Origin: Heteronotia binoei
Taxonomy: Eukaryota
Direction: 5' to 3'
DNA length: 64,000 nucleotides
Assembly: GCF_032191835.1 (NCBI RefSeq)
Contig: NC_083232.1
Coordinates: forward strand, 63,922,001 to 63,986,000
The notes under the pieces were generated by a model. The model saw nothing but the letters and a program-made list of their open reading frames with translations. It made no database searches and was not told the origin of the DNA. Each line of letters begins with the position of its first letter. Positions within the stretch are counted from its first letter, which is position 1. Positions 1-64,000 of this stretch are shown one piece after another. Made by a program: the position numbers and the translations under genes.

Positions 1-148
1 TTCACAGCCCCAGAAACTGGATTCAAGTATTCACAGATTGGCAAAATTTCCTATTAGAATATAAGATACTGATGTGTGAACTAAAGTCCTCAAATACTTT
101 GTCTGCAGCACTCTCTGAGAATACAGCCAGCTGTTGAAGCACTTAATC

Positions 149-499
149 CAGGGTTTCCAACCTTTCAAACTTGTGAGCACCTTTGAAATTCTGACAGCAT
201 GGTGGGTATAGCTGTAAAATGGCTGCCACAAAATGACTTCTGCCGGAGGCAAAACCAGCCACAATAAGACTCCCACAACTTACCTTCTGTCCCACAATGA
301 AGAACCTTGTGATGTGGTCACAGACTCACAGCTGCTGCCAAAGCAATTTTTTAAAAAAATCTTCACAGTCAATCAACTTTCCAACAGTCAATTAGAAGCC
401 CCTGGGTCAAAGTCCAGGGAAAGTGTGCCAACACTTGATGGGCACCAGGAAAATATATGCAGATACCATGGTGCCCATGCACATGATGTTAGGGACCCA
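149..499. mobile_element. old hAT-type non-autonomous element (MITE)
   Basis: Ends CAGGGTTTCCAAC ... GTTAGGGACCCA resemble degenerate CAGGGGTCCCCAAC-type TIRs; no TSD verified. Confidence 0.45.
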
Positions 500-1028
500 A
501 TACGGCAGTCCAGGAAATATCAATAAACATTAATTAATACACATATGAACATCTACCAGAACTCACGCTTACTCTCCATCCTGTTAAATGCTCTCAGAAA
601 TCAATATGAAATACAGATACAGATGCAAATGAAAGTAAAATGCCTGGCTGAAGCAAAAAAGCAAGCTAAAAAAGACTGAAGGTTGCATAATATATTATCA
701 CCACTATGGAAGGTATAAATTATGTTCTAAAATGCCTTGGGACCAAAGTACTGTAAAGACTGCTTTCATCCTATGTGAATTTGCCTGTGACCTAAGATCA
801 GGCAATGGTATCCTTCCCTGGCAGAGCATTTTGCCCTCCAGGTTATAAAATTCCCTATCACCAAAGGGCATGTTGTCTCCCTGCCTTTTGGTCTTGCACA
901 ATTTAAAGATATCTTTATTCTCAAGAGTATTTAAAATTAGTTGACTTTAGTTTCAGGGCTATGCAGCTCATTTCTGGATCTGATTTATGGATTTATTATT
1001 GGATTTATGGATTTATTAGTGGGGCTGA

Positions 1029-1299
1029 GAGAGCCAGTTTGGTATGGTGGTTAAGAACATGGATTCTAATCTGGGAGAACTAGGTTTGATTCCCCACTCT
1101 TCCACATGCAGCTGCTGGTGTGACCGTGGGTCAGTTACAAGTTCTCTCAAAACTGTTCTCTCAAGAGCAGTTCTTGAAAGAGTTCTCTCAGCCCCATCTA
1201 CCTCACAGGGTGTCTGTTGTGGAGTGGGGAAGGAAAAAGAGATTGTAAACTGCTCTGGACACTGAGTGAAGGGCAGGGCATACATCCAATCTCTTCTTC
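1029..1299 (+). mobile_element. tRNA-headed SINE, Squam3/MIR(Ther1)-like
   Basis: A-box-like TGGTATGGTGGTTAAG and B-box-like GGTTTGATTCC head, conserved body CCTCACAGGGTGTCTGTTGTGG, L2-like tail ending in TTC repeats; many copies in the window. Confidence 0.85.
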
Positions 1300-1767
1300 A
1301 TTTACTATTGATATTCCATTCTTACTATTACTTTGTTGTCCATGTTATCATCTTCATAATATGATTAAAGACTGATTGCTTGTAAAAGCAGATATAAAAA
1401 TCTCCTAAACAATTGATGCAGGAATGGCTTTTAAATTACTCAGCATATGATCTTCATAATCTCATACATTTTGGCCCGGGGTGGGGTATCCTTGAGCTCC
1501 ACTTTCTGGCTTATGAGCTCTTACAGAAGAGCAAATTTTGTTGCGTTTCGCAAAAATCTGCTTCATAGTGAACAATGGCACTGTGCCTCCCACTTTTCTT
1601 GGCATGTGTGCTGGCTGAGCATACATCCCAGAGTTTGGATACATATCTAAATTCAATTAAAATGGTGCTGTCCTGTTACTTCCATGACAAACCTTAGAAA
1701 GCAGATAAAATAAAGAGTCTGGTTTGGTCAGGAGAGACTTGCAATGCATTTCTAAGCAGTCTACCAC

Positions 1768-1846
1768 AAGAACATAAGAGAAGCCATGCTGGATCAGGCC
1801 AATGGCCCATCCAGTCCAACACTCTGTGTCACACAGCGGACAAAAA
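1768..1846 (-). mobile_element. CR1 LINE 3' tail fragment
   Basis: Matches the 3' UTR and TTATGTTCTT tail of the CR1 copies at 28852 and 43950. Confidence 0.85.
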
Positions 1847-2938
1847 ATACCCTCCTAAACCCATTGTCTTAGAGAAGGGCAACTCTGATTATGATTGCAC
1901 TCTCAGGCTCATATCATTTCTCAACCACAAAGCTCACTGGATTCTGCATGTTGTGGTTCTCACACTTCTTGTTTTACAGAAATCCAGTTTAGTGTAACAT
2001 CTGAACTGAGAAAATAATTTCAATCCACAAATTCATTGTGGTTTCCAGTTTCAATTTGCAGCAAATTAGGGCACTGTTTGCAGGTAATAGCAAACTGATC
2101 TGTGTAATAAGAACAATAAACAATTTTTCTACACCAAAATGAGTTTGTAACAGTAAAATAAAATCAAGTCATTTAATTTATGAAAGTATTCTGAACAAAA
2201 GCTAGAGAACAAGTGCTAACTATTGAAAGCATTTACCAGTTATATCTTCACCATTCATATTCCAAATGTTTTCCCTTTCCACTGAAGTCTGTAGATGTCT
2301 TACTAGGAAATCCAAAGGGAAGAGGAGCAGAGACAGAATGGATCTGGCACAATAAGGCTGTCTTTTTTCAATCATTCACTTTGTATCCCAGAAATTGCAA
2401 ACTAGTGCAGCTCCCATCTTTTATTCATTTCATGTTTCATTTTTAAATATGGAATATCATTATTGCATTGTCAAACTGTTCACTTTAAAATTTTATGGAA
2501 TGTTGCTGCATGAGAAGATGATCTTTTCCATACCAATATGTTTTAAGACTCCTGATTTAAAGCAAAATGTAATGCATAAGTATCATCACTCAGTGATTTA
2601 TTTCTGCCTTACAGGTATTAGGGGAGGGTAAAGGACATGCCTAAATTGCAATTTCTTCCATCTTGACTTCAGAAAGTTGACCTCTTCTTCCTAATTAATC
2701 ATTTCTAACACAAGTCTAGCACCTTTAAGTTTCTTCCACATTTTATAGCACCCATATGAATGAAAACATTCAACTCTTTGAATCTCCCTTTAATTGTCAA
2801 CAGTGGACAAAAACTTATGCCAAGGTATTTTTTAGCCCTGCTACCCAGGATAATTTAACAAGGAGTGAATTTTGGAAATTCTTCCTGCATTGTACATGCA
2901 TCACCACCGAACTAGAGCCTCAACCCCTTTAAGTCCAC

Positions 2939-4279
2939 TGTAAGGAAGAGCCCCCTTATAGAACATCGTGATTACCAGCTTCGTTGCCAGAGCACCTGGA
3001 GAAGTGACTCGCACACGTCTGGCCAGAGCATGTGGGTAAACCTATCCAGGGGAAAAAGGAACTTAAGCAGTATAAGCAGCCATAACGCTACAAAGGCACT
3101 CTAAACCAGTACAAGAGTGCCCACCAGGAGAACGGAAGGCTTCCCGTCATTCCGTATGACAGCCAGCCCAGCATTGGAGCGAAGGAAACTGCACTGCCAG
3201 GAGCTATCCAGGCGAACGGTTATGAAGTTCTGACCATGGAATCCACTGTGGAGGGCTAACACCACGCAGCCACCTTCCTACCAGGCTTGACTCCATTCCA
3301 TCGAAGCGGACGGCTCACGTACACACCAGATGTCACCTTTGGCCTACAAGCAACCTACCCACCCCAGGAGTGGTTAATAGTCCAACTGCCACTTTCTTTG
3401 TTTAACGGAACTCTAGACAAAGACTGGTGCCCAGAAGAAGACAGAAGAAGAGGAAGACCATCTTCAGCCAGAGCCAAGTTCCTTTGTATATACTGGGTGT
3501 TACTTAGGCCACCATTTGACTCTCTATTGTCACCCTTTCAGATAAGTTCCCTAATGCTGGGTGTTCCCCACCCAGTAGTCACTTCTATTCTTCTTTCCAG
3601 CTGTCACTCTGGAGCCACCCTCTGGTCCATTTCAATCTGAAAGTTCACTCAGGTATCCAGGATCCAGGCAAGTCCATTGGTCAAGAGCAAGAACCCAGTT
3701 AGGTGTCACCAATACACTTTCTATTGGTTGTCCCAGTAGTCCAGCCCTTATGGTCACTGCAAAACCTCCCCTTTTCATGAGGTCATGCACCAGCTGACCA
3801 CTTTTCTCCTCCCTCGCACCTCCCATCCCCTAAGGGCTCAAGAGAGTCCTTAGAATCTGTGGACTAGCTACCCACAGGTGTGCTTCTATCAGTATCCCAA
3901 CTTCCGCTTCATAGATCCATCCCCGATTCCTGATCAGATTCGGGTCCCTTCTCCCACTTCCTCGCTTGTCACCATTGGAGCCTTCCTTGAAGACTACGAT
4001 AGGTAAATATCGCCCTGTTTGTCTACCCATGTGTTCCCCTATCTATCTATCCATGTTTCCTAGGACTGAATGTGTGTTTTGATGAGTATTTTATCTTGTA
4101 TGGAAGCCTATATTTTTTCTTAATAAATTTTAATTGATTTTACTAAATTAGAGTCCCTATATTCTTACGCATTACCTTTCTGGATGGTTAATCTTGTATA
4201 CATAGATAAAAGATCCCTAGTGAGCCAGGTGCCCACCTGACTATTCCCCAACCTCGTTTTGAGGGCATTTTGGCTTACA
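2939..4279 (+). mobile_element. solo LTR, 1341 bp (ERV- or Gypsy-type)
   Basis: Starts TGTAAG, ends CTTACA (6-bp inverted termini); perfect 4-bp TSD CCAC at 2935-2938 and 4280-4283; AATAAA near 4122. Confidence 0.8.
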
Positions 4280-4980
4280 CCACTGAAATTAATGGGCTTA
4301 GAAGGGTACAACTCTGCTTAGAAATGCATTGCAATTCTCCCCTGGCAAAGCACTTCATCTGCCCTGCACAAGGACTGCACATGCAACTATATTTTGGGGC
4401 TCATTTCTTTCAAAAGACAATCCCTCATATTGCATGGCAAGTCACTTTTGATTTGGCCAAGTTTCAAATATGGATTGTCCAGGTGAAAAGGAGATAAAAG
4501 CCTGCCTAGAAGAATACACTTCCACTTAAAATTTCCATCCCACTGCAGCCCCACATTCCCTCTGAGATGCTGAGAATATCTTGGAGCAGAATTATAGGTC
4601 TCCCATGACAAAGAAATCTGGGGAAGGGGAATCACCCTTCTGTCTTTGGACATTTTAGATGCAATTTAAGCCAATATATTGCAAATCGTTGTCAGTTTGA
4701 GCTGTGATACAATTGTGCTTCAAATCTGTGATTTCAAAGCTCCCAGAAACAGAAATCAAGCATGCCAGAGCATGGTAAATGACTTAACATGGCATCTGTA
4801 CAAGGAGAATTTTGAAAGTAGTCATCTGGGCCTATTTAAATACTGCAGTTTTAAATGTTTGCAGACTATATAAACAAGCCAGTTTATGCCATAATCTTTG
4901 ATACAAATTAGTCATTGGAGAATTGTAGAATACTGAAAGAGTTCCGCCTCTTTATAGAACACTCTTGTTTTCCTTCAGAT

Positions 4981-6126
4981 TAAGGTTGCCAGGTCTGATT
5001 CAGGAAATATCTGGAGACTTTAGGAATGGAGCCAGGGGTGTAGTGGGTCAGCAGCCTGTAGCAGCTGATACTGATGGCCAGCCAGCTGAGCCTGTTACCA
5101 CCCTGTCAGTGACTCTGAGGTGGCAGAAGCAGGCCCTCAGAAACCAGCTGCTGAAGTTACTAAGGACAGTGAGGACCCTAGCCCATGGGCACTGAGACCA
5201 CAGAGGAGGCAACACCGACCGTCTGCGAGCCAACAACCCACGATTCAGGAAATGCTGCCTCGCCTCACCTTTCCCCAGAGCCAGGGGAATGCAGGAGGCA
5301 ACAGGAACACTTAGATCTTCTTAAGATGAGATGGAGTGCGTGCCTCGCAGCCCAGCATTTACCAAGTCTGGAGAAGCACCTGGAGCTAATGAGCCAAATG
5401 GACATCTCCCCTGCAAGTTCAATGAGACCCAGCTGTGAACTACCCATAAAACACAGGACTTCAGGCAGCTTAGGTGTGGGTGCAACTTGTCAACAGTCCG
5501 GAGAGGCTGTGACCACAGTACCTGACCCTAATACCTCTTGTGATTACTGAACTCCTGGCTTTGACCCATGGACCTGCTCGTCAGTGCCTCTTGGACCTGC
5601 TTGGACCTTGTTCCCTGGATTCTCAGCTGGTGTCCCTTGTGTATGACTTTTGGACTGACTTTTTGGCTACATGAGCTTGGTTAGTTTCCTACTTTGTCCC
5701 CCTTAGTTTGCCCTGCTCTGGGACAAAGGGCAAGGTTGTTACAAGCATGACTGAATTCTGAAGGGAGTGCTGGCCATCACATTTAAAGGGACCATGCTCC
5801 TTTTAAGTGTCTTCTCTTCATTAGAAAAAATAGAGAATACGGGCACCTTCTGGGGCTCATAGAATTGGACCTTTTGGTCCAATCTTTTTTGAAATTTGGG
5901 GGGTTTTCTGAGGAGAGGCACCAGATTATACTAGAAATTGGGTGCCTCTACCTTAAAAAAAACTAGCCCCCCCAGAGTCCCAGATACCAGCAGATAGATT
6001 CTCTAGTATACCCTATGGGCTAGTCTCCATAGGGAATAATGGAGTGCCCAACGGACATGCAACAGCCCTCCTCACTTTCCGATAGCTCTGAAGAAGGGGG
6101 AGGGCCTTCAAATCAGGGCAAACCTA
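4981..6126. mobile_element. hAT (TAGGGTTGCCA-type) non-autonomous element, split by a solo LTR
   Basis: Termini TAAGGTTGCCA ... GGCAAACCTA; host sequence resumes after the LTR insertion at 5726. Confidence 0.7.
5039..5725 (+). mobile_element. solo LTR (Gypsy-like), nested in the hAT element
   Basis: TG...CA ends (TGTAGTGGG ... CTGGGACA); imperfect 5-bp TSD AGGGG/AAGGG; interrupts the MITE. Confidence 0.6.
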
Positions 6127-6141
6127 TTTTTAGATTAGATT

Positions 6142-6414
6142 GGAGAGCCAGTTTGGTGTAGTGGTTAAGTGTGCAGACTGTTATCCAGGAGAACTGGGTT
6201 TGATTCCCCACTCCTCCACTTGCACCTGCTGGAATGGCCTTTGGTCAGCCATAGCTCTGGCAGAGGTTGTCCTTGAAAGGGCAGCTGCTATGAGAGTCCT
6301 CTCAGCCCCACTCACCTCACAGGGTGTCTGTTGTGGGGGAGAAAGATAAAGGAGATTGTGAGCCACTCTGAGTGGAGGGCAGGATACAAATCCAATATCA
6401 TCATCATCATCATC
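6142..6414 (+). mobile_element. Squam3-like SINE, full length
   Basis: GGAGAGCCAGTTTGGTGTAGTGGTTAAG head; (ATC)n tail. Confidence 0.9.
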
Positions 6415-7717
6415 TGTTTTTTGATGGCTCTTATTCCAAATGAAGAGGAAGCTTACAGCACAGCCAAATAATAAGGCAGATGTTTCAAAACACTTGCTGT
6501 TTCACCAGTTTAAATTCAAAGATGTTGTTTAACTGACAGGAAACAACAGGAGAAATGGTCCTCTGTATACCAAAATTGGCACTTGGCTGCTTTCCAAGAA
6601 GTACCTGTTCTTCCAGATATAAGGAAGGGCTCTTTATAAATATATCTTATAAGGTGATGAAGAAGGTTAGAGGACTGAAATAAACAAATATTTTCAAGAT
6701 TATAAAAAAACCTTCAAAACTAATAAAAATGGTTCACTGCCACAGGATACTATTAACCACAAGTAGAGGCATGATTTACAGGCTATACTACAGCATAATT
6801 TTCTGTTGGACCGAAGACTGCTCTTTTTTTATAAAAATGGAGGAAGGGCAAAGGGGAACATAACATTATGGCAAAATCTATAGCAGAGACAAAACCAGTT
6901 AAACAAATGTATGTACATGAAAGCATCATAAGCAAACCACCAAAGCAAATGAAGAGAAATTCACTTTCACCCAAACTCCTGTGCTAAAACTAGCTGAAAC
7001 CTTCCTTAGCAGCAGAGCCTCTCAGTAATTCCAAAGTGATGATAAACAAACTTGACAACTTATATGTCAAATGGCTGAGGCTCAAAAGCAGAAGAATGAA
7101 TCTTCCATGGGACTGGCCTTATTTAACATTCTCCTTGTGATTATTTTATACCTGCATGTTGCTTACAACATTTTGTTCCTAAATATTCATTTGGGGTTTT
7201 TTTTTAAATCAATTAAATCAATTATATTTTCTTATGTATTGTGCTTCCAAAATAAAATGACCTATTTTAAATTCTACCATCTTTTCTCATACACATGCAC
7301 CACATAGTACAGATGTACAAGTCCCTATTCAAGATTATATTCAGGGAAAAGCAATTCTGACAGTTTGCAGAAGAAGGTGATTGTGCACAACATGTATTGG
7401 CTGTGACTTTTGATGTCACAAACTCCCCCCTCCAGTAATAAGAATGGTCAGGGATCTCTATTTAAATTGATTTTCTAACATAAAGCAACAAACATACATT
7501 TAAGAGAATAAATATCCATGATTTAAAATTAAAAGCTGGACAACCCACATGAAGATTATTGGAGCAAAAAGCAAGATAGACAATCAAGGTCTGTACTTGT
7601 GTTGCTGATAAATACAACTGTCAAAAATGTAACAAAGCCAAGAGCGGGAAGACGTAGGTTCATTTAGCAGGAAACAGCCCACAGTGAATCCCATCTAAAG
7701 GTATACTTTATTCTCCT

Positions 7718-7886
7718 AGAAGCTCTCTCAGCCCCACCTGTCTCACAGGGTGTTTGTTGTGGGGGACGAAGATAAAGGAGATTGTAAGCCGCTATGAGAC
7801 TCTGATTCAGAGAGAAGGGCGGGGTATAAATCTGCAGTCTTCTTCTTCTTCTGTAGTCTGTAGTCTTCTTCTTCTTCTGTAGTCTG
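7718..7886 (+). mobile_element. Squam3-like SINE, 3' half
   Basis: Body and tail match the full copies; compound TCTTCTTC/TGTAG tail. Confidence 0.8.
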
Positions 7887-8218
7887 GATATGTACTGTAA
7901 CTCCAGGGGCTATCCAGGTCCCACCAGGAGGCTGGCACTCCTATTAGTTTCTCCATTCCATGTTGGAATGGCTCATTCCATGGTGCAAAGACAATATAAC
8001 AGAGAAATAGATCACAGCTCAACAGCTCTCCACATGACCTGTGACTCCTTTCGTGGCACAGGAAGGCACCATGCAGCAGCGATTCTCATCTCATGAAGGT
8101 AACAACTTCGCACAGACCCTAAGAATTCAGTTCAGTTCAGAATTAATGCAAAATTATGGTTTCTTTTAATTAATATTAAATTAAAATTTAATTTAAATTA
8201 AAAATATTAAATTAAAAG

Positions 8219-10167
8219 CAGACAAGCTTATTTTGGCTCGCCTGCGGAGTCTGATGGACCTGGAGAGGTTCCAAATGGCCCTGCGGGATCCCTGGCCCCC
8301 TGGCGATTCTCTCAATGTCCTGGTGGAGTCTTGGCACCTTGGCACCTCATGTTAAGCTGGCTCCATGGTATACTCCGGAACTGCGGCAGCTGAAACGAGG
8401 GCTCAGACGGTTAGAGAGGCAATGGTGGCGTGTTCGAGACGAAGTGACCAGAACATCTTATAGAGAGTTTATGAGGTCCTATGAGATGGCAGTCAAAGCC
8501 ACAAAGAAGACTTACTTTGCGGCCAAGATTACGTCTGCAAATTTGTGCTCGACATAATTATTTAGGACAATTCGGAATCTTACAACACTGCTGCAAGGCA
8601 GGCCACATGCTAGGGAATTGGAGATAGGCTGTGAGGCTTTTGCAAATTTTTTTGCAAATAAGATTTTGTCACTTCGCCACAACCCTCCCACCACATTGGG
8701 AACAGTATACAAACACAAGGCCCCGTGCCTGTCTTCTGGACCAGTTCTGGATTGCTCTGACATGCTCAGCCTGGAAGAAGTTGACAGAATCCTCTCCACT
8801 GTACGCCCAACAACAATACGTTCGACCATCAGTTACTGACCCGCCATCTTGCCGGAGCAGGGATTCAGGGGTTGGCCTTGCAATGGCTTTCCTCTTTCCT
8901 CGATGGTCGGGGACAAAGGGTGGCGATTGGGGGTGAACTGTCCCTGAGATACCCACTTAATTGTGGGGTGTCACAGGGGGCGGTGCTCTCCTCGATGTTA
9001 TAGAACATCTATATGTGCTCACTTGCCCAGACTGCCCAGAGATATGGGTTGAGTTGCCACCAGTATGCTGATGACACCCAACTTTATCTACTGATGGACG
9101 GCCAGCCTGACTGTGTCCCAGAAAATCTGGACCTGGCATTGCATGCTGTGGCAGGATGGCTCAGGCTGAGTAGGTTGAAGTTGAATCCAGTGAAGGCAGA
9201 GGTCCTTTGACTGAATCGCGGCGGTCTAGGCAGGGAAACCCCCCTACCAGCATTTGACGGTGTAACATTGAAAACGGCATGTAAGATCAAGAGCTTGGGG
9301 GTGCTACTGGAGCCTGCCCTGTCAATGGAGGCCCAGATAGCAACCGCTGCTAAATCCGCTTTTTTTCATCTTAGGCGGGCGAGGCAGTTGGTCCCCTTCC
9401 TGGAGTGTGGCGACCTGGCAACAGTGATCCATGCAATGGTCACCTCGAAGCTGGAATACTGTAATGCCCTCAACATGGGGCTGCCCCTGTGCCAAACCCG
9501 GAAACTGCAGCTAGTGAAGAATGCAGCGGCCAGGCTGTTATTGGGGCACCCTAGATGGGAACACATACAGCCGGGGCTGTAGGAACTGCACTGGCTGCCA
9601 ATAGTGTACCGGATTTGTTACAAGGTGTTGGTTATCACCTTTAAAACCCTATATGGCCGAGGACCTGCCAACCTTAGGGACCGTCTCTCCCCATATATTC
9701 CCCAGAGGGTACTGTGATCTGGTTCTCAAAATCTATTGGTAATCCCTGGGCTGAGGGAAGACAAACTGAAAGTCACCAGAGAAAAGGCCTTCTCGATTGT
9801 AGCTCCCCACTGGTGGAACCAATTGCCAGAGGAGGTGTGGGCCTTGCGGAGCCTTGCCCAGTTCCGCGGGGCCTACAAGACCATTCTTTTTCAGCTGCCC
9901 TTTTTTAAGAAGGAATTTACTGTAGAAGGAATATCGTCACCATGGAAAAACTGTAAGATGCAAAACATCAAGATTTTAGCACCAAATCAACTTAGATGGT
10001 TTTAATGCATGATTTGTAATATTTGATTTATAATGTGTGATTTATAATATGTATGCATGATTTATAATAAGCATTGTTTTAATCGTTGAAGTTTTTATGT
10101 TGTGAGCCGCTCTGAGCCTGCTTCAGCAGGGAGGGCAGATATAAATTAAATATTATTATTATTATTA
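8219..10167 (+). mobile_element. L2 LINE, 5'-truncated and decayed, with an internal deletion before the RT
   Basis: Translated pieces PWYTPELRQLKRGLRRLERQW, YADDTQLY, LHWLP and AFSIVAPHWWNQLP; stops and frameshifts; jump from RPTT to an AFDT-like motif near 8815; (TAT)n tail. Confidence 0.9.
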
Positions 10168-10441
10168 ATTTGTAAAACCAGGGTGCAGATGATCATCCAA
10201 ATCTGTCTTGCTTTGATAAATTCTGGTTAAGATGCCTCCATAGGCATCCCTATAGTGGGGGAATGAGCAAGGGTAGAACTGGGCAACAAGGCAGGATTAA
10301 GCCAGGATATCTGAATTCATACATCATCAAAAACCTGAAGTAAAGCTTAAGTGTAGATAATAAATCAATGGCAAGCCATGGTTTAGGTTGACAGAATCTA
10401 AGTAACTACCATTAGTAGAGTGGTCCACGTTCAGTCAGATT

Positions 10442-10694
10442 TGACTCTGGAGTGACGTTGCTTTCACAACGTTTCCACGGCAGACTTTTTACGGGGTGGT
10501 TTGCCATTGCCTTCCCAGGTCATCTACCCTTTCCCCCCAGCAAGCTGGGTACTCAATTTACCAACCTCGGAAGAATGGAAGTCTGAGTCAACCTGAGCCG
10601 GCTACCTGAAACCAGCTTCCACTGGGATCAAACTCAGGTCGTGAGCAGAGAGTTCAGACTGCAGTACTGCAGCTTTACCACTCTGCGCCACAGG
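10442..10694 (-). mobile_element. Sauria SINE (Squam1), 3'-truncated
   Basis: tRNA-like head CCTGTGGCGCAGAGTGGTAAAG; GGCAATGGCAAACCACC body; 13-bp TSD GTTCAGTCAGATT at 10429-10441 and 10695-10707. Confidence 0.9.
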
Positions 10695-12091
10695 GTTCAG
10701 TCAGATTAACCATAGTTAAATTAAACCTTGGGTTCTCATTATGACTGAACAGAATCCTCCACAATATGCTGCCTAGCATGAGTCAAATTGACTCCACCTC
10801 TGAAAACCGGATAACAAACTGGGCTCTGCAGCAAAGAAACTGCCAAGGAAGAAAATACACTAATAATAATCTTAGGTTACAGATAATTAAAAATCTGACT
10901 CAACCAGAACCTTTGAGACTAATTTTAATAACAGCAGAAGCTTTCACTGGCTACAGACTGATTTGTCAGATGGCAGAAATAGTATTGCTAGCAGCAAACA
11001 ACAGGAGACAGTTCACAGAATGTTTCCGTTTGGCTGTGTGAACTGACCCTGTGCTATATGCATGTGAGGGGGAATGAATACCCTCTTTGCATGCATTACT
11101 GTGGAACCAGTTTTCAAGGCAGAGACTTGAAACTATGAAGCTAACTTGGTGTGAGATATTCTGAGAAGCAAAGCAAAAGCCTGCTTCACAATTGCTTTTT
11201 CTATTACAGTGATCAATTTCTAGCTAGAATCAGCATCCACAGTGTTTTCTGTGGTATGCATTGCTCTCTTTATCATCTTACATTCCAACATGCAAGTGTG
11301 GGCCTGCCTTCGGATATTTATATTCGTGGATTGGGTCCACATCAACAGAACAGAGATTTTTCTCCAAACTTTGGTGATTCCAACCAGGGATCAGAAAAAT
11401 CTTAAACCAGCAATAAAAGGGGGTCAAATATACCAAAAGGCTGCAGTACAGGGCAGTACAGGCCTCTAGAATTTTCCAGGGTTTTAGTAAATTTTCACTA
11501 AGTTTCAGGTTTCATAGGGGAATCTCTGTCTTTCATTGAGACACATAGAACATGAGGGGATTTCCGGTTGGAGGTGTGTGAGACCCAAATGAAAAAGACA
11601 GGCAAACAAAATGGCAAAGAAAAGGACAAAACTGAACCAAACCTGACAGAAATCTGTAAATATTTAAGTATTCTGCCTACCTCTTTCCCATCATTGGTTA
11701 CCATCTTAGACAGATGGAAAAGGGATAACATTTACTGCTTATTTGATTTTCCTTTACTCAGATGTTAGTCAGTTGTCCTTTAACTGTATGCTTTTCCCTT
11801 CTGTAACCAATGATTGTTTATACAACTAAAGATAAATTTAGTTTATACTTAATACAAGTTCCAAAGAGAACCCTTTAGCACTTGGGTGTGAATAACTCCA
11901 ACAAGCAAGGTTACCACTGTCTTTTCTACCCCCATATTGACTAGAGAGGAGACTGATTCTTAATCTGAAATGGAATCTCAAGAGACTGAAAGGCATTGAG
12001 TTAGGTGCATTTGCCTGATAATCTCAGGTAAGTAGGAGAACGGAATTAAGCTGGAGAGGCAACTTCTTGTTCGTGTATAGCAACCCAAGAC

Positions 12092-14234
12092 TAGGGATGT
12101 GCATTCGGATCGGCCGAACCGTATTTACAGCCGAATCACCACTAATTCGGCTGTATACGGAATAGGCTGCAGCCGATCCCCATAGGCGCCCATTATACGG
12201 CAGCCGAATACGGCTCGCCGTATACTTACGCATGGCTATTCGGAAGTATACGGCTTGCAATTCAAAAGGCGGGAAAGTAGCTTCTGCAGCCTCAAAGGAG
12301 CTGCTTGTCTACTTTCCCGCCTTTAGTTGCTTTTTCCCGCCTCTCCCATAGCCTCCCTGGGATCAGGGAGGAGGGGGAAGAGGAGCCCCAGCAGCCAATC
12401 CAAAGCATGCATTTGCAAAATGCATTGCAAATGCATGCTTTGAAGGGCTTTTTAAGGAGTCTTCCTTCCTGGCTGGACTCCTCCATTGCTGCTGTGTGTG
12501 AGAGATTGTGCTGCTGCTGGCTGGCCCTTGGCTTCAGCTGCTGCCTGCTGCTCTCTCACTCAGCCTTACCAGACTTCCCTGGACTAGAGAAGACAAGGTA
12601 AGACAGTCTTGGGGTTCTTGTTTTTATTTATTGTTGGTAAAAGGACTTTTTAAGACTTAGAGTCCCTTTACTTATCCAGATTTGGGTGGTGGTGGTGGTG
12701 GGGTAGCTTATTTGGGGTTAGGGGGTTAGGAGTTTCTGCTTGGGGAGGGGGCCTGGGGTGGGGGGGGTTTGCCAATTTGCCCATATCTTAATTTAGTGAG
12801 AGGACTTTTAAAAGTGCAGTGTCCTTTTACTTCTCCTGATTTGGGTGGCTTGGATTTCTTGGGGTTAGGGTGAAGGGTTTTTTTGGGGGGGAGGGGTTGG
12901 CAAAGTTCCTGTATTGTTAAAGGTTAATTTTTTTTACTGTTTTAAAAGTATTCAGTGTTTGATTTGTTGCTGCTGTGTTGTGCTGCTGCTGTTACTCTTC
13001 TCTTCGGGTTCTGGGGGGGGGGGAGGTGCTGTTTGGCCTAATTTCCATTGTTTAAAAGGCCACTTTTGTCTCCCTTTTCCTGGCTCTGGTTTTTTTTGGG
13101 GGGGGTGTTGTTGACTGATTTGGCCTGAGCTTTCTTGTTGGTGAAAAGGCCACTTTTTTAACACTTGTCCTTTTGTGATTCTGCTGGTTTTGTTTTAGTT
13201 TTTTTTAATTACCTCTGGTTGGTGTGGGGGTTGGCGAGGGTGTGTGTGGGCTGGGTCACTTTCTTGTTTTTATAGAGTAGATTGTGTGTTCTGTGGCAGG
13301 GAAGCTGGCACCTGGGTGAGAGACCCAGAACCAGCAGGCTTGTTGTGGTTGGCCAGCTCTCCCCGTGTTGTTTGGGGCAGGGCTGGAGAGCTGGCATCTG
13401 TAGATTGTGTGTTCTGTGGCAGGGAAGCTGGCACCTGGGTGAGAGACCCAGAACCAGCAGGCTTGTTGTGGTTGGCCAGCTCTCCCCGTGTTGTTTGGGG
13501 CAGGGCTGGAGAGCTGGCATCTGGGTTTGCTGCAGCCAGGTCTGCAGAGCAGACCTTGAGCAGATTGTGTTTTGTGTGGCAGTGACGTTGGCAACTGGGT
13601 TTATATTGCTTCCAGGCCTGCAGGGTTCATAGAGTAGATAGAGGGATGTAGTGCATTTGGGTCCTATAGAGATTCTCTGATGTGGTTAGGTTTGGCTTTG
13701 GGTGCCCCAGGAATTGGAACCCCTGGTCCAATTTTTTTTGGCCTTGTGGGTTTTGTGTGGGACAATGCCCTGAAGCTGCAGTTTGGGGGGCTCTCCTCAA
13801 AACCCCCTGCTCCCCAGAGCCACTTTTCCCATGACAATTACAGTGAGGAAGTGGCTAATTGGGCTTTCCCCATCATTGTTGGCAATGGGCCTTTTGGGGA
13901 GCCCGAAGACAGGGGCCCCCTGGCCCAATCTTTTTGGGACTTGGGGGGGTTGGAGGGGAGAGTCCCCTGCAGATCCCCTGCAAATTTGGGGGCTCTCCCT
14001 CAAACCCCCTCCCCTCCATGAGGCTTCAAATATACCCTATTTGCCATTGATTTCAATGGCCCATAGGGTATAATAGGGCCGTATATTCGGTAATAGCCGC
14101 GCATCTACCGTATATGCGGCTATTCCAAATGCGGTATTCAGGAGTATATGGGGATTCTGAATCCCCCCCCCCCCCCCGGTATACTTCCGAATCCGTGTAA
14201 AACCGAATTTATTTATTTTTTTTGCACATCCCTA
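12092..14234. mobile_element. hAT non-autonomous element, 2143 bp
   Basis: TIRs TAGGGATGTGCA / TGCACATCCCTA; perfect 8-bp TSD CCCAAGAC (12084-12091, 14235-14242); CpG-rich subterminal CCGAA/CCGTA repeats; no transposase. Confidence 0.92.
13278..13523. repeat. perfect 123-bp tandem duplication inside the hAT element
   Basis: 13278-13400 equals 13401-13523. Confidence 0.95.
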
Positions 14235-14395
14235 CCCAAGACCTGGGCCAGCTGAGTAAATTCCACATCTCCATAGTAGAAACAAGTGCCTCTGGGGCTT
14301 CTTGTGCCACAGAGATTATGTCTTTATTTGATGTGCTAACCTAGAAATGTGAGGTCGATTGGTGGATACTCAGTAGGAAACCACATACTCTCGAT

Positions 14396-14532
14396 TAGGG
14401 GTGGCCAACGGTAGCTCTCCAGATGTTTTTTTGCCTACAACTTCCATCAGCCCCAGCCATTGGCCATGCTGGCTGGGGCTGATGGGAGTTGTAGGCAAAA
14501 AACATCTGGAGAGCTACCGTTGGCCACCTCTG
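14396..14532. mobile_element. 137-bp palindromic hAT-type MITE
   Basis: ~60-bp near-perfect arms around a 10-nt loop; TSD CTCTCGAT/CTCTGGAT (7/8). Confidence 0.9.
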
Positions 14533-14832
14533 CTCTGGATTGATCAACCAATAGACAGACAGGTCAGATTTCCAGACAGGTGCCTGATAAGCAAGGGCTC
14601 AAACTGACTCATAACTAAAATACATATTAGGAAGTTTTGTCTTCTCACAAGCACAGTTACTTCTCTGTCTCCCTCTCTCAAAAGAGGCTCATAAGCTTTG
14701 AGAAAAATATTTGCACACCTGATCCTGCTTAAAATACACACAGCTAAATTTATTGTTTATTATGTATTTGTTTATTTTTATTTTAGCTAATTTATATTCT
14801 ACCCTCCCTGTAAGTGGGCTCAGGGCAGATTA

Positions 14833-15096
14833 AAGGTAAAGGTAGTCCCCTGTGCAAGCACCAGTCGTTTTTGACTCTGGAGTGACGTTGCTTTCAGAAT
14901 GTTTTCACGGCAGACTTTTTACGGGGTGGTTTGCCATTGCCTTGCCCAGTCATCTACACTTTCCCCCCAGCAAGCAGGGTACTCATTTTACCGACCTCGG
15001 AAGGATGGAAGGCTGAGTCAACCTGGAAACGGCTATCTGAACCAGCTTCCGCTGGGATCGAACTCAGGTCGTGAGCAGAGGGCTCCGACTGCAGTA
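14833..15096 (-). mobile_element. Sauria SINE, 5'-truncated, inserted in an L2-type tail fragment
   Basis: ACCTTT-repeat tail; 14-bp TSD CTCAGGGCAGATTA at 14819-14832 and 15097-15110. Confidence 0.9.
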
Positions 15097-15963
15097 CTCA
15101 GGGCAGATTACAACATATAAAATAACACAGTTAAAATAACATTAGTTAAAACATATATATTAAAACAGTTAAAATAAGAATTAAAGAATATTATTTATGC
15201 TCCATTTGAATGCAACCATGTCCAAACTAGTGATTAATACAATGATTAAAATAACTATCTATCTATCTCTATCTGAAACACTATGTTAAACCCAATTTAA
15301 AACACCTCAAGTATAGTGCACACACACACAGAAGTCACAAGAGACTAGGCTGAGCCAAATGCTCTAAGCCAATATTTACAATGTAAAGTTTTCTTGGGGA
15401 AAGAGGCAAAATTTCCCCCCAAAGCCCCATCCTGTTCACCTTGTTTGCCCTTTCTTCATTACCAGTTTGTAGTCCTGGCAGCAAAAGTTCCTTGGAGCTG
15501 CTTGGCACCATTATTATCTCATTCAGCTGTGCCAGAATCAGGGTAGGAAGGTAGCATCACCCTTCCTTTGATCTGACTTCTTGACATCATCATGTAGCCA
15601 GACTTGACTGGCAATATGAGTCATCACGAAGCCAAAGAGACTCAGGGCAGTGCTTGCTGTTCTCACTCGGGCATCATGAAGCTGAAGCAGAAAAAGGCAC
15701 TAAGTTTTGATAAGTGAACAGCATGTTGCCATCCGTAATAGGGCAGGCTTCACCCCATTTGTAGAAACAACCCCTCAAAACTGCTAAAAAGCAGGAATCT
15801 CCTTTCAGCTACAGATAGTATAGCATAATGCAAGGCAGAACAGCTTTCTGCTCAGTCCTATGTGAGAAAGCCACAAATAATTATCTGAAAATAAAAATGA
15901 ACATAGGGCATGGTGAAACAGACAAATTTGGATGTACACCAAATGGTTCACCTATGGAAGAAC

Positions 15964-17962
15964 CCTCTCTCTCGGCTTGACTTCGCGAACGAAGATTTAA
16001 GAAAGGTGCAGTAGTACACGTCTGCTGCAGGCTCGCTGGTGGCTGACAAGACCAATGCGGGACAGGCAGATCCGGCCACAGTGGCTGCAGGGAAAAGTCT
16101 GATTTGGGGTTGGTGCTGTAGCAGTACGATTCTTCCTCAATCTCCTTTTGTCCTCAAGACCAGCTATGCGTGCGTTCTCAAAGGAAGAGACAGCCTGGTG
16201 GATGGTGTGCCTCCATGCTTTGCGATCTGAAGCTAGGTCAAACCACTGGTGATGGTTAATGCAACAGGTACCAAGAGATTTCTTCAAGGAGTCCTTGTAC
16301 CTCTTCTTTGGTGCCCCTCTATTTCGATGGCCGGTGGAAAATTCGCCATACAGGGCAATCTTGAGAAGGTGGTGGTTTTCCATCCTGGAGATATGCCCTG
16401 CCCAGCACAGCTGCGTCTTCAACAACAATGCCTCGATGCTTGTAACCTCCGCCCGCTTGAGGACTTCAGTGTTGGTCACAAAGTCACTCCAGTGGATGTT
16501 GAGGATGGTGCGAAGGCAGCGCTGATGAAAGCGCTCAAGGAGTCGCAGGCGATGACGGTATAAAACCCACGATTCGGAGCCGTAGATGAGGGTTGTCATC
16601 ACAACCGCTTTGTAAACATCGATCTTTGTGCCTTTTTTCAGATGCTTGTTGCTCCACACTCTTTTATGCAGTCGGCCAACTGCACGGTTTGCCTTTGCCA
16701 GTCTATTGTCAATCTCCTTGTCGATCTTGTCGTCTGAGGAGATGATGCACCCCAGGTAGCTGAACTGCTGGACTGTCTTCAAAACTGATTCACCCACAGT
16801 GATGCAAGGAGGGTGATAATCTTCCTGGGGTGCAGGCTGGTGGAGAACTTCTGTCTTCTTCAGACTAACTTCTAGGCCGAATAGCTTGGCAGCCTCTGCA
16901 AAGCAGGACATCATATGCTGCAGAGCTGATACCGAGTGGGAAACAAGTGCAGCATCATCAGCAAACAGTAGCTCTCGGATAAGTTTTTCCATTGTCTTGG
17001 AGTGGGCCTTTAGTCGCCTCAGGTTGAACAGGCTGCCATCGGTGCGATAGCGGATGTAGACACCATCGTCATCATCTAAATCTACTGCAGCTCTTTGAAG
17101 CATCATGCTAAAGAAGATCGTAAAGAGAGTTGGCGCGTAAAGAGAGTTGTTGCTTTATACCTGTGCCTATTGGGAAGGGCTCCGAGAGATCGTTGTAGTG
17201 TCTGACTTGGCCTCGCTGGTCTTCATGTAGCTGGATGACCATACTGAGGAACCTTGGGGGACATCCTAAACGTTCCAAGATTTGCCACAGGCCGTTCCTG
17301 CTAACAGTATCAAAAGCTTTGGTAAGGTCGACAAAAGTCACATATAGACCCACCCTTGTTCTGTTCCCTGCATTTCTCATGGAGCTGCCTGAGAACAAAT
17401 ACCATGTCGGTGGTGCTCCTGTTAGCTCTGAAGCCACACTGGCTCTCTGGGAGGAGTTCTTCTGCAATGGTGGGCACCAGTCTGTTCAGGAGTATTCTAG
17501 CAAGGATTTTGCCTGCGATGGAGAGCAGGGTTATCCCCCGGTAGTTGGAGCAGTCTGACTTTTCCCCTTTGTTCTTATGTAGAGTAATGATGATTGCATT
17601 GCGAAAGTCCTGTGGTAGTTTGCCTTGTTCCCAGCAGGTGACAAGTACTTTGTGAAGTGTACTATGCCCCCATGCTTCCAGATGTCTGGTGGGATTCCAT
17701 CAACTCCCGCTGCCTTGCCACTTTTCAGTTGCTTGATGGCTTTAACAGTCTCTTCTAGGGTGGGGATCTCATCCAACTCTGTTTTCACTGCTTGAAGTGG
17801 GGTGAGGTGGATTGCTGAATCTTGAACTACGCGATTGGCACTGAAGAGAACCTGAAAATACTCCCGGTTCAGTATGGATGCCTTGTCTGTGAGGAGCACT
17901 TGGCCGTCTGCACTACACAAGGGACTCTGAGCCTGATATGATGGACCATATACTGCCTTCAG
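15964..17962 (-). mobile_element. RTE-clade LINE (RTE1/Expander-like rather than BovB), 5'-truncated
   Basis: DLTKAFDTVSR, LLFADDAAL and FSYLG RT motifs; C-terminal CSHC...SRIGLVSH zinc finger; short GA tail. Confidence 0.92.
15997..17106 (-). pseudogene. RTE reverse transcriptase, uninterrupted C-terminal 369 codons; upstream part frameshifted
   Basis: ORF track 369 aa with RT motifs; frameshifts near 17110-17150 and further upstream. Confidence 0.9.
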
Positions 17963-18027
17963 GTGTTGATTACAACACCCAAGGTGTTGATTACAACATC
18001 CAACACTAAAAGTGTTGATTACAACAC
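17963..18027. repeat. three copies of the hairpin GTGTTG-ATTA-CAACAC at the RTE 5' junction
   Basis: Copies start at 17963, 17984 and 18012. Confidence 0.85.
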
Positions 18028-18643
18028 CCAAGGAAGCTCATATGGGAGAAACACATTTATTCAGACAAAGTGCTGGCTGCTGAAGTTAATGGGACTTGTT
18101 TCCTATAAGTATGCTTTAAGTTACATCAACAGACAGACAGGCATATTAGTATTCTGATTATCAGATATCACCTAATAAAAACCCAGCCAGTGGACCTTAC
18201 CTTGTTTTAATTATATCCAAATTATGCATTAGGTGGTAAACAACAGGGTTAAAAAAGGAAATGTGGAATTCTGCTGGCCATACAGAACAAACAAGTCAAC
18301 TTATATGCAAACAACTGGAATGGACATCTGACATTAAAAATGGGAATGTTCAGAAACCAGTCAGACCACTTTTTAATCTTCTATGACACTTGCCTGCTAG
18401 TCACCAGACTTCAATAAAAAAAACCTCAAAAGGAAGCTGAAGTCAACAACTGGTCAACCAGAGATGAATCAGCAAATATATTCAGTTTTAACTGTAGATT
18501 TTCACATAATAGGTGTATAAAAAGTACATATGAGAGTAATTACTATTGTGAATGGATCATTCTTTTGAAATCTTGTATATATAAATTTAGGTAACAAGAC
18601 CATCAGATCCCCCCTCTGTCCCATCTTCAGTTATATTATTTAT

Positions 18644-19198
18644 GAAGATGAAGAAGAAGAGTAGGTTTTTATATCCCACTTTTCTCTACCCAAAAAGCCC
18701 CATGGTGCAGAGTGTTAAAGCTGCGGTCCAAAGTTCTGCTCACAACCTGAGTTCGATCCCCAGCAGAAGTTGGGTTTTCAGGTAGCCGGCTTGAGGTTGA
18801 CTCAGCCTTCCATCCTTCCAAGGTCGGTAAAATGAGTACCCACCTTGCTGGGGGGGAAGTGTAGATGATTGGGGAAGGCAATGGCAAAACCACCCCATAA
18901 AAAGTCTGCCATGAAAACGTGAAAGCAACGTCACCCCAGAGTCAGAAACGACTGGTGCTTGGACAGGGGACCTTTCCTTTCCTTTCTCTACCCAAAGGAG
19001 TCTCAAAGCAGCTTACAATTACCTTCCCTTCTTCTTCCCATAACAGACACCCTGTGAGGTAGGTGGAGCTGGAAGAGCTCTGAGAGAACTGTGACTGACC
19101 CAAGGTCACCCAGCTGGCTTCATGAAGAGGAGAGGGGACAAAATTGGTTCTCTAGGTTAGAGTCCACCACTCTTAACCACTACACCACACTGGCTCTC
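18644..19198 (-). mobile_element. Squam3-like SINE split by a Sauria SINE
   Basis: Tail 18644-18694; body and head 18983-19198. Confidence 0.88.
18695..18982 (+). mobile_element. Sauria SINE, full length, nested in Squam3
   Basis: 14-bp TSD TTTCTCTACCCAAA at 18681-18694 and 18983-18996. Confidence 0.92.
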
Positions 19199-19231
19199 TC
19201 ACTTCTTTTAAACCTCATGTTTCTCCATATG

Positions 19232-19299
19232 GCAACTGCCCTGAGCCAGCCTCGGCGGGGAGGGCAGGATATAAATAAAAATTTATTATTATTATTATT
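19232..19299 (+). mobile_element. L2-type 3' tail fragment
   Basis: CTGCCCTGAGCC...GAGGGCAGGATATAAAT followed by (TAT)n. Confidence 0.7.
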
Positions 19300-19324
19300 A
19301 AAACAGTTTACATCATTTTCCTCC

Positions 19325-19447
19325 ATTTCATTTCACAACAACCCTGAGACTGTATGACTGGCCCAAAGTCACCCAGTGAGTTCCCAAGGCAGAATAGGGA
19401 TTCAAACCTAGGTCTCTTAAACTCTAACCACTATACCACTCTGGCTT
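19325..19447 (-). mobile_element. old MIR-like SINE fragment
   Basis: ACAACCCTG...GGCCCAAAGTCACCCAG...GGATTCAAACC...AACCACTATACCA pattern. Confidence 0.6.
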
Positions 19448-21746
19448 TCAGGAGGTAGCTGCTGTTGAACAGTAGCCTTCAGCCAGGCTTGGGTGAGTCA
19501 TGCAAGTCATATGGTAGCAATTTGTAGGGTGATTGTTGGTGGGCCTGGCCCAACCAGTCTCCCTCAAGAGCCAAAACAGCCCTGAAAGGGCCTTGTACTC
19601 TCCCCTTGTTTTTTTTTACTGACAGAAACCTATACTGGAAGGTTGACAAAACTGTTGTGGTTGCCAAGCAACAGACATTTATATCTTAAAGCTAGAAGTG
19701 CTTGGGGCTTTTCTCAGGTTTGTAGAAAGATCTGTCTTGTCTGTCCATGACCCCATTCTTCAAATTAAAGTAACCACAGATTTGGCCATGACAAAAAATA
19801 GATATATGGCTGTTGACATTCTTAGATTTCAGAAAACATCTGTGCTTCACTTGATATCATTAGCAATTTCTAAAGGGAAGAAGAGAGGCTAGAAAGAGCA
19901 ATGTCTTAACCATCGTTTATCACATTTAATTTCCATCCAGCAGCCAAACTTCTAATAATTTCAGCTTGGTCCCTAACAAAGGATCCTAAAAGAGTCTAAT
20001 AGGCAGAGGAAGTCCATTGACTTCAACAGCCTTAGAAGATTGTAACTTTGTTTTGGATGGCATTGAAAATCATTTATGTGTTTTCAATGAAGAGTTCTTT
20101 CTTCAACTATGTGTGATTTTAGCCCTAAATAAGACTGATCAATTCTGTATAATAAAGGAACCTATTGAGGCCATAAAGAAAGTAGCTTCTGAAGGACAAA
20201 ACATGATACAGTCATTATAGGAACAATACCAAAAATAATTGTATTTCCTTGACCAGTTTATGGGAAGTCCAATTATTCACCATATCTCAACAATTTCATG
20301 TTGTAAGTTTCCTGCATACCAGCCAATAGGAATGTGGAGTGATGGGAAACCTCAGTATATAACAAATACAAGGCAAACACTGAGTCCTTACAAAAATTAC
20401 AGGACACACAGGGACCGCTTTATGGAGGAAGCTATTGTCACTTTGCCTCCTTAAGTCAACTGTTAACATTGGCTCCAATCATATCATTGCATCTTAGACT
20501 AAATCCTGATAGGAGTGGAGAATCAGATTTTGCAGAGATACAGATTTTCCACTATCCTCTGCAGGTGTGCACAGGAGGACTAAATTTTGACAAAATGCTC
20601 AGTTCATCAGCCAACAGTTGCTGCCATAGTACTGAGCATTTCTTTTCCTTTCTAGGGCAGAAGGAAATCTGTGAGAAAGATTTTAAGCATGCACTTTTTT
20701 AAAAAAGGATAATTCTGCCTTCTGCCATTTGCTCAAGGCAAATAATTAGTTTTAGCTTTTCCTTTTTCCTTTACAGGAATTAACAGAATATGATGTTCTG
20801 CATTTGATATGAGAATGAAATAGTCAGTGGCTTAAAAGAAAGGGGATTTTTTTTTTTAAATGTTTTTCCTTTCCTGAGCTATTAAAAGATTGAATCAACG
20901 CTTAATCAAATAGTGGCATCTAAACCTTAGCAAAGTCAATGTTTTTTTTTTCATTTTCAAAACACGTTTATTTCAAAGCATAATGTACAGCTACTACAAT
21001 AATAGGAATAATAATACATTACATATTGTAGCATCAAACATCCTAGTATAAATATACTAGAAGAGTACAAATTATTAATTTAAAAATATTTTAAATATTT
21101 TTATTTAAAATGGTTGGGATCAGTTAGACGTGGCACTTTATATTAAGAGCCTCTTGCATATGGGGAAGGCTCCTATGCTAGAGGAAAGTGCCACCATCAG
21201 GAGAATGGCTACACACATTCCAATCCAAATATAACAACAAGCAAAATTAAAACAAGACATGATTTATTTTTAAAGAATTCTATCCTGCCCTTCTCCCTCA
21301 GATGAAAGGCAGATAAAAATGCATCACCACTTTGCAAGAACACAATCATAACAGTCCAATGAAATCCCCTAAAGTTCAAACACGGATGGACAAATTTGGA
21401 GAGCTTGTAATGGAAAACACAAAGCTCTCCTAACACTAAGCCCAAAAACTATTTGGAAAAAAATATCTGGAGTTAAGTCCATCCTCTACATGGTGCTACC
21501 AGCTACATGCTCCCAGCCTAAAATTCCTTATGGAAGGTAGACAACTGGCCAAAAAGTATATCTCCAAGAAAAGGATCAACCAGGAGGCAGTCCAAGGAAG
21601 ATCAGTGGTGATGAACAGGCCCATAACCAGTAAAAAACTAGAACATCCAAATGGCACTCTAGGCCAGGCATCTATTTATATAGACACATTTGGGATATAT
21701 ATGCATGATACACAAATCTCAGGCATTGTTTCCAGCATGTCATGCC

Positions 21747-22161
21747 CAGGGCCGGCCCTCCCACTAGGCAAACTAGGCGGTTGCCTAGGGCACCAAGAGG
21801 CGGGGGGCGGCAAATTGGGCTCTCGCTCCCCCTCTCTGGTGTCTCAGGCAAGCGCTTTGCTTGCCTCCCTCCCACCTCCCCGCCACAGCCGCTGCTAGCC
21901 CCCTCTGGGCTGCCCCCACCCCCCACTCCGTCCCACCTGCCCCCCCGCACCCTCCCACTCCACTGGCCTGCCCAACGCGGCTAAAAGCTGTGGCACCCCA
22001 CTCGCTTGCTCCCTTCCCCCTGCTCATCGCTGGCTAAAAGTAAGCTTTGCCAGCTTCGCAGCTCACACCTGCATGTTAAAATGCTTGGGGGGGGGAACGC
22101 TTTGGGGGGGTGCCAGGCAGCAAGTCTGCCTAGGGTGCCCCAGGGCGTCGGGTCGGTCCTG
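21747..22161. mobile_element. hAT-type MITE, 415 bp
   Basis: TIRs CAGGGCCGGCCC / GGGTCGGTCCTG; perfect 8-bp TSD GTCATGCC. Confidence 0.88.
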
Positions 22162-22175
22162 GTCATGCCTTCAAC

Positions 22176-23335
22176 CTGAGGTGTCAAACTCATTTGTTCC
22201 AAGGGCCAGATATGACATAAATGCCACTTTGTCAAGCTGGGCTATGTGTGCCATAAAATATGCCAGTTACTGGAGATATAAACTTTATAGAGGACATAGG
22301 CAAACCCAATTAATTGATTTTGAACAGTGAAAGCAATTGATTTACTGGGGATCCCATAAATGTGAACCCAATAAATGTATTTAATCATATATGACTAGTT
22401 TTTTTTTCCAAGGGACACCATAAAAGAGGAGGGGATATGTTACAAATTAGTTACATTTTATAGATATAGCACTTTTAGGAGATTAATAATCTTCCTTGCA
22501 CGTAAATACAGTAATTTTTCAGTGCCCCCCCCCCCAAGTGCCCAGCCTCAGCAGCTGAGTAGGCTACAATCCATCTCTCAGGATCTTGAGAAGGCACTAC
22601 AAATGCCCCCTTCCACCACCTCAACAAAAAACTCTGTGAGGTGGGGAAGCCTGAGTGACCAGCCCTGGGTGACCCAGCAACAGGGTCCTGGATCAGGAAG
22701 AGGGGGGGGGGGCTGAATTTGGCTCTCCTACTCATCCCCCCTCCCAGCACCCACTCTTCCTCTGGGTTCCACAGCTGTTCAGATGTGTAGTGGCAACAGC
22801 TGCATCCTTTATCCCTTCACTCCTTCATTTGCTTCTGAGGCCAGTATGCCTTTCCTTCAGAACATCATGCACAAGACAACCCAGTTGCCTCTCAGTCCAC
22901 AATCTGGCCCTCCTCCTCCTCTCTCCCCATCAGCCCCATCCATTCTTCAGCAAACCACTGCTCCACATGCCTGCTCTCAACAACTCCTGTCATGGTTGTC
23001 ATCTGAAAAATGTAAAGCCAGTTGGTGTAGCAGGGACACTGCCAGCTGTCTAGACCCACCTCCCCATGTAGTGAACTGTAGTCAGAGAAGGTGTGAGGGA
23101 AAAACACCATGTCACCTTTTTTCTCTGCCTTCACTGCCATTCTCCATATTTTACCTCAGCCTCTTAGCCCCACCCCCTAGCCATTTCCATTCTATTTCTT
23201 GACAGTGTTGACTAAATACACCTCAATGCATCTGCCTACTTACCCTCCCCCCGCAGCAGCTTCCTGCCTTCTCTCCCTAGTACCAATTGCTCATAGGCAG
23301 ACAAGAGTCTACAGGCCTTATGTTTGACACCCCTG
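22176..23335. mobile_element. hAT-type non-autonomous element (GGTGTCAAAC TIR), old
   Basis: Ends CTGAGGTGTCAAAC / GTTTGACACCCCTG; TSD CCTTCAAC/CCTTAGAC (6/8); contains a SINE-like insertion near 22560-22690. Confidence 0.6.
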
Positions 23336-23691
23336 CCTTAGACAGTTTTCTGTTTGCATTGTGTCCTAATTTCTGTAATCCTAGTCCTTCTGCATTGTTA
23401 CAAAATGGCTTGTGCTGCCTGATTGAATAGTTCTCTATATTTTGCAACCCATCTTGAGCCTCAGTGAGAAAGATGGGCTATAAATGGGATAGATAAGTAA
23501 GTGCTATTAATTCAATCATGGTATATGTGTGTGAATCATATGTATTTGACTTGCCTGACTGCTTTTGCAATCCAGACTCATTTATTTACATATAATTTTA
23601 GTTCCTGCTTTATGTTTGCAGCACACATTTGAGTCTGGACTGCACTGGCCACACTGCTGTCTGCTGGATCACATTCCAGCCAGAGCTCCAC

Positions 23692-24533
23692 AGTAGTATT
23701 AGGGACATGGCTTTTGTCAAATCAAGATCTGATGAGGAGATAAGTCCCGCCTTCCTGGCTCCCCCTCCGGGCTCTCCCTCCCACCCACCTGGGACTGTCA
23801 GGGGTGGGAGCCATCCCACCCACCCACCCCAGGACCTAGACTTCTGGGAAGAAGGAGGAGGCAAAATAGCTACAGTGGGTTTTTTATTAGGTGAAAAATT
23901 GTTTGGTGCAAGCTTTATTTTTTGGGGGAGCTGTGCTTTTGTACAGGAGGGGTATTGAAAAGTGTGCTTTTGTATATTGTGGGAAAATGTTTGGTGTGCT
24001 TTGAAAACGAGATTCTCCAATTCCCACCTGGAGAATGTTTTGCCAGGAATTCTCTCTTCCTGCAAGCCTCAGTGGTTCCCCCACAAGGAACAGTACTCTT
24101 TTTAAACTTAAAGGCACTAGAATGGAGAGGCTGTAATACAAGCAGCTCCTCTCTTTATAAAACATAGCCATTCCCTTGAAAGAGTTATCTTTTGCAAGGA
24201 ACAGACACCATTTATTTTTTAAAGCCTGCACAAAAACTGAGAGAGAGAGAGGGTGTGTATGTGTGAGAGATACCCATTTCTCCTTCAGCCATAGAATGCT
24301 TCAGAGCCATTTTAAAATACACCATTACACACAGGTTCCTTCAGGATTTTAGCACTTCCCAGGGGAAAAAAACCTTCAGTTTCCTAAAGCAGAGAGTGAC
24401 TGCAAACACAGGCAAGCAGGTTTTGCAAAATGCAACAGTTCCCGTTTTCCCCAGACCCCAGCAAGCAGACACAGAACCCTTGTAAGGTTCACTGTCCTTT
24501 TAAGTTTGCCAACCCCCCCTTTAAGCTCAGCAG

Positions 24534-24592
<59 letters not shown>

Positions 24593-24829
24593 CAATGTGT
24601 TTTTTTATTGTTTCATTCAGAGCTTGTTTTTTGGTTTGATTCCTCAACTTGCAGCTGTTGAAATGGCCCTGGGTCAGCCGTGGTTTTCACAGAGCTTGTC
24701 CTTGAAAGGGCTGCTGCTGTAAAAGCTCTCTCACCCCCACCTGTTTCACAGAGTCTTTGTTGTGCGGGAGGAAGGTAATGGAGACTGTGAGCTGCTCTGA
24801 GACTCTGTGGTGGGCAGAATATAAATCCA

Positions 24830-24910
<81 letters not shown>

Positions 24911-26175
24911 TATAAAGTGTGTGTGTTTTTTATTTTAACAAGTCAGAGATGGCAGCAAACGAGGGGGAGGGGTTCCTCTTCAGCTTTAGAAATGCTCACT
25001 GAAGGGTGCAGCGGCCATTGGCTGAAAAGATCCATGTGATTTGCTGCCTTCTGATTAGCTAAAACCCCCATTTCAGCCAGGGTAAATTCTGTCTGGTAAG
25101 CTACCTTGATTGGAGTCCTGCTTGTCTAGTCCCACCCCTAGCAGCAGGCGCTTTTTCAACTGACTCTGCTAGTCAGTAACTCACAGCCAGTCTTCCAATA
25201 CACATCTCAAGGCGGAAAAAATGTGGCTGTGTTTTAAAATACATTTTTGGGGTTTTTTAAGCTGTGTTTGGTAAGCAATTGCATTCTGTCTCTCTCTCCT
25301 GCTGAGCTTAAAGGAAGGGTTGGCTTAGACTTAAAAGGACAGTGAACCTTACAAGGGCTCTGTGTCTGCTTGCTGGGGTCTGGGAAAAACGGGAGCTGTT
25401 GCATTTTGCAAAACCTGCTTGCCTGTGTTTGCAGTCGCTCTCTGCTTTAGGAAGCTGAAGGGTTTTTTCCTGGGAAGTGCTAAAATCCTGAAGGAACCTG
25501 TGTGTAACTGTGTATTTAAAAATGGTTCTGAAGCATTATATGGCTGAAGGGGCAACGGGTATCTCTCTCACACACACACCCTCTGTCTCTCACTCTCTCT
25601 CTCAGTTTTTGTGCAGGCTTTAAAAAATAAATGGTGTCTGTTCCTTGCAGAAGAGAACTCTCTCAAGGGAAATGGCTATGTTTTATAAAGAGAGGAGCTG
25701 CTTGTATTACAGCCTCTCACTTCTAGTGCCTTTAAGTTTAAAAAGGGTACTGTTCCTTGTAGGACTTGCACGAAGAGAGAACTCCTGGCAAAACATTCTT
25801 CGGGTGGGAACTGGAGAATCTCCAGGAATTTGTAATTTCAGTTTTTCAAATACAGTTTTCAAAGCATACCAAACATTTTCCCACAATAAACAAAAGCACA
25901 CTTTTCAATACTCCTCCTGTACAAAAGCACAGCTCCCCCCAAAAATAAAGCTTGCACCAAACAATTTTTCACCTAATAAAAAAACTACTGTAGCCATTTT
26001 GCCTCCTCCTTCTTCCCAGAAGTCCAGGCCCCCGGGGGGAGGATGGCTCCACCCACCTCTGACAGTCCCAGGTGGGTGGGAGGGGAGGAGCCAGGAGAGA
26101 GGGGAGAACCAGGAAGATGGAACTTATCTTCTCATCAAATCTTGATTCGACAAAAGCCATGTCCCTAATACTACT
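23692..26175. mobile_element. non-autonomous Polinton/Maverick-like foldback element
   Basis: Termini AGTAGTATTAGGGAC... / ...GTCCCTAATACTACT, first 27 bp perfectly inverted; arms ~23692-24595 and ~25278-26175; 6-bp TSD CTCCAC at 23686-23691 and 26176-26181; no coding core. Confidence 0.75.
24646..24912 (+). mobile_element. 5'-truncated Squam3-like SINE in the spacer of the foldback element
   Basis: Body matches other copies; long (TAT)n tail 24830-24910. Confidence 0.85.
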
Positions 26176-27059
26176 CTCCACCAACTCATGGGTAGAGAGT
26201 GTCTGTTTCAAAATATGAATTATTGGAGGCTGTACAAATTTGTTACTCAGGCCCTCCCAAGCAGGCAAGATGTCTCAGTTCCTAGTAGCCAGCCACTAGC
26301 CAAAGGTCATTAAGGAAGCCATCAAGTTATTGCTTAGTACAGCACAACGATATTTCCATAAATTTACCAAGGCAGAGATGAGATTGTGTGACACTTGGTG
26401 ACCAGCAGGGTCATTCTAATATTGTACTTCTCTCTGTAGGTTAGCTTTTCTTGCTATGGAAACAGAAACTGGAGATGGTATAGATAAATGGTTAAGAAGA
26501 GACCAGCCTATTGTGTTTGGTACTTGCACTGGTGGGGATAGGTGGGGAAAAGATACTGTTGCAGTTCAGCATAATGCAGCAACTGAGCTAGAAACAGTCT
26601 GTGAAAAGTAGAGGGCATGCACCACAACTGCTTCACGCTCTGGTTATTTTCTGTGACGTCGCTCTATGTATTATTAACTAATCTTCCTTTTACTGTAAAT
26701 CATTTCTGCTCCAAGGATATATTATTATGCTCCTAAAAATTTCTGTTTGAAGTCACAGAAAGTTTAGAGCCTTTGACGTGCAAACCAGACACAAGAGCAA
26801 AAGTTGTAGCTGTGATATTTACAACTAGATTGTTGTAAATATCACAGAAAGGCAGAAAATAAAAAGTGTTGGCCAAAATTCAAGATGGATAATTGCACTT
26901 TGCTATTCCAAAGTCTGTAAGTATACTAATGGAGGGAGTTAACGTCATTTGAGCTGCTAAAAAACCAGATTGTCAAGTATACTTAACACAAATTAAAGTT
27001 CCAAGGAAAGGAAGATAGATATTTATTAAAGCAATATAGAATAATATGTTATGCTTATT

Positions 27060-27367
27060 GGAGGAGGAGAAGGAGGAGGACGACGATGACAATGAGGAGG
27101 AGAAGAGGAGGAGGAGATTGGATTTATACCTTACTCTTCACTCAGAGTCTCAGAACAGCTTCCAATCTCCTTTCCCTTCCTCTCCCCACTACAGACAGCC
27201 TGTGAGGTAGGTGGAGCTAAGAGCTCTGACAGAAACTGCTCTTTCCAGAACAGCTCTGAGAGAGTTATGACTGACCCAAGGTCAATCCAGCAGGTGCATG
27301 TGGAATCAAACCCAGTTCTCCCAGATTACAGTCCGTGCACTTAACCACTTAACCAAACTGGCTCTCT
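27060..27367 (-). mobile_element. Squam3-like SINE with GA-rich (reverse TCC) tail
   Basis: Reverse complement of the head (AACCAAACTGGCTCTC) at ~27350-27367. Confidence 0.85.
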
Positions 27368-27530
27368 ACACACCGCCATTCCAAGATTTCCAGTCTTTCC
27401 AGTATGCATAGAAGACTCATGTGAGCCCACACAGGAGTTTCTGTACAGAGAACTAAGTTTTTTGATATGGATATGACATAGATATGGTCACTATTTCAAT
27501 ATACTTGAAATAATATAGAATAGAGAGAGA

Positions 27531-27702
27531 TACTTGACATCAAGTTGCAACTGACGTATGGTGACCTCATTGGGTTTTCAAGGAAAGATACACTCAGAGG
27601 TGGTTTGCCATTGCCTGCCCCTGTGCAGTAACTCAAGACTTCTTTGGTGGTCGCCCATCCAATTACTAACCAATAGGGCTGACCCTACATAGCTTCTGAG
27701 AT
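27531..27702 (-). mobile_element. 5S rRNA-headed SINE (5S-Sauria-like)
   Basis: On the minus strand ATCTCAGAAGCTATGTAGGGTCAG...GGTTAGTAATTGGATGGG resembles the 5S internal promoter; followed by GGCAATGGCAAACCACC tail shared with Sauria SINE. Confidence 0.75.
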
Positions 27703-28135
27703 TTATTTATTTAATGGGATTTCTCTCCCACTCTCCTCTGCAAGTGGGCTCAGAGCAGGTTACATAGTACCAGAAGAACAAAACAATTACACATAAATTC
27801 AACAAATACAATCCAATAGTATAATTTCCATGAAATTTGATTTAAAACCCTAAAACCAAATTTAAGTCCAAATTTAAATTCAGGATGGCAGATTAATAGT
27901 TTAACAATGTAACAATATGCCATACACAGTTCAGAAAAACTAGTCTATAGCCTAATATAGTTGTATAATATGTAACATAAGCTGACTAAAACTGGTTGGT
28001 TGAGCAGAGGAGGTCGTAAATCTGATACCCACTACCTCAAGCAAAGGCCTGGCAGAACAGCTCCATTTAGTAGATCCCGCAGGACTCTGATCTCATTTGG
28101 AAGCATGTTTCACCAGGCCAGAGCCAGAGCCAAAA
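27703..28135 (-). mobile_element. old L2 3' end
   Basis: TTTA-repeat tail, GGGCTCAGAGCAGGTTACA and CAAAGGCCTGGCAGAACAGCTCC, similar to other L2 copies. Confidence 0.6.
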
Positions 28136-28425
28136 CGAGACAAGATCTGCAATAGAGCATTGAATGATATCACAGACACTGGAGTTTGCATATGGTACAT
28201 CATAAATTAACAAAGTAAAAAACAGTGCACAATCTTATATTTGGGTCTTTATATTTTTTGTTGCATTGAGTTCACTGCATTTTCACATTTAAAGCCCTAT
28301 ATGTTTTGAGACCAACATACATGAAGGTCTGACCCCCTACTCCTTTATGAATCTGGAAAATCACTACGGTCATCTTTGGAGGCCCTGCTCCGGCTGACCC
28401 TGCTTTCTGAGATTACATGGGTGAC

Positions 28426-28724
28426 TAGGGATGAGCAAAAACTAGGGAAATGGAGGTTCGTGGTGTCTCACGAACCATGATTCTCCATGAACCTTTCTGT
28501 TTAATGAACCATGTTCATGGTTTGTGAGGTGGGATGGCTTTTTAAGGCCCGCTACTGGTGCCAGAATGTCTGCCAACATAAGCCACATGAACCTACCTAG
28601 ATGATTTGTGGGAGGTTCATGGGGCTCGTGAAGGTGGGATGGCACAAACTGAGGTTCACGAACCACAAACTAGGCTTGGTTCACGATGAATTTTGGGTTA
28701 TAATTCAGTTTGTGCCCATCCCTA
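28426..28724. mobile_element. hAT-type MITE (TAGGGATG TIR)
   Basis: TAGGGATGAGCA ... TGCCCATCCCTA; internal GGTTCGTG/CACGAACC repeats; no TSD visible. Confidence 0.7.
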
Positions 28725-28827
28725 AAGGCAACCCAGGAGAGGATCTTCTTAGCCATGGCAAGGTTATAATTCAGTTTGTGCCCATCCCTAAAGGCAACCC
28801 AGGAGAGGATCTTCTTAGCCATGGCAA
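28696..28827. repeat. perfect 66-bp tandem duplication that copies the MITE right TIR plus flank
   Basis: 28696-28761 equals 28762-28827. Confidence 0.95.
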
Positions 28828-28851
28828 GGTTAAAATTCTAGTTCAAATACT

Positions 28852-29857
28852 AAGAACATAAGAGAAGCCATGTTGGATCAGGCCAACGGCCCATCAAGTC
28901 CAACACTCTGTGTCACACAGTGGCAAAAAATGTTATATACACACATACACTGTGGCTAATAGCCACTGGTGGACCTGTGCTCCATACACTGTGGCTAATA
29001 GCCACTGATGGACCTGTGCTCCATATTTTTATCTAAACCCCTCTTGAAGGTGGCTATACTTGTGGCCGCCACCACCTCTTGTGGCAGTGAATTCCACATG
29101 TTAATCACCCTTTGGGTGAAGAAGTACTTCCTTTTATCCGTCTTAACCTGTCTGCTCAGCAATTTCATCGAATGCCCACGAGTTCTTGTATAGTGAGAAA
29201 GGGAGAAAAGTACTTCTTTCTCTACTTTCTCCATTCCATGCATTATCTTGTAAACCTCTATCATGTCACCCCGCAGTCGACGTTTCTCCAAGCTAAAGAG
29301 TCCCAAGCGTTTCAACCTTTCTTCATAGGGAAAGTGCTCCAGCCCTTTAATCATTCTAGTTGCCCTTCTCTGCACCTTCTCTAAAGCTATAATATCCTTT
29401 TTGAGGTGCGGCGACCAGAACTGCACACAGTACTCCAAATGAGACCGCACCATCGATTTATACAGGGGCATTATGATACTGGCTGATTTGTTTTCAATTC
29501 CCTTCCTAATAATTCCCAGCATGGCATTGGCCTTTTTTATTGCAAACGCACACTGTCTTGACACTTTCAGTGAGTTATCTATCATGACCCCAAGATCTCT
29601 CTCTTGATCAGTCTCTGCCAGTTCACACCCCATCAACTTGTATTTGTAGCTGGGATTCTTAGCCCCAATGTGCATTACTTTGCACTTGGCCACATTGAAC
29701 CGCATCTGCCACGTTGACGCCCACTCACCCAGCCTCAACAGATCCCTTTGGAGTTCCTCACAATCCTCTCTGGTTCTCACCACCCTGAACAATTTAGTGT
29801 CATCCGCAAACTTGGCCACTTCACTGCTCACTCCGAACTCTAAATCATTTATGAACT
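28852..29857 (-). mobile_element. young CR1 LINE, ~1 kb, 5'-truncated
   Basis: FINDLE...FADDTKLF...YCVQFWSP...WNSLP open to the natural stop (ORF 28995-29873); TTATGTTCTT tail; 39-bp tandem duplication near 28945-29022. Confidence 0.95.
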
Positions 29858-31268
29858 GTTTCGTTCCAGCCATTAAAAGTCAGGATTTATTGCAGTTATC
29901 CAATTGTACCAGCAGCAAGCAAAACAGAAAAAGGGGGGGGAAGCACAGAAAAAAGATCAGGTGACCCCAGCAAGAGGCTTTCAGGGAAAGTAAGAAGTAG
30001 AAGTGGTTTCCCATTTATTTCCTCTGCAGAATCTTCCTTAGTGCTCCCCCATTTAAGACCTGATCTTAAATAGGGTACCCACTAAGAGAGATTGGGCTAT
30101 ACCTAGCTGCCTTCTCTCCCCCTTTCCCATATACAATCGGTATATTCTATTACAAGACTGTAATTACTTAAACTATACCATCTGGAGCTTGTTTGTTCTC
30201 CAATATAATATATACCATCATTTAGCAATAACATCTTTCTGCTCTTTACATAAGACAGTCCAGTCCCAATACAAAGAAATAAACAGAAACATTCAGAATC
30301 CACTGGGAGACCATTTCTACCTATAAAAGTCGACATTCTCCAGGGAGCCTCCAGGGTGAAATTGCACAATTAGAATTCAACAAGAAGTTTGACAAAATTC
30401 TTCTCTTTTGGCTGAACAAGAATGGAAAGCTCCCAGATTCTCAAAAATCAGATTTTGTATCTGACCATTTTCTCTTTATTGATCTCACAACATTGAAGTG
30501 TGTGTATTTACTATAAATGGGAGTGCACTAAGCCTCTATATCTATACCTACCCTAATCTACAGTTCTGTCTGCCCTTCAGTGACAAATCTTCTCACTCCT
30601 TTAGATTTATTTACTTGGATGGGGAATATGGGACTCTGCCTCTATCCTCTCCCCTCAGTCTACCCCTGCCTCCCTGTAATCAGATACAACTGAAAGGTTC
30701 GCAACTGCACCAAGCAGGTGTAGTACCAGGTAACAGAACAGCTCATGTAAACAGCACTCTTCCCATGCTAGAGATATACCAATATGATTCACAGAAAGAC
30801 AAATTGGAACATCCCTGTTTGACAGGAAACTTTGCTAATCTTTCTTTTTACATAATATCCCTGTGAGGTTCATATCACTGAATCACTCTCTCTCGCTTTG
30901 CTGCCCTTCCTTCGACCTGTAGAAATGAAACCAGACAGAGAAGTACCAGAATAATGACCAAATGCAAATGTTTCTGATTGTTAATTAGTATCAGATGCAT
31001 TCACGTTAGTTATATATTTTTAAAAATGGGTGTCATTCAGTTCAGATTTTATTAACCATTATCCAACTATGCATTCTCAAGCTTCACATACATGCTTTCT
31101 AACCTCTGCACCACCTACTAAAAACATGCTAAGCTTGACCTTCCCTTCTCACAGCAGATCTGCCTCTCCATCTGGTCTTCCAGTCATTCAAAGGGATTCA
31201 GTTATTCAAAGGAATCACCCCCTATACCTGCCCGGTTTCTAAGTTAAAATTCTCACATCCATAGTTTT

Positions 31269-31449
31269 NNNNNNNNNNNNNNNNNNNNNNNNNNNNNNNN
31301 NNNNNNNNNNNNNNNNNNNNNNNNNNNNNNNNNNNNNNNNNNNNNNNNNNNNNNNNNNNNNNNNNNNNNNNNNNNNNNNNNNNNNNNNNNNNNNNNNNNN
31401 NNNNNNNNNNNNNNNNNNNNNNNNNNNNNNNNNNNNNNNNNNNNNNNNN
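31269..31449. other. assembly gap (181 N)
   Basis: N run; sits at the expected position of the simple-repeat tail of the adjacent L2. Confidence 0.99.
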
Positions 31450-32095
31450 CCCCCGCCAAAGGCAGGCTCAGGGCAGCTCACAGGACATGGTGTATACCAT
31501 GATTACAGTAAAATACAATAATTACTATAAAACAGTTAGAATATAGTTAAGTTACATTCATAAATTAAGTTAAAAGTTAAATAAAACAGTTAAACCATTA
31601 TAGATTATCAATTAAGGTGCTATAGTTCAAAATATGTATAGGATGGCTAGATGTCATTAACTGGGTTCCATCTTAAAAGCGAGCTGAAATAGGGCGGTTT
31701 TGCAAGCCCTGCGAAACTGATTTAGGTCTCGCAGGGCTCGCACCTCCTCTGGTAGTTGATTCCACCATTGGGGAGCCATTGTTGAGAAGGCTTGCTCCCT
31801 TGTTGTTTTCAGTCTGGCCTCCCTTGGTCCAGGGATTTTTAAAAGATTTTGAGAACTAGATCTCAGTGCTCTCTGAGGAACATATGGTCCCTAAGATAGG
31901 CAGGTCCTCAGCCATATAGGGCTTTAAAGGTAATAACCAGCACCTTATAACAAACATGGTACACAATTGGCAGCCAGTGCAGCTCCCGCAGCCTTGGCTG
32001 TACATGTTCCCACCGAGGTAGTCCCACTAACAGCCTGGCCACTGCGTTCTGCACTAGCTGCAGTTTCCGCATTCGGTATAAGGGCAGCCCCATAT
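31450..32095 (-). mobile_element. L2 LINE 3' fragment
   Basis: MGLPL...KLQLVQNAVARLL...LRELHWLPI...FKALYG; same family as 8219-10167. Confidence 0.9.
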
Positions 32096-32219
32096 AAAAA
32101 AGTACTATCTCAATGAAACCTTCCAAGATATCCTAGAGCCATGTCCTTCTAACGGCATGGAGCAATTTCATTCAGACGTTAGCCCCTTCAATTGCTATGA
32201 AGCTAAAAAGGGTTGTTCC

Positions 32220-32421
32220 TATGGTTGCCAACTCTGGCTTGGGAAATTCCTAAAGATTTGGGGGTGGTGCCTGAGGAAGGCAGGGCTGGAGGAGGGAAGG
32301 GACCATAGCTGCCACAGAGTCCACCCTTCTAAGCAGCTGTTTTCTCCAAGGAAACTGAGCTCTGTAGTCTGAGAAATCCATTATAATTCCAGATGACCTC
32401 CAGGGCAGGTTAGCAATCCTA
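32220..32421. mobile_element. hAT (TAGGGTTGCCA-type) MITE
   Basis: TATGGTTGCCA / TAGCAATCCTA; TSD GTTGTTCC/GCTGTCCC (6/8). Confidence 0.7.
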
Positions 32422-32796
32422 GCTGTCCCTACTTTGCTTCCAAATGGCAATGGATTGTGTGATATAATGCCCTACAAAGACATCTTTGTTGTAGTTCCCA
32501 TAATGGAAAGAACCAATTGGACGCGACATGAACTCTCTTTCCTATGCAGTTCTTTGATCCCAGTTTCTGCACATGTTCTTGATTATTTTAATTCAGACCC
32601 ACTGCTAAAAATGTTTCCTAACTTAGAGTAAGTTCTCGGAATATCCTTTTTACAGAGGCACTCTCATCAAACATTATTACAAGAACATTTAATTATATAA
32701 ATTAAAATGTAATTTTGACTTGTAGTACTGGAAACGTTTCTTCCTACAGCTATCCAAGCAGGGGATCTAGTGACAATTTGTCTCTACGTATTACAG

Positions 32797-33080
32797 TAAG
32801 GGTGGCCAAACTGTGGCTCTTGCACACATATTGTGTGCCTCTTGAAGCCCCCACCGCCCCACCAGCCAGCTTGGGGAAGGCATTTATCTCTTTAAATCAC
32901 TTCTCTGAGCCAAGCCATCCAGCAGCTTGGAGAATGCATTTAAAATTAAAGTTGCTTTCTTTCCACCTCTCTCGCCCTCTTCTTGCCCCATCTACTTGCC
33001 TTCCTTCCTTCCTCGCGGCTCCCAAACATCTAGCATTTATTCTATGTGGCTCTTACATTAAGCAAGTTTGGCCACCCCTG
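32797..33080. mobile_element. hAT-type MITE (GGGTGGCCAAAC TIR)
   Basis: TAAGGGTGGCCAAAC / GTTTGGCCACCCCTG; TSD TATTACAG/TATTATAG (7/8). Confidence 0.8.
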
Positions 33081-33136
33081 TATTATAGCATAGCTTAACA
33101 GCCAAAGAATTAAAATCACACACATGGTTTTTGTTA

Positions 33137-33341
33137 TAGGATTGCCAACATCCATGTAGGGCCATGTAGAGATCTCCTGGAATTCCAACTGATTTCCAGA
33201 CTATATAGATTAGTTCCCTGGGAGAAGATGAAGGTGGATTCTATGGCATTATTTTTTACTGTGGTCACTCTCCAAACCCTGCCCCTCCTTAGACATCACT
33301 CCAAATCTCCAGAAATTTCTCAGCTGGGAGATGGCAAACCA
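33137..33341. mobile_element. hAT (TAGGGTTGCCA-type) MITE, opposite orientation to 32220-32421
   Basis: TAGGATTGCCAAC ... TGGCAAACCA. Confidence 0.6.
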
Positions 33342-33348
33342 CTTTTGT

Positions 33349-33430
33349 TAAGAATGCAAGAGTAGCCCTGCTGGATCAGACCAGTAGTCTATCAAGACCT
33401 GCAAACCATTTCACAGAGTAGCCTGCAAGT
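33349..33430 (-). mobile_element. old CR1 3' tail fragment
   Basis: AAGAATGCAAGAGTAGCCCTGCTGGATCAGACC resembles the CR1 tail. Confidence 0.5.
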
Positions 33431-35044
33431 CATCCTGGATGGTCAACAAGCAGGGTTTACAGATCAAGGGTTTCTACTGATGTTGACACCTATTTAAAAA
33501 AAAATAAAAATCTCCAACCTATTTTAAAACAAAAGAGCCAAAAATGTTGATCAGTTTGCAACAGCACGGCACCCCTAAAGCAAAGACATCGATGAATCAT
33601 CCTTACAATCAAATCCTTAGCCAATGCTATAGCAATGGTTACATCAACATGAGCCAAGGATGGATTATTCAGAGCATAATGAACCAGTTGATTGATCATC
33701 AGCACTGTTATGCAATGCAAATGATTGAGCTACTTAGATTATGTACTACAGCTGCAGCTAACCCTAACTACAGCATAGACTACAAAACCAGCAATGACAC
33801 AAAGAAAAAGCGCAGCATGAACTTATTTGCGTATTAGGCCACACCTCCTGATGCCAAGTCAGGAAGAACTGTGTTCCTGTGTGTTCCTGCTCAAAAAGAG
33901 GCCTATTACTATAAATAGTAATATATCCTTAAAACATATATAGGCTGATTAAAATAGGGTTGCACTTACCTGTAACCAAGGCTTTTTTTTCTGGAAAAAG
34001 AGGTGCCAGAACTCTCAAGAGGGAAATGAAGGAGAAATGCATGACTTCCCCTCATGAAATTTTAAACACTTTTTGATACTATTTCCCCAAAGAGGAAAAA
34101 CAAGAAAAGTCTTGTCCTCTTTGTTTCCATAAAGAGGACAAGAAAAATCAGCCCTGCAGGGTAGGACTGCAGAATGAGTTTCCCAGTCTAAAATGTTACC
34201 AGGTAGGTGGTCAGTGGTCCAGGCTTCTGGAATTAGGCTTTGAGGACAATGAAGGCAAAAATCCATAACAATTAAAATATAATTTTTTTATTAAGGTGCA
34301 AAAAATAGGTTAAAAGACAGACTGTGAAGAAATGAAACAACAAACTCTGTGCTTATCCAGCTGAGCTAATACAGTAAAGTTCCAAGTTACCAGATGTAAA
34401 ACCCAAAAGCTGGCAGGTTCAGCAACCAAGTAGTGCTGGTCTTCAGAGACCAAAAGGCCATAAGCCCACAAGAGCAGTAATTCAAGATGGATGCCTTGAG
34501 CAAAATGACTGCATACTGAGGCAGTCATCTCAAGCTGAGCTAAGTAACCACTGACATACTTAGTGCCAGGAAGCAACTGAGTTCCAGAATGACAAAAGCC
34601 AACTAAATTCATGGAAAGGGTCTCTGATGGGCCTTGGGCATGTTAGGCCAACCAGAAACCTGAGAGGCATAAGACATATAGAGTTTGACCAAGGGAGAGA
34701 AACAAAACTATACTGCAGATTAGTCTTGCCCCTTTTCCACAGATGCAAACAATAGCTCAAAGGCTTGGTATGTATGCACTGATTGATAAGCCAGGGTAAA
34801 GTGGTACTCCCTTTCTCTTCCAATAGTAAGTTATCTCGGCTGACAAGGTCATAATGACTGGTCTCCAACCATCTCTGGGAAAGTATGTTTAGGCCTCTAT
34901 AGCATGAACCAAAATTTTTATTACACAGAGCAAAAGGAAAAAACCATTTTTATGTACAATTTCTTCTTTAAATGTAGTTTATTTTCACTATAGTGAGTAT
35001 TGATGAAAAATGAGAACTTTTGAGAGAAAGAAGTCTCCTCAGCC

Positions 35045-35426
35045 TAGGGTTCCCATTACCCTGACAGGGGGGGTTTCCTCCCTCCCCCAAATTTTGGGGC
35101 CTCCAACCCATTTCCACAGAACAAGTGGGGGAACATGACCTCCAATGAGAACCGGTGCGCTCAACGTGTCTGATGCAATGACATCATTGAGAAGTGACAT
35201 CATAATGCCAGGTACATGGGATGCTCTAGCATTTAGAAAAAAACTCTATGATGACCATACAATTTTTCCCCAAGTGTTAGAGCGTTCCATGCATGACATG
35301 CCTGCTGCAATAATGTCACTTCCAGGTAATGTCATCACGGCACACATGTTTTGCATGTGCAAAGAGAACCCTAGGGAGGAGAAGTTGCATTCCCCAATGG
35401 CAGGCAGGTAAGACCTTGCAACCCTA
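35045..35426. mobile_element. hAT (TAGGGTTGCCA-type) MITE
   Basis: TAGGGTTCCCA / TGCAACCCTA; TSD CCTCAGCC/TCTCAGCC (7/8). Confidence 0.8.
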
Positions 35427-35726
35427 TCTCAGCCTCAAGTATGGTGAGGGAAAAACAGGGAAAAGCAGTGGAGATCCTCTCTCTGTGGTGGGAAAAAGAG
35501 AGAACTGAGGGAGTAGAACTCCACCTCCTAGTCAGTGATCGTTTTGGCAGGAAAGTACCAGAGGGAGGAGGAGCATTCCTAGTCTACTGGAAAGCTTTGG
35601 AATTTTTTCTGCAGCTGACCTGACACATGCAGTCCCTATGTGGGACAGCACAGAAATCATTAAGGCGAACAAGATTAACAAGTGCTGGACTTCTGATAAG
35701 GTACTTCTACAAATATTTCCACTTTA

Positions 35727-35779
35727 TTTAATTCCATCGTTTAATTCCACGTTGTTTAATTCCACGTTGTTTAATTCCA
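35727..35779. repeat. short minisatellite, unit TTTAATTCCACGTTG
   Basis: About four copies of a 13-15 bp unit. Confidence 0.85.
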
Positions 35780-36319
35780 AAGTATAAATTGTGATAGCAC
35801 TAGTGATATAACATGTATATGATCTTTCATATAATTTAGCATACTATAAAAATGATTACAAGCGAATTTTTACCAATGGAAATTTGGGGATAAGGGGAAC
35901 TGAAGGCCAATGAAATGTTAACAGCAGTACACTACAGTGGCTACTTCAGCTTGAAATAAAGAACACTCCTTAGAAATATTTACAGAATACATGTAAATAG
36001 ATATTTAATTTTAAGGGTCATAAACCTAGCAGTTGCTGAAAGAAATAAATGTATTCCAAGTTTTCTCTTCCTTCCACTGGACTTTATTCTAACATATATG
36101 GGTATCTCAGTTCAAATCTTCTCTTGATCATCAAGATATAAACAGCTATTATGTGCTCATCCAACTGGGAGTCAAGAAAATAAGTAGAAAATTTTAAAAA
36201 CGTAAAGCATTGTTTCAAAACAAGCTTAGCTAAAAAAATTGTGTGTGTGTGTGTGCTGGAAATGAGACAAGATTTAGAATGGTAATATCTAGAAACTTTG
36301 TTTTGGGTTGGATTGGGTT

Positions 36320-37116
36320 CAGGGCCAGCATGTGAGAGTAGGAGAGGTAGGCGGCTGCCTAGGTGCCCCCTCACCGCAGAGGCGGGGGCGGCACCCCCTC
36401 CGCATCCTCGTTCGCACTATTCCTGATCCTCCACATCATTCTTTCTTGGCTCTGAGCAATTGGAGCTGAGAAAGAGCAACATACCCCATTCCCACCCAGT
36501 CCTCTCCGGGTTCAGAGGGAGCTGGGTGGGGTGGGTGCCAAGCATTCTTTCTTGGCTCCGATCACTCAGAGCTGAGAAAGAATGACACACCCTCTGCCCA
36601 GCTCTCTCCAAACCCGGAAAAGGCTTGGTGAGGGGCATGCCGAGCATTTTTTCTTGCTCTGAGTGTTTGGAGCTGAGAAAGAGCAATGTGCCCCCTGCCC
36701 AGCTCCCTCCAAACCTGGAGAAGGTGGGGCAGGGGGCATGCCGAGCATTCTTTCTTGGCTCTGAGCGATCGGGGCCAAGAAAGAACACCATGCTCCCCAC
36801 CCAGTCCTCTCTGGGTTTGGAGGGAGCTGGGCAGGGGATGCATTGAGCATTCTTTCATGGCTCTGATTGCTCAGAGCTGAGAAAGAATGAAGCGCCCCCT
36901 GTCCACTGCCCTCCAAACCCAGAGAGAGCTGGGCGGGGGGATGCACCAAGCATTCTTTCTTGGCTCTGAGTGATCAGAACTGAGAAAGAACATTTAAGAA
37001 CAGTGCACCGGCGTGATAATGTTACTTCAGGGTGACGTCATCATGCCGTGCACAATTGGAGCCCACGGGGGGGGGGGGTTCTGCCTGGGGTGGCAGAACC
37101 CCTAGCGCCAGGGCTG
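36320..37116. mobile_element. hAT-type MITE carrying a ~103-bp hairpin minisatellite
   Basis: CAGGGCCAGC ... CCTAGCGCCAGGGCTG; TSD ATTGGGTT/ATTAGGTT (7/8); six units beginning CATTCTTTCTTGGCTC between ~36437 and 36992. Confidence 0.75.
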
Positions 37117-37811
37117 ATTAGGTTGGGTTGGAAAATTTGGCCATGTAGAAGTGTTTGTGGGGTTTTTTCCACAAAAGAGATCACTGCCTTACATTTAATT
37201 TTAAAAATGGCATACCAAGCTGAACCTGGATATCTTTTGAAAACACTGTTAACCATTCTATATGAACTCTGTGTCATGCTAAAATGACAATCTTCATACA
37301 CACAAAATTCATGAACACATGTCTGTCCCAGGAACAGATTTGAAACCATCATGAGTGAAAGATAATTATCAGTCTACTTTTTCTTAATGATTCAGATTAA
37401 TGGAGGTCTCAGAAAGCTGCTATGAAGCTGATGTGACTCTAGACAGATAAAGCATACCAAGGATTCCCCTGTCCTCTTATCAGCAGAAACTAGGAATGTC
37501 CCAGTCTGCTGAAAACAACTTCATTCTTGCATTGCATAATAATAGAACTATCTTAAACAGGATCACTCCAGTGTAAGCCAGTTGAAATCAATGGGTTTAC
37601 AATAGAATAAGGCTGTATAGGATAGCACTGTGAAAGAAGGAATCCTGTTCTGCCTGGAACAATAATCTGATCAAGCAAACATAGGAATATAGTTATTTCA
37701 TTATTTTTAATGAGACTTGTGGCTAAAATAGTAGTATATTCTCATTTAGCCTACTTTCAAACCTAGCTATCTCTTGCAGGGATAACTTTCTTAAGTTATC
37801 CCTTTCAAACC

Positions 37812-38168
37812 GGAGAGCCGGTTTGGTGTAGTGGTTAAGTGTGTGGACTCTTATCTGGGAGAACCGGGTTTGATTCCCCACTCCTCCACTTGCACCTGCT
37901 AGCATGGCCTTGGGTCAGCCATAGCTCTGGCAGAGGTTGTCCTTGAAAGGGCAGCTGCTGTAGGAGCCCTCTCCAGCCCCACCTACCTCACAAGGTGTCT
38001 GTTGTGGGGGAGGAAGGTAAAGGAGATTGTGAGCCGCTCTGAGACTCTTCGGAGTGGAGGGCGGGATATAAATCCAATATCATCTTCTTCTTCTTCTTCT
38101 TCTTCTTCTTCTTCTTCTTCTTCTTCTTCTTCTTCTTCTTCTTCTTCTTCTTCTTCTTCTTCTTCTTC
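37812..38168 (+). mobile_element. young Squam3-like SINE with long (TTC)n tail
   Basis: Near-consensus head and body; pure TTC array ~38080-38168. Confidence 0.93.
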
Positions 38169-39819
38169 AACTGTGTACTAGCACTAATCTACATCTCCCA
38201 ACAGCTGCTGTCCCCATGTACAGGAAGACAACTAGGATAGTCTTGGTGTTAAAGGAAAGGGGATTTGTGTTTATGCCAAAGGCATACAGGCATGTACTTG
38301 AGCACTTAAAGGACTCCAAAGGAAGTGTCATGGGTCAGCCTGAGACAAGCAATACTGACAGATGATCTATGGCGTCTATAATATCACTCAACAGCCTATT
38401 CAGTAAAAGGATGGATATCTGTGCAAACTTTGCATCTTCATAGCAGAGCATAGAAGTAATGTTTGCAGACCATCAGTAGCACCAGTAAATGCTGCTGTCT
38501 TTGAGAACCAACAATGACAGTGTATGCTCTTCCACATGCAAGAGCACTGAGCATGTACCAGCCTACACTGATAATGACCAAACTACTTGCTCAGAAGCAA
38601 CCTCCATTTTGTTTGTTGCTTCTTAAAGAGCAAGTGTGCTTTAATGGTTAGGGTCATGAACTAGGATCAGTGAGACCTGGGTTCAGATCTCTTCTCTGCC
38701 ATGAATGACATTATTTAATAAAATATACTCATTTACTTTGAACACTGACTGCTCTGTACTAAAAAACAGAGAAACCTGAATGACTTCTACATGAGAAAAT
38801 TACATTTTCCACATGTTTCTTCTGGGCTAATGCATATTTATTCACATTGCCTGAGTGGCCTCAGATACAAGCTACAAATGATTGCCAAATTATAATCTGA
38901 AACGTGGAACTTCAAGTAACAGCTCTAAAGTGTTGCCATCGGCTCATAGTAATTGTCTTTCAACTCTGGTTCTTGCTGCCTTTGGCACATTTTGTTGCTC
39001 ATTAGATGGGATGGAGGCACAATTCAAACACAACAACTACATGGATAATGGAACTTGGTCAGGGGGAAAAAAGGGAAATTAGCAAGTCCTCCAAAGCTTC
39101 AGCTACAATCAAACATCACTTAAGAGGACCTCACAGATACAGGGATCTTGAGTTTTAGCTACCTCCCTGCCAATCACATTCATAGTTAGTGTTTCCCTGT
39201 AGCTATAAAAGCTGCAGGCATCCTTGTTAGGAAATAAAGATAGCAACAGAGGAAACGGCCTTCACACCAGCTACAGTTAATATTCACCTATCAATGAATG
39301 CAGTTTGCCTTTGCTATTATTGTGGGAAGGCAGAACCTGAATCAGTGACTGGAGAAGGAACATGGTTTGCCACAGCTACCAGAAAGATGAACCAAAAAGC
39401 ATGATGCTATTTTATGTGTGATGGCTTTTAGGGAGTGGGGATGAAGCCTATAGAAGAGCCCCTTTTTGAACATCAGCAAGGGAGGGAAACAAGAGGAGGC
39501 CTGTCTGTTCTGCAGCCTACCGATCACCCACACTGCAAATGGGATTGGAATGTTGTTTGGCCTGCGGATGCTGCAGATCCTCTTTGACCAACATAAATAA
39601 ATAAATAAATAACCTTGGCCCTGTACCACCCTTCCTCTCCCCTTACCAGCTGGGTCAGTATGGTCTCTTGAGGATGAAGCTGGGGTCAAGAGTCTCTGCC
39701 AACTCCAAGTTCACTCCACAAGTTCACAGTACCTCAAGGGGAGCCAAATCTGGAGTGGAGCTTCATTGCTGCTCCCCACACACCTGGTTGAGGCACACCC
39801 CAACTCTTCTTGGGTAAAT

Positions 39820-39905
39820 CCAGGTGGGTAGCTGTGTTAGTCTGAAGCAATGTAACAAAGTTAGAGTCCAATAGCATCTTTAAGACCAACAAAGTTTTCT
39901 AGAAT
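39820..39905 (+). mobile_element. Penelope-like pLTR fragment
   Basis: GGTAGCTGTGTTAGTCTG...GAGTCCAATAGCATCTTTAAGACCAACAAA resembles recalled reptile Penelope terminal repeats. Confidence 0.5.
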
Positions 39906-40132
39906 AAGTCTGAGAGAGCAGAGTTGGGCTCCAAACAATTTGCAATATCTTGCTACATTTAATTTTCATAAGCTTCCCCAGCCCACAGAGGTGTTAACAG
40001 TATTTAGCTTTTTATTTTTTGTTTTTCAGATGTTAAACTGTGCTACTGCTTCAGCTGTAAACAGAGAGTTTACATGGTAATACTGTGAACATGAATGGTA
40101 ACTTGAATGTAAACGGAGTTGACTGCCATAAT

Positions 40133-40139
40133 CATCCTC

Positions 40140-40203
<64 letters not shown>

Positions 40204-40240
40204 TCATTATCGTCCTCCTCCTGATCCTCCTCCTCCTCCT
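40133..40240. repeat. (ATC)n followed by (CCT)n microsatellite
   Basis: Visible directly. Confidence 0.95.
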
Positions 40241-40841
40241 AGTGGAGATAGGCTGATTTTTCTTCTGTGTACAATCAAGGGATGTGTTCTGGGTAAGCAA
40301 TCTACTTGCAAGTTTGAGATCTGCAGTGCAATCCTATTCAGAGATATATCTGAATAGCCCTATTATGCTTCCAGTATATATGCAGGTACAGAGAGATGGG
40401 AGTTTTACTGGAACTGTGGTGGTCTACATTGTTGCTTCAAGATTCTGATGCAGGCTTAGCAGTTGTGTTGCCAGATTTTAGTTGCTTTATATAGGCTCCA
40501 CTTTTGTGTTTTCCAAATATATGATATCACAAAGACACTGTGGCTACATTTAGACAACACATATAAACTAGGTTAACTCTCGCTTGTAGGAAGATTTGTT
40601 TTGTAAGATTTATACCTCCAGACAACACTTGTTTCAAACCAGAAAACCTTCAGTCTCTGCCCTGCACAAGCCATGAAGGAAGGAATTTGTAAGTCCAAGG
40701 ACTTATTTGTTCATTCTTGTCACAAACAAACCAAGCTTTATTCATAATGCCTCAGGATCACCAGTAAAGTTTGTACCAAGGATACCCCTTGGGGGCTAGG
40801 AAGGTAGGCATCTGGTAGTGGATTAGATCATTAGGAATATT

Positions 40842-41280
40842 CAGGGACCAAAATATCTCTGGGACTGCCTCTCCCCATATATGCCTTGCAGGGCCTTTTG
40901 TTCTTGCTGACCAGCACTGGGTGACAGTCCCCAGCCCAAGGAACATCTGTCTGGCCTTGACCAGGGTCAGAGCCTTTTAAGCTCTGGCCCTGACCTGGTG
41001 GAACATGCTCCCAATTGAGAACAGATCCTTGCAGGATTTTTTACAATTCTACAGGGCCTGTAAAATGGATTTCATCTTGATTCATCACCCAGACCAGCAT
41101 GGGATTAATGCGCCTGTTATGTCATTAATTGCTAAACTTTCAGTTAGGGAACCTAGATTTTTATGTATTGAATATTTTATTGACTATTTAATGTTTTAAA
41201 TTATTGCTGTATTGTGTCATATTGTGAGCTGCCCTGGGCCCACTTGCAGGGTAGAGTGGGATATTAAGCAAATAAATAAA
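40842..41280 (+). mobile_element. old L2 3' end
   Basis: GACTGCCTCTCCCCATAT...AGAGCCTTT...TGGTGGAAC...TGTGAGCTGCCCTG...AAATAAATAAA. Confidence 0.7.
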
Positions 41281-41810
41281 GGGGGGGGGGGTATGTGACA
41301 GGTGTTTTGACCACATGGTAACTTGCCTGCCTGGTGTGAAGGTTTCAGACATCATATGGTGTCTAGATAGGTTGATAGAAAGCACTGGGGAGGAGTCAGC
41401 AGTCATGGGGCACACTGGTACCAATGACATTGGGAAATGTAGTTGTGTTGTCCTGGAGAAAAAATGTAGGTTACTAGGCAGAAAGTTAAAGGTCAAAACC
41501 TCAAAGGTAGCATTCTCAGAAGTGCTGCCGGTTCCAGAAAGATTGGCACATATCATGGGTCTCAGTGCATGGATGAGAAAGTGGTGCTGGGAAAAAGAGT
41601 TTAGATTTCTTAGATACTGGGAACTTTCTTGGACAAGCAAAACTTGTACAAAAGAGATGAGGTTCACTTGAACCAAAAGGTAGCCAGGCTGCTGGCAACT
41701 AATATAAAAAAGGTGTCAAAGCAGTTTTTAAATTAATCTCGGGGTGGGGAAAATGACAGGACTTGGGGAGTCTCCAGTTTGAGACAAGGTAGTCCAAAGG
41801 TAGTCCAAAG

Positions 41811-42034
41811 AGCCCTGTGGCGCAGAGTGGTAAAACTACAGTACTGCAGTCCAAACTCTCTGCTCATAACTTGAGTTCAATCCCAGTGGAAGCTGGGTTC
41901 AGGTAGGCAGTTCAAGGTTGACTTAGCCTTCCATCCTTCCGAGGTTGGTAAAATGAGTACCCAGCTTGCAACGTCACCCCAGAGTCGGAAACAACTATGC
42001 TTGCACAGGGGACCACCTTTACCTTTTTTTTTTT
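41811..42034 (+). mobile_element. Sauria SINE with internal deletion, nested in CR1
   Basis: 10-bp TSD TAGTCCAAAG (41801-41810, 42035-42044); central GGCAATGGCAAACCACC segment missing. Confidence 0.88.
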
Positions 42035-42970
42035 TAGTCCAAAGGGATGATTTTGTAAACAGGATAATACTGATAGGAGTGTAATAGAATACCTGGGAGT
42101 GAGGGCACAGTGATGGCTGAGGGCCATGTGTGGTGACTAAGGGACAGAGGAGGCAAGAGTTACTGAAGAAGGAAACACATTATAGGTGTCTATATGCCAG
42201 TTCTAGAAGTCTCCAAGTCAAGATGGGGGAACTGGAGTGCTCAATGTTCAATAACAATTTAGATATAGTAGGTATCTCAAAAACATGGTGGAATAGGGAA
42301 AATCTATGGAATACAGTCATTCCTGTGTATAAGCTCTATAGGCAAGACAGGGAGAGATGGGTTGTTGTTGCTGTTGCATTGTACATCAAAAAGGGCATCA
42401 AATCAAATAAATTATAAAACATCAGAGGAATTAACTCCCCAACAGAAACAATATGAGTGGAAATACTGGGCCCTAAAGGTTACTTAAAAGTGGGGGTGTA
42501 CTATTGCCCACTTAATCAAACCCTCAAGACTGATCTTGAGATGCAGAAGGAAATGAGAGAGATTTAAGAAGCTCAATTACTTTTGAGAGAAATAAGAAGC
42601 TCAATTACTTTTTTGCTCCTGTGTTCACTGTGGAAAGTGTGGCACACATACCCATGCCACAGCCCCTATTTTCAGGAAGGGAATCTGAAGAACTGAGTCA
42701 AATTGAGGTGACCAAAGATGAAATTCTAGACCTACTGGGGAAATTAAAAACTAATAAGTGTTCAGGTCCTGATGGCACATACCCAAGAGTTTTCAAGGAA
42801 TTCAAATGTGAGATTGTTGATCTACTAGCCCATAGATTTAACCTATCACTAAATTCAGCTTCTGTACCAAAAGACTGGAAAGTAGCAAATGTGACGTCAG
42901 TTTTTTAGAAATGGATCCAGAGGAGAACCAGGAAATTACAGGCCAGTCAGCCTAACGCATATCCCAAGTA

Positions 42971-43950
42971 AAGTTGGGAGTGAGCAGTGAAGTGGCCAAG
43001 TTTGCAGATAACACTAAATTGTTCAGGGTGGTGAGAACCAGAGAGGATTGTGAGGCACTCCAAAGGGATCTGTTGAGGCTGGGTGAGTGGGTGTCAACAT
43101 GCAGATGAGGTTCAATGTGGCCAAGTACAAAGTAATGCACATTGGGCCAAGAATCCCAGTTACAAATACAAGTTGATGGGGTGTGAACTGGCAGAGACTG
43201 ACCAAGAGAGAGATCTTGGGGTCATGGTAGATAACTCACTGAAAATGTCAAGACAGTGTGCAATTGCAATAAAAAAGGCCAACGCCATGCTGGGAATTAT
43301 TAGGAAGGGAATTGAAAACAAATCAGCCAGTATCATAATGCCCCTGTATAAATCGATGGTGCGGTCTCATTTGGAATACTGTGTGCAATTCTGGTCACCG
43401 CACCTCAAAAAGGATATTATAGCATTGGAAAAAGTCCAGGAAAGGGCAACTAGAATGATTAAAGGGTTGGAACACTTTCCCTATGAAGAAAGGTTAAAAC
43501 ACTTGGGGCTCTTTAGCTTGGAGAAATGTCGACTGCGGGGTGACATGATAGAGGTTTACAAGATAATGCACGGGATGGAGAAAGTAAAGAAAGAAGTACT
43601 TTTCTCCCTTTCTCACAATACAAGAACTCGTGGGCTTTCGATGAAATTGCTGAGCAGTCAGGTTAAAACGGATAAAAGGAAGTACTTCTTCACCCAAAGG
43701 GTGATTAACATGTGGAATTCACTGCCACAGGAGGTGGTGGCGGCTACAAGCATAGACAGCTTCAAAAGGAGGTTAGATAAAAATATGGAGCAGAGGTCCA
43801 TCAGTGGCTATTAGCCGCAGTGTGTATATGTGTGTGTGTGTGTGCATATATATATATATAAAAAAAAATTGGCCACTGTGTGACACAGAATGTTGGACTG
43901 GATGGGCCACTGGCCTGATCCAACATGGCTTCTCTTATGTTCTTATGTTC
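42971..43950 (+). mobile_element. young CR1, ~1 kb, nested in the older CR1 ORF2
   Basis: Nearly identical to 28852-29857; 1-bp frameshift near 43140; ORF 43083-43814; TTATGTTCTT tail. Confidence 0.93.
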
Positions 43951-45142
43951 TTAATTGTTACAAGCATAGAGGGACAAAGCTTGCTGAGGGAAAATCAGCA
44001 TAGCTTCTGCAAAGGGAAGTCCTCCCTCAGCAACCTTTTGGAGTTATCTGAGAAAGTGAACAAGCAGGTGGACAATGGTGACCAGGTAGACATTATATAC
44101 CTGAACTTTCAAAAGGCTTTTGACGAGATCCCTCACCAGAGACTACTGAGTCAATTTAGCAAACATGGGATAAGAGGACAGGTTCTCTTTTGTATTAAAA
44201 ACTGGTTAAATGACAGGAAGCAGAGAGTGGAATCAATGGACAGGCCTTGCAATGGATTCAAATAAGCAGTGGGGCTCCACAAGGATCAGATTTGAGGCCA
44301 GTATTTATTCATTGATTATCTGGAACTAGGGGTGAGTAGTGTAGTGGGAAAGTTTACAGATGACACAAAATTATTCAGGAGGATGAAAACCAAGGTTGAC
44401 TGTGAGGAACTCCAAGAGGACCCTCCACAAACTGGGTAAGTTAGCAACATGTGACAAATAAAGTTCAATTAGGTTAGTGTAAGATGATGCACCTTGGGAC
44501 AAAAAGAAATCCCAACTTCAAGTATAGGCTAATCGGGGACTGCCTTGTGAGATTGAGGAGAAAAGATCCTGGGGCTGTAGTGGATAGCTCCTTGAAACCC
44601 AGTGTGCTGCAGTGGCTTCTTATGTTCTTATGCTCTCTCACTCAAAGGGTACTAAATTCTGTAGCACTTTCTCTGGATTTTTCACTCTTTGGGGAACTGA
44701 GGAACACATAATGTCTCATCTTCCATTATCAGAGAGAATTTTAAGAAAAAAACTGAATTTTTGTGTGTGCAGTGCGTTAAAATGTAGCCTTATTCATCAT
44801 TCTAAATTAATAAAAGCATTCCTTTCACTGACATTACACAACCTATTATTGGCCTTCAGCTGCAAGAATATACCAGAAGCAATGGTCTTATTCGAAGAGA
44901 AAAACGTAATAATACCTACCTTTCAATAGGAGGATGAAGTGCACTGAATGTGTATAGTTAGCTTACCTCAAGTTAACTCATTCAAGGTTGCTGACTGACC
45001 TGAATTCTAAGTATTATGCCTTCCAGAGCATCCTACTTCCACAAAATACAATGGATAACCCCAAAATCTTGCAGAATTATTGCGTTATGGACAATAAGGA
45101 AATATAAGACAATAAGGAAATAAGGAAATATAAGACAATAAG

Positions 45143-45205
45143 GCTGCCCTGAGCCGCCTCGGGGGGGAGGGCGGGATATAAATAGAATGAAATGAAATGA
45201 AATAA
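45143..45205 (+). mobile_element. L2-type 3' tail fragment preceded by junction tandem repeats (45088-45142)
   Basis: GCTGCCCTGAGCC...GAGGGCGGGATATAAAT(GAAAT)n; GACAATAAGGAAAT repeats upstream. Confidence 0.7.
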
Positions 45206-45950
45206 GAAAGGGGAAGAGGAGAAAAATGCAGTAGCAAATACATACTGCAACTGCATTTATCTTCCAGCTTACTGATCAGCAAGCCTTTATGGAAATACGG
45301 GGGGGAACCTGCTATTCTACAGAGAAAATGCAATTGTGTGGTGGTTTCTCCTACTGTATCATCTGCATTATGGTTTTTTCTTACAAGTACACAAATCCAG
45401 AATGTCAAACTGCATTATTAACAGCTTTAGCAAGGCATGCCTAATGATCATATTTGAGCCACAAGTACATGAAAGGTTCATGTGATCTTGTATTTCAGCT
45501 AGGAATGTGAAAATAATAAGTTGATCCTCTAAAAGCATAAATGAAATCCAGGAAGCTTCTGGGATGAAATGCTATGCTTCTGCCAGTGCAGACTAATGGG
45601 GGCCCAAGCACATGTTCAGAAATGTGGCAAGGAAGGCCAAACACATAGAGGACGAGGCTCTAACCCCTCAAGTGCAACAAGTGCAGAAGTGTTTTAGAAA
45701 GTCAAATAAAAGCTGTAGTTGTACTAGTGAACTTCTGGCTTCCCCGCATCACATGTATCAAAAACTCTGCAATCCATCTCTGCTTACTTAGGGGGGACAT
45801 GGAAGTTTATCTTGATAAGTATATGGCTGCAAACCTGTTTTTGCCAAGACAGTAAAAATACAAGCCCGGGCACTTACAAGGGAAAACTATTGGGTAAGAG
45901 GGGTGCTTAGGCCCTCCTGCTTTTGTGAAACTTCCTCTGCAGAATTTCCT

Positions 45951-47111
45951 GGCTTTTGATAAGGTTCCACATACTATCCTTGTTGACAAGTTGGTAAAAT
46001 GTGATTTGGATCCTGTTACCGTTAGGTGGATCTGTAACTGGTTGACAGATCGCACCCAAAGAGTGCTTCAGAATGGTTCCTCATCCTCTTGGAGAGGAGT
46101 GACAAGTGGAGTGCCTCAAGGTTCTGTCCTGGGATCTGTTTTGTTCAACATCTTTATCAATGATTTGGATGAAGGAATAGAGGGAATGCTTATTAAATTT
46201 ACCAATGATACTAAATTGGGAGGGGTTACAAACACAAAAGAAGACAGAAACAGGATACAAGATGACCTTGACAGGCTGGAAATCAATAAAATGAATTTTA
46301 ACAGGGATAAATGTTAAGTTCAGCATTTAGGTAAGAAAAATCCAATGCATGGTTACAGGATGGGGGAGACTTGTGTTAGTAGTAGTATGTGCGAAAAGGA
46401 TCTAGGGGTCTTAGTGGAGCATATGCTGAACATGAGTCAACAATGTGATGTGATGGATTAAAAGGCAAATGCCATTTTGGGCTGTATCAACAGAAGTATA
46501 GTGTCCAGATACGTAATGTGATGGTGTCGCTTTCACATTACGATGGTGTCATAATGTGATGGTGTCGCTCTGGTAAGACCTCACCTGGAGTATTGTGTTC
46601 AGTTTTGGGCACCACATTTTAAGAAGGATATAGACAAGCTGGAACAGATCCAGAGGAGGGCAACAAAGATGGTGAGGGGTCTGGAGACCAAGTCCTATGA
46701 GGAAAGGTTGAAGAAGCTGGGGATGTTTAGCCTGGAGACGCGGTGGCTGAGAGGTGATATGATCACCATCTTCAAGTACTTGAAGGGCTGTCATATAGAG
46801 GATGGTGTGGAATTGTTTTCTGTGGCCCCAGAAGGTAAGACCAGAACCAATGGGTTGAAATTAAATCAAAAGAGTTTCCGGCTCAACATTAGGAAGAACT
46901 TCCTGACGGTTAGAGCGATTCCTCAGTGGAACAGGCTTCCTCGGGAAGTGGTGGGCTCTCCTTCCTTGGAGGTTTTTAAACAAAGGCTAGATGGCCATCT
47001 GATAGCAATTAAGATCCTGTGAATTTAGGGGAAGGTGTTTGTGAGTTTCCTGCATTGTGCAGGGGTTGGACTAGATGACCCTAGAGGTTCCTTCCAACTC
47101 TATGATTCTAT
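45951..47111 (+). mobile_element. CR1 of a second subfamily, 5'-truncated and decayed
   Basis: AFDKVPH...[10 protein letters not shown]...FINDLD...WNRLPREVV; tail CCAACTCTATGATTCTAT. Confidence 0.92.
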
Positions 47112-47347
47112 ACACTTGGATTCACTTCTGATTTGAATGGCGGAAACCACTTTAGAGTGAACCAGGGTGGGAAAGCATTTATGGGATGAACAGTTATTGG
47201 AATGACTTCCTGTTGACTCTCCTGCAAATGTCCTCTCCCCCCACCCTTCCAGGTATTAGCAATACAGAGGTTAGCAGGGTTGCAGGAAGCCTCATAACAT
47301 CTAGTACTGGCTTCAGGCACAAAACTGCATACACTTTGACTAAAAGA

Positions 47348-47660
47348 TGTTGGAAAAGGCAATGCCTGGTATACAAAAAAGAGAAGAAGACCCTGTAGGG
47401 GGCAGCAAGAAGATGACTATATAAGATAGTGAGGTCACCACCTTCTCTCCTGTTGTCATTCCTTGTCTGTTTCCAGATTACTACTCTTAGGGCAATTTCC
47501 TCCTTCTTCTTGAAAGTGCTGCACTCTGTCCAACCCTCTCTCTCAGTTAGAGGTGTAGTTAGGAACTTATCTATGTCTCTTCTCTTTCCTATCTATGTGA
47601 ATTCCTAAATAAACATTTATCTACTCTTTAATTGGGTTGTGCGCCATTGCTCTGCCAACA
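47348..47660 (+). mobile_element. solo LTR, 313 bp
   Basis: TGTTGG...CCAACA; TATATAAG near 47417; AATAAA near 47609; TSD AAAGA/AGAGA (4/5). Confidence 0.7.
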
Positions 47661-48242
47661 AGAGAGAGTTGGTTTTTCATGCTTCTCCATGGTCTCCCAG
47701 CCTCCTCCATCCACCAAGACTGAACAATTAATGTGAATGCATAATAAACAGAGAGTTAATGTAATGGTATACTTTAAAAAAAAAACAGTATTTGTCAAAA
47801 CAATTGATATGGCCTTCACTTTCGGCAGAAGTTAAAAGCTAGAAATTTCCCCATCTGAGATTTGTAAAAGTAGAAGAGGCACGGTTTTTCAGAAGAGATC
47901 AAACCTGACCTTCGGATTTTCAAAGACTGGTGGTTAAGAAAACAAGACAGCACAATAGATTCCTTCCCTAGCACTAGAGATGGCTGGGAAGAGAGAAAGA
48001 TGTAAGTCATTCAGTGAAAAATAGCACCAAGAAGCCTGCAAACAAAAATCATTCTTTGCTGTTCCTCTGAGCAAATTAGGATTCATGCTTGTACTTAAAT
48101 TTTAGAACCTCATAACTGCATAATTGATGCAGTCATAAGCATGGTATCCTTATAACTGTCATCATATCTACATTCCTAATCACAAAAATAAATCATATTT
48201 TAGATTCCCCAGATATCCTCAAAATGACAAACACAATAAAAT

Positions 48243-48304
48243 ATAGAATTATAGAGTTGGAAGGTACCTCCAGGATCATCTAGTCCAACCCCCTGCACAC
48301 TGCA
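48243..48304 (-). mobile_element. CR1 3' tail fragment (second subfamily)
   Basis: ATAGAATTATAGAGTTGGAAGG...TCATCTAGTCCAACCCC is the reverse complement of the 47060-47111 tail. Confidence 0.85.
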
Positions 48305-48365
48305 GGGGAGGGGGAGGTGACCCAGTTGCACCTGGGAGAACTAAAGCTTAACAAACACAACAGAA

Positions 48366-48414
<49 letters not shown>

Positions 48415-48441
48415 GAGAGAGTAGCAAGGCACAGGAAACCT

Positions 48442-48760
48442 CATAACTTGAAAAAAAATTGTTGGTCTTTAGGTGCCAGTGGACTCAATCTTAGCTTTAC
48501 ACACACAAGAGATGGGAAGGGGGTGGGGGGAGAAGAGAGACAAGAGGAGGAAGCAGACCCAGCTAATATCGTGAAAAAAATATTGTCATCAGTCTTTGTG
48601 TGCCACTGGACTCAACTTTAGCTTTACACACACAAATGATGTGTGGGAGAGGGAAGATGGAGGCAGGGGGGAGAGGGATGAGAGGAGGAAGCAAACCCAG
48701 CTTATACCTTGAAAAAACATTGTTGGTCTTTGTGCCACTAGATTCAGCCTTAGCTTTGCA
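48442..48760. repeat. three diverged ~125-140 bp units containing a Penelope-like pLTR module, inside a one-ended hAT remnant (right TIR at ~49001-49014)
   Basis: Repeated TTGAAAAAA..TTGTTGGTCTTT..GTGCCACTGGACTCAA..TTAGCTTT; GTTTGACACCTCTG at 49001-49014. Confidence 0.55.
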
Positions 48761-50142
48761 CACATACAGACCCATGGTAGGAAGGCAAGGGGAAGGTGAA
48801 CCCAAGTAATGAGGGGGTGGAATTTGCATGGGAAAACAGAAAGTAGCTGATCACAGCCACTAGGAAGAAGCCAGTGCGCCCATCGCCCTGTCAACCCCAA
48901 CAGTAATCTTTAATGGGGGAGGGGGATTGTGAGGGGGGGCACTCTACCCACAGAATGGATTAAAGAACTTGGAGGGCCAGTTCCATCCCATGGGTTATAT
49001 GTTTGACACCTCTGATTTAACAATTAAAGCCATACTAATGGCTTATAGCATACTATTTTTTTTCTAAATTTCACATAAACTGCTGGCCATTTATAAGACA
49101 GATTTAGTATAAGACAGCTTCATGTGTTAGTGAAGGATGATGGAAGAGAGGTTTCTTTTTCATACCTGGCTCCCCCAAACTGAATTTAGTCCCCATTAAC
49201 GAATAGGCCTTGGACACGTTTCTAGTCTATTTTTCCTGCCAAACATGGTAACTATTTTGGAAAGTCCTCCTCTGAGCATTTGCCTGGTCTCCTAACCTTC
49301 AGGTGAAAACCTTTTTATATGTCCAGGGCTATTTTAAAATTTTGCTCTGTTTCCGTGGTATTGCATATTTTTATGAGCACTGCTTTTATATTAATAGATA
49401 TGGCTTTAATACTGCTAACTTTTCTTCTTTCCATCGGTTCCCAAGACTATAAAGAGTCCCTGTTAGTGAAATAGGTAGCACTGGTTTAGCTGGAATACAG
49501 TTCCATGGTCTGACAATTAAAAAAAACAGCTTAATGAATTCTTGTAATAGCTACATCTAACCTTCTTTGGGCAATTTTTTTAAAAAATCATATTTGTAGA
49601 GAGTCTACTTCAGTTAAAAAATGTTCTGTTAATAGAATGATGACTAAGCACAAACTGATGCAAAAATGATGCAATTCCATTTTTTAAAAAAAACAAACAA
49701 ACATTAATTGGATAACAGATTTTTTCCTCAATGTTTTAAATACTATTCCATTAAATAATGTTATTTAATATTATTTTAATGTTATTCCAGGAGAGGAGCA
49801 TAGCTTTTAATCCCTCTGTAGAGGCTCTACACTTCTACCTGACTTCCCTGGATGACTTGCTTGCTGCATGCAGCTGTGTGAGGAAGCTGAGGCAGAAATG
49901 TGTCTCTTTTGTCTCTCCAACATACTTTAGGTGGGACATGGGAGCCTGTTTTGGGTAGCTTGCCACCATCCTTGGCTGTGTTAATTTGCCGCTTGTACCT
50001 GAAGCCACCCAAAAGGGATTTACAAGGAATTCATGCAAAGCTCCATAGACAAATAGCTTTTATTACTACGAGGAACAGTACTTACAAAAGAGTTCTGGGT
50101 ACAGCTAAGTAAATAAAAGAAGATGAAAGAAAGCTTACAGGC

Positions 50143-50415
50143 AAGAAGAAGAAGAGTTGGATTTATACCTTGTCCTTCATTCAGAGTCTCAAAGCGACTT
50201 ACAATCACCCTCCCTTCCTCTCTCCACAACAGACACCCTGTGAGGTAGGTGGAGCTGAGCGAGCTCTCAGAGAACTGCTCTTGAGAGAATAGCTTGGAGG
50301 AACACAAGGTCACTGACCCAAGGTCACACAGCTGGCTGCATATGGAGGAGTGGGAAATCAAACCCAGCTCTCTAGATTAGAGTCCACCACTCTTAACCAC
50401 TACACCAAACTAGCT
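50143..50415 (-). mobile_element. Squam3-like SINE
   Basis: Reverse complement head CTTAACCACTACACCAAACTAGCT; GAA tail. Confidence 0.9.
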
Positions 50416-51530
50416 AGGTGAAGTGACAGTACCTGAACATCTGGTCCAGCCTCAGGGGGAGGCTGGATGCTTGAATGTGCACATCCATAATCACACCAGA
50501 ATGAAACAATTCACTTGTCCCATTTCACCTCAGACTTGCCAATCCACCTTCACCTCACACACAAAGGGTCAGCTCCTTTTTCAGACCCCCACCCATGTGG
50601 GTCTCATAGGGTATTAGCCAATCTCGGTACTACATTTAAGCCCAGAACACAGTTCCTCCAATCGAGAAGCATTAACACTTCAAAGAGAAGTGTTTTCCCT
50701 TTGGGTTGTAAAAACCCTCTCTATCCAGTGAAGTGTATTGGTTCCCATACTCTGCCTGTATATCTCCCTAACTGTCACAGAATCAGTCTTTTGTCCTTCA
50801 TTCCACAACCACTTTCTACGTAAGGATTTTGGAGAAATGCTGATATCATCAGAACTACTATATTTTGGTATTACATCATGATTTTCTTGAAAATGACTAA
50901 ATCTTAAATCATTAGCAAGTAAAGACCACTGGGGTGGAAAGGGAAAGACCACTGAAGACATTTTTAGTTTTAACTATAAAAGTTTGTGATTTTCCTTATA
51001 TGACCTCTCTGGAATATTGCCAGAGCTCAGCTCTTGTTGGCATTTAATCTGGGCATAATCCCCAAAATCTCTCCTACATTGCTAGGTTGCAGGGTACCAT
51101 ACACAGTCACTGGGCGAAGGCTTATGATGAAAATACTGTTTTCAGCTTGTGTTGTTTCTTCTGTCAGTTCCAAGTATGGTAAATGATTTGCTTATTTTTT
51201 TAAGTGTCGTATACTGCAAATATGTGTCATTTAAAAATAGAAAACACAGCAAGCATGATAATCTACACACAAATTCTTTCCTTTTTACATCTCAGATGAG
51301 TCATGCAGTAGCCTTTTTGTCATTAGAAATAATACCAGCAAGGTTTTAGAAAACATTTCAAATTGCATTCTTTCTAAAGTGCAGCTCCATACTTTATGTA
51401 GCAATTAATACATGCACGCCAGTATTACACCAGAGTTCCCTACAACAAACACATAAATGAGAATCACAAGCCTACATGTTTAACACCTATGTGCATTTTG
51501 AAAACACATCTGAACCCCTATGTGCATGGG

Positions 51531-51697
51531 GACAGTCAGGATGGTACAATGGTTCAAATCCTGACTTGCCATGAAACTTACTGCATGACACCTTGGACCA
51601 GTCACTTAACCTACCTCAGAAAGCTGTCATGATGATAAAGGGAAGAAGGGGTTTTATACATTAACCTGAGCTCCTAGGAGGAAGGATGGCATTAAAG
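51531..51697 (+). mobile_element. old MIR-like SINE
   Basis: GGTTCAAATCC...CCTTGGACCAGTCAC...AACCTACCTCA...TGAGCTCC..GAGGAAGG pattern. Confidence 0.55.
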
Positions 51698-51816
51698 TGC
51701 ACTAAACAAAGTAATGCTCATCACAGGAATACATTTGTTTTCTGCATAAAGTACTGAATTGCTTGAATGCATGTGCATTCTTTGGCCTATATTCTTTACT
51801 GGGATGTGCCCTGTGC

Positions 51817-52125
51817 AGCCCTGACCTGGATAGCCCGGGTTAGCTCGATCTTGTCAGATATCAGGAAGCTAAGTAGAGTTGATGTTGGTCTGCATTTGGA
51901 TGAGAGGCAAGCAATGATGCTTAGAGAGGCAACAGTGGGACGGCTACTAGCATCCTGGCTCCACTGATGGACCTCCTGATGGCACCTGTTTGCCACTGTG
52001 TGACACAGTGTTGGACTGGATGGGCCAATGGCTTCTCTTATGTTCTTAATGGCAAGCCACCTCTGAACATACCTCATGCCTTCAAAAGGGGTTGCCATAA
52101 GTCAGCTGCAACTTGATGACAAAAA
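51817..52125 (+). mobile_element. 5S-headed SINE interrupted by a CR1 tail fragment (~51930-52047)
   Basis: GATCTTGTCAGATATCAGGAAGCTAAG 5S-like head; SINE resumes AATGGCAAGCCACC after TTATGTTCTT. Confidence 0.7.
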
Positions 52126-52625
52126 AAAAAAGCCCTCTGCAATTCTTACTTCCTATTGCCTCCTTTTCGATAAGAGTGTGATTTGGTAACTGGGATGTCA
52201 AGTTACAGGACTGAGCATGTGTGGTTTGTTTATCAGATTATCATTCCACATGAAAGATACAAATAGCAAAACACAACTGATTACATTTTTATAGAAATAA
52301 GAGCTAGAGGGCTCATTTAGATGTCATGCAATTCGCAAAAGCCTCTTGATTACCCAAAGGGGATTCTCTGTCTTGGCCAGACATCAGTGGAACATAAAAA
52401 GGCAATCTGTGAGTGGCTGGCAAAAATCAAGAAGGAAGCTTTCATGTCATGGCAGGAAAAGGAACATTTGTAGATACTCGACTTACCTCCTTTCTTGTTT
52501 TTATAAAATCTGATTTGGACTAGAAACAATTTCTGTGCCCACATATGGATAGAGAGCTAACAGTGCAACATTCTCCAAATGTTCATACAAATTTATGGCC
52601 GCTAGAGAAGTTAAATTATTCTGTG

Positions 52626-52667
52626 CAAATTCAGGACAAAGCTGTCCAAATTCAGGACAAAGCTGTC
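52626..52667. repeat. perfect 21-bp tandem duplication
   Basis: CAAATTCAGGACAAAGCTGTC twice. Confidence 0.95.
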
Positions 52668-53013
52668 CATTGGTATCTATTGGTCATAGATACCAATGGA
52701 CAGCTGCAAGATTTTGCTGAATTTGTTCTCCACTTTACTCATAGGTACCCAGAGGTGTAAGTTTTTGCTTGAATCAACAGACAAGAGCCAAAGGATCTTT
52801 GTCCTTCAGCTTTCAGCCTGCAGGTCATTGCCTAGAGCTGGGTAGAAGATTGGCTAGCAGAAAGAGAAAAGACCTGCTTGGCACTCAGAAGCCTCTCCAA
52901 TTTTTCCTGTTCGTGTTATATTTTTTTCTGTATCATTTTCTGCCTTCTGGGTCATCACTGGGGAGAAAAGACAGGTATTAAATACCCAGATTAATATCAA
53001 GGAATGTGAGGAC

Positions 53014-53229
53014 CAGTGTTCCCTCTAAGCTGAGTTAGCGTAAACTAGCTCACCGATTTTTAGCCTCCAGTTCACACATTTTTGTCTCAGCTCAGGAAAA
53101 TTGACCCCAGAACACATTAATTTATGCAGTAACCCACAACTTTAATGCCAATAGCTCACAACTTTGATACCAGTGGCTCACAAAATAGAATTTTTGCTCA
53201 CAAGACTCTGCAATTTAGAGGGAACATTG
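53014..53229. mobile_element. hAT-type MITE (CAGTGTTCCCTCTA TIR)
   Basis: CAGTGTTCCCTCTA / TAGAGGGAACATTG; TSD degenerate. Confidence 0.75.
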
Positions 53230-54055
53230 GTAAGTAATTCCTTTTTTTTGCATGTAGCTGGAAGTACCCTGGATGTGACTGCACTCTGTAGAGAAAGGGT
53301 TTACTAACACAAAGTTTATGGGCTTCAAAGCACACCAATGTGCAGTCAAAGTACACCGACAGAACTGAGAAAATGGTAAAGGTCTGAATTCCATAGTATA
53401 TCAACACTTCCACAGTCAGTCCAATTGAGCTTATAACTCTTTGTTGCTACACATATACCTTAAAGGGGCTATTATTAAATTAATGCTCTTTTTATTATTT
53501 TCTTGTATTGTACCACTTTGCAAGCCACAGCAACCAAGTCTCTAGAGAGGTGATATTTAAACCTTATGAATAAATATCAAGAACAATTTGCAAGCATTAG
53601 AATTTAGTTCATGGCATTAAAAATTGCTAAAGGAAACACTGGGTGCTTGTGGGAAGGTTTATTGTGATTGCATACGCCTCCATTATGAAGGTATGCTTCT
53701 TTTTTCATGAGTTTTGTCTCTTTTTTCCAGAGTTTTGCCTCTTAGGTACCATGCTCATTTAAACAGGACCCAAAGTGCCCAACAATACTGCCCTTGATGC
53801 TGGTCCCATGCTAGTTAGATCAGAGAACAGTAATAAGCAAAAATGTATTTAGTGGAGTACCACAGCACCACAGAGGATGACGTTAATGGATAATCTCTGA
53901 AAGGGAGATGATAACTTGTGCATTACATAGCGGATACATGTGTCAGCACTGACCCCCTCACAGCAAATATGACAAAACCCCAGACACCCGGTTCCAAAAT
54001 GGATGAAGAGTTGAGAAAGAAACTTCTCTACCACAATACTTGTATTTTTTCAGCA

Positions 54056-54330
54056 GAGGAGGAGTAGTAGTAGTTGGATTTATACCCCAGCCTTCCTTCA
54101 GAATCTCATAGCAGTTTAAAATCTCCTTCCCTTCCTCTCCCCACAGCAGACACTCTGTGAGGTAGGTGGGGCTGAGAGAGCTCTTCTTTGAACTGCTCTT
54201 GAGAGAACAGCTCTGAAAGAACTGTGACTGGCCCAAGGTCACCCAGCTAGCTGCATTTGGATGAGTGGGGACTCAGACCTGGTTCTCCAGAATAGAGTCT
54301 GCCACTCTTAACCACTACACCACACCGGCT
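54056..54330 (-). mobile_element. Squam3-like SINE
   Basis: As other copies. Confidence 0.9.
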
Positions 54331-55656
54331 AGACAGAAGATCCCTAATGAGCACTGCTCTGTCAAAGAGGTTATTCTTTCTTCAAGTAACAAGCCATGCC
54401 TCCTTTGGGAATTAATCGAACAATAAAGCCAGCACAGCCTGATTGCCATAACAGTTCACAAAAAACAACATTTCTAGATTTGAGCCAGGCCTATAGATCC
54501 AGTGGTGGCTACCTTTCTCTTTCAGACGCACAGGATACTAACAGAACAAAGGCAATGAGCATCCATTGTTTATGTACCCAGCATCTAATATATGAATCCT
54601 AGTAACAGAGTACATTTTATCTCTCTAAACAGTACAATAAAGAATAAATACTTAGGAATATACAAATAGCAAAACACAATTGCAATTATTTGCATCTGTC
54701 TTGCTAGCCTTGGACAAGCGGTCAAAAGGATAAGTATTTTAAAGCATTCTGCGCATCAAAAAGATGCTATAAAATAATAAATGATGTACAGTAACTCTGC
54801 ACTTTTGCCCTTCATGTCTAAATAAGTGGTCTCTGAAACAAATTCCATTTAACTTGTGACATAATTGCTATCAATTCTGTTGGTTTAGTGCAAATAATAA
54901 ACAGGTTCTGTGACCAGTTTCTTTCAACCTCTGCAATATCTCCCCTCTCCCCCCCCCACACACACTGTATGAAAGACATGAGGTTGCAAATAACGGCCAA
55001 ACAAATGCCAGCAACAACTACCTCATGCACCGCTGCTTCCCAGCTTCTGAGTCTAAGCTTACTAACAAAACTGAGTTCATTGCTCGGCCAATCCCATCAG
55101 CCTCTGAGAAGAAAGAATGCTTTGCATAGCCTACAGCAGCTATTGTTAGATGATCCAAAAGGAGGCATTAGAAACGACTTTCTGAAGAAGTCTCAATCCA
55201 TTATTGTCCATGCAGAATTAGGTCTGAATCAGAAAGCCTCATTTTGAGGAAAACCAAGGTAATATGCAGCATGTTAAACTATAGACAAAAGTATCATGTA
55301 TTTTAACAGCCTTGAAGACACATTCTGTTAAAGTGTTAGTTTCTCATTACACATTACACAACCCTTGTGTCTGCCTTATCCTTTGTAACTGCAAGACTGC
55401 TCCTGGCCTTGCATTTGGCTTCCTCTTTTTAAAAGTACTGAATAATGAGTGATCAAACGTGAACAATTATTTGCCCGTAACTGAATGTTAATTGCAAAAG
55501 GATACCTGTGTCCATCCATCATAGCAAACTAAAACAAAAGCCCAGTGGCTAATACTGAAATAAATGTTGTTGGACTCTAAGGCGCCACTGGACTTAACTG
55601 TCAGCCAGTAGATGGTGCCATTATTTTTAACTATCCTCTAATTACTACTGTCCTGA

Positions 55657-55825
55657 CTCTTGGAAGCTAAGCAGAGTTGATCCTGGTTAGTATTTGAATG
55701 GGAGACCAACAATAAATTCTAGGGTCACTATGCAAAGGAAGACAATGGCAAACCACCTCTGCTGTTAGTCTCTTGCCTTGAAACGCTACAGGGTCACCAT
55801 AAATTGGCTGTGACTTGACAGCACT
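55657..55825 (+). mobile_element. 5S-headed SINE
   Basis: GGAAGCTAAGCAGAG...CCTGGTTAGTATTTGAATGGGAGACC then CAATGGCAAACCACC. Confidence 0.75.
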
Positions 55826-55851
55826 GTACAACTGGTGCATATGGTAACTGG

Positions 55852-56048
55852 CAGGGGTTCTTTTGTAGGAAAAGCCCAGTGGGGACTCATTTGCATATTA
55901 GGCCATACCCACTGATGTCATCATTGTTTCACATAGGGATGTTTGTAGAAAAAGCCCTGCAGGATTATTTGCATATTAAGCCACACACCCCGATGCCAAG
56001 CCTGACGGAACTGAGTTCCTGCGCATTCCTGCTAAAAAAAAAGCCCTG
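55852..56048. mobile_element. hAT-type MITE with two ATTTGCAT motifs
   Basis: CAGGGGTTCTTTT / AAAAAAAGCCCTG; TSD GTAACTGG/GTAACTGA (7/8); a related half-copy lies near 33800-33903. Confidence 0.75.
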
Positions 56049-56197
56049 GTAACTGAAAACATTGAGGGGACTTGTTGCTTTAGAGTTTAATTGCCCTTAC
56101 TATGGTTGCTTGCCAGAAGTTTTACTTTTGGTACCCAAAACATCAGCTTTCACAAAAAGAACATCATATAAAAAATTAACTATTTGTAATCTCTCTG

Positions 56198-56372
56198 GGA
56201 GGGAAGGCAGCATGGTACAGCTTGATCTTCTCAAATCTTGGAAGCTAAGCAGAGTTAGTACTTGGATGGGAGAAGGCGATAATAAACCACCTGTGCTTCT
56301 CACCTTCCCTGAAAGCTCCTTTCTGGGGTGGCCATAAATTGGCTGAGACTTGACGGCACCTTACACACACAC
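56198..56372 (+). mobile_element. 5S-headed SINE
   Basis: GATCTTCTCAAATCTTGGAAGCTAAGCAG...TTAGTACTTGGATGGGAG; tail GACTTGACGGCAC(AC)n. Confidence 0.75.
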
Positions 56373-56570
56373 AAATATATCTCTATATTTAATGGTAAAA
56401 ATATAATATAGAAGTATTACTCTTTTGGATCCAGTTTGGCAAGGAATTTCCTCATTAATCAAAGCAAACAATCAGGGAATGGTGTCCCTGCTCTTGTCAG
56501 CCTCTTTATATGAGTATGCAAGGCTGGTGTAACTTCTCTGTTCTTTCCACCTATTTTTAATAATAATTAA

Positions 56571-56755
56571 GTGTGTCAAGTCATGGCAATGCCTCATGGA
56601 GTTTTCAAGGCAAAAGATGAGTAGAGGTGATTTGCCATTGTGTTCTTCTGCATGGCAACCCATCTTCTTTGGTGTTTTCTCATCCAAGTACAAACCAGGG
56701 CAACTCTTAGCTTCTGAGCCCTGATGAGCTCAAGCTAATTTAGGCTATTCAGGCT
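56571..56755 (-). mobile_element. 5S-headed SINE
   Basis: Reverse complement TCAGAAGCTAAG...TTTGTACTTGGATGAG...CAATGGCAAATCACC. Confidence 0.7.
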
Positions 56756-57466
56756 CTCCACCTACCTTACAGGACCATAAAAGAGACACAAATGAACAGA
56801 AAGCATGTTAATTGTATAATGTGTAATGAGACCCTAAATTCTCCTCCAATGCATTAATATGCCTTTCAATAAGACACAAGCAAATATTTTCCAAAAGCAG
56901 TGAGCTACAGGGAGATGGGAAAGCATCAACACCCACATCTCAGGCTCTCACAATACCCCACTTCTTCCATCTTTAATTTGTTCACTTTATAGGAGAACAT
57001 GTGAAATGAACATATAAATAGTGATTTTCTTCAAGTTCATTTCTTCAAGATCATTCCTGAGGATTTTTTTTAGTTGCCCCCTCCCCCAGTCAATAACTGT
57101 GACTCTGTTTCAGCAAATCCAGATTTCTTTGTCCAACACAGTACTTTTGTTGCAGGGACATCACATATTTGGAGCATTTGACCCACAATATCATATTATG
57201 TGGAAATGTGTGCAGGCTAGGAAACCGCAGCAACACAGCTGCAGGCAAATGTAGGCAAGGCAACTTTATCTTCTCATATGGCACAGCTAAGAGCCACTAC
57301 CATACCTCAACAATTATCTCCTCACACTCCTCTTGAGCCCCTACCACATTCAGAAAAACACAAGGTAGTTGGTCAGATGATAGATGTTTCTTTCTAGTAT
57401 CCTCCAGCAGCACCTTGCCTGCTCCCTAGACGATCAGGGTCCTGGGGATTTTGTAAATTCATTCCC

Positions 57467-57773
57467 TGTTGGTAGAGTGCCTCTGCAACAATCAGGACAC
57501 TGAACTGATTAGAACAGTAAAGAAAGCTTTATTTAGGAACTAACAACCTTGACAGGAAACAGAAGCAATAAACCTAGCCACGTAACTAGCTGAGAGAGTT
57601 CTAGACTATTCTAGAAGAAAAGTTTAAGAGTAACATTTTGCAATCAGCCAAGGGGGGGGAAACCTTTCAGAAAGAAGATACTCCCTTTACAGTCCGATCT
57701 AGCTAGAACTTGCTGCCTCCTGCAGGATCTTTCTTCCTCTTCTTCGTATGCAAGACATTGCTATATTCCAACA
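57467..57773 (-). mobile_element. solo LTR, 307 bp, related to 47348-47660
   Basis: TGTTGG...CCAACA; minus-strand TTCCTAAATAAA and CTCTACCAACA end resemble the 47.3-kb LTR; TSD weak. Confidence 0.55.
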
Positions 57774-58414
57774 TTTCTCCACTGGTAGCCTTGCTTGCAG
57801 AGATATTTGTTGGCAGGTAGATTGGAGCTAACACATTTTCTAAGGATTATACTCTGCCAACCAATGAATGGACAGACATGGACTTTAACAAAATAATATT
57901 AAATGGCTGGGCTTTGGAAAGTCACACTATTCAGTTGGAGGTAGGAATAGAGAAACAAGTGTGGTTGCAGAGAAGAAGTAGCCACAGCAAAGCAAACACA
58001 GCATTTCTACAATTTTCCCGTGGTTTAACTGATCATTTGGTTAATTCCCTGTAAAACTACTTGGACAGAAAAACCACCCTGAAGCTCATGAGCTGGACTC
58101 CCTCAAATACGGTATGTCAGAATGTATGGCGCTATTAGCCTGGGGGAATGAACATTTCTTGCTGTTTTCAAGAACCATTTGCTGTCAGGAGTATAAGGCT
58201 CTTGTCATTAATCCACACCTCTTACTTGTAATTAGTGAAATCATTAGCAGGCATTTCCTGTTTTAATTGCTCTGTTCACTGTTAGTTGAAGCCTGAAATA
58301 TTCTGAACACACCAGGGCAATGAAAATTTAGAGCATGTATTTCAAAATTAAGAACTCCTTCTGTTAAATATTTCAAATCTTTTGTAGTCACCCAATGAAG
58401 AAGGGAACTAATTG

Positions 58415-58645
58415 GAATTTCATTTCATTCTGTTCCACACCTTCATATTCTGGGCTCTCATCAAGAAATTCAGAGTGGCATACATGTTTCTCTCCCCCAC
58501 CACCACCACCACCATGTCTGGTAAATTGGACTGAAAGAGGGTGGTACCCCCAGAGTCACCTAGTGAACTTTGGTGTCCATTGCAGATTCAAACTCAAGTG
58601 TATCTGATTCACGTCCAGCATTCTGACTACTAGGCCACAGTGAAG
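58415..58645 (-). mobile_element. old MIR/L2-type SINE
   Basis: CAGAGTGGCATACA...CCCAGAGTCACCTAGTGA...GATTCAAACTC...ACTACTAGGCCACA. Confidence 0.45.
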
Positions 58646-59546
58646 GTTCAAGCCAGATGTGTGTTGGGAGTTCCATGTGCATAGCTCCCAGTGTTTTTTA
58701 AAACTTGATTGTGAGGTGTGTGGGAACCAAAGCCAGATTAAGACATGACATGTGGGAATGGAGGTTAAATTTAATCTCTCTTGTTGTTTTCCTGATCTGA
58801 AATGGTCTGGGTAGCTGCTTTTTGTCCCAATGATATCTACTCATAAATAGCATCCAGTGGGACACACAGAGGAAAATGCCATGGGGGGGAAGTCTAAGAA
58901 TCCATCCCCCCACAATCTCAATCTGAATTCCTCCCACCATACCTGACTTAATAAATTCACTGTAAATTCTGAACACAAAACCCTTAGGAGACATCTTGTA
59001 TGGCCCTAGCCCTGGCTCTTCACTGTGGGTGCTTCCATTTCCTGGTCAGTTCCTATATCCCTAATTCCATTTTTCTCCTAGATTCCTATAATTCATCTAG
59101 TTGTACATATTTCATGTCCAGTCTGGCATGCAGCTAACAGGACTCACAGCCTCATGTCATCTTTTGAATATCTGAAAAGTCCAGAGCTAGTGCTGCAACT
59201 AGTCATTTTTTATACCAAGGCAGCCCAATTCTATACACACATCTCTCCCTCCAAGACGGTGGCCTCGCTGACCAATCTCACTATGTCTCTAAGCAAACTG
59301 GAATTGTCCTTTGTGGCTATCATCATAATATCTCTAATTATTCCACATTGAAAAGAAAACATGATATAGTTTTAAAGGATTTTAATGGCTAACAATAAAT
59401 CTCAAGTCAGGGCACCTCACCCTAGTTACACAAAATCAGCCTTAAGAAATTATCATGAATACTACCTATGTGGCTAGAATTGCAAAGGGCAATGCGCAGA
59501 GATTTGATTATTTCAAAGGCCTAGTATGGGGGGGGGGGGGGTGGCA

Positions 59547-59733
59547 AAATGCCATCAAGTTGCAGCTGACTTATGGTGATTCCAGCAAAGGGCTTTCAAG
59601 GCAAGTGAGAAGCAGAGGGGCTTGCCATTGCCTTCCTCTGCAGAATCTTCCTTGGTGTCTCCTATCCAAGTATCAACCTTACTGAGCTTCTGAGATCTGA
59701 AGACCAGGATATTCCATGCTGCCTTTCCTCCCC
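59547..59733 (-). mobile_element. 5S-headed SINE
   Basis: Reverse complement GGAGGAAAGGCAGCATGG...GATCTCAGAAGCTCAG...GATACTTGGATAGGAGAC...GGCAATGGCAAGCC. Confidence 0.75.
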
Positions 59734-60246
59734 TAGTATCAACAGAATATGAAAATAGTTCTCTTCCTGCCTATAGTATCTCTGGTTCTATGAACAGCCA
59801 GCCCTCCTAGACTGTGGAACACCATCTTAAGAAACACTTTCCAAACTGGACACTTTCTTCTATTAAGGCACTCATCTGTTGGTCACTTACTTTGATCAGA
59901 AAGCTGAAGTGCTGGAATCCCTTGCATGCTGTGGAGAGAAAACAAAAAGTTATGATTAAGTACTTGCGTACATACCACTTTCTGTGGTAAATAATTTTAA
60001 TATATACTCATTTGTGAAATATAGCTATCCTCTTGTGCTTAAAAATATATATTTGTAAAACCCAGACATTAACAGAGGAAAAAGGAAAGGAAAGAAAAGA
60101 TTTTGGTAAAGCATCAGAGACTGACTGGTTTCTTCTAAGACAAGAAATTCTTGCTCAACTTTAGATTTTGCCTGGAATATTTATTAGTGAGTATCATCAA
60201 AAAAGCTAAAGAATGGGGGCATCACATTTACTACTCATATGCAATC

Positions 60247-60686
60247 TGTCAAGTCGACGGATTCAAGAATGAGTCAAAGTTGATACTAAGACTACATTTA
60301 TTGATAACCGGTACTCTGGCGCAAGCCTCTAGCTTGCTAAGAATGAAACCAATACATTGATACATGGGTTTTAAGATACACTTCAAAAACATTCCTTGGG
60401 GGAGTGGGGTTCAGGAGGAAACATTCACACATAACTACCAGATACTTTCTCAGGCGATAGCTGGCCTCCTGTCCTTGTATTATCATGCAAGGATTCCTCC
60501 CACCTCAGGCCCTGAGAAGGCGCTGACTATTTCTTTCACACAATTGCAAATCAAAATAAGAAAAGGGGGGAAGGGAAGTAACTAAGAGTAGAACATTAGC
60601 AGCAGTGGATCCATTATGATTTTAACCAGGCCTGATACTTAGGCCAAGATCCCCCAGTCTTTAGTCATAATCAGTCGATCTTGACA
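60247..60686 (-). repeat. 3' LTR, 440 bp
   Basis: 7-bp inverted termini; AATAAA on the minus strand at 60297-60302; first 231 bp match 63682-63912 with 6 differences. Confidence 0.95.
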
Positions 60687-60700
60687 TACTGCCCCCGTTA
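60687..60700 (-). promoter_or_regulatory. polypurine tract
   Basis: Minus strand TAACGGGGGCAGTA directly precedes the 3' LTR. Confidence 0.7.
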
Positions 60701-60714
60701 AGCTGACCTTCTCG

Positions 60715-62060
60715 GTCTCTGAGGGTGCTTAGTTAGAAACTTCTTAATCAGATCAGGGGCTGACATCTTTTTCTGCTACCCACTCATTTTCCCTAGGAGG
60801 GAAATGCTTCCATTTAATTAGATAGTACAGCTTTCCATGTTTAATCTTTGAGTCCAGGATTTCCTGGATCTCATGGTGACTTTGATTCCCCATCTGGATA
60901 GGTTGAGGTGCTTCCGGCCGAGGATGCCAAGGGGAACACCCAGGGTCCTTCTGAAGAAGACTGCAATGAAAGACAGGGTGTACTTTACTAAACATTTTTG
61001 CTAACTCCAGCTCTACTGTAACTTTATTTATCACCCTTTTGATCTTAAATAGACCCAGGTACTTATATGCCAATTTTTTGGACGGTTGGTTAAGTGGAAG
61101 GTTTTTTGTGGACACAAATACCGAGTCCCCTACTTTGAAATCCCAAGCGGGGACATGGCTTTTGTCATATTGTTTTTTGTAAGCCTCCTTGGCTGCTTCC
61201 AGGTTCTCCTGTATTTCCTTCCAACTTTTAGTCAGGGTGCCCCACCACTGATTGAACGGGCTTGGTTCCTTCTTTGTGCCTCCTCCTGGGAGCAAAGGGA
61301 GGGGTTTTCCCACATATCCACTCACCTTTTGAAATGGTGAGGCTTTAGTGGAGCTGTGAACGCTATTATTATAGCAGTATTCAGCGAAAGGGAGGAGATC
61401 CACCCAATTGGATTGTTGATGGTTGATGTAACACCTTAAATACTGCTCTAATAACCCGTTCATGCGTTCCGTCTGTCCGTCCATCTGCAGGTGGTAGGCG
61501 GAATTCAACCCCTGCTCCATGCCCATTAGTTTGCAAAACTCCCGCCAGAAATTGGCAACGAATTGTGGGCCACGGTCGCTAATCACCTTGTCTGGAATTG
61601 AGTGTAGTTTGGCTACATGGTTGAAGAACAAGTAAGCCAGTTTCTTGGCGGTGGGGAGTTGGGCGCAGGGAATGAAGTGGGCTTGTTTGGAAAAAGTGTC
61701 CACTACCACCAATATTACTGTTTTGCCATGAGAGAGCAGTAGCTCCACAATGAAGTCCATGGAGACTATTGACCAGGCTCTAGAGGCGGTCTCCAGCAGT
61801 TTGAGCAATCTGGGGGGTTTCCCCCCCTTCTTTTGGCCATTATGCAAATGGGACAAGTGGTCACAAACTCGGATATATCCTTTTTCATGCAGGGCCACCA
61901 AAATTGTCTGTTAACCAAGTGCAGGGTCTTAACATACCCAAAGTGCCCAGCCAGTTTGTTGGAATGGCAGAACTGTAGCACTTCTGATCTCATGGTCTTG
62001 GGAACGTATAGCTTTTCTCCCTTGTACCATAGCCCATCCTCCTGTTTCTGAATTTCCCCT
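60715..62060 (-). pseudogene. pol: integrase with HHCC finger, DDE core, GPF-like motif and C-terminal chromodomain; frameshifted
   Basis: H...GHFG...CPIC; SMDFI, ISDRGPQF, GQTERMN; YLGLFKI; HEIQEILDSKIKHGKLYYLIKWKHF..ENEW; frameshifts near 61830 and 60760. Confidence 0.92.
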
Positions 62061-62209
62061 GGCCGTTCCTCCCCCTCCTTCTCGATTTCTGTTGCCATTC
62101 TTTCTGTCCCCCACCCCTGTAGTTGGCGTTTCTTTTGTGACCAGGTGGTTACAACCGCGGCCACCCAGGTGGGCGGAATCAAGGAGTCCACTACCTCTTC
62201 TCTCTGACT

Positions 62210-62620
62210 ATTGTGCTGCGGCAGGTGGGACAGCGCATCAGCTAGAAAGTTTTTTGTGCCTGGGATGTGCTTGAGCACAAAATCGAATTTAGAAAAGAAC
62301 CCTGCCAACCTGATCTGTTTTTCACTCAGTTTCCTCTTCCCTGTGAGGGCTTCGAGGTTTTTGTGGTCGGTCCATATTTCAAACTTTCGCCCCCTCTAAC
62401 CAAGACCGCCACGTTTTCAGTGCAAACATTACTGCAAACGCCTCTTTGTCCCACACCGACCAGTTCCTTTGCTCCACTGTGAATTTTTTCGAAATATAGG
62501 TGCAGGGCCTCAGTTTCCCTTCCTCATCTTTCTGCATGAGAATGGCTCCAACGGCTACATCGGAGGTGTCGCATTGCACCACAAAGGGCTTAAGCTCGTT
62601 GGGGTGTCTCAGGACCGGCT
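62210..62620 (-). pseudogene. pol: RNase H domain of pol
   Basis: PFVVQCDTSDVAVGAIL, RNWSVWDKEAFAV, TDHKNL, NFLADALS; one frameshift near 62380. Confidence 0.9.
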
Positions 62621-63629
62621 CACTCCATCCTCGAAACTTGGCTGCATTGGCCCGGAGGTCTGCAGCATATTCCTGGATTGACTTCTGCCCCTGCTGCATG
62701 TCGTGGAGGGCTGCCAGGGCCCGGGTCTCCTGGAGGGGGTCTTCGTACTGGGCCAACAGAGCCTGAAGGAACGTTGCTACATAGTCCAGTTCCGGGCTCA
62801 TGGCTTCGTACAGGCTCACGTACCACCTTTTAGCCGCCCCCTTCAGCTTCGACCCCAGGTAGTCCACTCGACTAAACTCATCAGGGAACGTATTCCGCCA
62901 ATAATGCATGTAGCTGTTTGCCTGGATCGTAAAGTACTCTACTTCATCCAGATCCCCGTCGAAGGTGGCATCGAGCTCCCTTTCTCTCCCTCCATCTCAA
63001 GGGGCAGGAGGGGGTGCCGCCGGCCGGAGCACTGCGGGCGGGGCCGAGGCCACTGCCGGTGCAACTGGAGCTGGTGCCGGTTGCTGCTGGATCGGTGGAG
63101 GTTGGGGAACCCTTCTGGGTCCGGGCAGCCCTAGAGAGCGAGAGATTTCTCGGGTAATTTCTCCCGCCATGTGGTTGGTCATGGTCTGCATCTCTGCCTT
63201 CAGGCCCCTGACCACACTCCCCACTTCCTTGCAGACCATCGCTCGAAATTCCCGGGCCATCTCGTCCTCCTCGTCTTTTGGAGCCGCCGCCCCCAGCTCT
63301 CCCTCGTCTGGCTCTGGGCACTCCTCATGCACCGGGACGACCACGATAGTGTCAATCTCCTCCGGCTCCATAGGCCCTGGATTGGGCCCCTCCGCGTTCA
63401 CCATCCACATCCTTCGCATATGCCTGGTCAGGATGGCTTCCCTCCTAGCCAGGGCCTCATCCATTGTGCTGGTGGAGGTCCGGGGCTGCCACTGCCTCGG
63501 GGTAATGAGGAGCTGCTGGATCTGCAGAGGCGAGGCCGCTGCTCTCCAGGCATCCAAGACGTGCCACGGAATAGACAGCCCTTTTTCAGTGTCAGGAAGC
63601 TCACCGCCTTCTGGTATCTTTTCAGCCAT
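62621..63629 (-). pseudogene. gag: gag (sushi/PEG10/RTL1-like capsid), one premature TGA, C-terminus deleted
   Basis: ORFs 62997-63629 and 62379-62909 share a frame (offset 720) across a single TGA; FDGD..V.YF..Q..SYM and QGQKSIQEYAADLR capsid motifs. Confidence 0.88.
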
Positions 63630-63668
63630 TTGGCTACAAAGTGGCCGGGGTGGTTAAGCTTCAAACGG

Positions 63669-63679
63669 ATTCTTAGGAA
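63669..63679 (-). promoter_or_regulatory. putative self-priming primer-binding site
   Basis: Minus strand TTCCTAAGAAT, 2 nt after the 5' LTR; 10/11 complementary to LTR motif ATTCTTAGCAA (63769-63779); does not start with TGG. Confidence 0.65.
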
Positions 63680-63681
63680 AA

Positions 63682-63912
63682 TGTCAAGTTGACAGATTCA
63701 AGAATGAGTCAAAGTTGATACTAAGATTACATTTATTGATAACCGGTACTCTGGCGCAAGCCTCTAGCTTGCTAAGAATGAAACCAATACATTGATACAT
63801 GGGTTTTAAGATACACTTCAAAAACATTCCTTGGGGGAGTGGGGTTCAGGAGGAAACAGTCATACATAACTACCAGATACTTTCTCAGGTGATAGCTGGC
63901 CTCCTGTCCTTG
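63682..63912 (-). repeat. 5' LTR remnant (U5, R and part of U3)
   Basis: Matches 60247-60477. Confidence 0.95.
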
Positions 63913-64000
63913 CAGTTGAACTTGTGGATCTTCTAACAAAAATCTGTAATCTTTCATTGAAATCTGCCTCCATTCCTGAGGACTGGAAGGTAGCAAATGT
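63913..64000 (+). mobile_element. CR1 ORF2 fragment (5' truncation point), continues past the window end
   Basis: Translates ELVDLLTKICNLSLKSASIPEDWKVANV. Confidence 0.85.

Follow-up and report, generated by a model that had tools for sequence, protein, structure and literature searches.

The analyzed window is a 64,000-nucleotide stretch of the genome of the gecko Heteronotia binoei. Positions 23692 to 26175 of the window hold a gene-less element of 2,484 bp (23686 to 26181 with its flanking duplications), which reads, in order, CTCCAC, AGTAGTATTAGGGAC..., about 2.5 kb, ...GTCCCTAATACTACT, CTCCAC. By self-comparison and alignment, the element was divided into a left arm of 905 bp on the forward strand (23692 to 24596), a spacer of 681 bp with no strand (24597 to 25277), and a right arm of 898 bp on the reverse strand (25278 to 26175). 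The left arm opens with the (AGT)2 end motif (AGTAGT at the 5' tip, 23692 to 23697, forward strand) and the right arm closes with ACTACT. The two arms form terminal inverted repeats (TIRs) that account for 73% of the element length. They are flanked by exact copies of the target site duplication (TSD) CTCCAC, both read on the forward strand (23686 to 23691 and 26176 to 26181). The element is real, and it is an insertion. The original prediction had placed inverted copies at 23692 to 24595 and 25278 to 26175, with AGTAGT ends and a CTCCAC direct repeat. This description was borne out, the inner end of the left arm lying one base further on, at 24596, and the exact 6-bp repeat falling precisely at the arm tips.

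Self-comparison of the window (blastn) gave one long inverted match at the element (911 columns, 85.6% including gaps, E 0.0). A global alignment of the two arms had 783 matches and 57 mismatches (93.2%; 38 transitions and 19 transversions), and a MAFFT alignment had 75/846 mismatches; the two alignments correspond to a drift of ~3.4 to 4.4% per arm. Besides this ~7% divergence, the arms differ by 9 to 11 indels, and the left arm has an expanded (GA)n tract at ~24536 to 24589. The first 27 bp of the arms are identical, and the first 67 bp contain six mismatches (positions 28, 38, 46, 55, 58, and 59), all of them transitions, as had been predicted. Mismatches were evenly distributed along the arms (permutation p 0.71), and five differences of the CpG decay type were found among eight CpG sites. 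The arms are therefore likely of one age, having decayed in a methylated host. A perfect 10-bp stem with an 11-nt loop lies at 26049 to 26079, ~95 to 125 nt from the right tip, and is imperfect in the left arm; the terminal 150 nt folded no better than shuffled sequences (z -0.93 to 0.51).

The flanks were compared in 17 end registers at repeat lengths of 2 to 12 bp. CTCCAC at the true arm tips was the sole exact flanking repeat of at least 5 bp. Two random 6-mers of the window match by chance with a p of 3.5e-4, and AGTAGT occurs in the window at a frequency of 1.9e-4 per position. A 6-bp flanking repeat was present at 1 of the 81 AGTAGT..ACTACT pairs in the window, namely, the present element. 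A generic scan of the window for a TIR plus a TSD produced 15 rows: the present element, a hAT-like element at 12092 to 14234, and 13 in which a palindrome inside an inverted repeat had been taken as the "TSD." Within the 64-kb window, we found neither a further copy of the arms nor a second terminus, and no empty site was seen, as the joined flanks of the element matched no other window repeat.

The element showed no recognizable coding content. All 65 of its stop-free stretches (at least 28 amino acids) were searched against Pfam, with 0/65 above the cutoff, and both this search and one with four long frames produced only subthreshold, low-complexity matches. Rfam gave a single subthreshold match on the element. 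In the spacer, where no coding remnant was detected, the longest Met-started frame has 45 codons, in agreement with the earlier claim that the ~680-bp spacer has no informative open reading frame (ORF) and the element no genes. The spacer part at 24911 to 25277 (no strand) is noncoding and single copy within the window; it contains three CCAAT/ATTGG words against 0.8 expected, which by itself is not significant. The right arm contains a stop-free frame of 173 codons on the forward strand, directed toward the tip (25624 to 26145), whose left-arm counterpart is partly open. This frame exceeds every frame in 132 non-TE tiles (Markov p 0.003 to 0.074). A word-based search limited to near lengths returned 0/61 candidates, and the best score in the ESM Atlas was 0.79, a low recognition. 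A full phmmer search returned one match, to an 867-amino-acid protein, at 36% identity over 13 short stretches, which we took as a repeat artifact. No family and no credible homologue thus emerged from the word-based, phmmer, ESM Atlas, and Pfam searches. Comparison of the arms over the frame gave a synonymous/nonsynonymous ratio of 11/16, which is uninformative; the frame is possibly a relic ORF or a product of chance. Elsewhere in the window, a Pfam search covering 116 stop-free stretches of at least 88 amino acids (out of 124, the other 8 lying in or across the element) detected LINE reverse transcriptase (RT) and Gypsy domains but no PolB, ATPase, or capsid.

The remainder of the spacer is largely occupied by a 5'-truncated, tRNA-derived SINE on the forward strand (24633 to 24910), with an (ATT)27 tail at 24830 to 24910. 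It starts at the B box, 36 bp from the inner end of the left arm, and belongs to a family of ~270 bp in the window. Copies of this family resemble, by eye, the published Squam3GjB3 in head, length, and tail (PMC7983390), which supports a gecko origin of the window. Squam3B3, the major variant in Gekkonidae, has a tRNA head, a length of ~270 nt with the B3 insertion, and a (CTT)n-type tail, and its copies average only 74 to 81% similarity (PMC7983390). A T-rich repeat of 10 to 14 bp at 24596 and 24922 was at chance level as a candidate SINE TSD (E 0.76); Squam3 rarely generates TSDs (PMC7983390).

The original prediction correctly recognized this SINE but took it for a later insertion, and the latter is contradicted at face value by its divergence. 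Private changes were found at 29/192 sites of the spacer SINE against 10 and 5 in its closest window relatives (at 6142 and 37812), a count that rests on these two comparison copies and that an unsampled older sub-subfamily would inflate; 8 of the 29 are shared with two or more other window copies or with the copy at 7711. Set against the per-arm rate of 3.4 to 4.4%, the divergence of the SINE is about fourfold higher (binomial p 2e-11 to 9e-9), and it is greater even than the whole distance separating the two arms (Fisher p 0.0004 to 0.016). Had the SINE come after the element, its divergence would be expected not to surpass that of a single arm; it appears to predate the arm pair. On these divergences, the SINE more likely inserted into a previous copy and arrived with it as a passenger, although the low average similarity among Squam3B3 copies tempers this reading. 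It could equally have ridden as cargo in a full-length element.

The ends, the TSD, and the arm length together point to Maverick/Polinton ancestry, which we regard as very probable. In vertebrate Mavericks ("Alphaproteovirus"; Barreat and Katzourakis 2021, PMC8097293), the end motif is defined as 5'-(AGT)2//(ACT)2-3' or (AG)3//(CT)3, the former being the commonest and accompanied by perfect 6-bp TSDs. Their TIRs measure 46 to 1,447 bp (mean, 402 bp), and intact copies are 12.7 to 24.6 kb long with eight core genes (PMC8097293). The present element agrees with them in its AGTAGT//ACTACT ends, 6-bp TSD, long TIRs (905/898 bp, 93% identical), and gecko host. It differs from an autonomous Maverick in its length (2,484 bp versus 13 to 25 kb) and in that PolB, integrase, ATPase, protease, and capsid were not detected. 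The arms also compare with a TIR of 584 bp in the Anolis Maverick (PMC3014272). We counted end motifs in 26 TIR-bearing squamate rows, an earlier part of the supplementary table of PMC8097293. Exactly AGTAGT//ACTACT was present in 10/26 (Anolis, 2; Ophiophagus, 2; Paroedura, 1; Pogona, 1; Python, 4), the viper form AGTAGA//TCTACT in another 10/26, and other, mostly one- or two-base, variants in 6/26. The listed loci include Anolis carolinensis, Pogona, and two geckos: Gekko japonicus has two Maverick fossils without TIRs, and of three loci in Paroedura picta, one combines AGTAGT//ACTACT ends with a perfect TSD (PMC8097293). Among the gene-bearing gecko Mavericks is P. picta BDOT01001307.1:5505-31253. 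A Maverick lineage in geckos is therefore already published, and geckos are known hosts rather than new ones. Because a Maverick gene remnant was not found, the assignment is built on the ends, the TSD, and the arm length and not on gene or TIR homology. The Maverick/Polinton ancestry proposed in the original prediction is nevertheless supported, as the element fits the published end motif, TSD length, and TIR range, and rival classes fail on the termini.

An N in Repbase-style names marks nonautonomous families, and Kapitonov and Jurka are said to have described nonautonomous Polintons in 2006. Like the present element, Polinton-1N1_DR and Polinton-N1A_NV are reportedly Polinton derived and lack the coding core partly or entirely. 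The former name is in use for zebrafish (PMC9341505) and the latter for Nematostella, where Polinton-N1A_NV, unlike the gene-less gecko element, still encodes a capsid protein (PMC11296320). No Polinton rows were found in two supplementary files of PMC9341505. Butterfly polintons lost polB, carry LINE or LTR cargo, and stayed mobile (bioRxiv 10.1101/2025.02.07.637071). They resemble our element in being defective and in having a retroelement between long TIRs (theirs with genes inside), but they are many kilobases long and have kept most genes, whereas the gecko element has none. The survey of vertebrate Mavericks began from INT and pPOLB hits 4 to 40 kb apart (PMC8097293), which by design puts gene-less copies outside its reach. 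Passages of four other papers (PMC10748475, PMC8504770, PMC5499653, and PMC9004415) contained nothing further about Maverick forms that lack genes. Nonautonomous Polintons have precedent in fish, and in the open literature we came across no gene-less mini-Maverick described from squamates, geckos included, a scope that leaves aside Repbase, Dfam, subscription papers, and the repeat libraries of genome papers.

As to how the element got here, we see about an even chance that it is a nonautonomous lizard Maverick/Polinton derivative that was already short on arrival, having been copied and integrated in trans by helper enzymes. An older resident Maverick copy would have acquired the SINE and been stripped of its genes, and the protein-primed polymerase of a helper Maverick would then have copied this defective element from its ends, resetting both arms to near identity. 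The helper integrase would have inserted the short copy here, generating the 6-bp TSD, after which the arms would have decayed neutrally by ~3.4 to 4.4% each. With ~3.6% per arm and a rate of 1 to 3e-9 per site per year, the age is roughly 10 to 40 million years. The repeated AGT terminus is the start site for jumping-back protein-primed DNA synthesis, as in adenoviruses (PMC8097293), and the retroviral-like Maverick integrase leaves a 6-bp duplication (PMC6431247). Arrival in short form is favored by the old SINE between younger-looking arms and by the lack of a Pfam family in all 65 stretches. Against it count the single copy seen, although 64 kb gives no information on copy number, and the seeming lack of nonautonomous Maverick copies reported for Anolis (PMC3014272).

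Possible too, at somewhat less than an even chance, is that a full-length Maverick (about 13 to 25 kb) inserted with its own enzymes and afterward lost nearly its whole interior to deletion in place. What remains would be the two TIRs with about 0.7 kb of noncoding sequence between them, and the short form would never have moved. The evidence from the ends and the TSD would be identical. In vertebrates, 96% of Maverick loci are decayed fossils, most copies being partly deleted as well, and squamate fossils that retain TIRs but are shortened internally are listed with lengths of 6,250, 8,062, and 10,926 bp (PMC8097293), which makes shrinkage in place a normal fate. Mavericks are also low copy and have been argued to spread mainly as size-constrained virions (PMC8097293), and the 5' truncation of the SINE so close to the inner end of the left arm could be a deletion junction. 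Under deletion in place, the SINE would have been cargo of the full-length element or else a later arrival, in the latter case with gene conversion homogenizing the closely spaced arms. Three observations weigh modestly against this history. The old SINE demands prior cargo or conversion of whole arms, yet the even spread of arm mismatches gives no sign of patchy gene conversion; an intact TSD is ~4 to 5 times likelier at 3.4 to 4.4% decay than at 15%; and Pfam detected no coding trace on either side of the putative junction. With a single copy, arrival in short form and collapse in place cannot be separated, and collapse fits almost as well; the integration in trans put forward in the original prediction is therefore less secure than it was presented there. 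On either history, the element is now an inert fossil.

If the element did arrive short, it may belong to a family of mini-Mavericks in geckos, each ~2 to 2.5 kb long, devoid of genes, and spread by a helper polymerase and integrase, a suggestion that we make tentatively. Such a family would be comparable, by analogy, to defective-interfering virus genomes. It is doubtful that the unusually long arms arose by copy-back of one end, in which case each would comprise the parent TIR and adjoining unique DNA, possibly with the relic ORF. A multicopy, gene-less family of 2.5 kb, if true, would be direct evidence of mobilization in trans and would show which ends suffice as the cis-acting minimum. 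Vertebrate Mavericks, for which spread as virions has been argued (PMC8097293), would then either be able to increase in number within cells too or package genomes of one-seventh the normal size, which bears on whether they are size-constrained virions only or also transposons copying within the genome. A class of lizard Maverick fossils would then have escaped gene-first surveys. Taken as a single locus, the element merely extends the list of Maverick fossils from established hosts. A scan for end motif plus TSD detects Maverick relics that are out of reach for protein-first surveys.

We consider it improbable that the element is a nonautonomous, long-armed DNA transposon of another class (foldback/Mutator-like, IS3EU/GingerRoot, Ginger, or hAT) with Maverick-like ends by chance. 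Large arms around a short loop, as in our element, typify foldback derivatives of several classes, and a gene tying the element to Mavericks was not found. TSDs are 8 bp in hAT and about 9 bp in Mutator elements, and a repeat of 7 to 12 bp was absent in all 17 registers. The hAT-like element at 12092 to 14234, serving as a positive control, did show an 8-bp TSD; for this element, the earlier statement that hAT elements in the window have 8-bp TSDs and short TIRs was right. IS3EU/GingerRoot and Ginger have integrase-like transposases, and IS3EU likewise generates 6-bp TSDs, but its termini are TA..TA (or TG..CA) (PMC10045372); Ginger1 and Ginger2 have TGTNR termini and TSDs of 4 to 5 bp (PMC2836005). 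At our element, registers with TA ends (trim 2 or 5) gave no TSD, and we found neither TG..CA or TGTNR ends nor a register with a 4- to 5-bp TSD. The exact AGTAGT motif, with a p of about 2e-4 per position, also argues against another class. The least credible reading, and a very improbable one, is that host DNA was duplicated locally in inverted orientation (by replication template switch) or that the structure is an assembly artifact, with motif and flanking repeat coincidental. In its favor, nothing else in the window matches the arms, and the joined flanks match no window repeat. Against it, a 6-bp repeat located at the tips (3.5e-4) together with the motif known from the literature (~2e-4, rising a fewfold when other known Maverick motifs are allowed) has a joint chance of ~1e-7 to 1e-6, and the 7% arm divergence and 9 to 11 indels rule out an assembly duplicate.

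Several other repeats lie in the window. An inverted pair at 28851 to 29842 and 42969 to 43945, spanning 15 kb, was considered as the TIRs of a full-length Maverick and rejected, as both are CR1-type LINE 3' ends, oppositely oriented, that have RT-like frames and lack AGT ends; they are 91 to 94% identical (62 mismatches in 965 sites). The hAT-like element at 12092 to 14234 is 2,143 bp long, with ends TAGGGATGTGCA and the 8-bp TSD CCCAAGAC. It has an exact tandem duplication of 124 bp at 13277 to 13523, and no transposase domain was found in it. At 14397 to 14531 lies a near-perfect short palindromic element that is MITE-like (about 135 bp, 91%), and at 36436 to 36990 lies an array of ~103-bp units, about 70% alike and self-matching also in inverted orientation, which is possibly part of another DNA transposon. 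A second SINE-like family, distinct from the Squam3-like one, has four copies (10432 to 10698, 14832 to 15098, 18690 to 18985, and 41805 to 41969) and is presumably Sauria SINE. A gap in the assembly (181 N, 31269 to 31449) lies 5 kb off the Maverick-like element, which is unaffected. A Gypsy-type LTR retrotransposon with a chromodomain integrase occupies 60247 to 63912; its LTRs differ at 6/231 sites, and gag-pol is broken into several frames. Positions 61150 to 61170 of its integrase coding region match the subterminal TIR at 23702 to 23722 in 20/21 bases (E 2e-4 with a 60-nt query), probably by chance. A broken RTE-type LINE with an RT domain lies on the reverse strand at 15997 to 18037, and more LINE RT fragments are found at 45898 to 47022.
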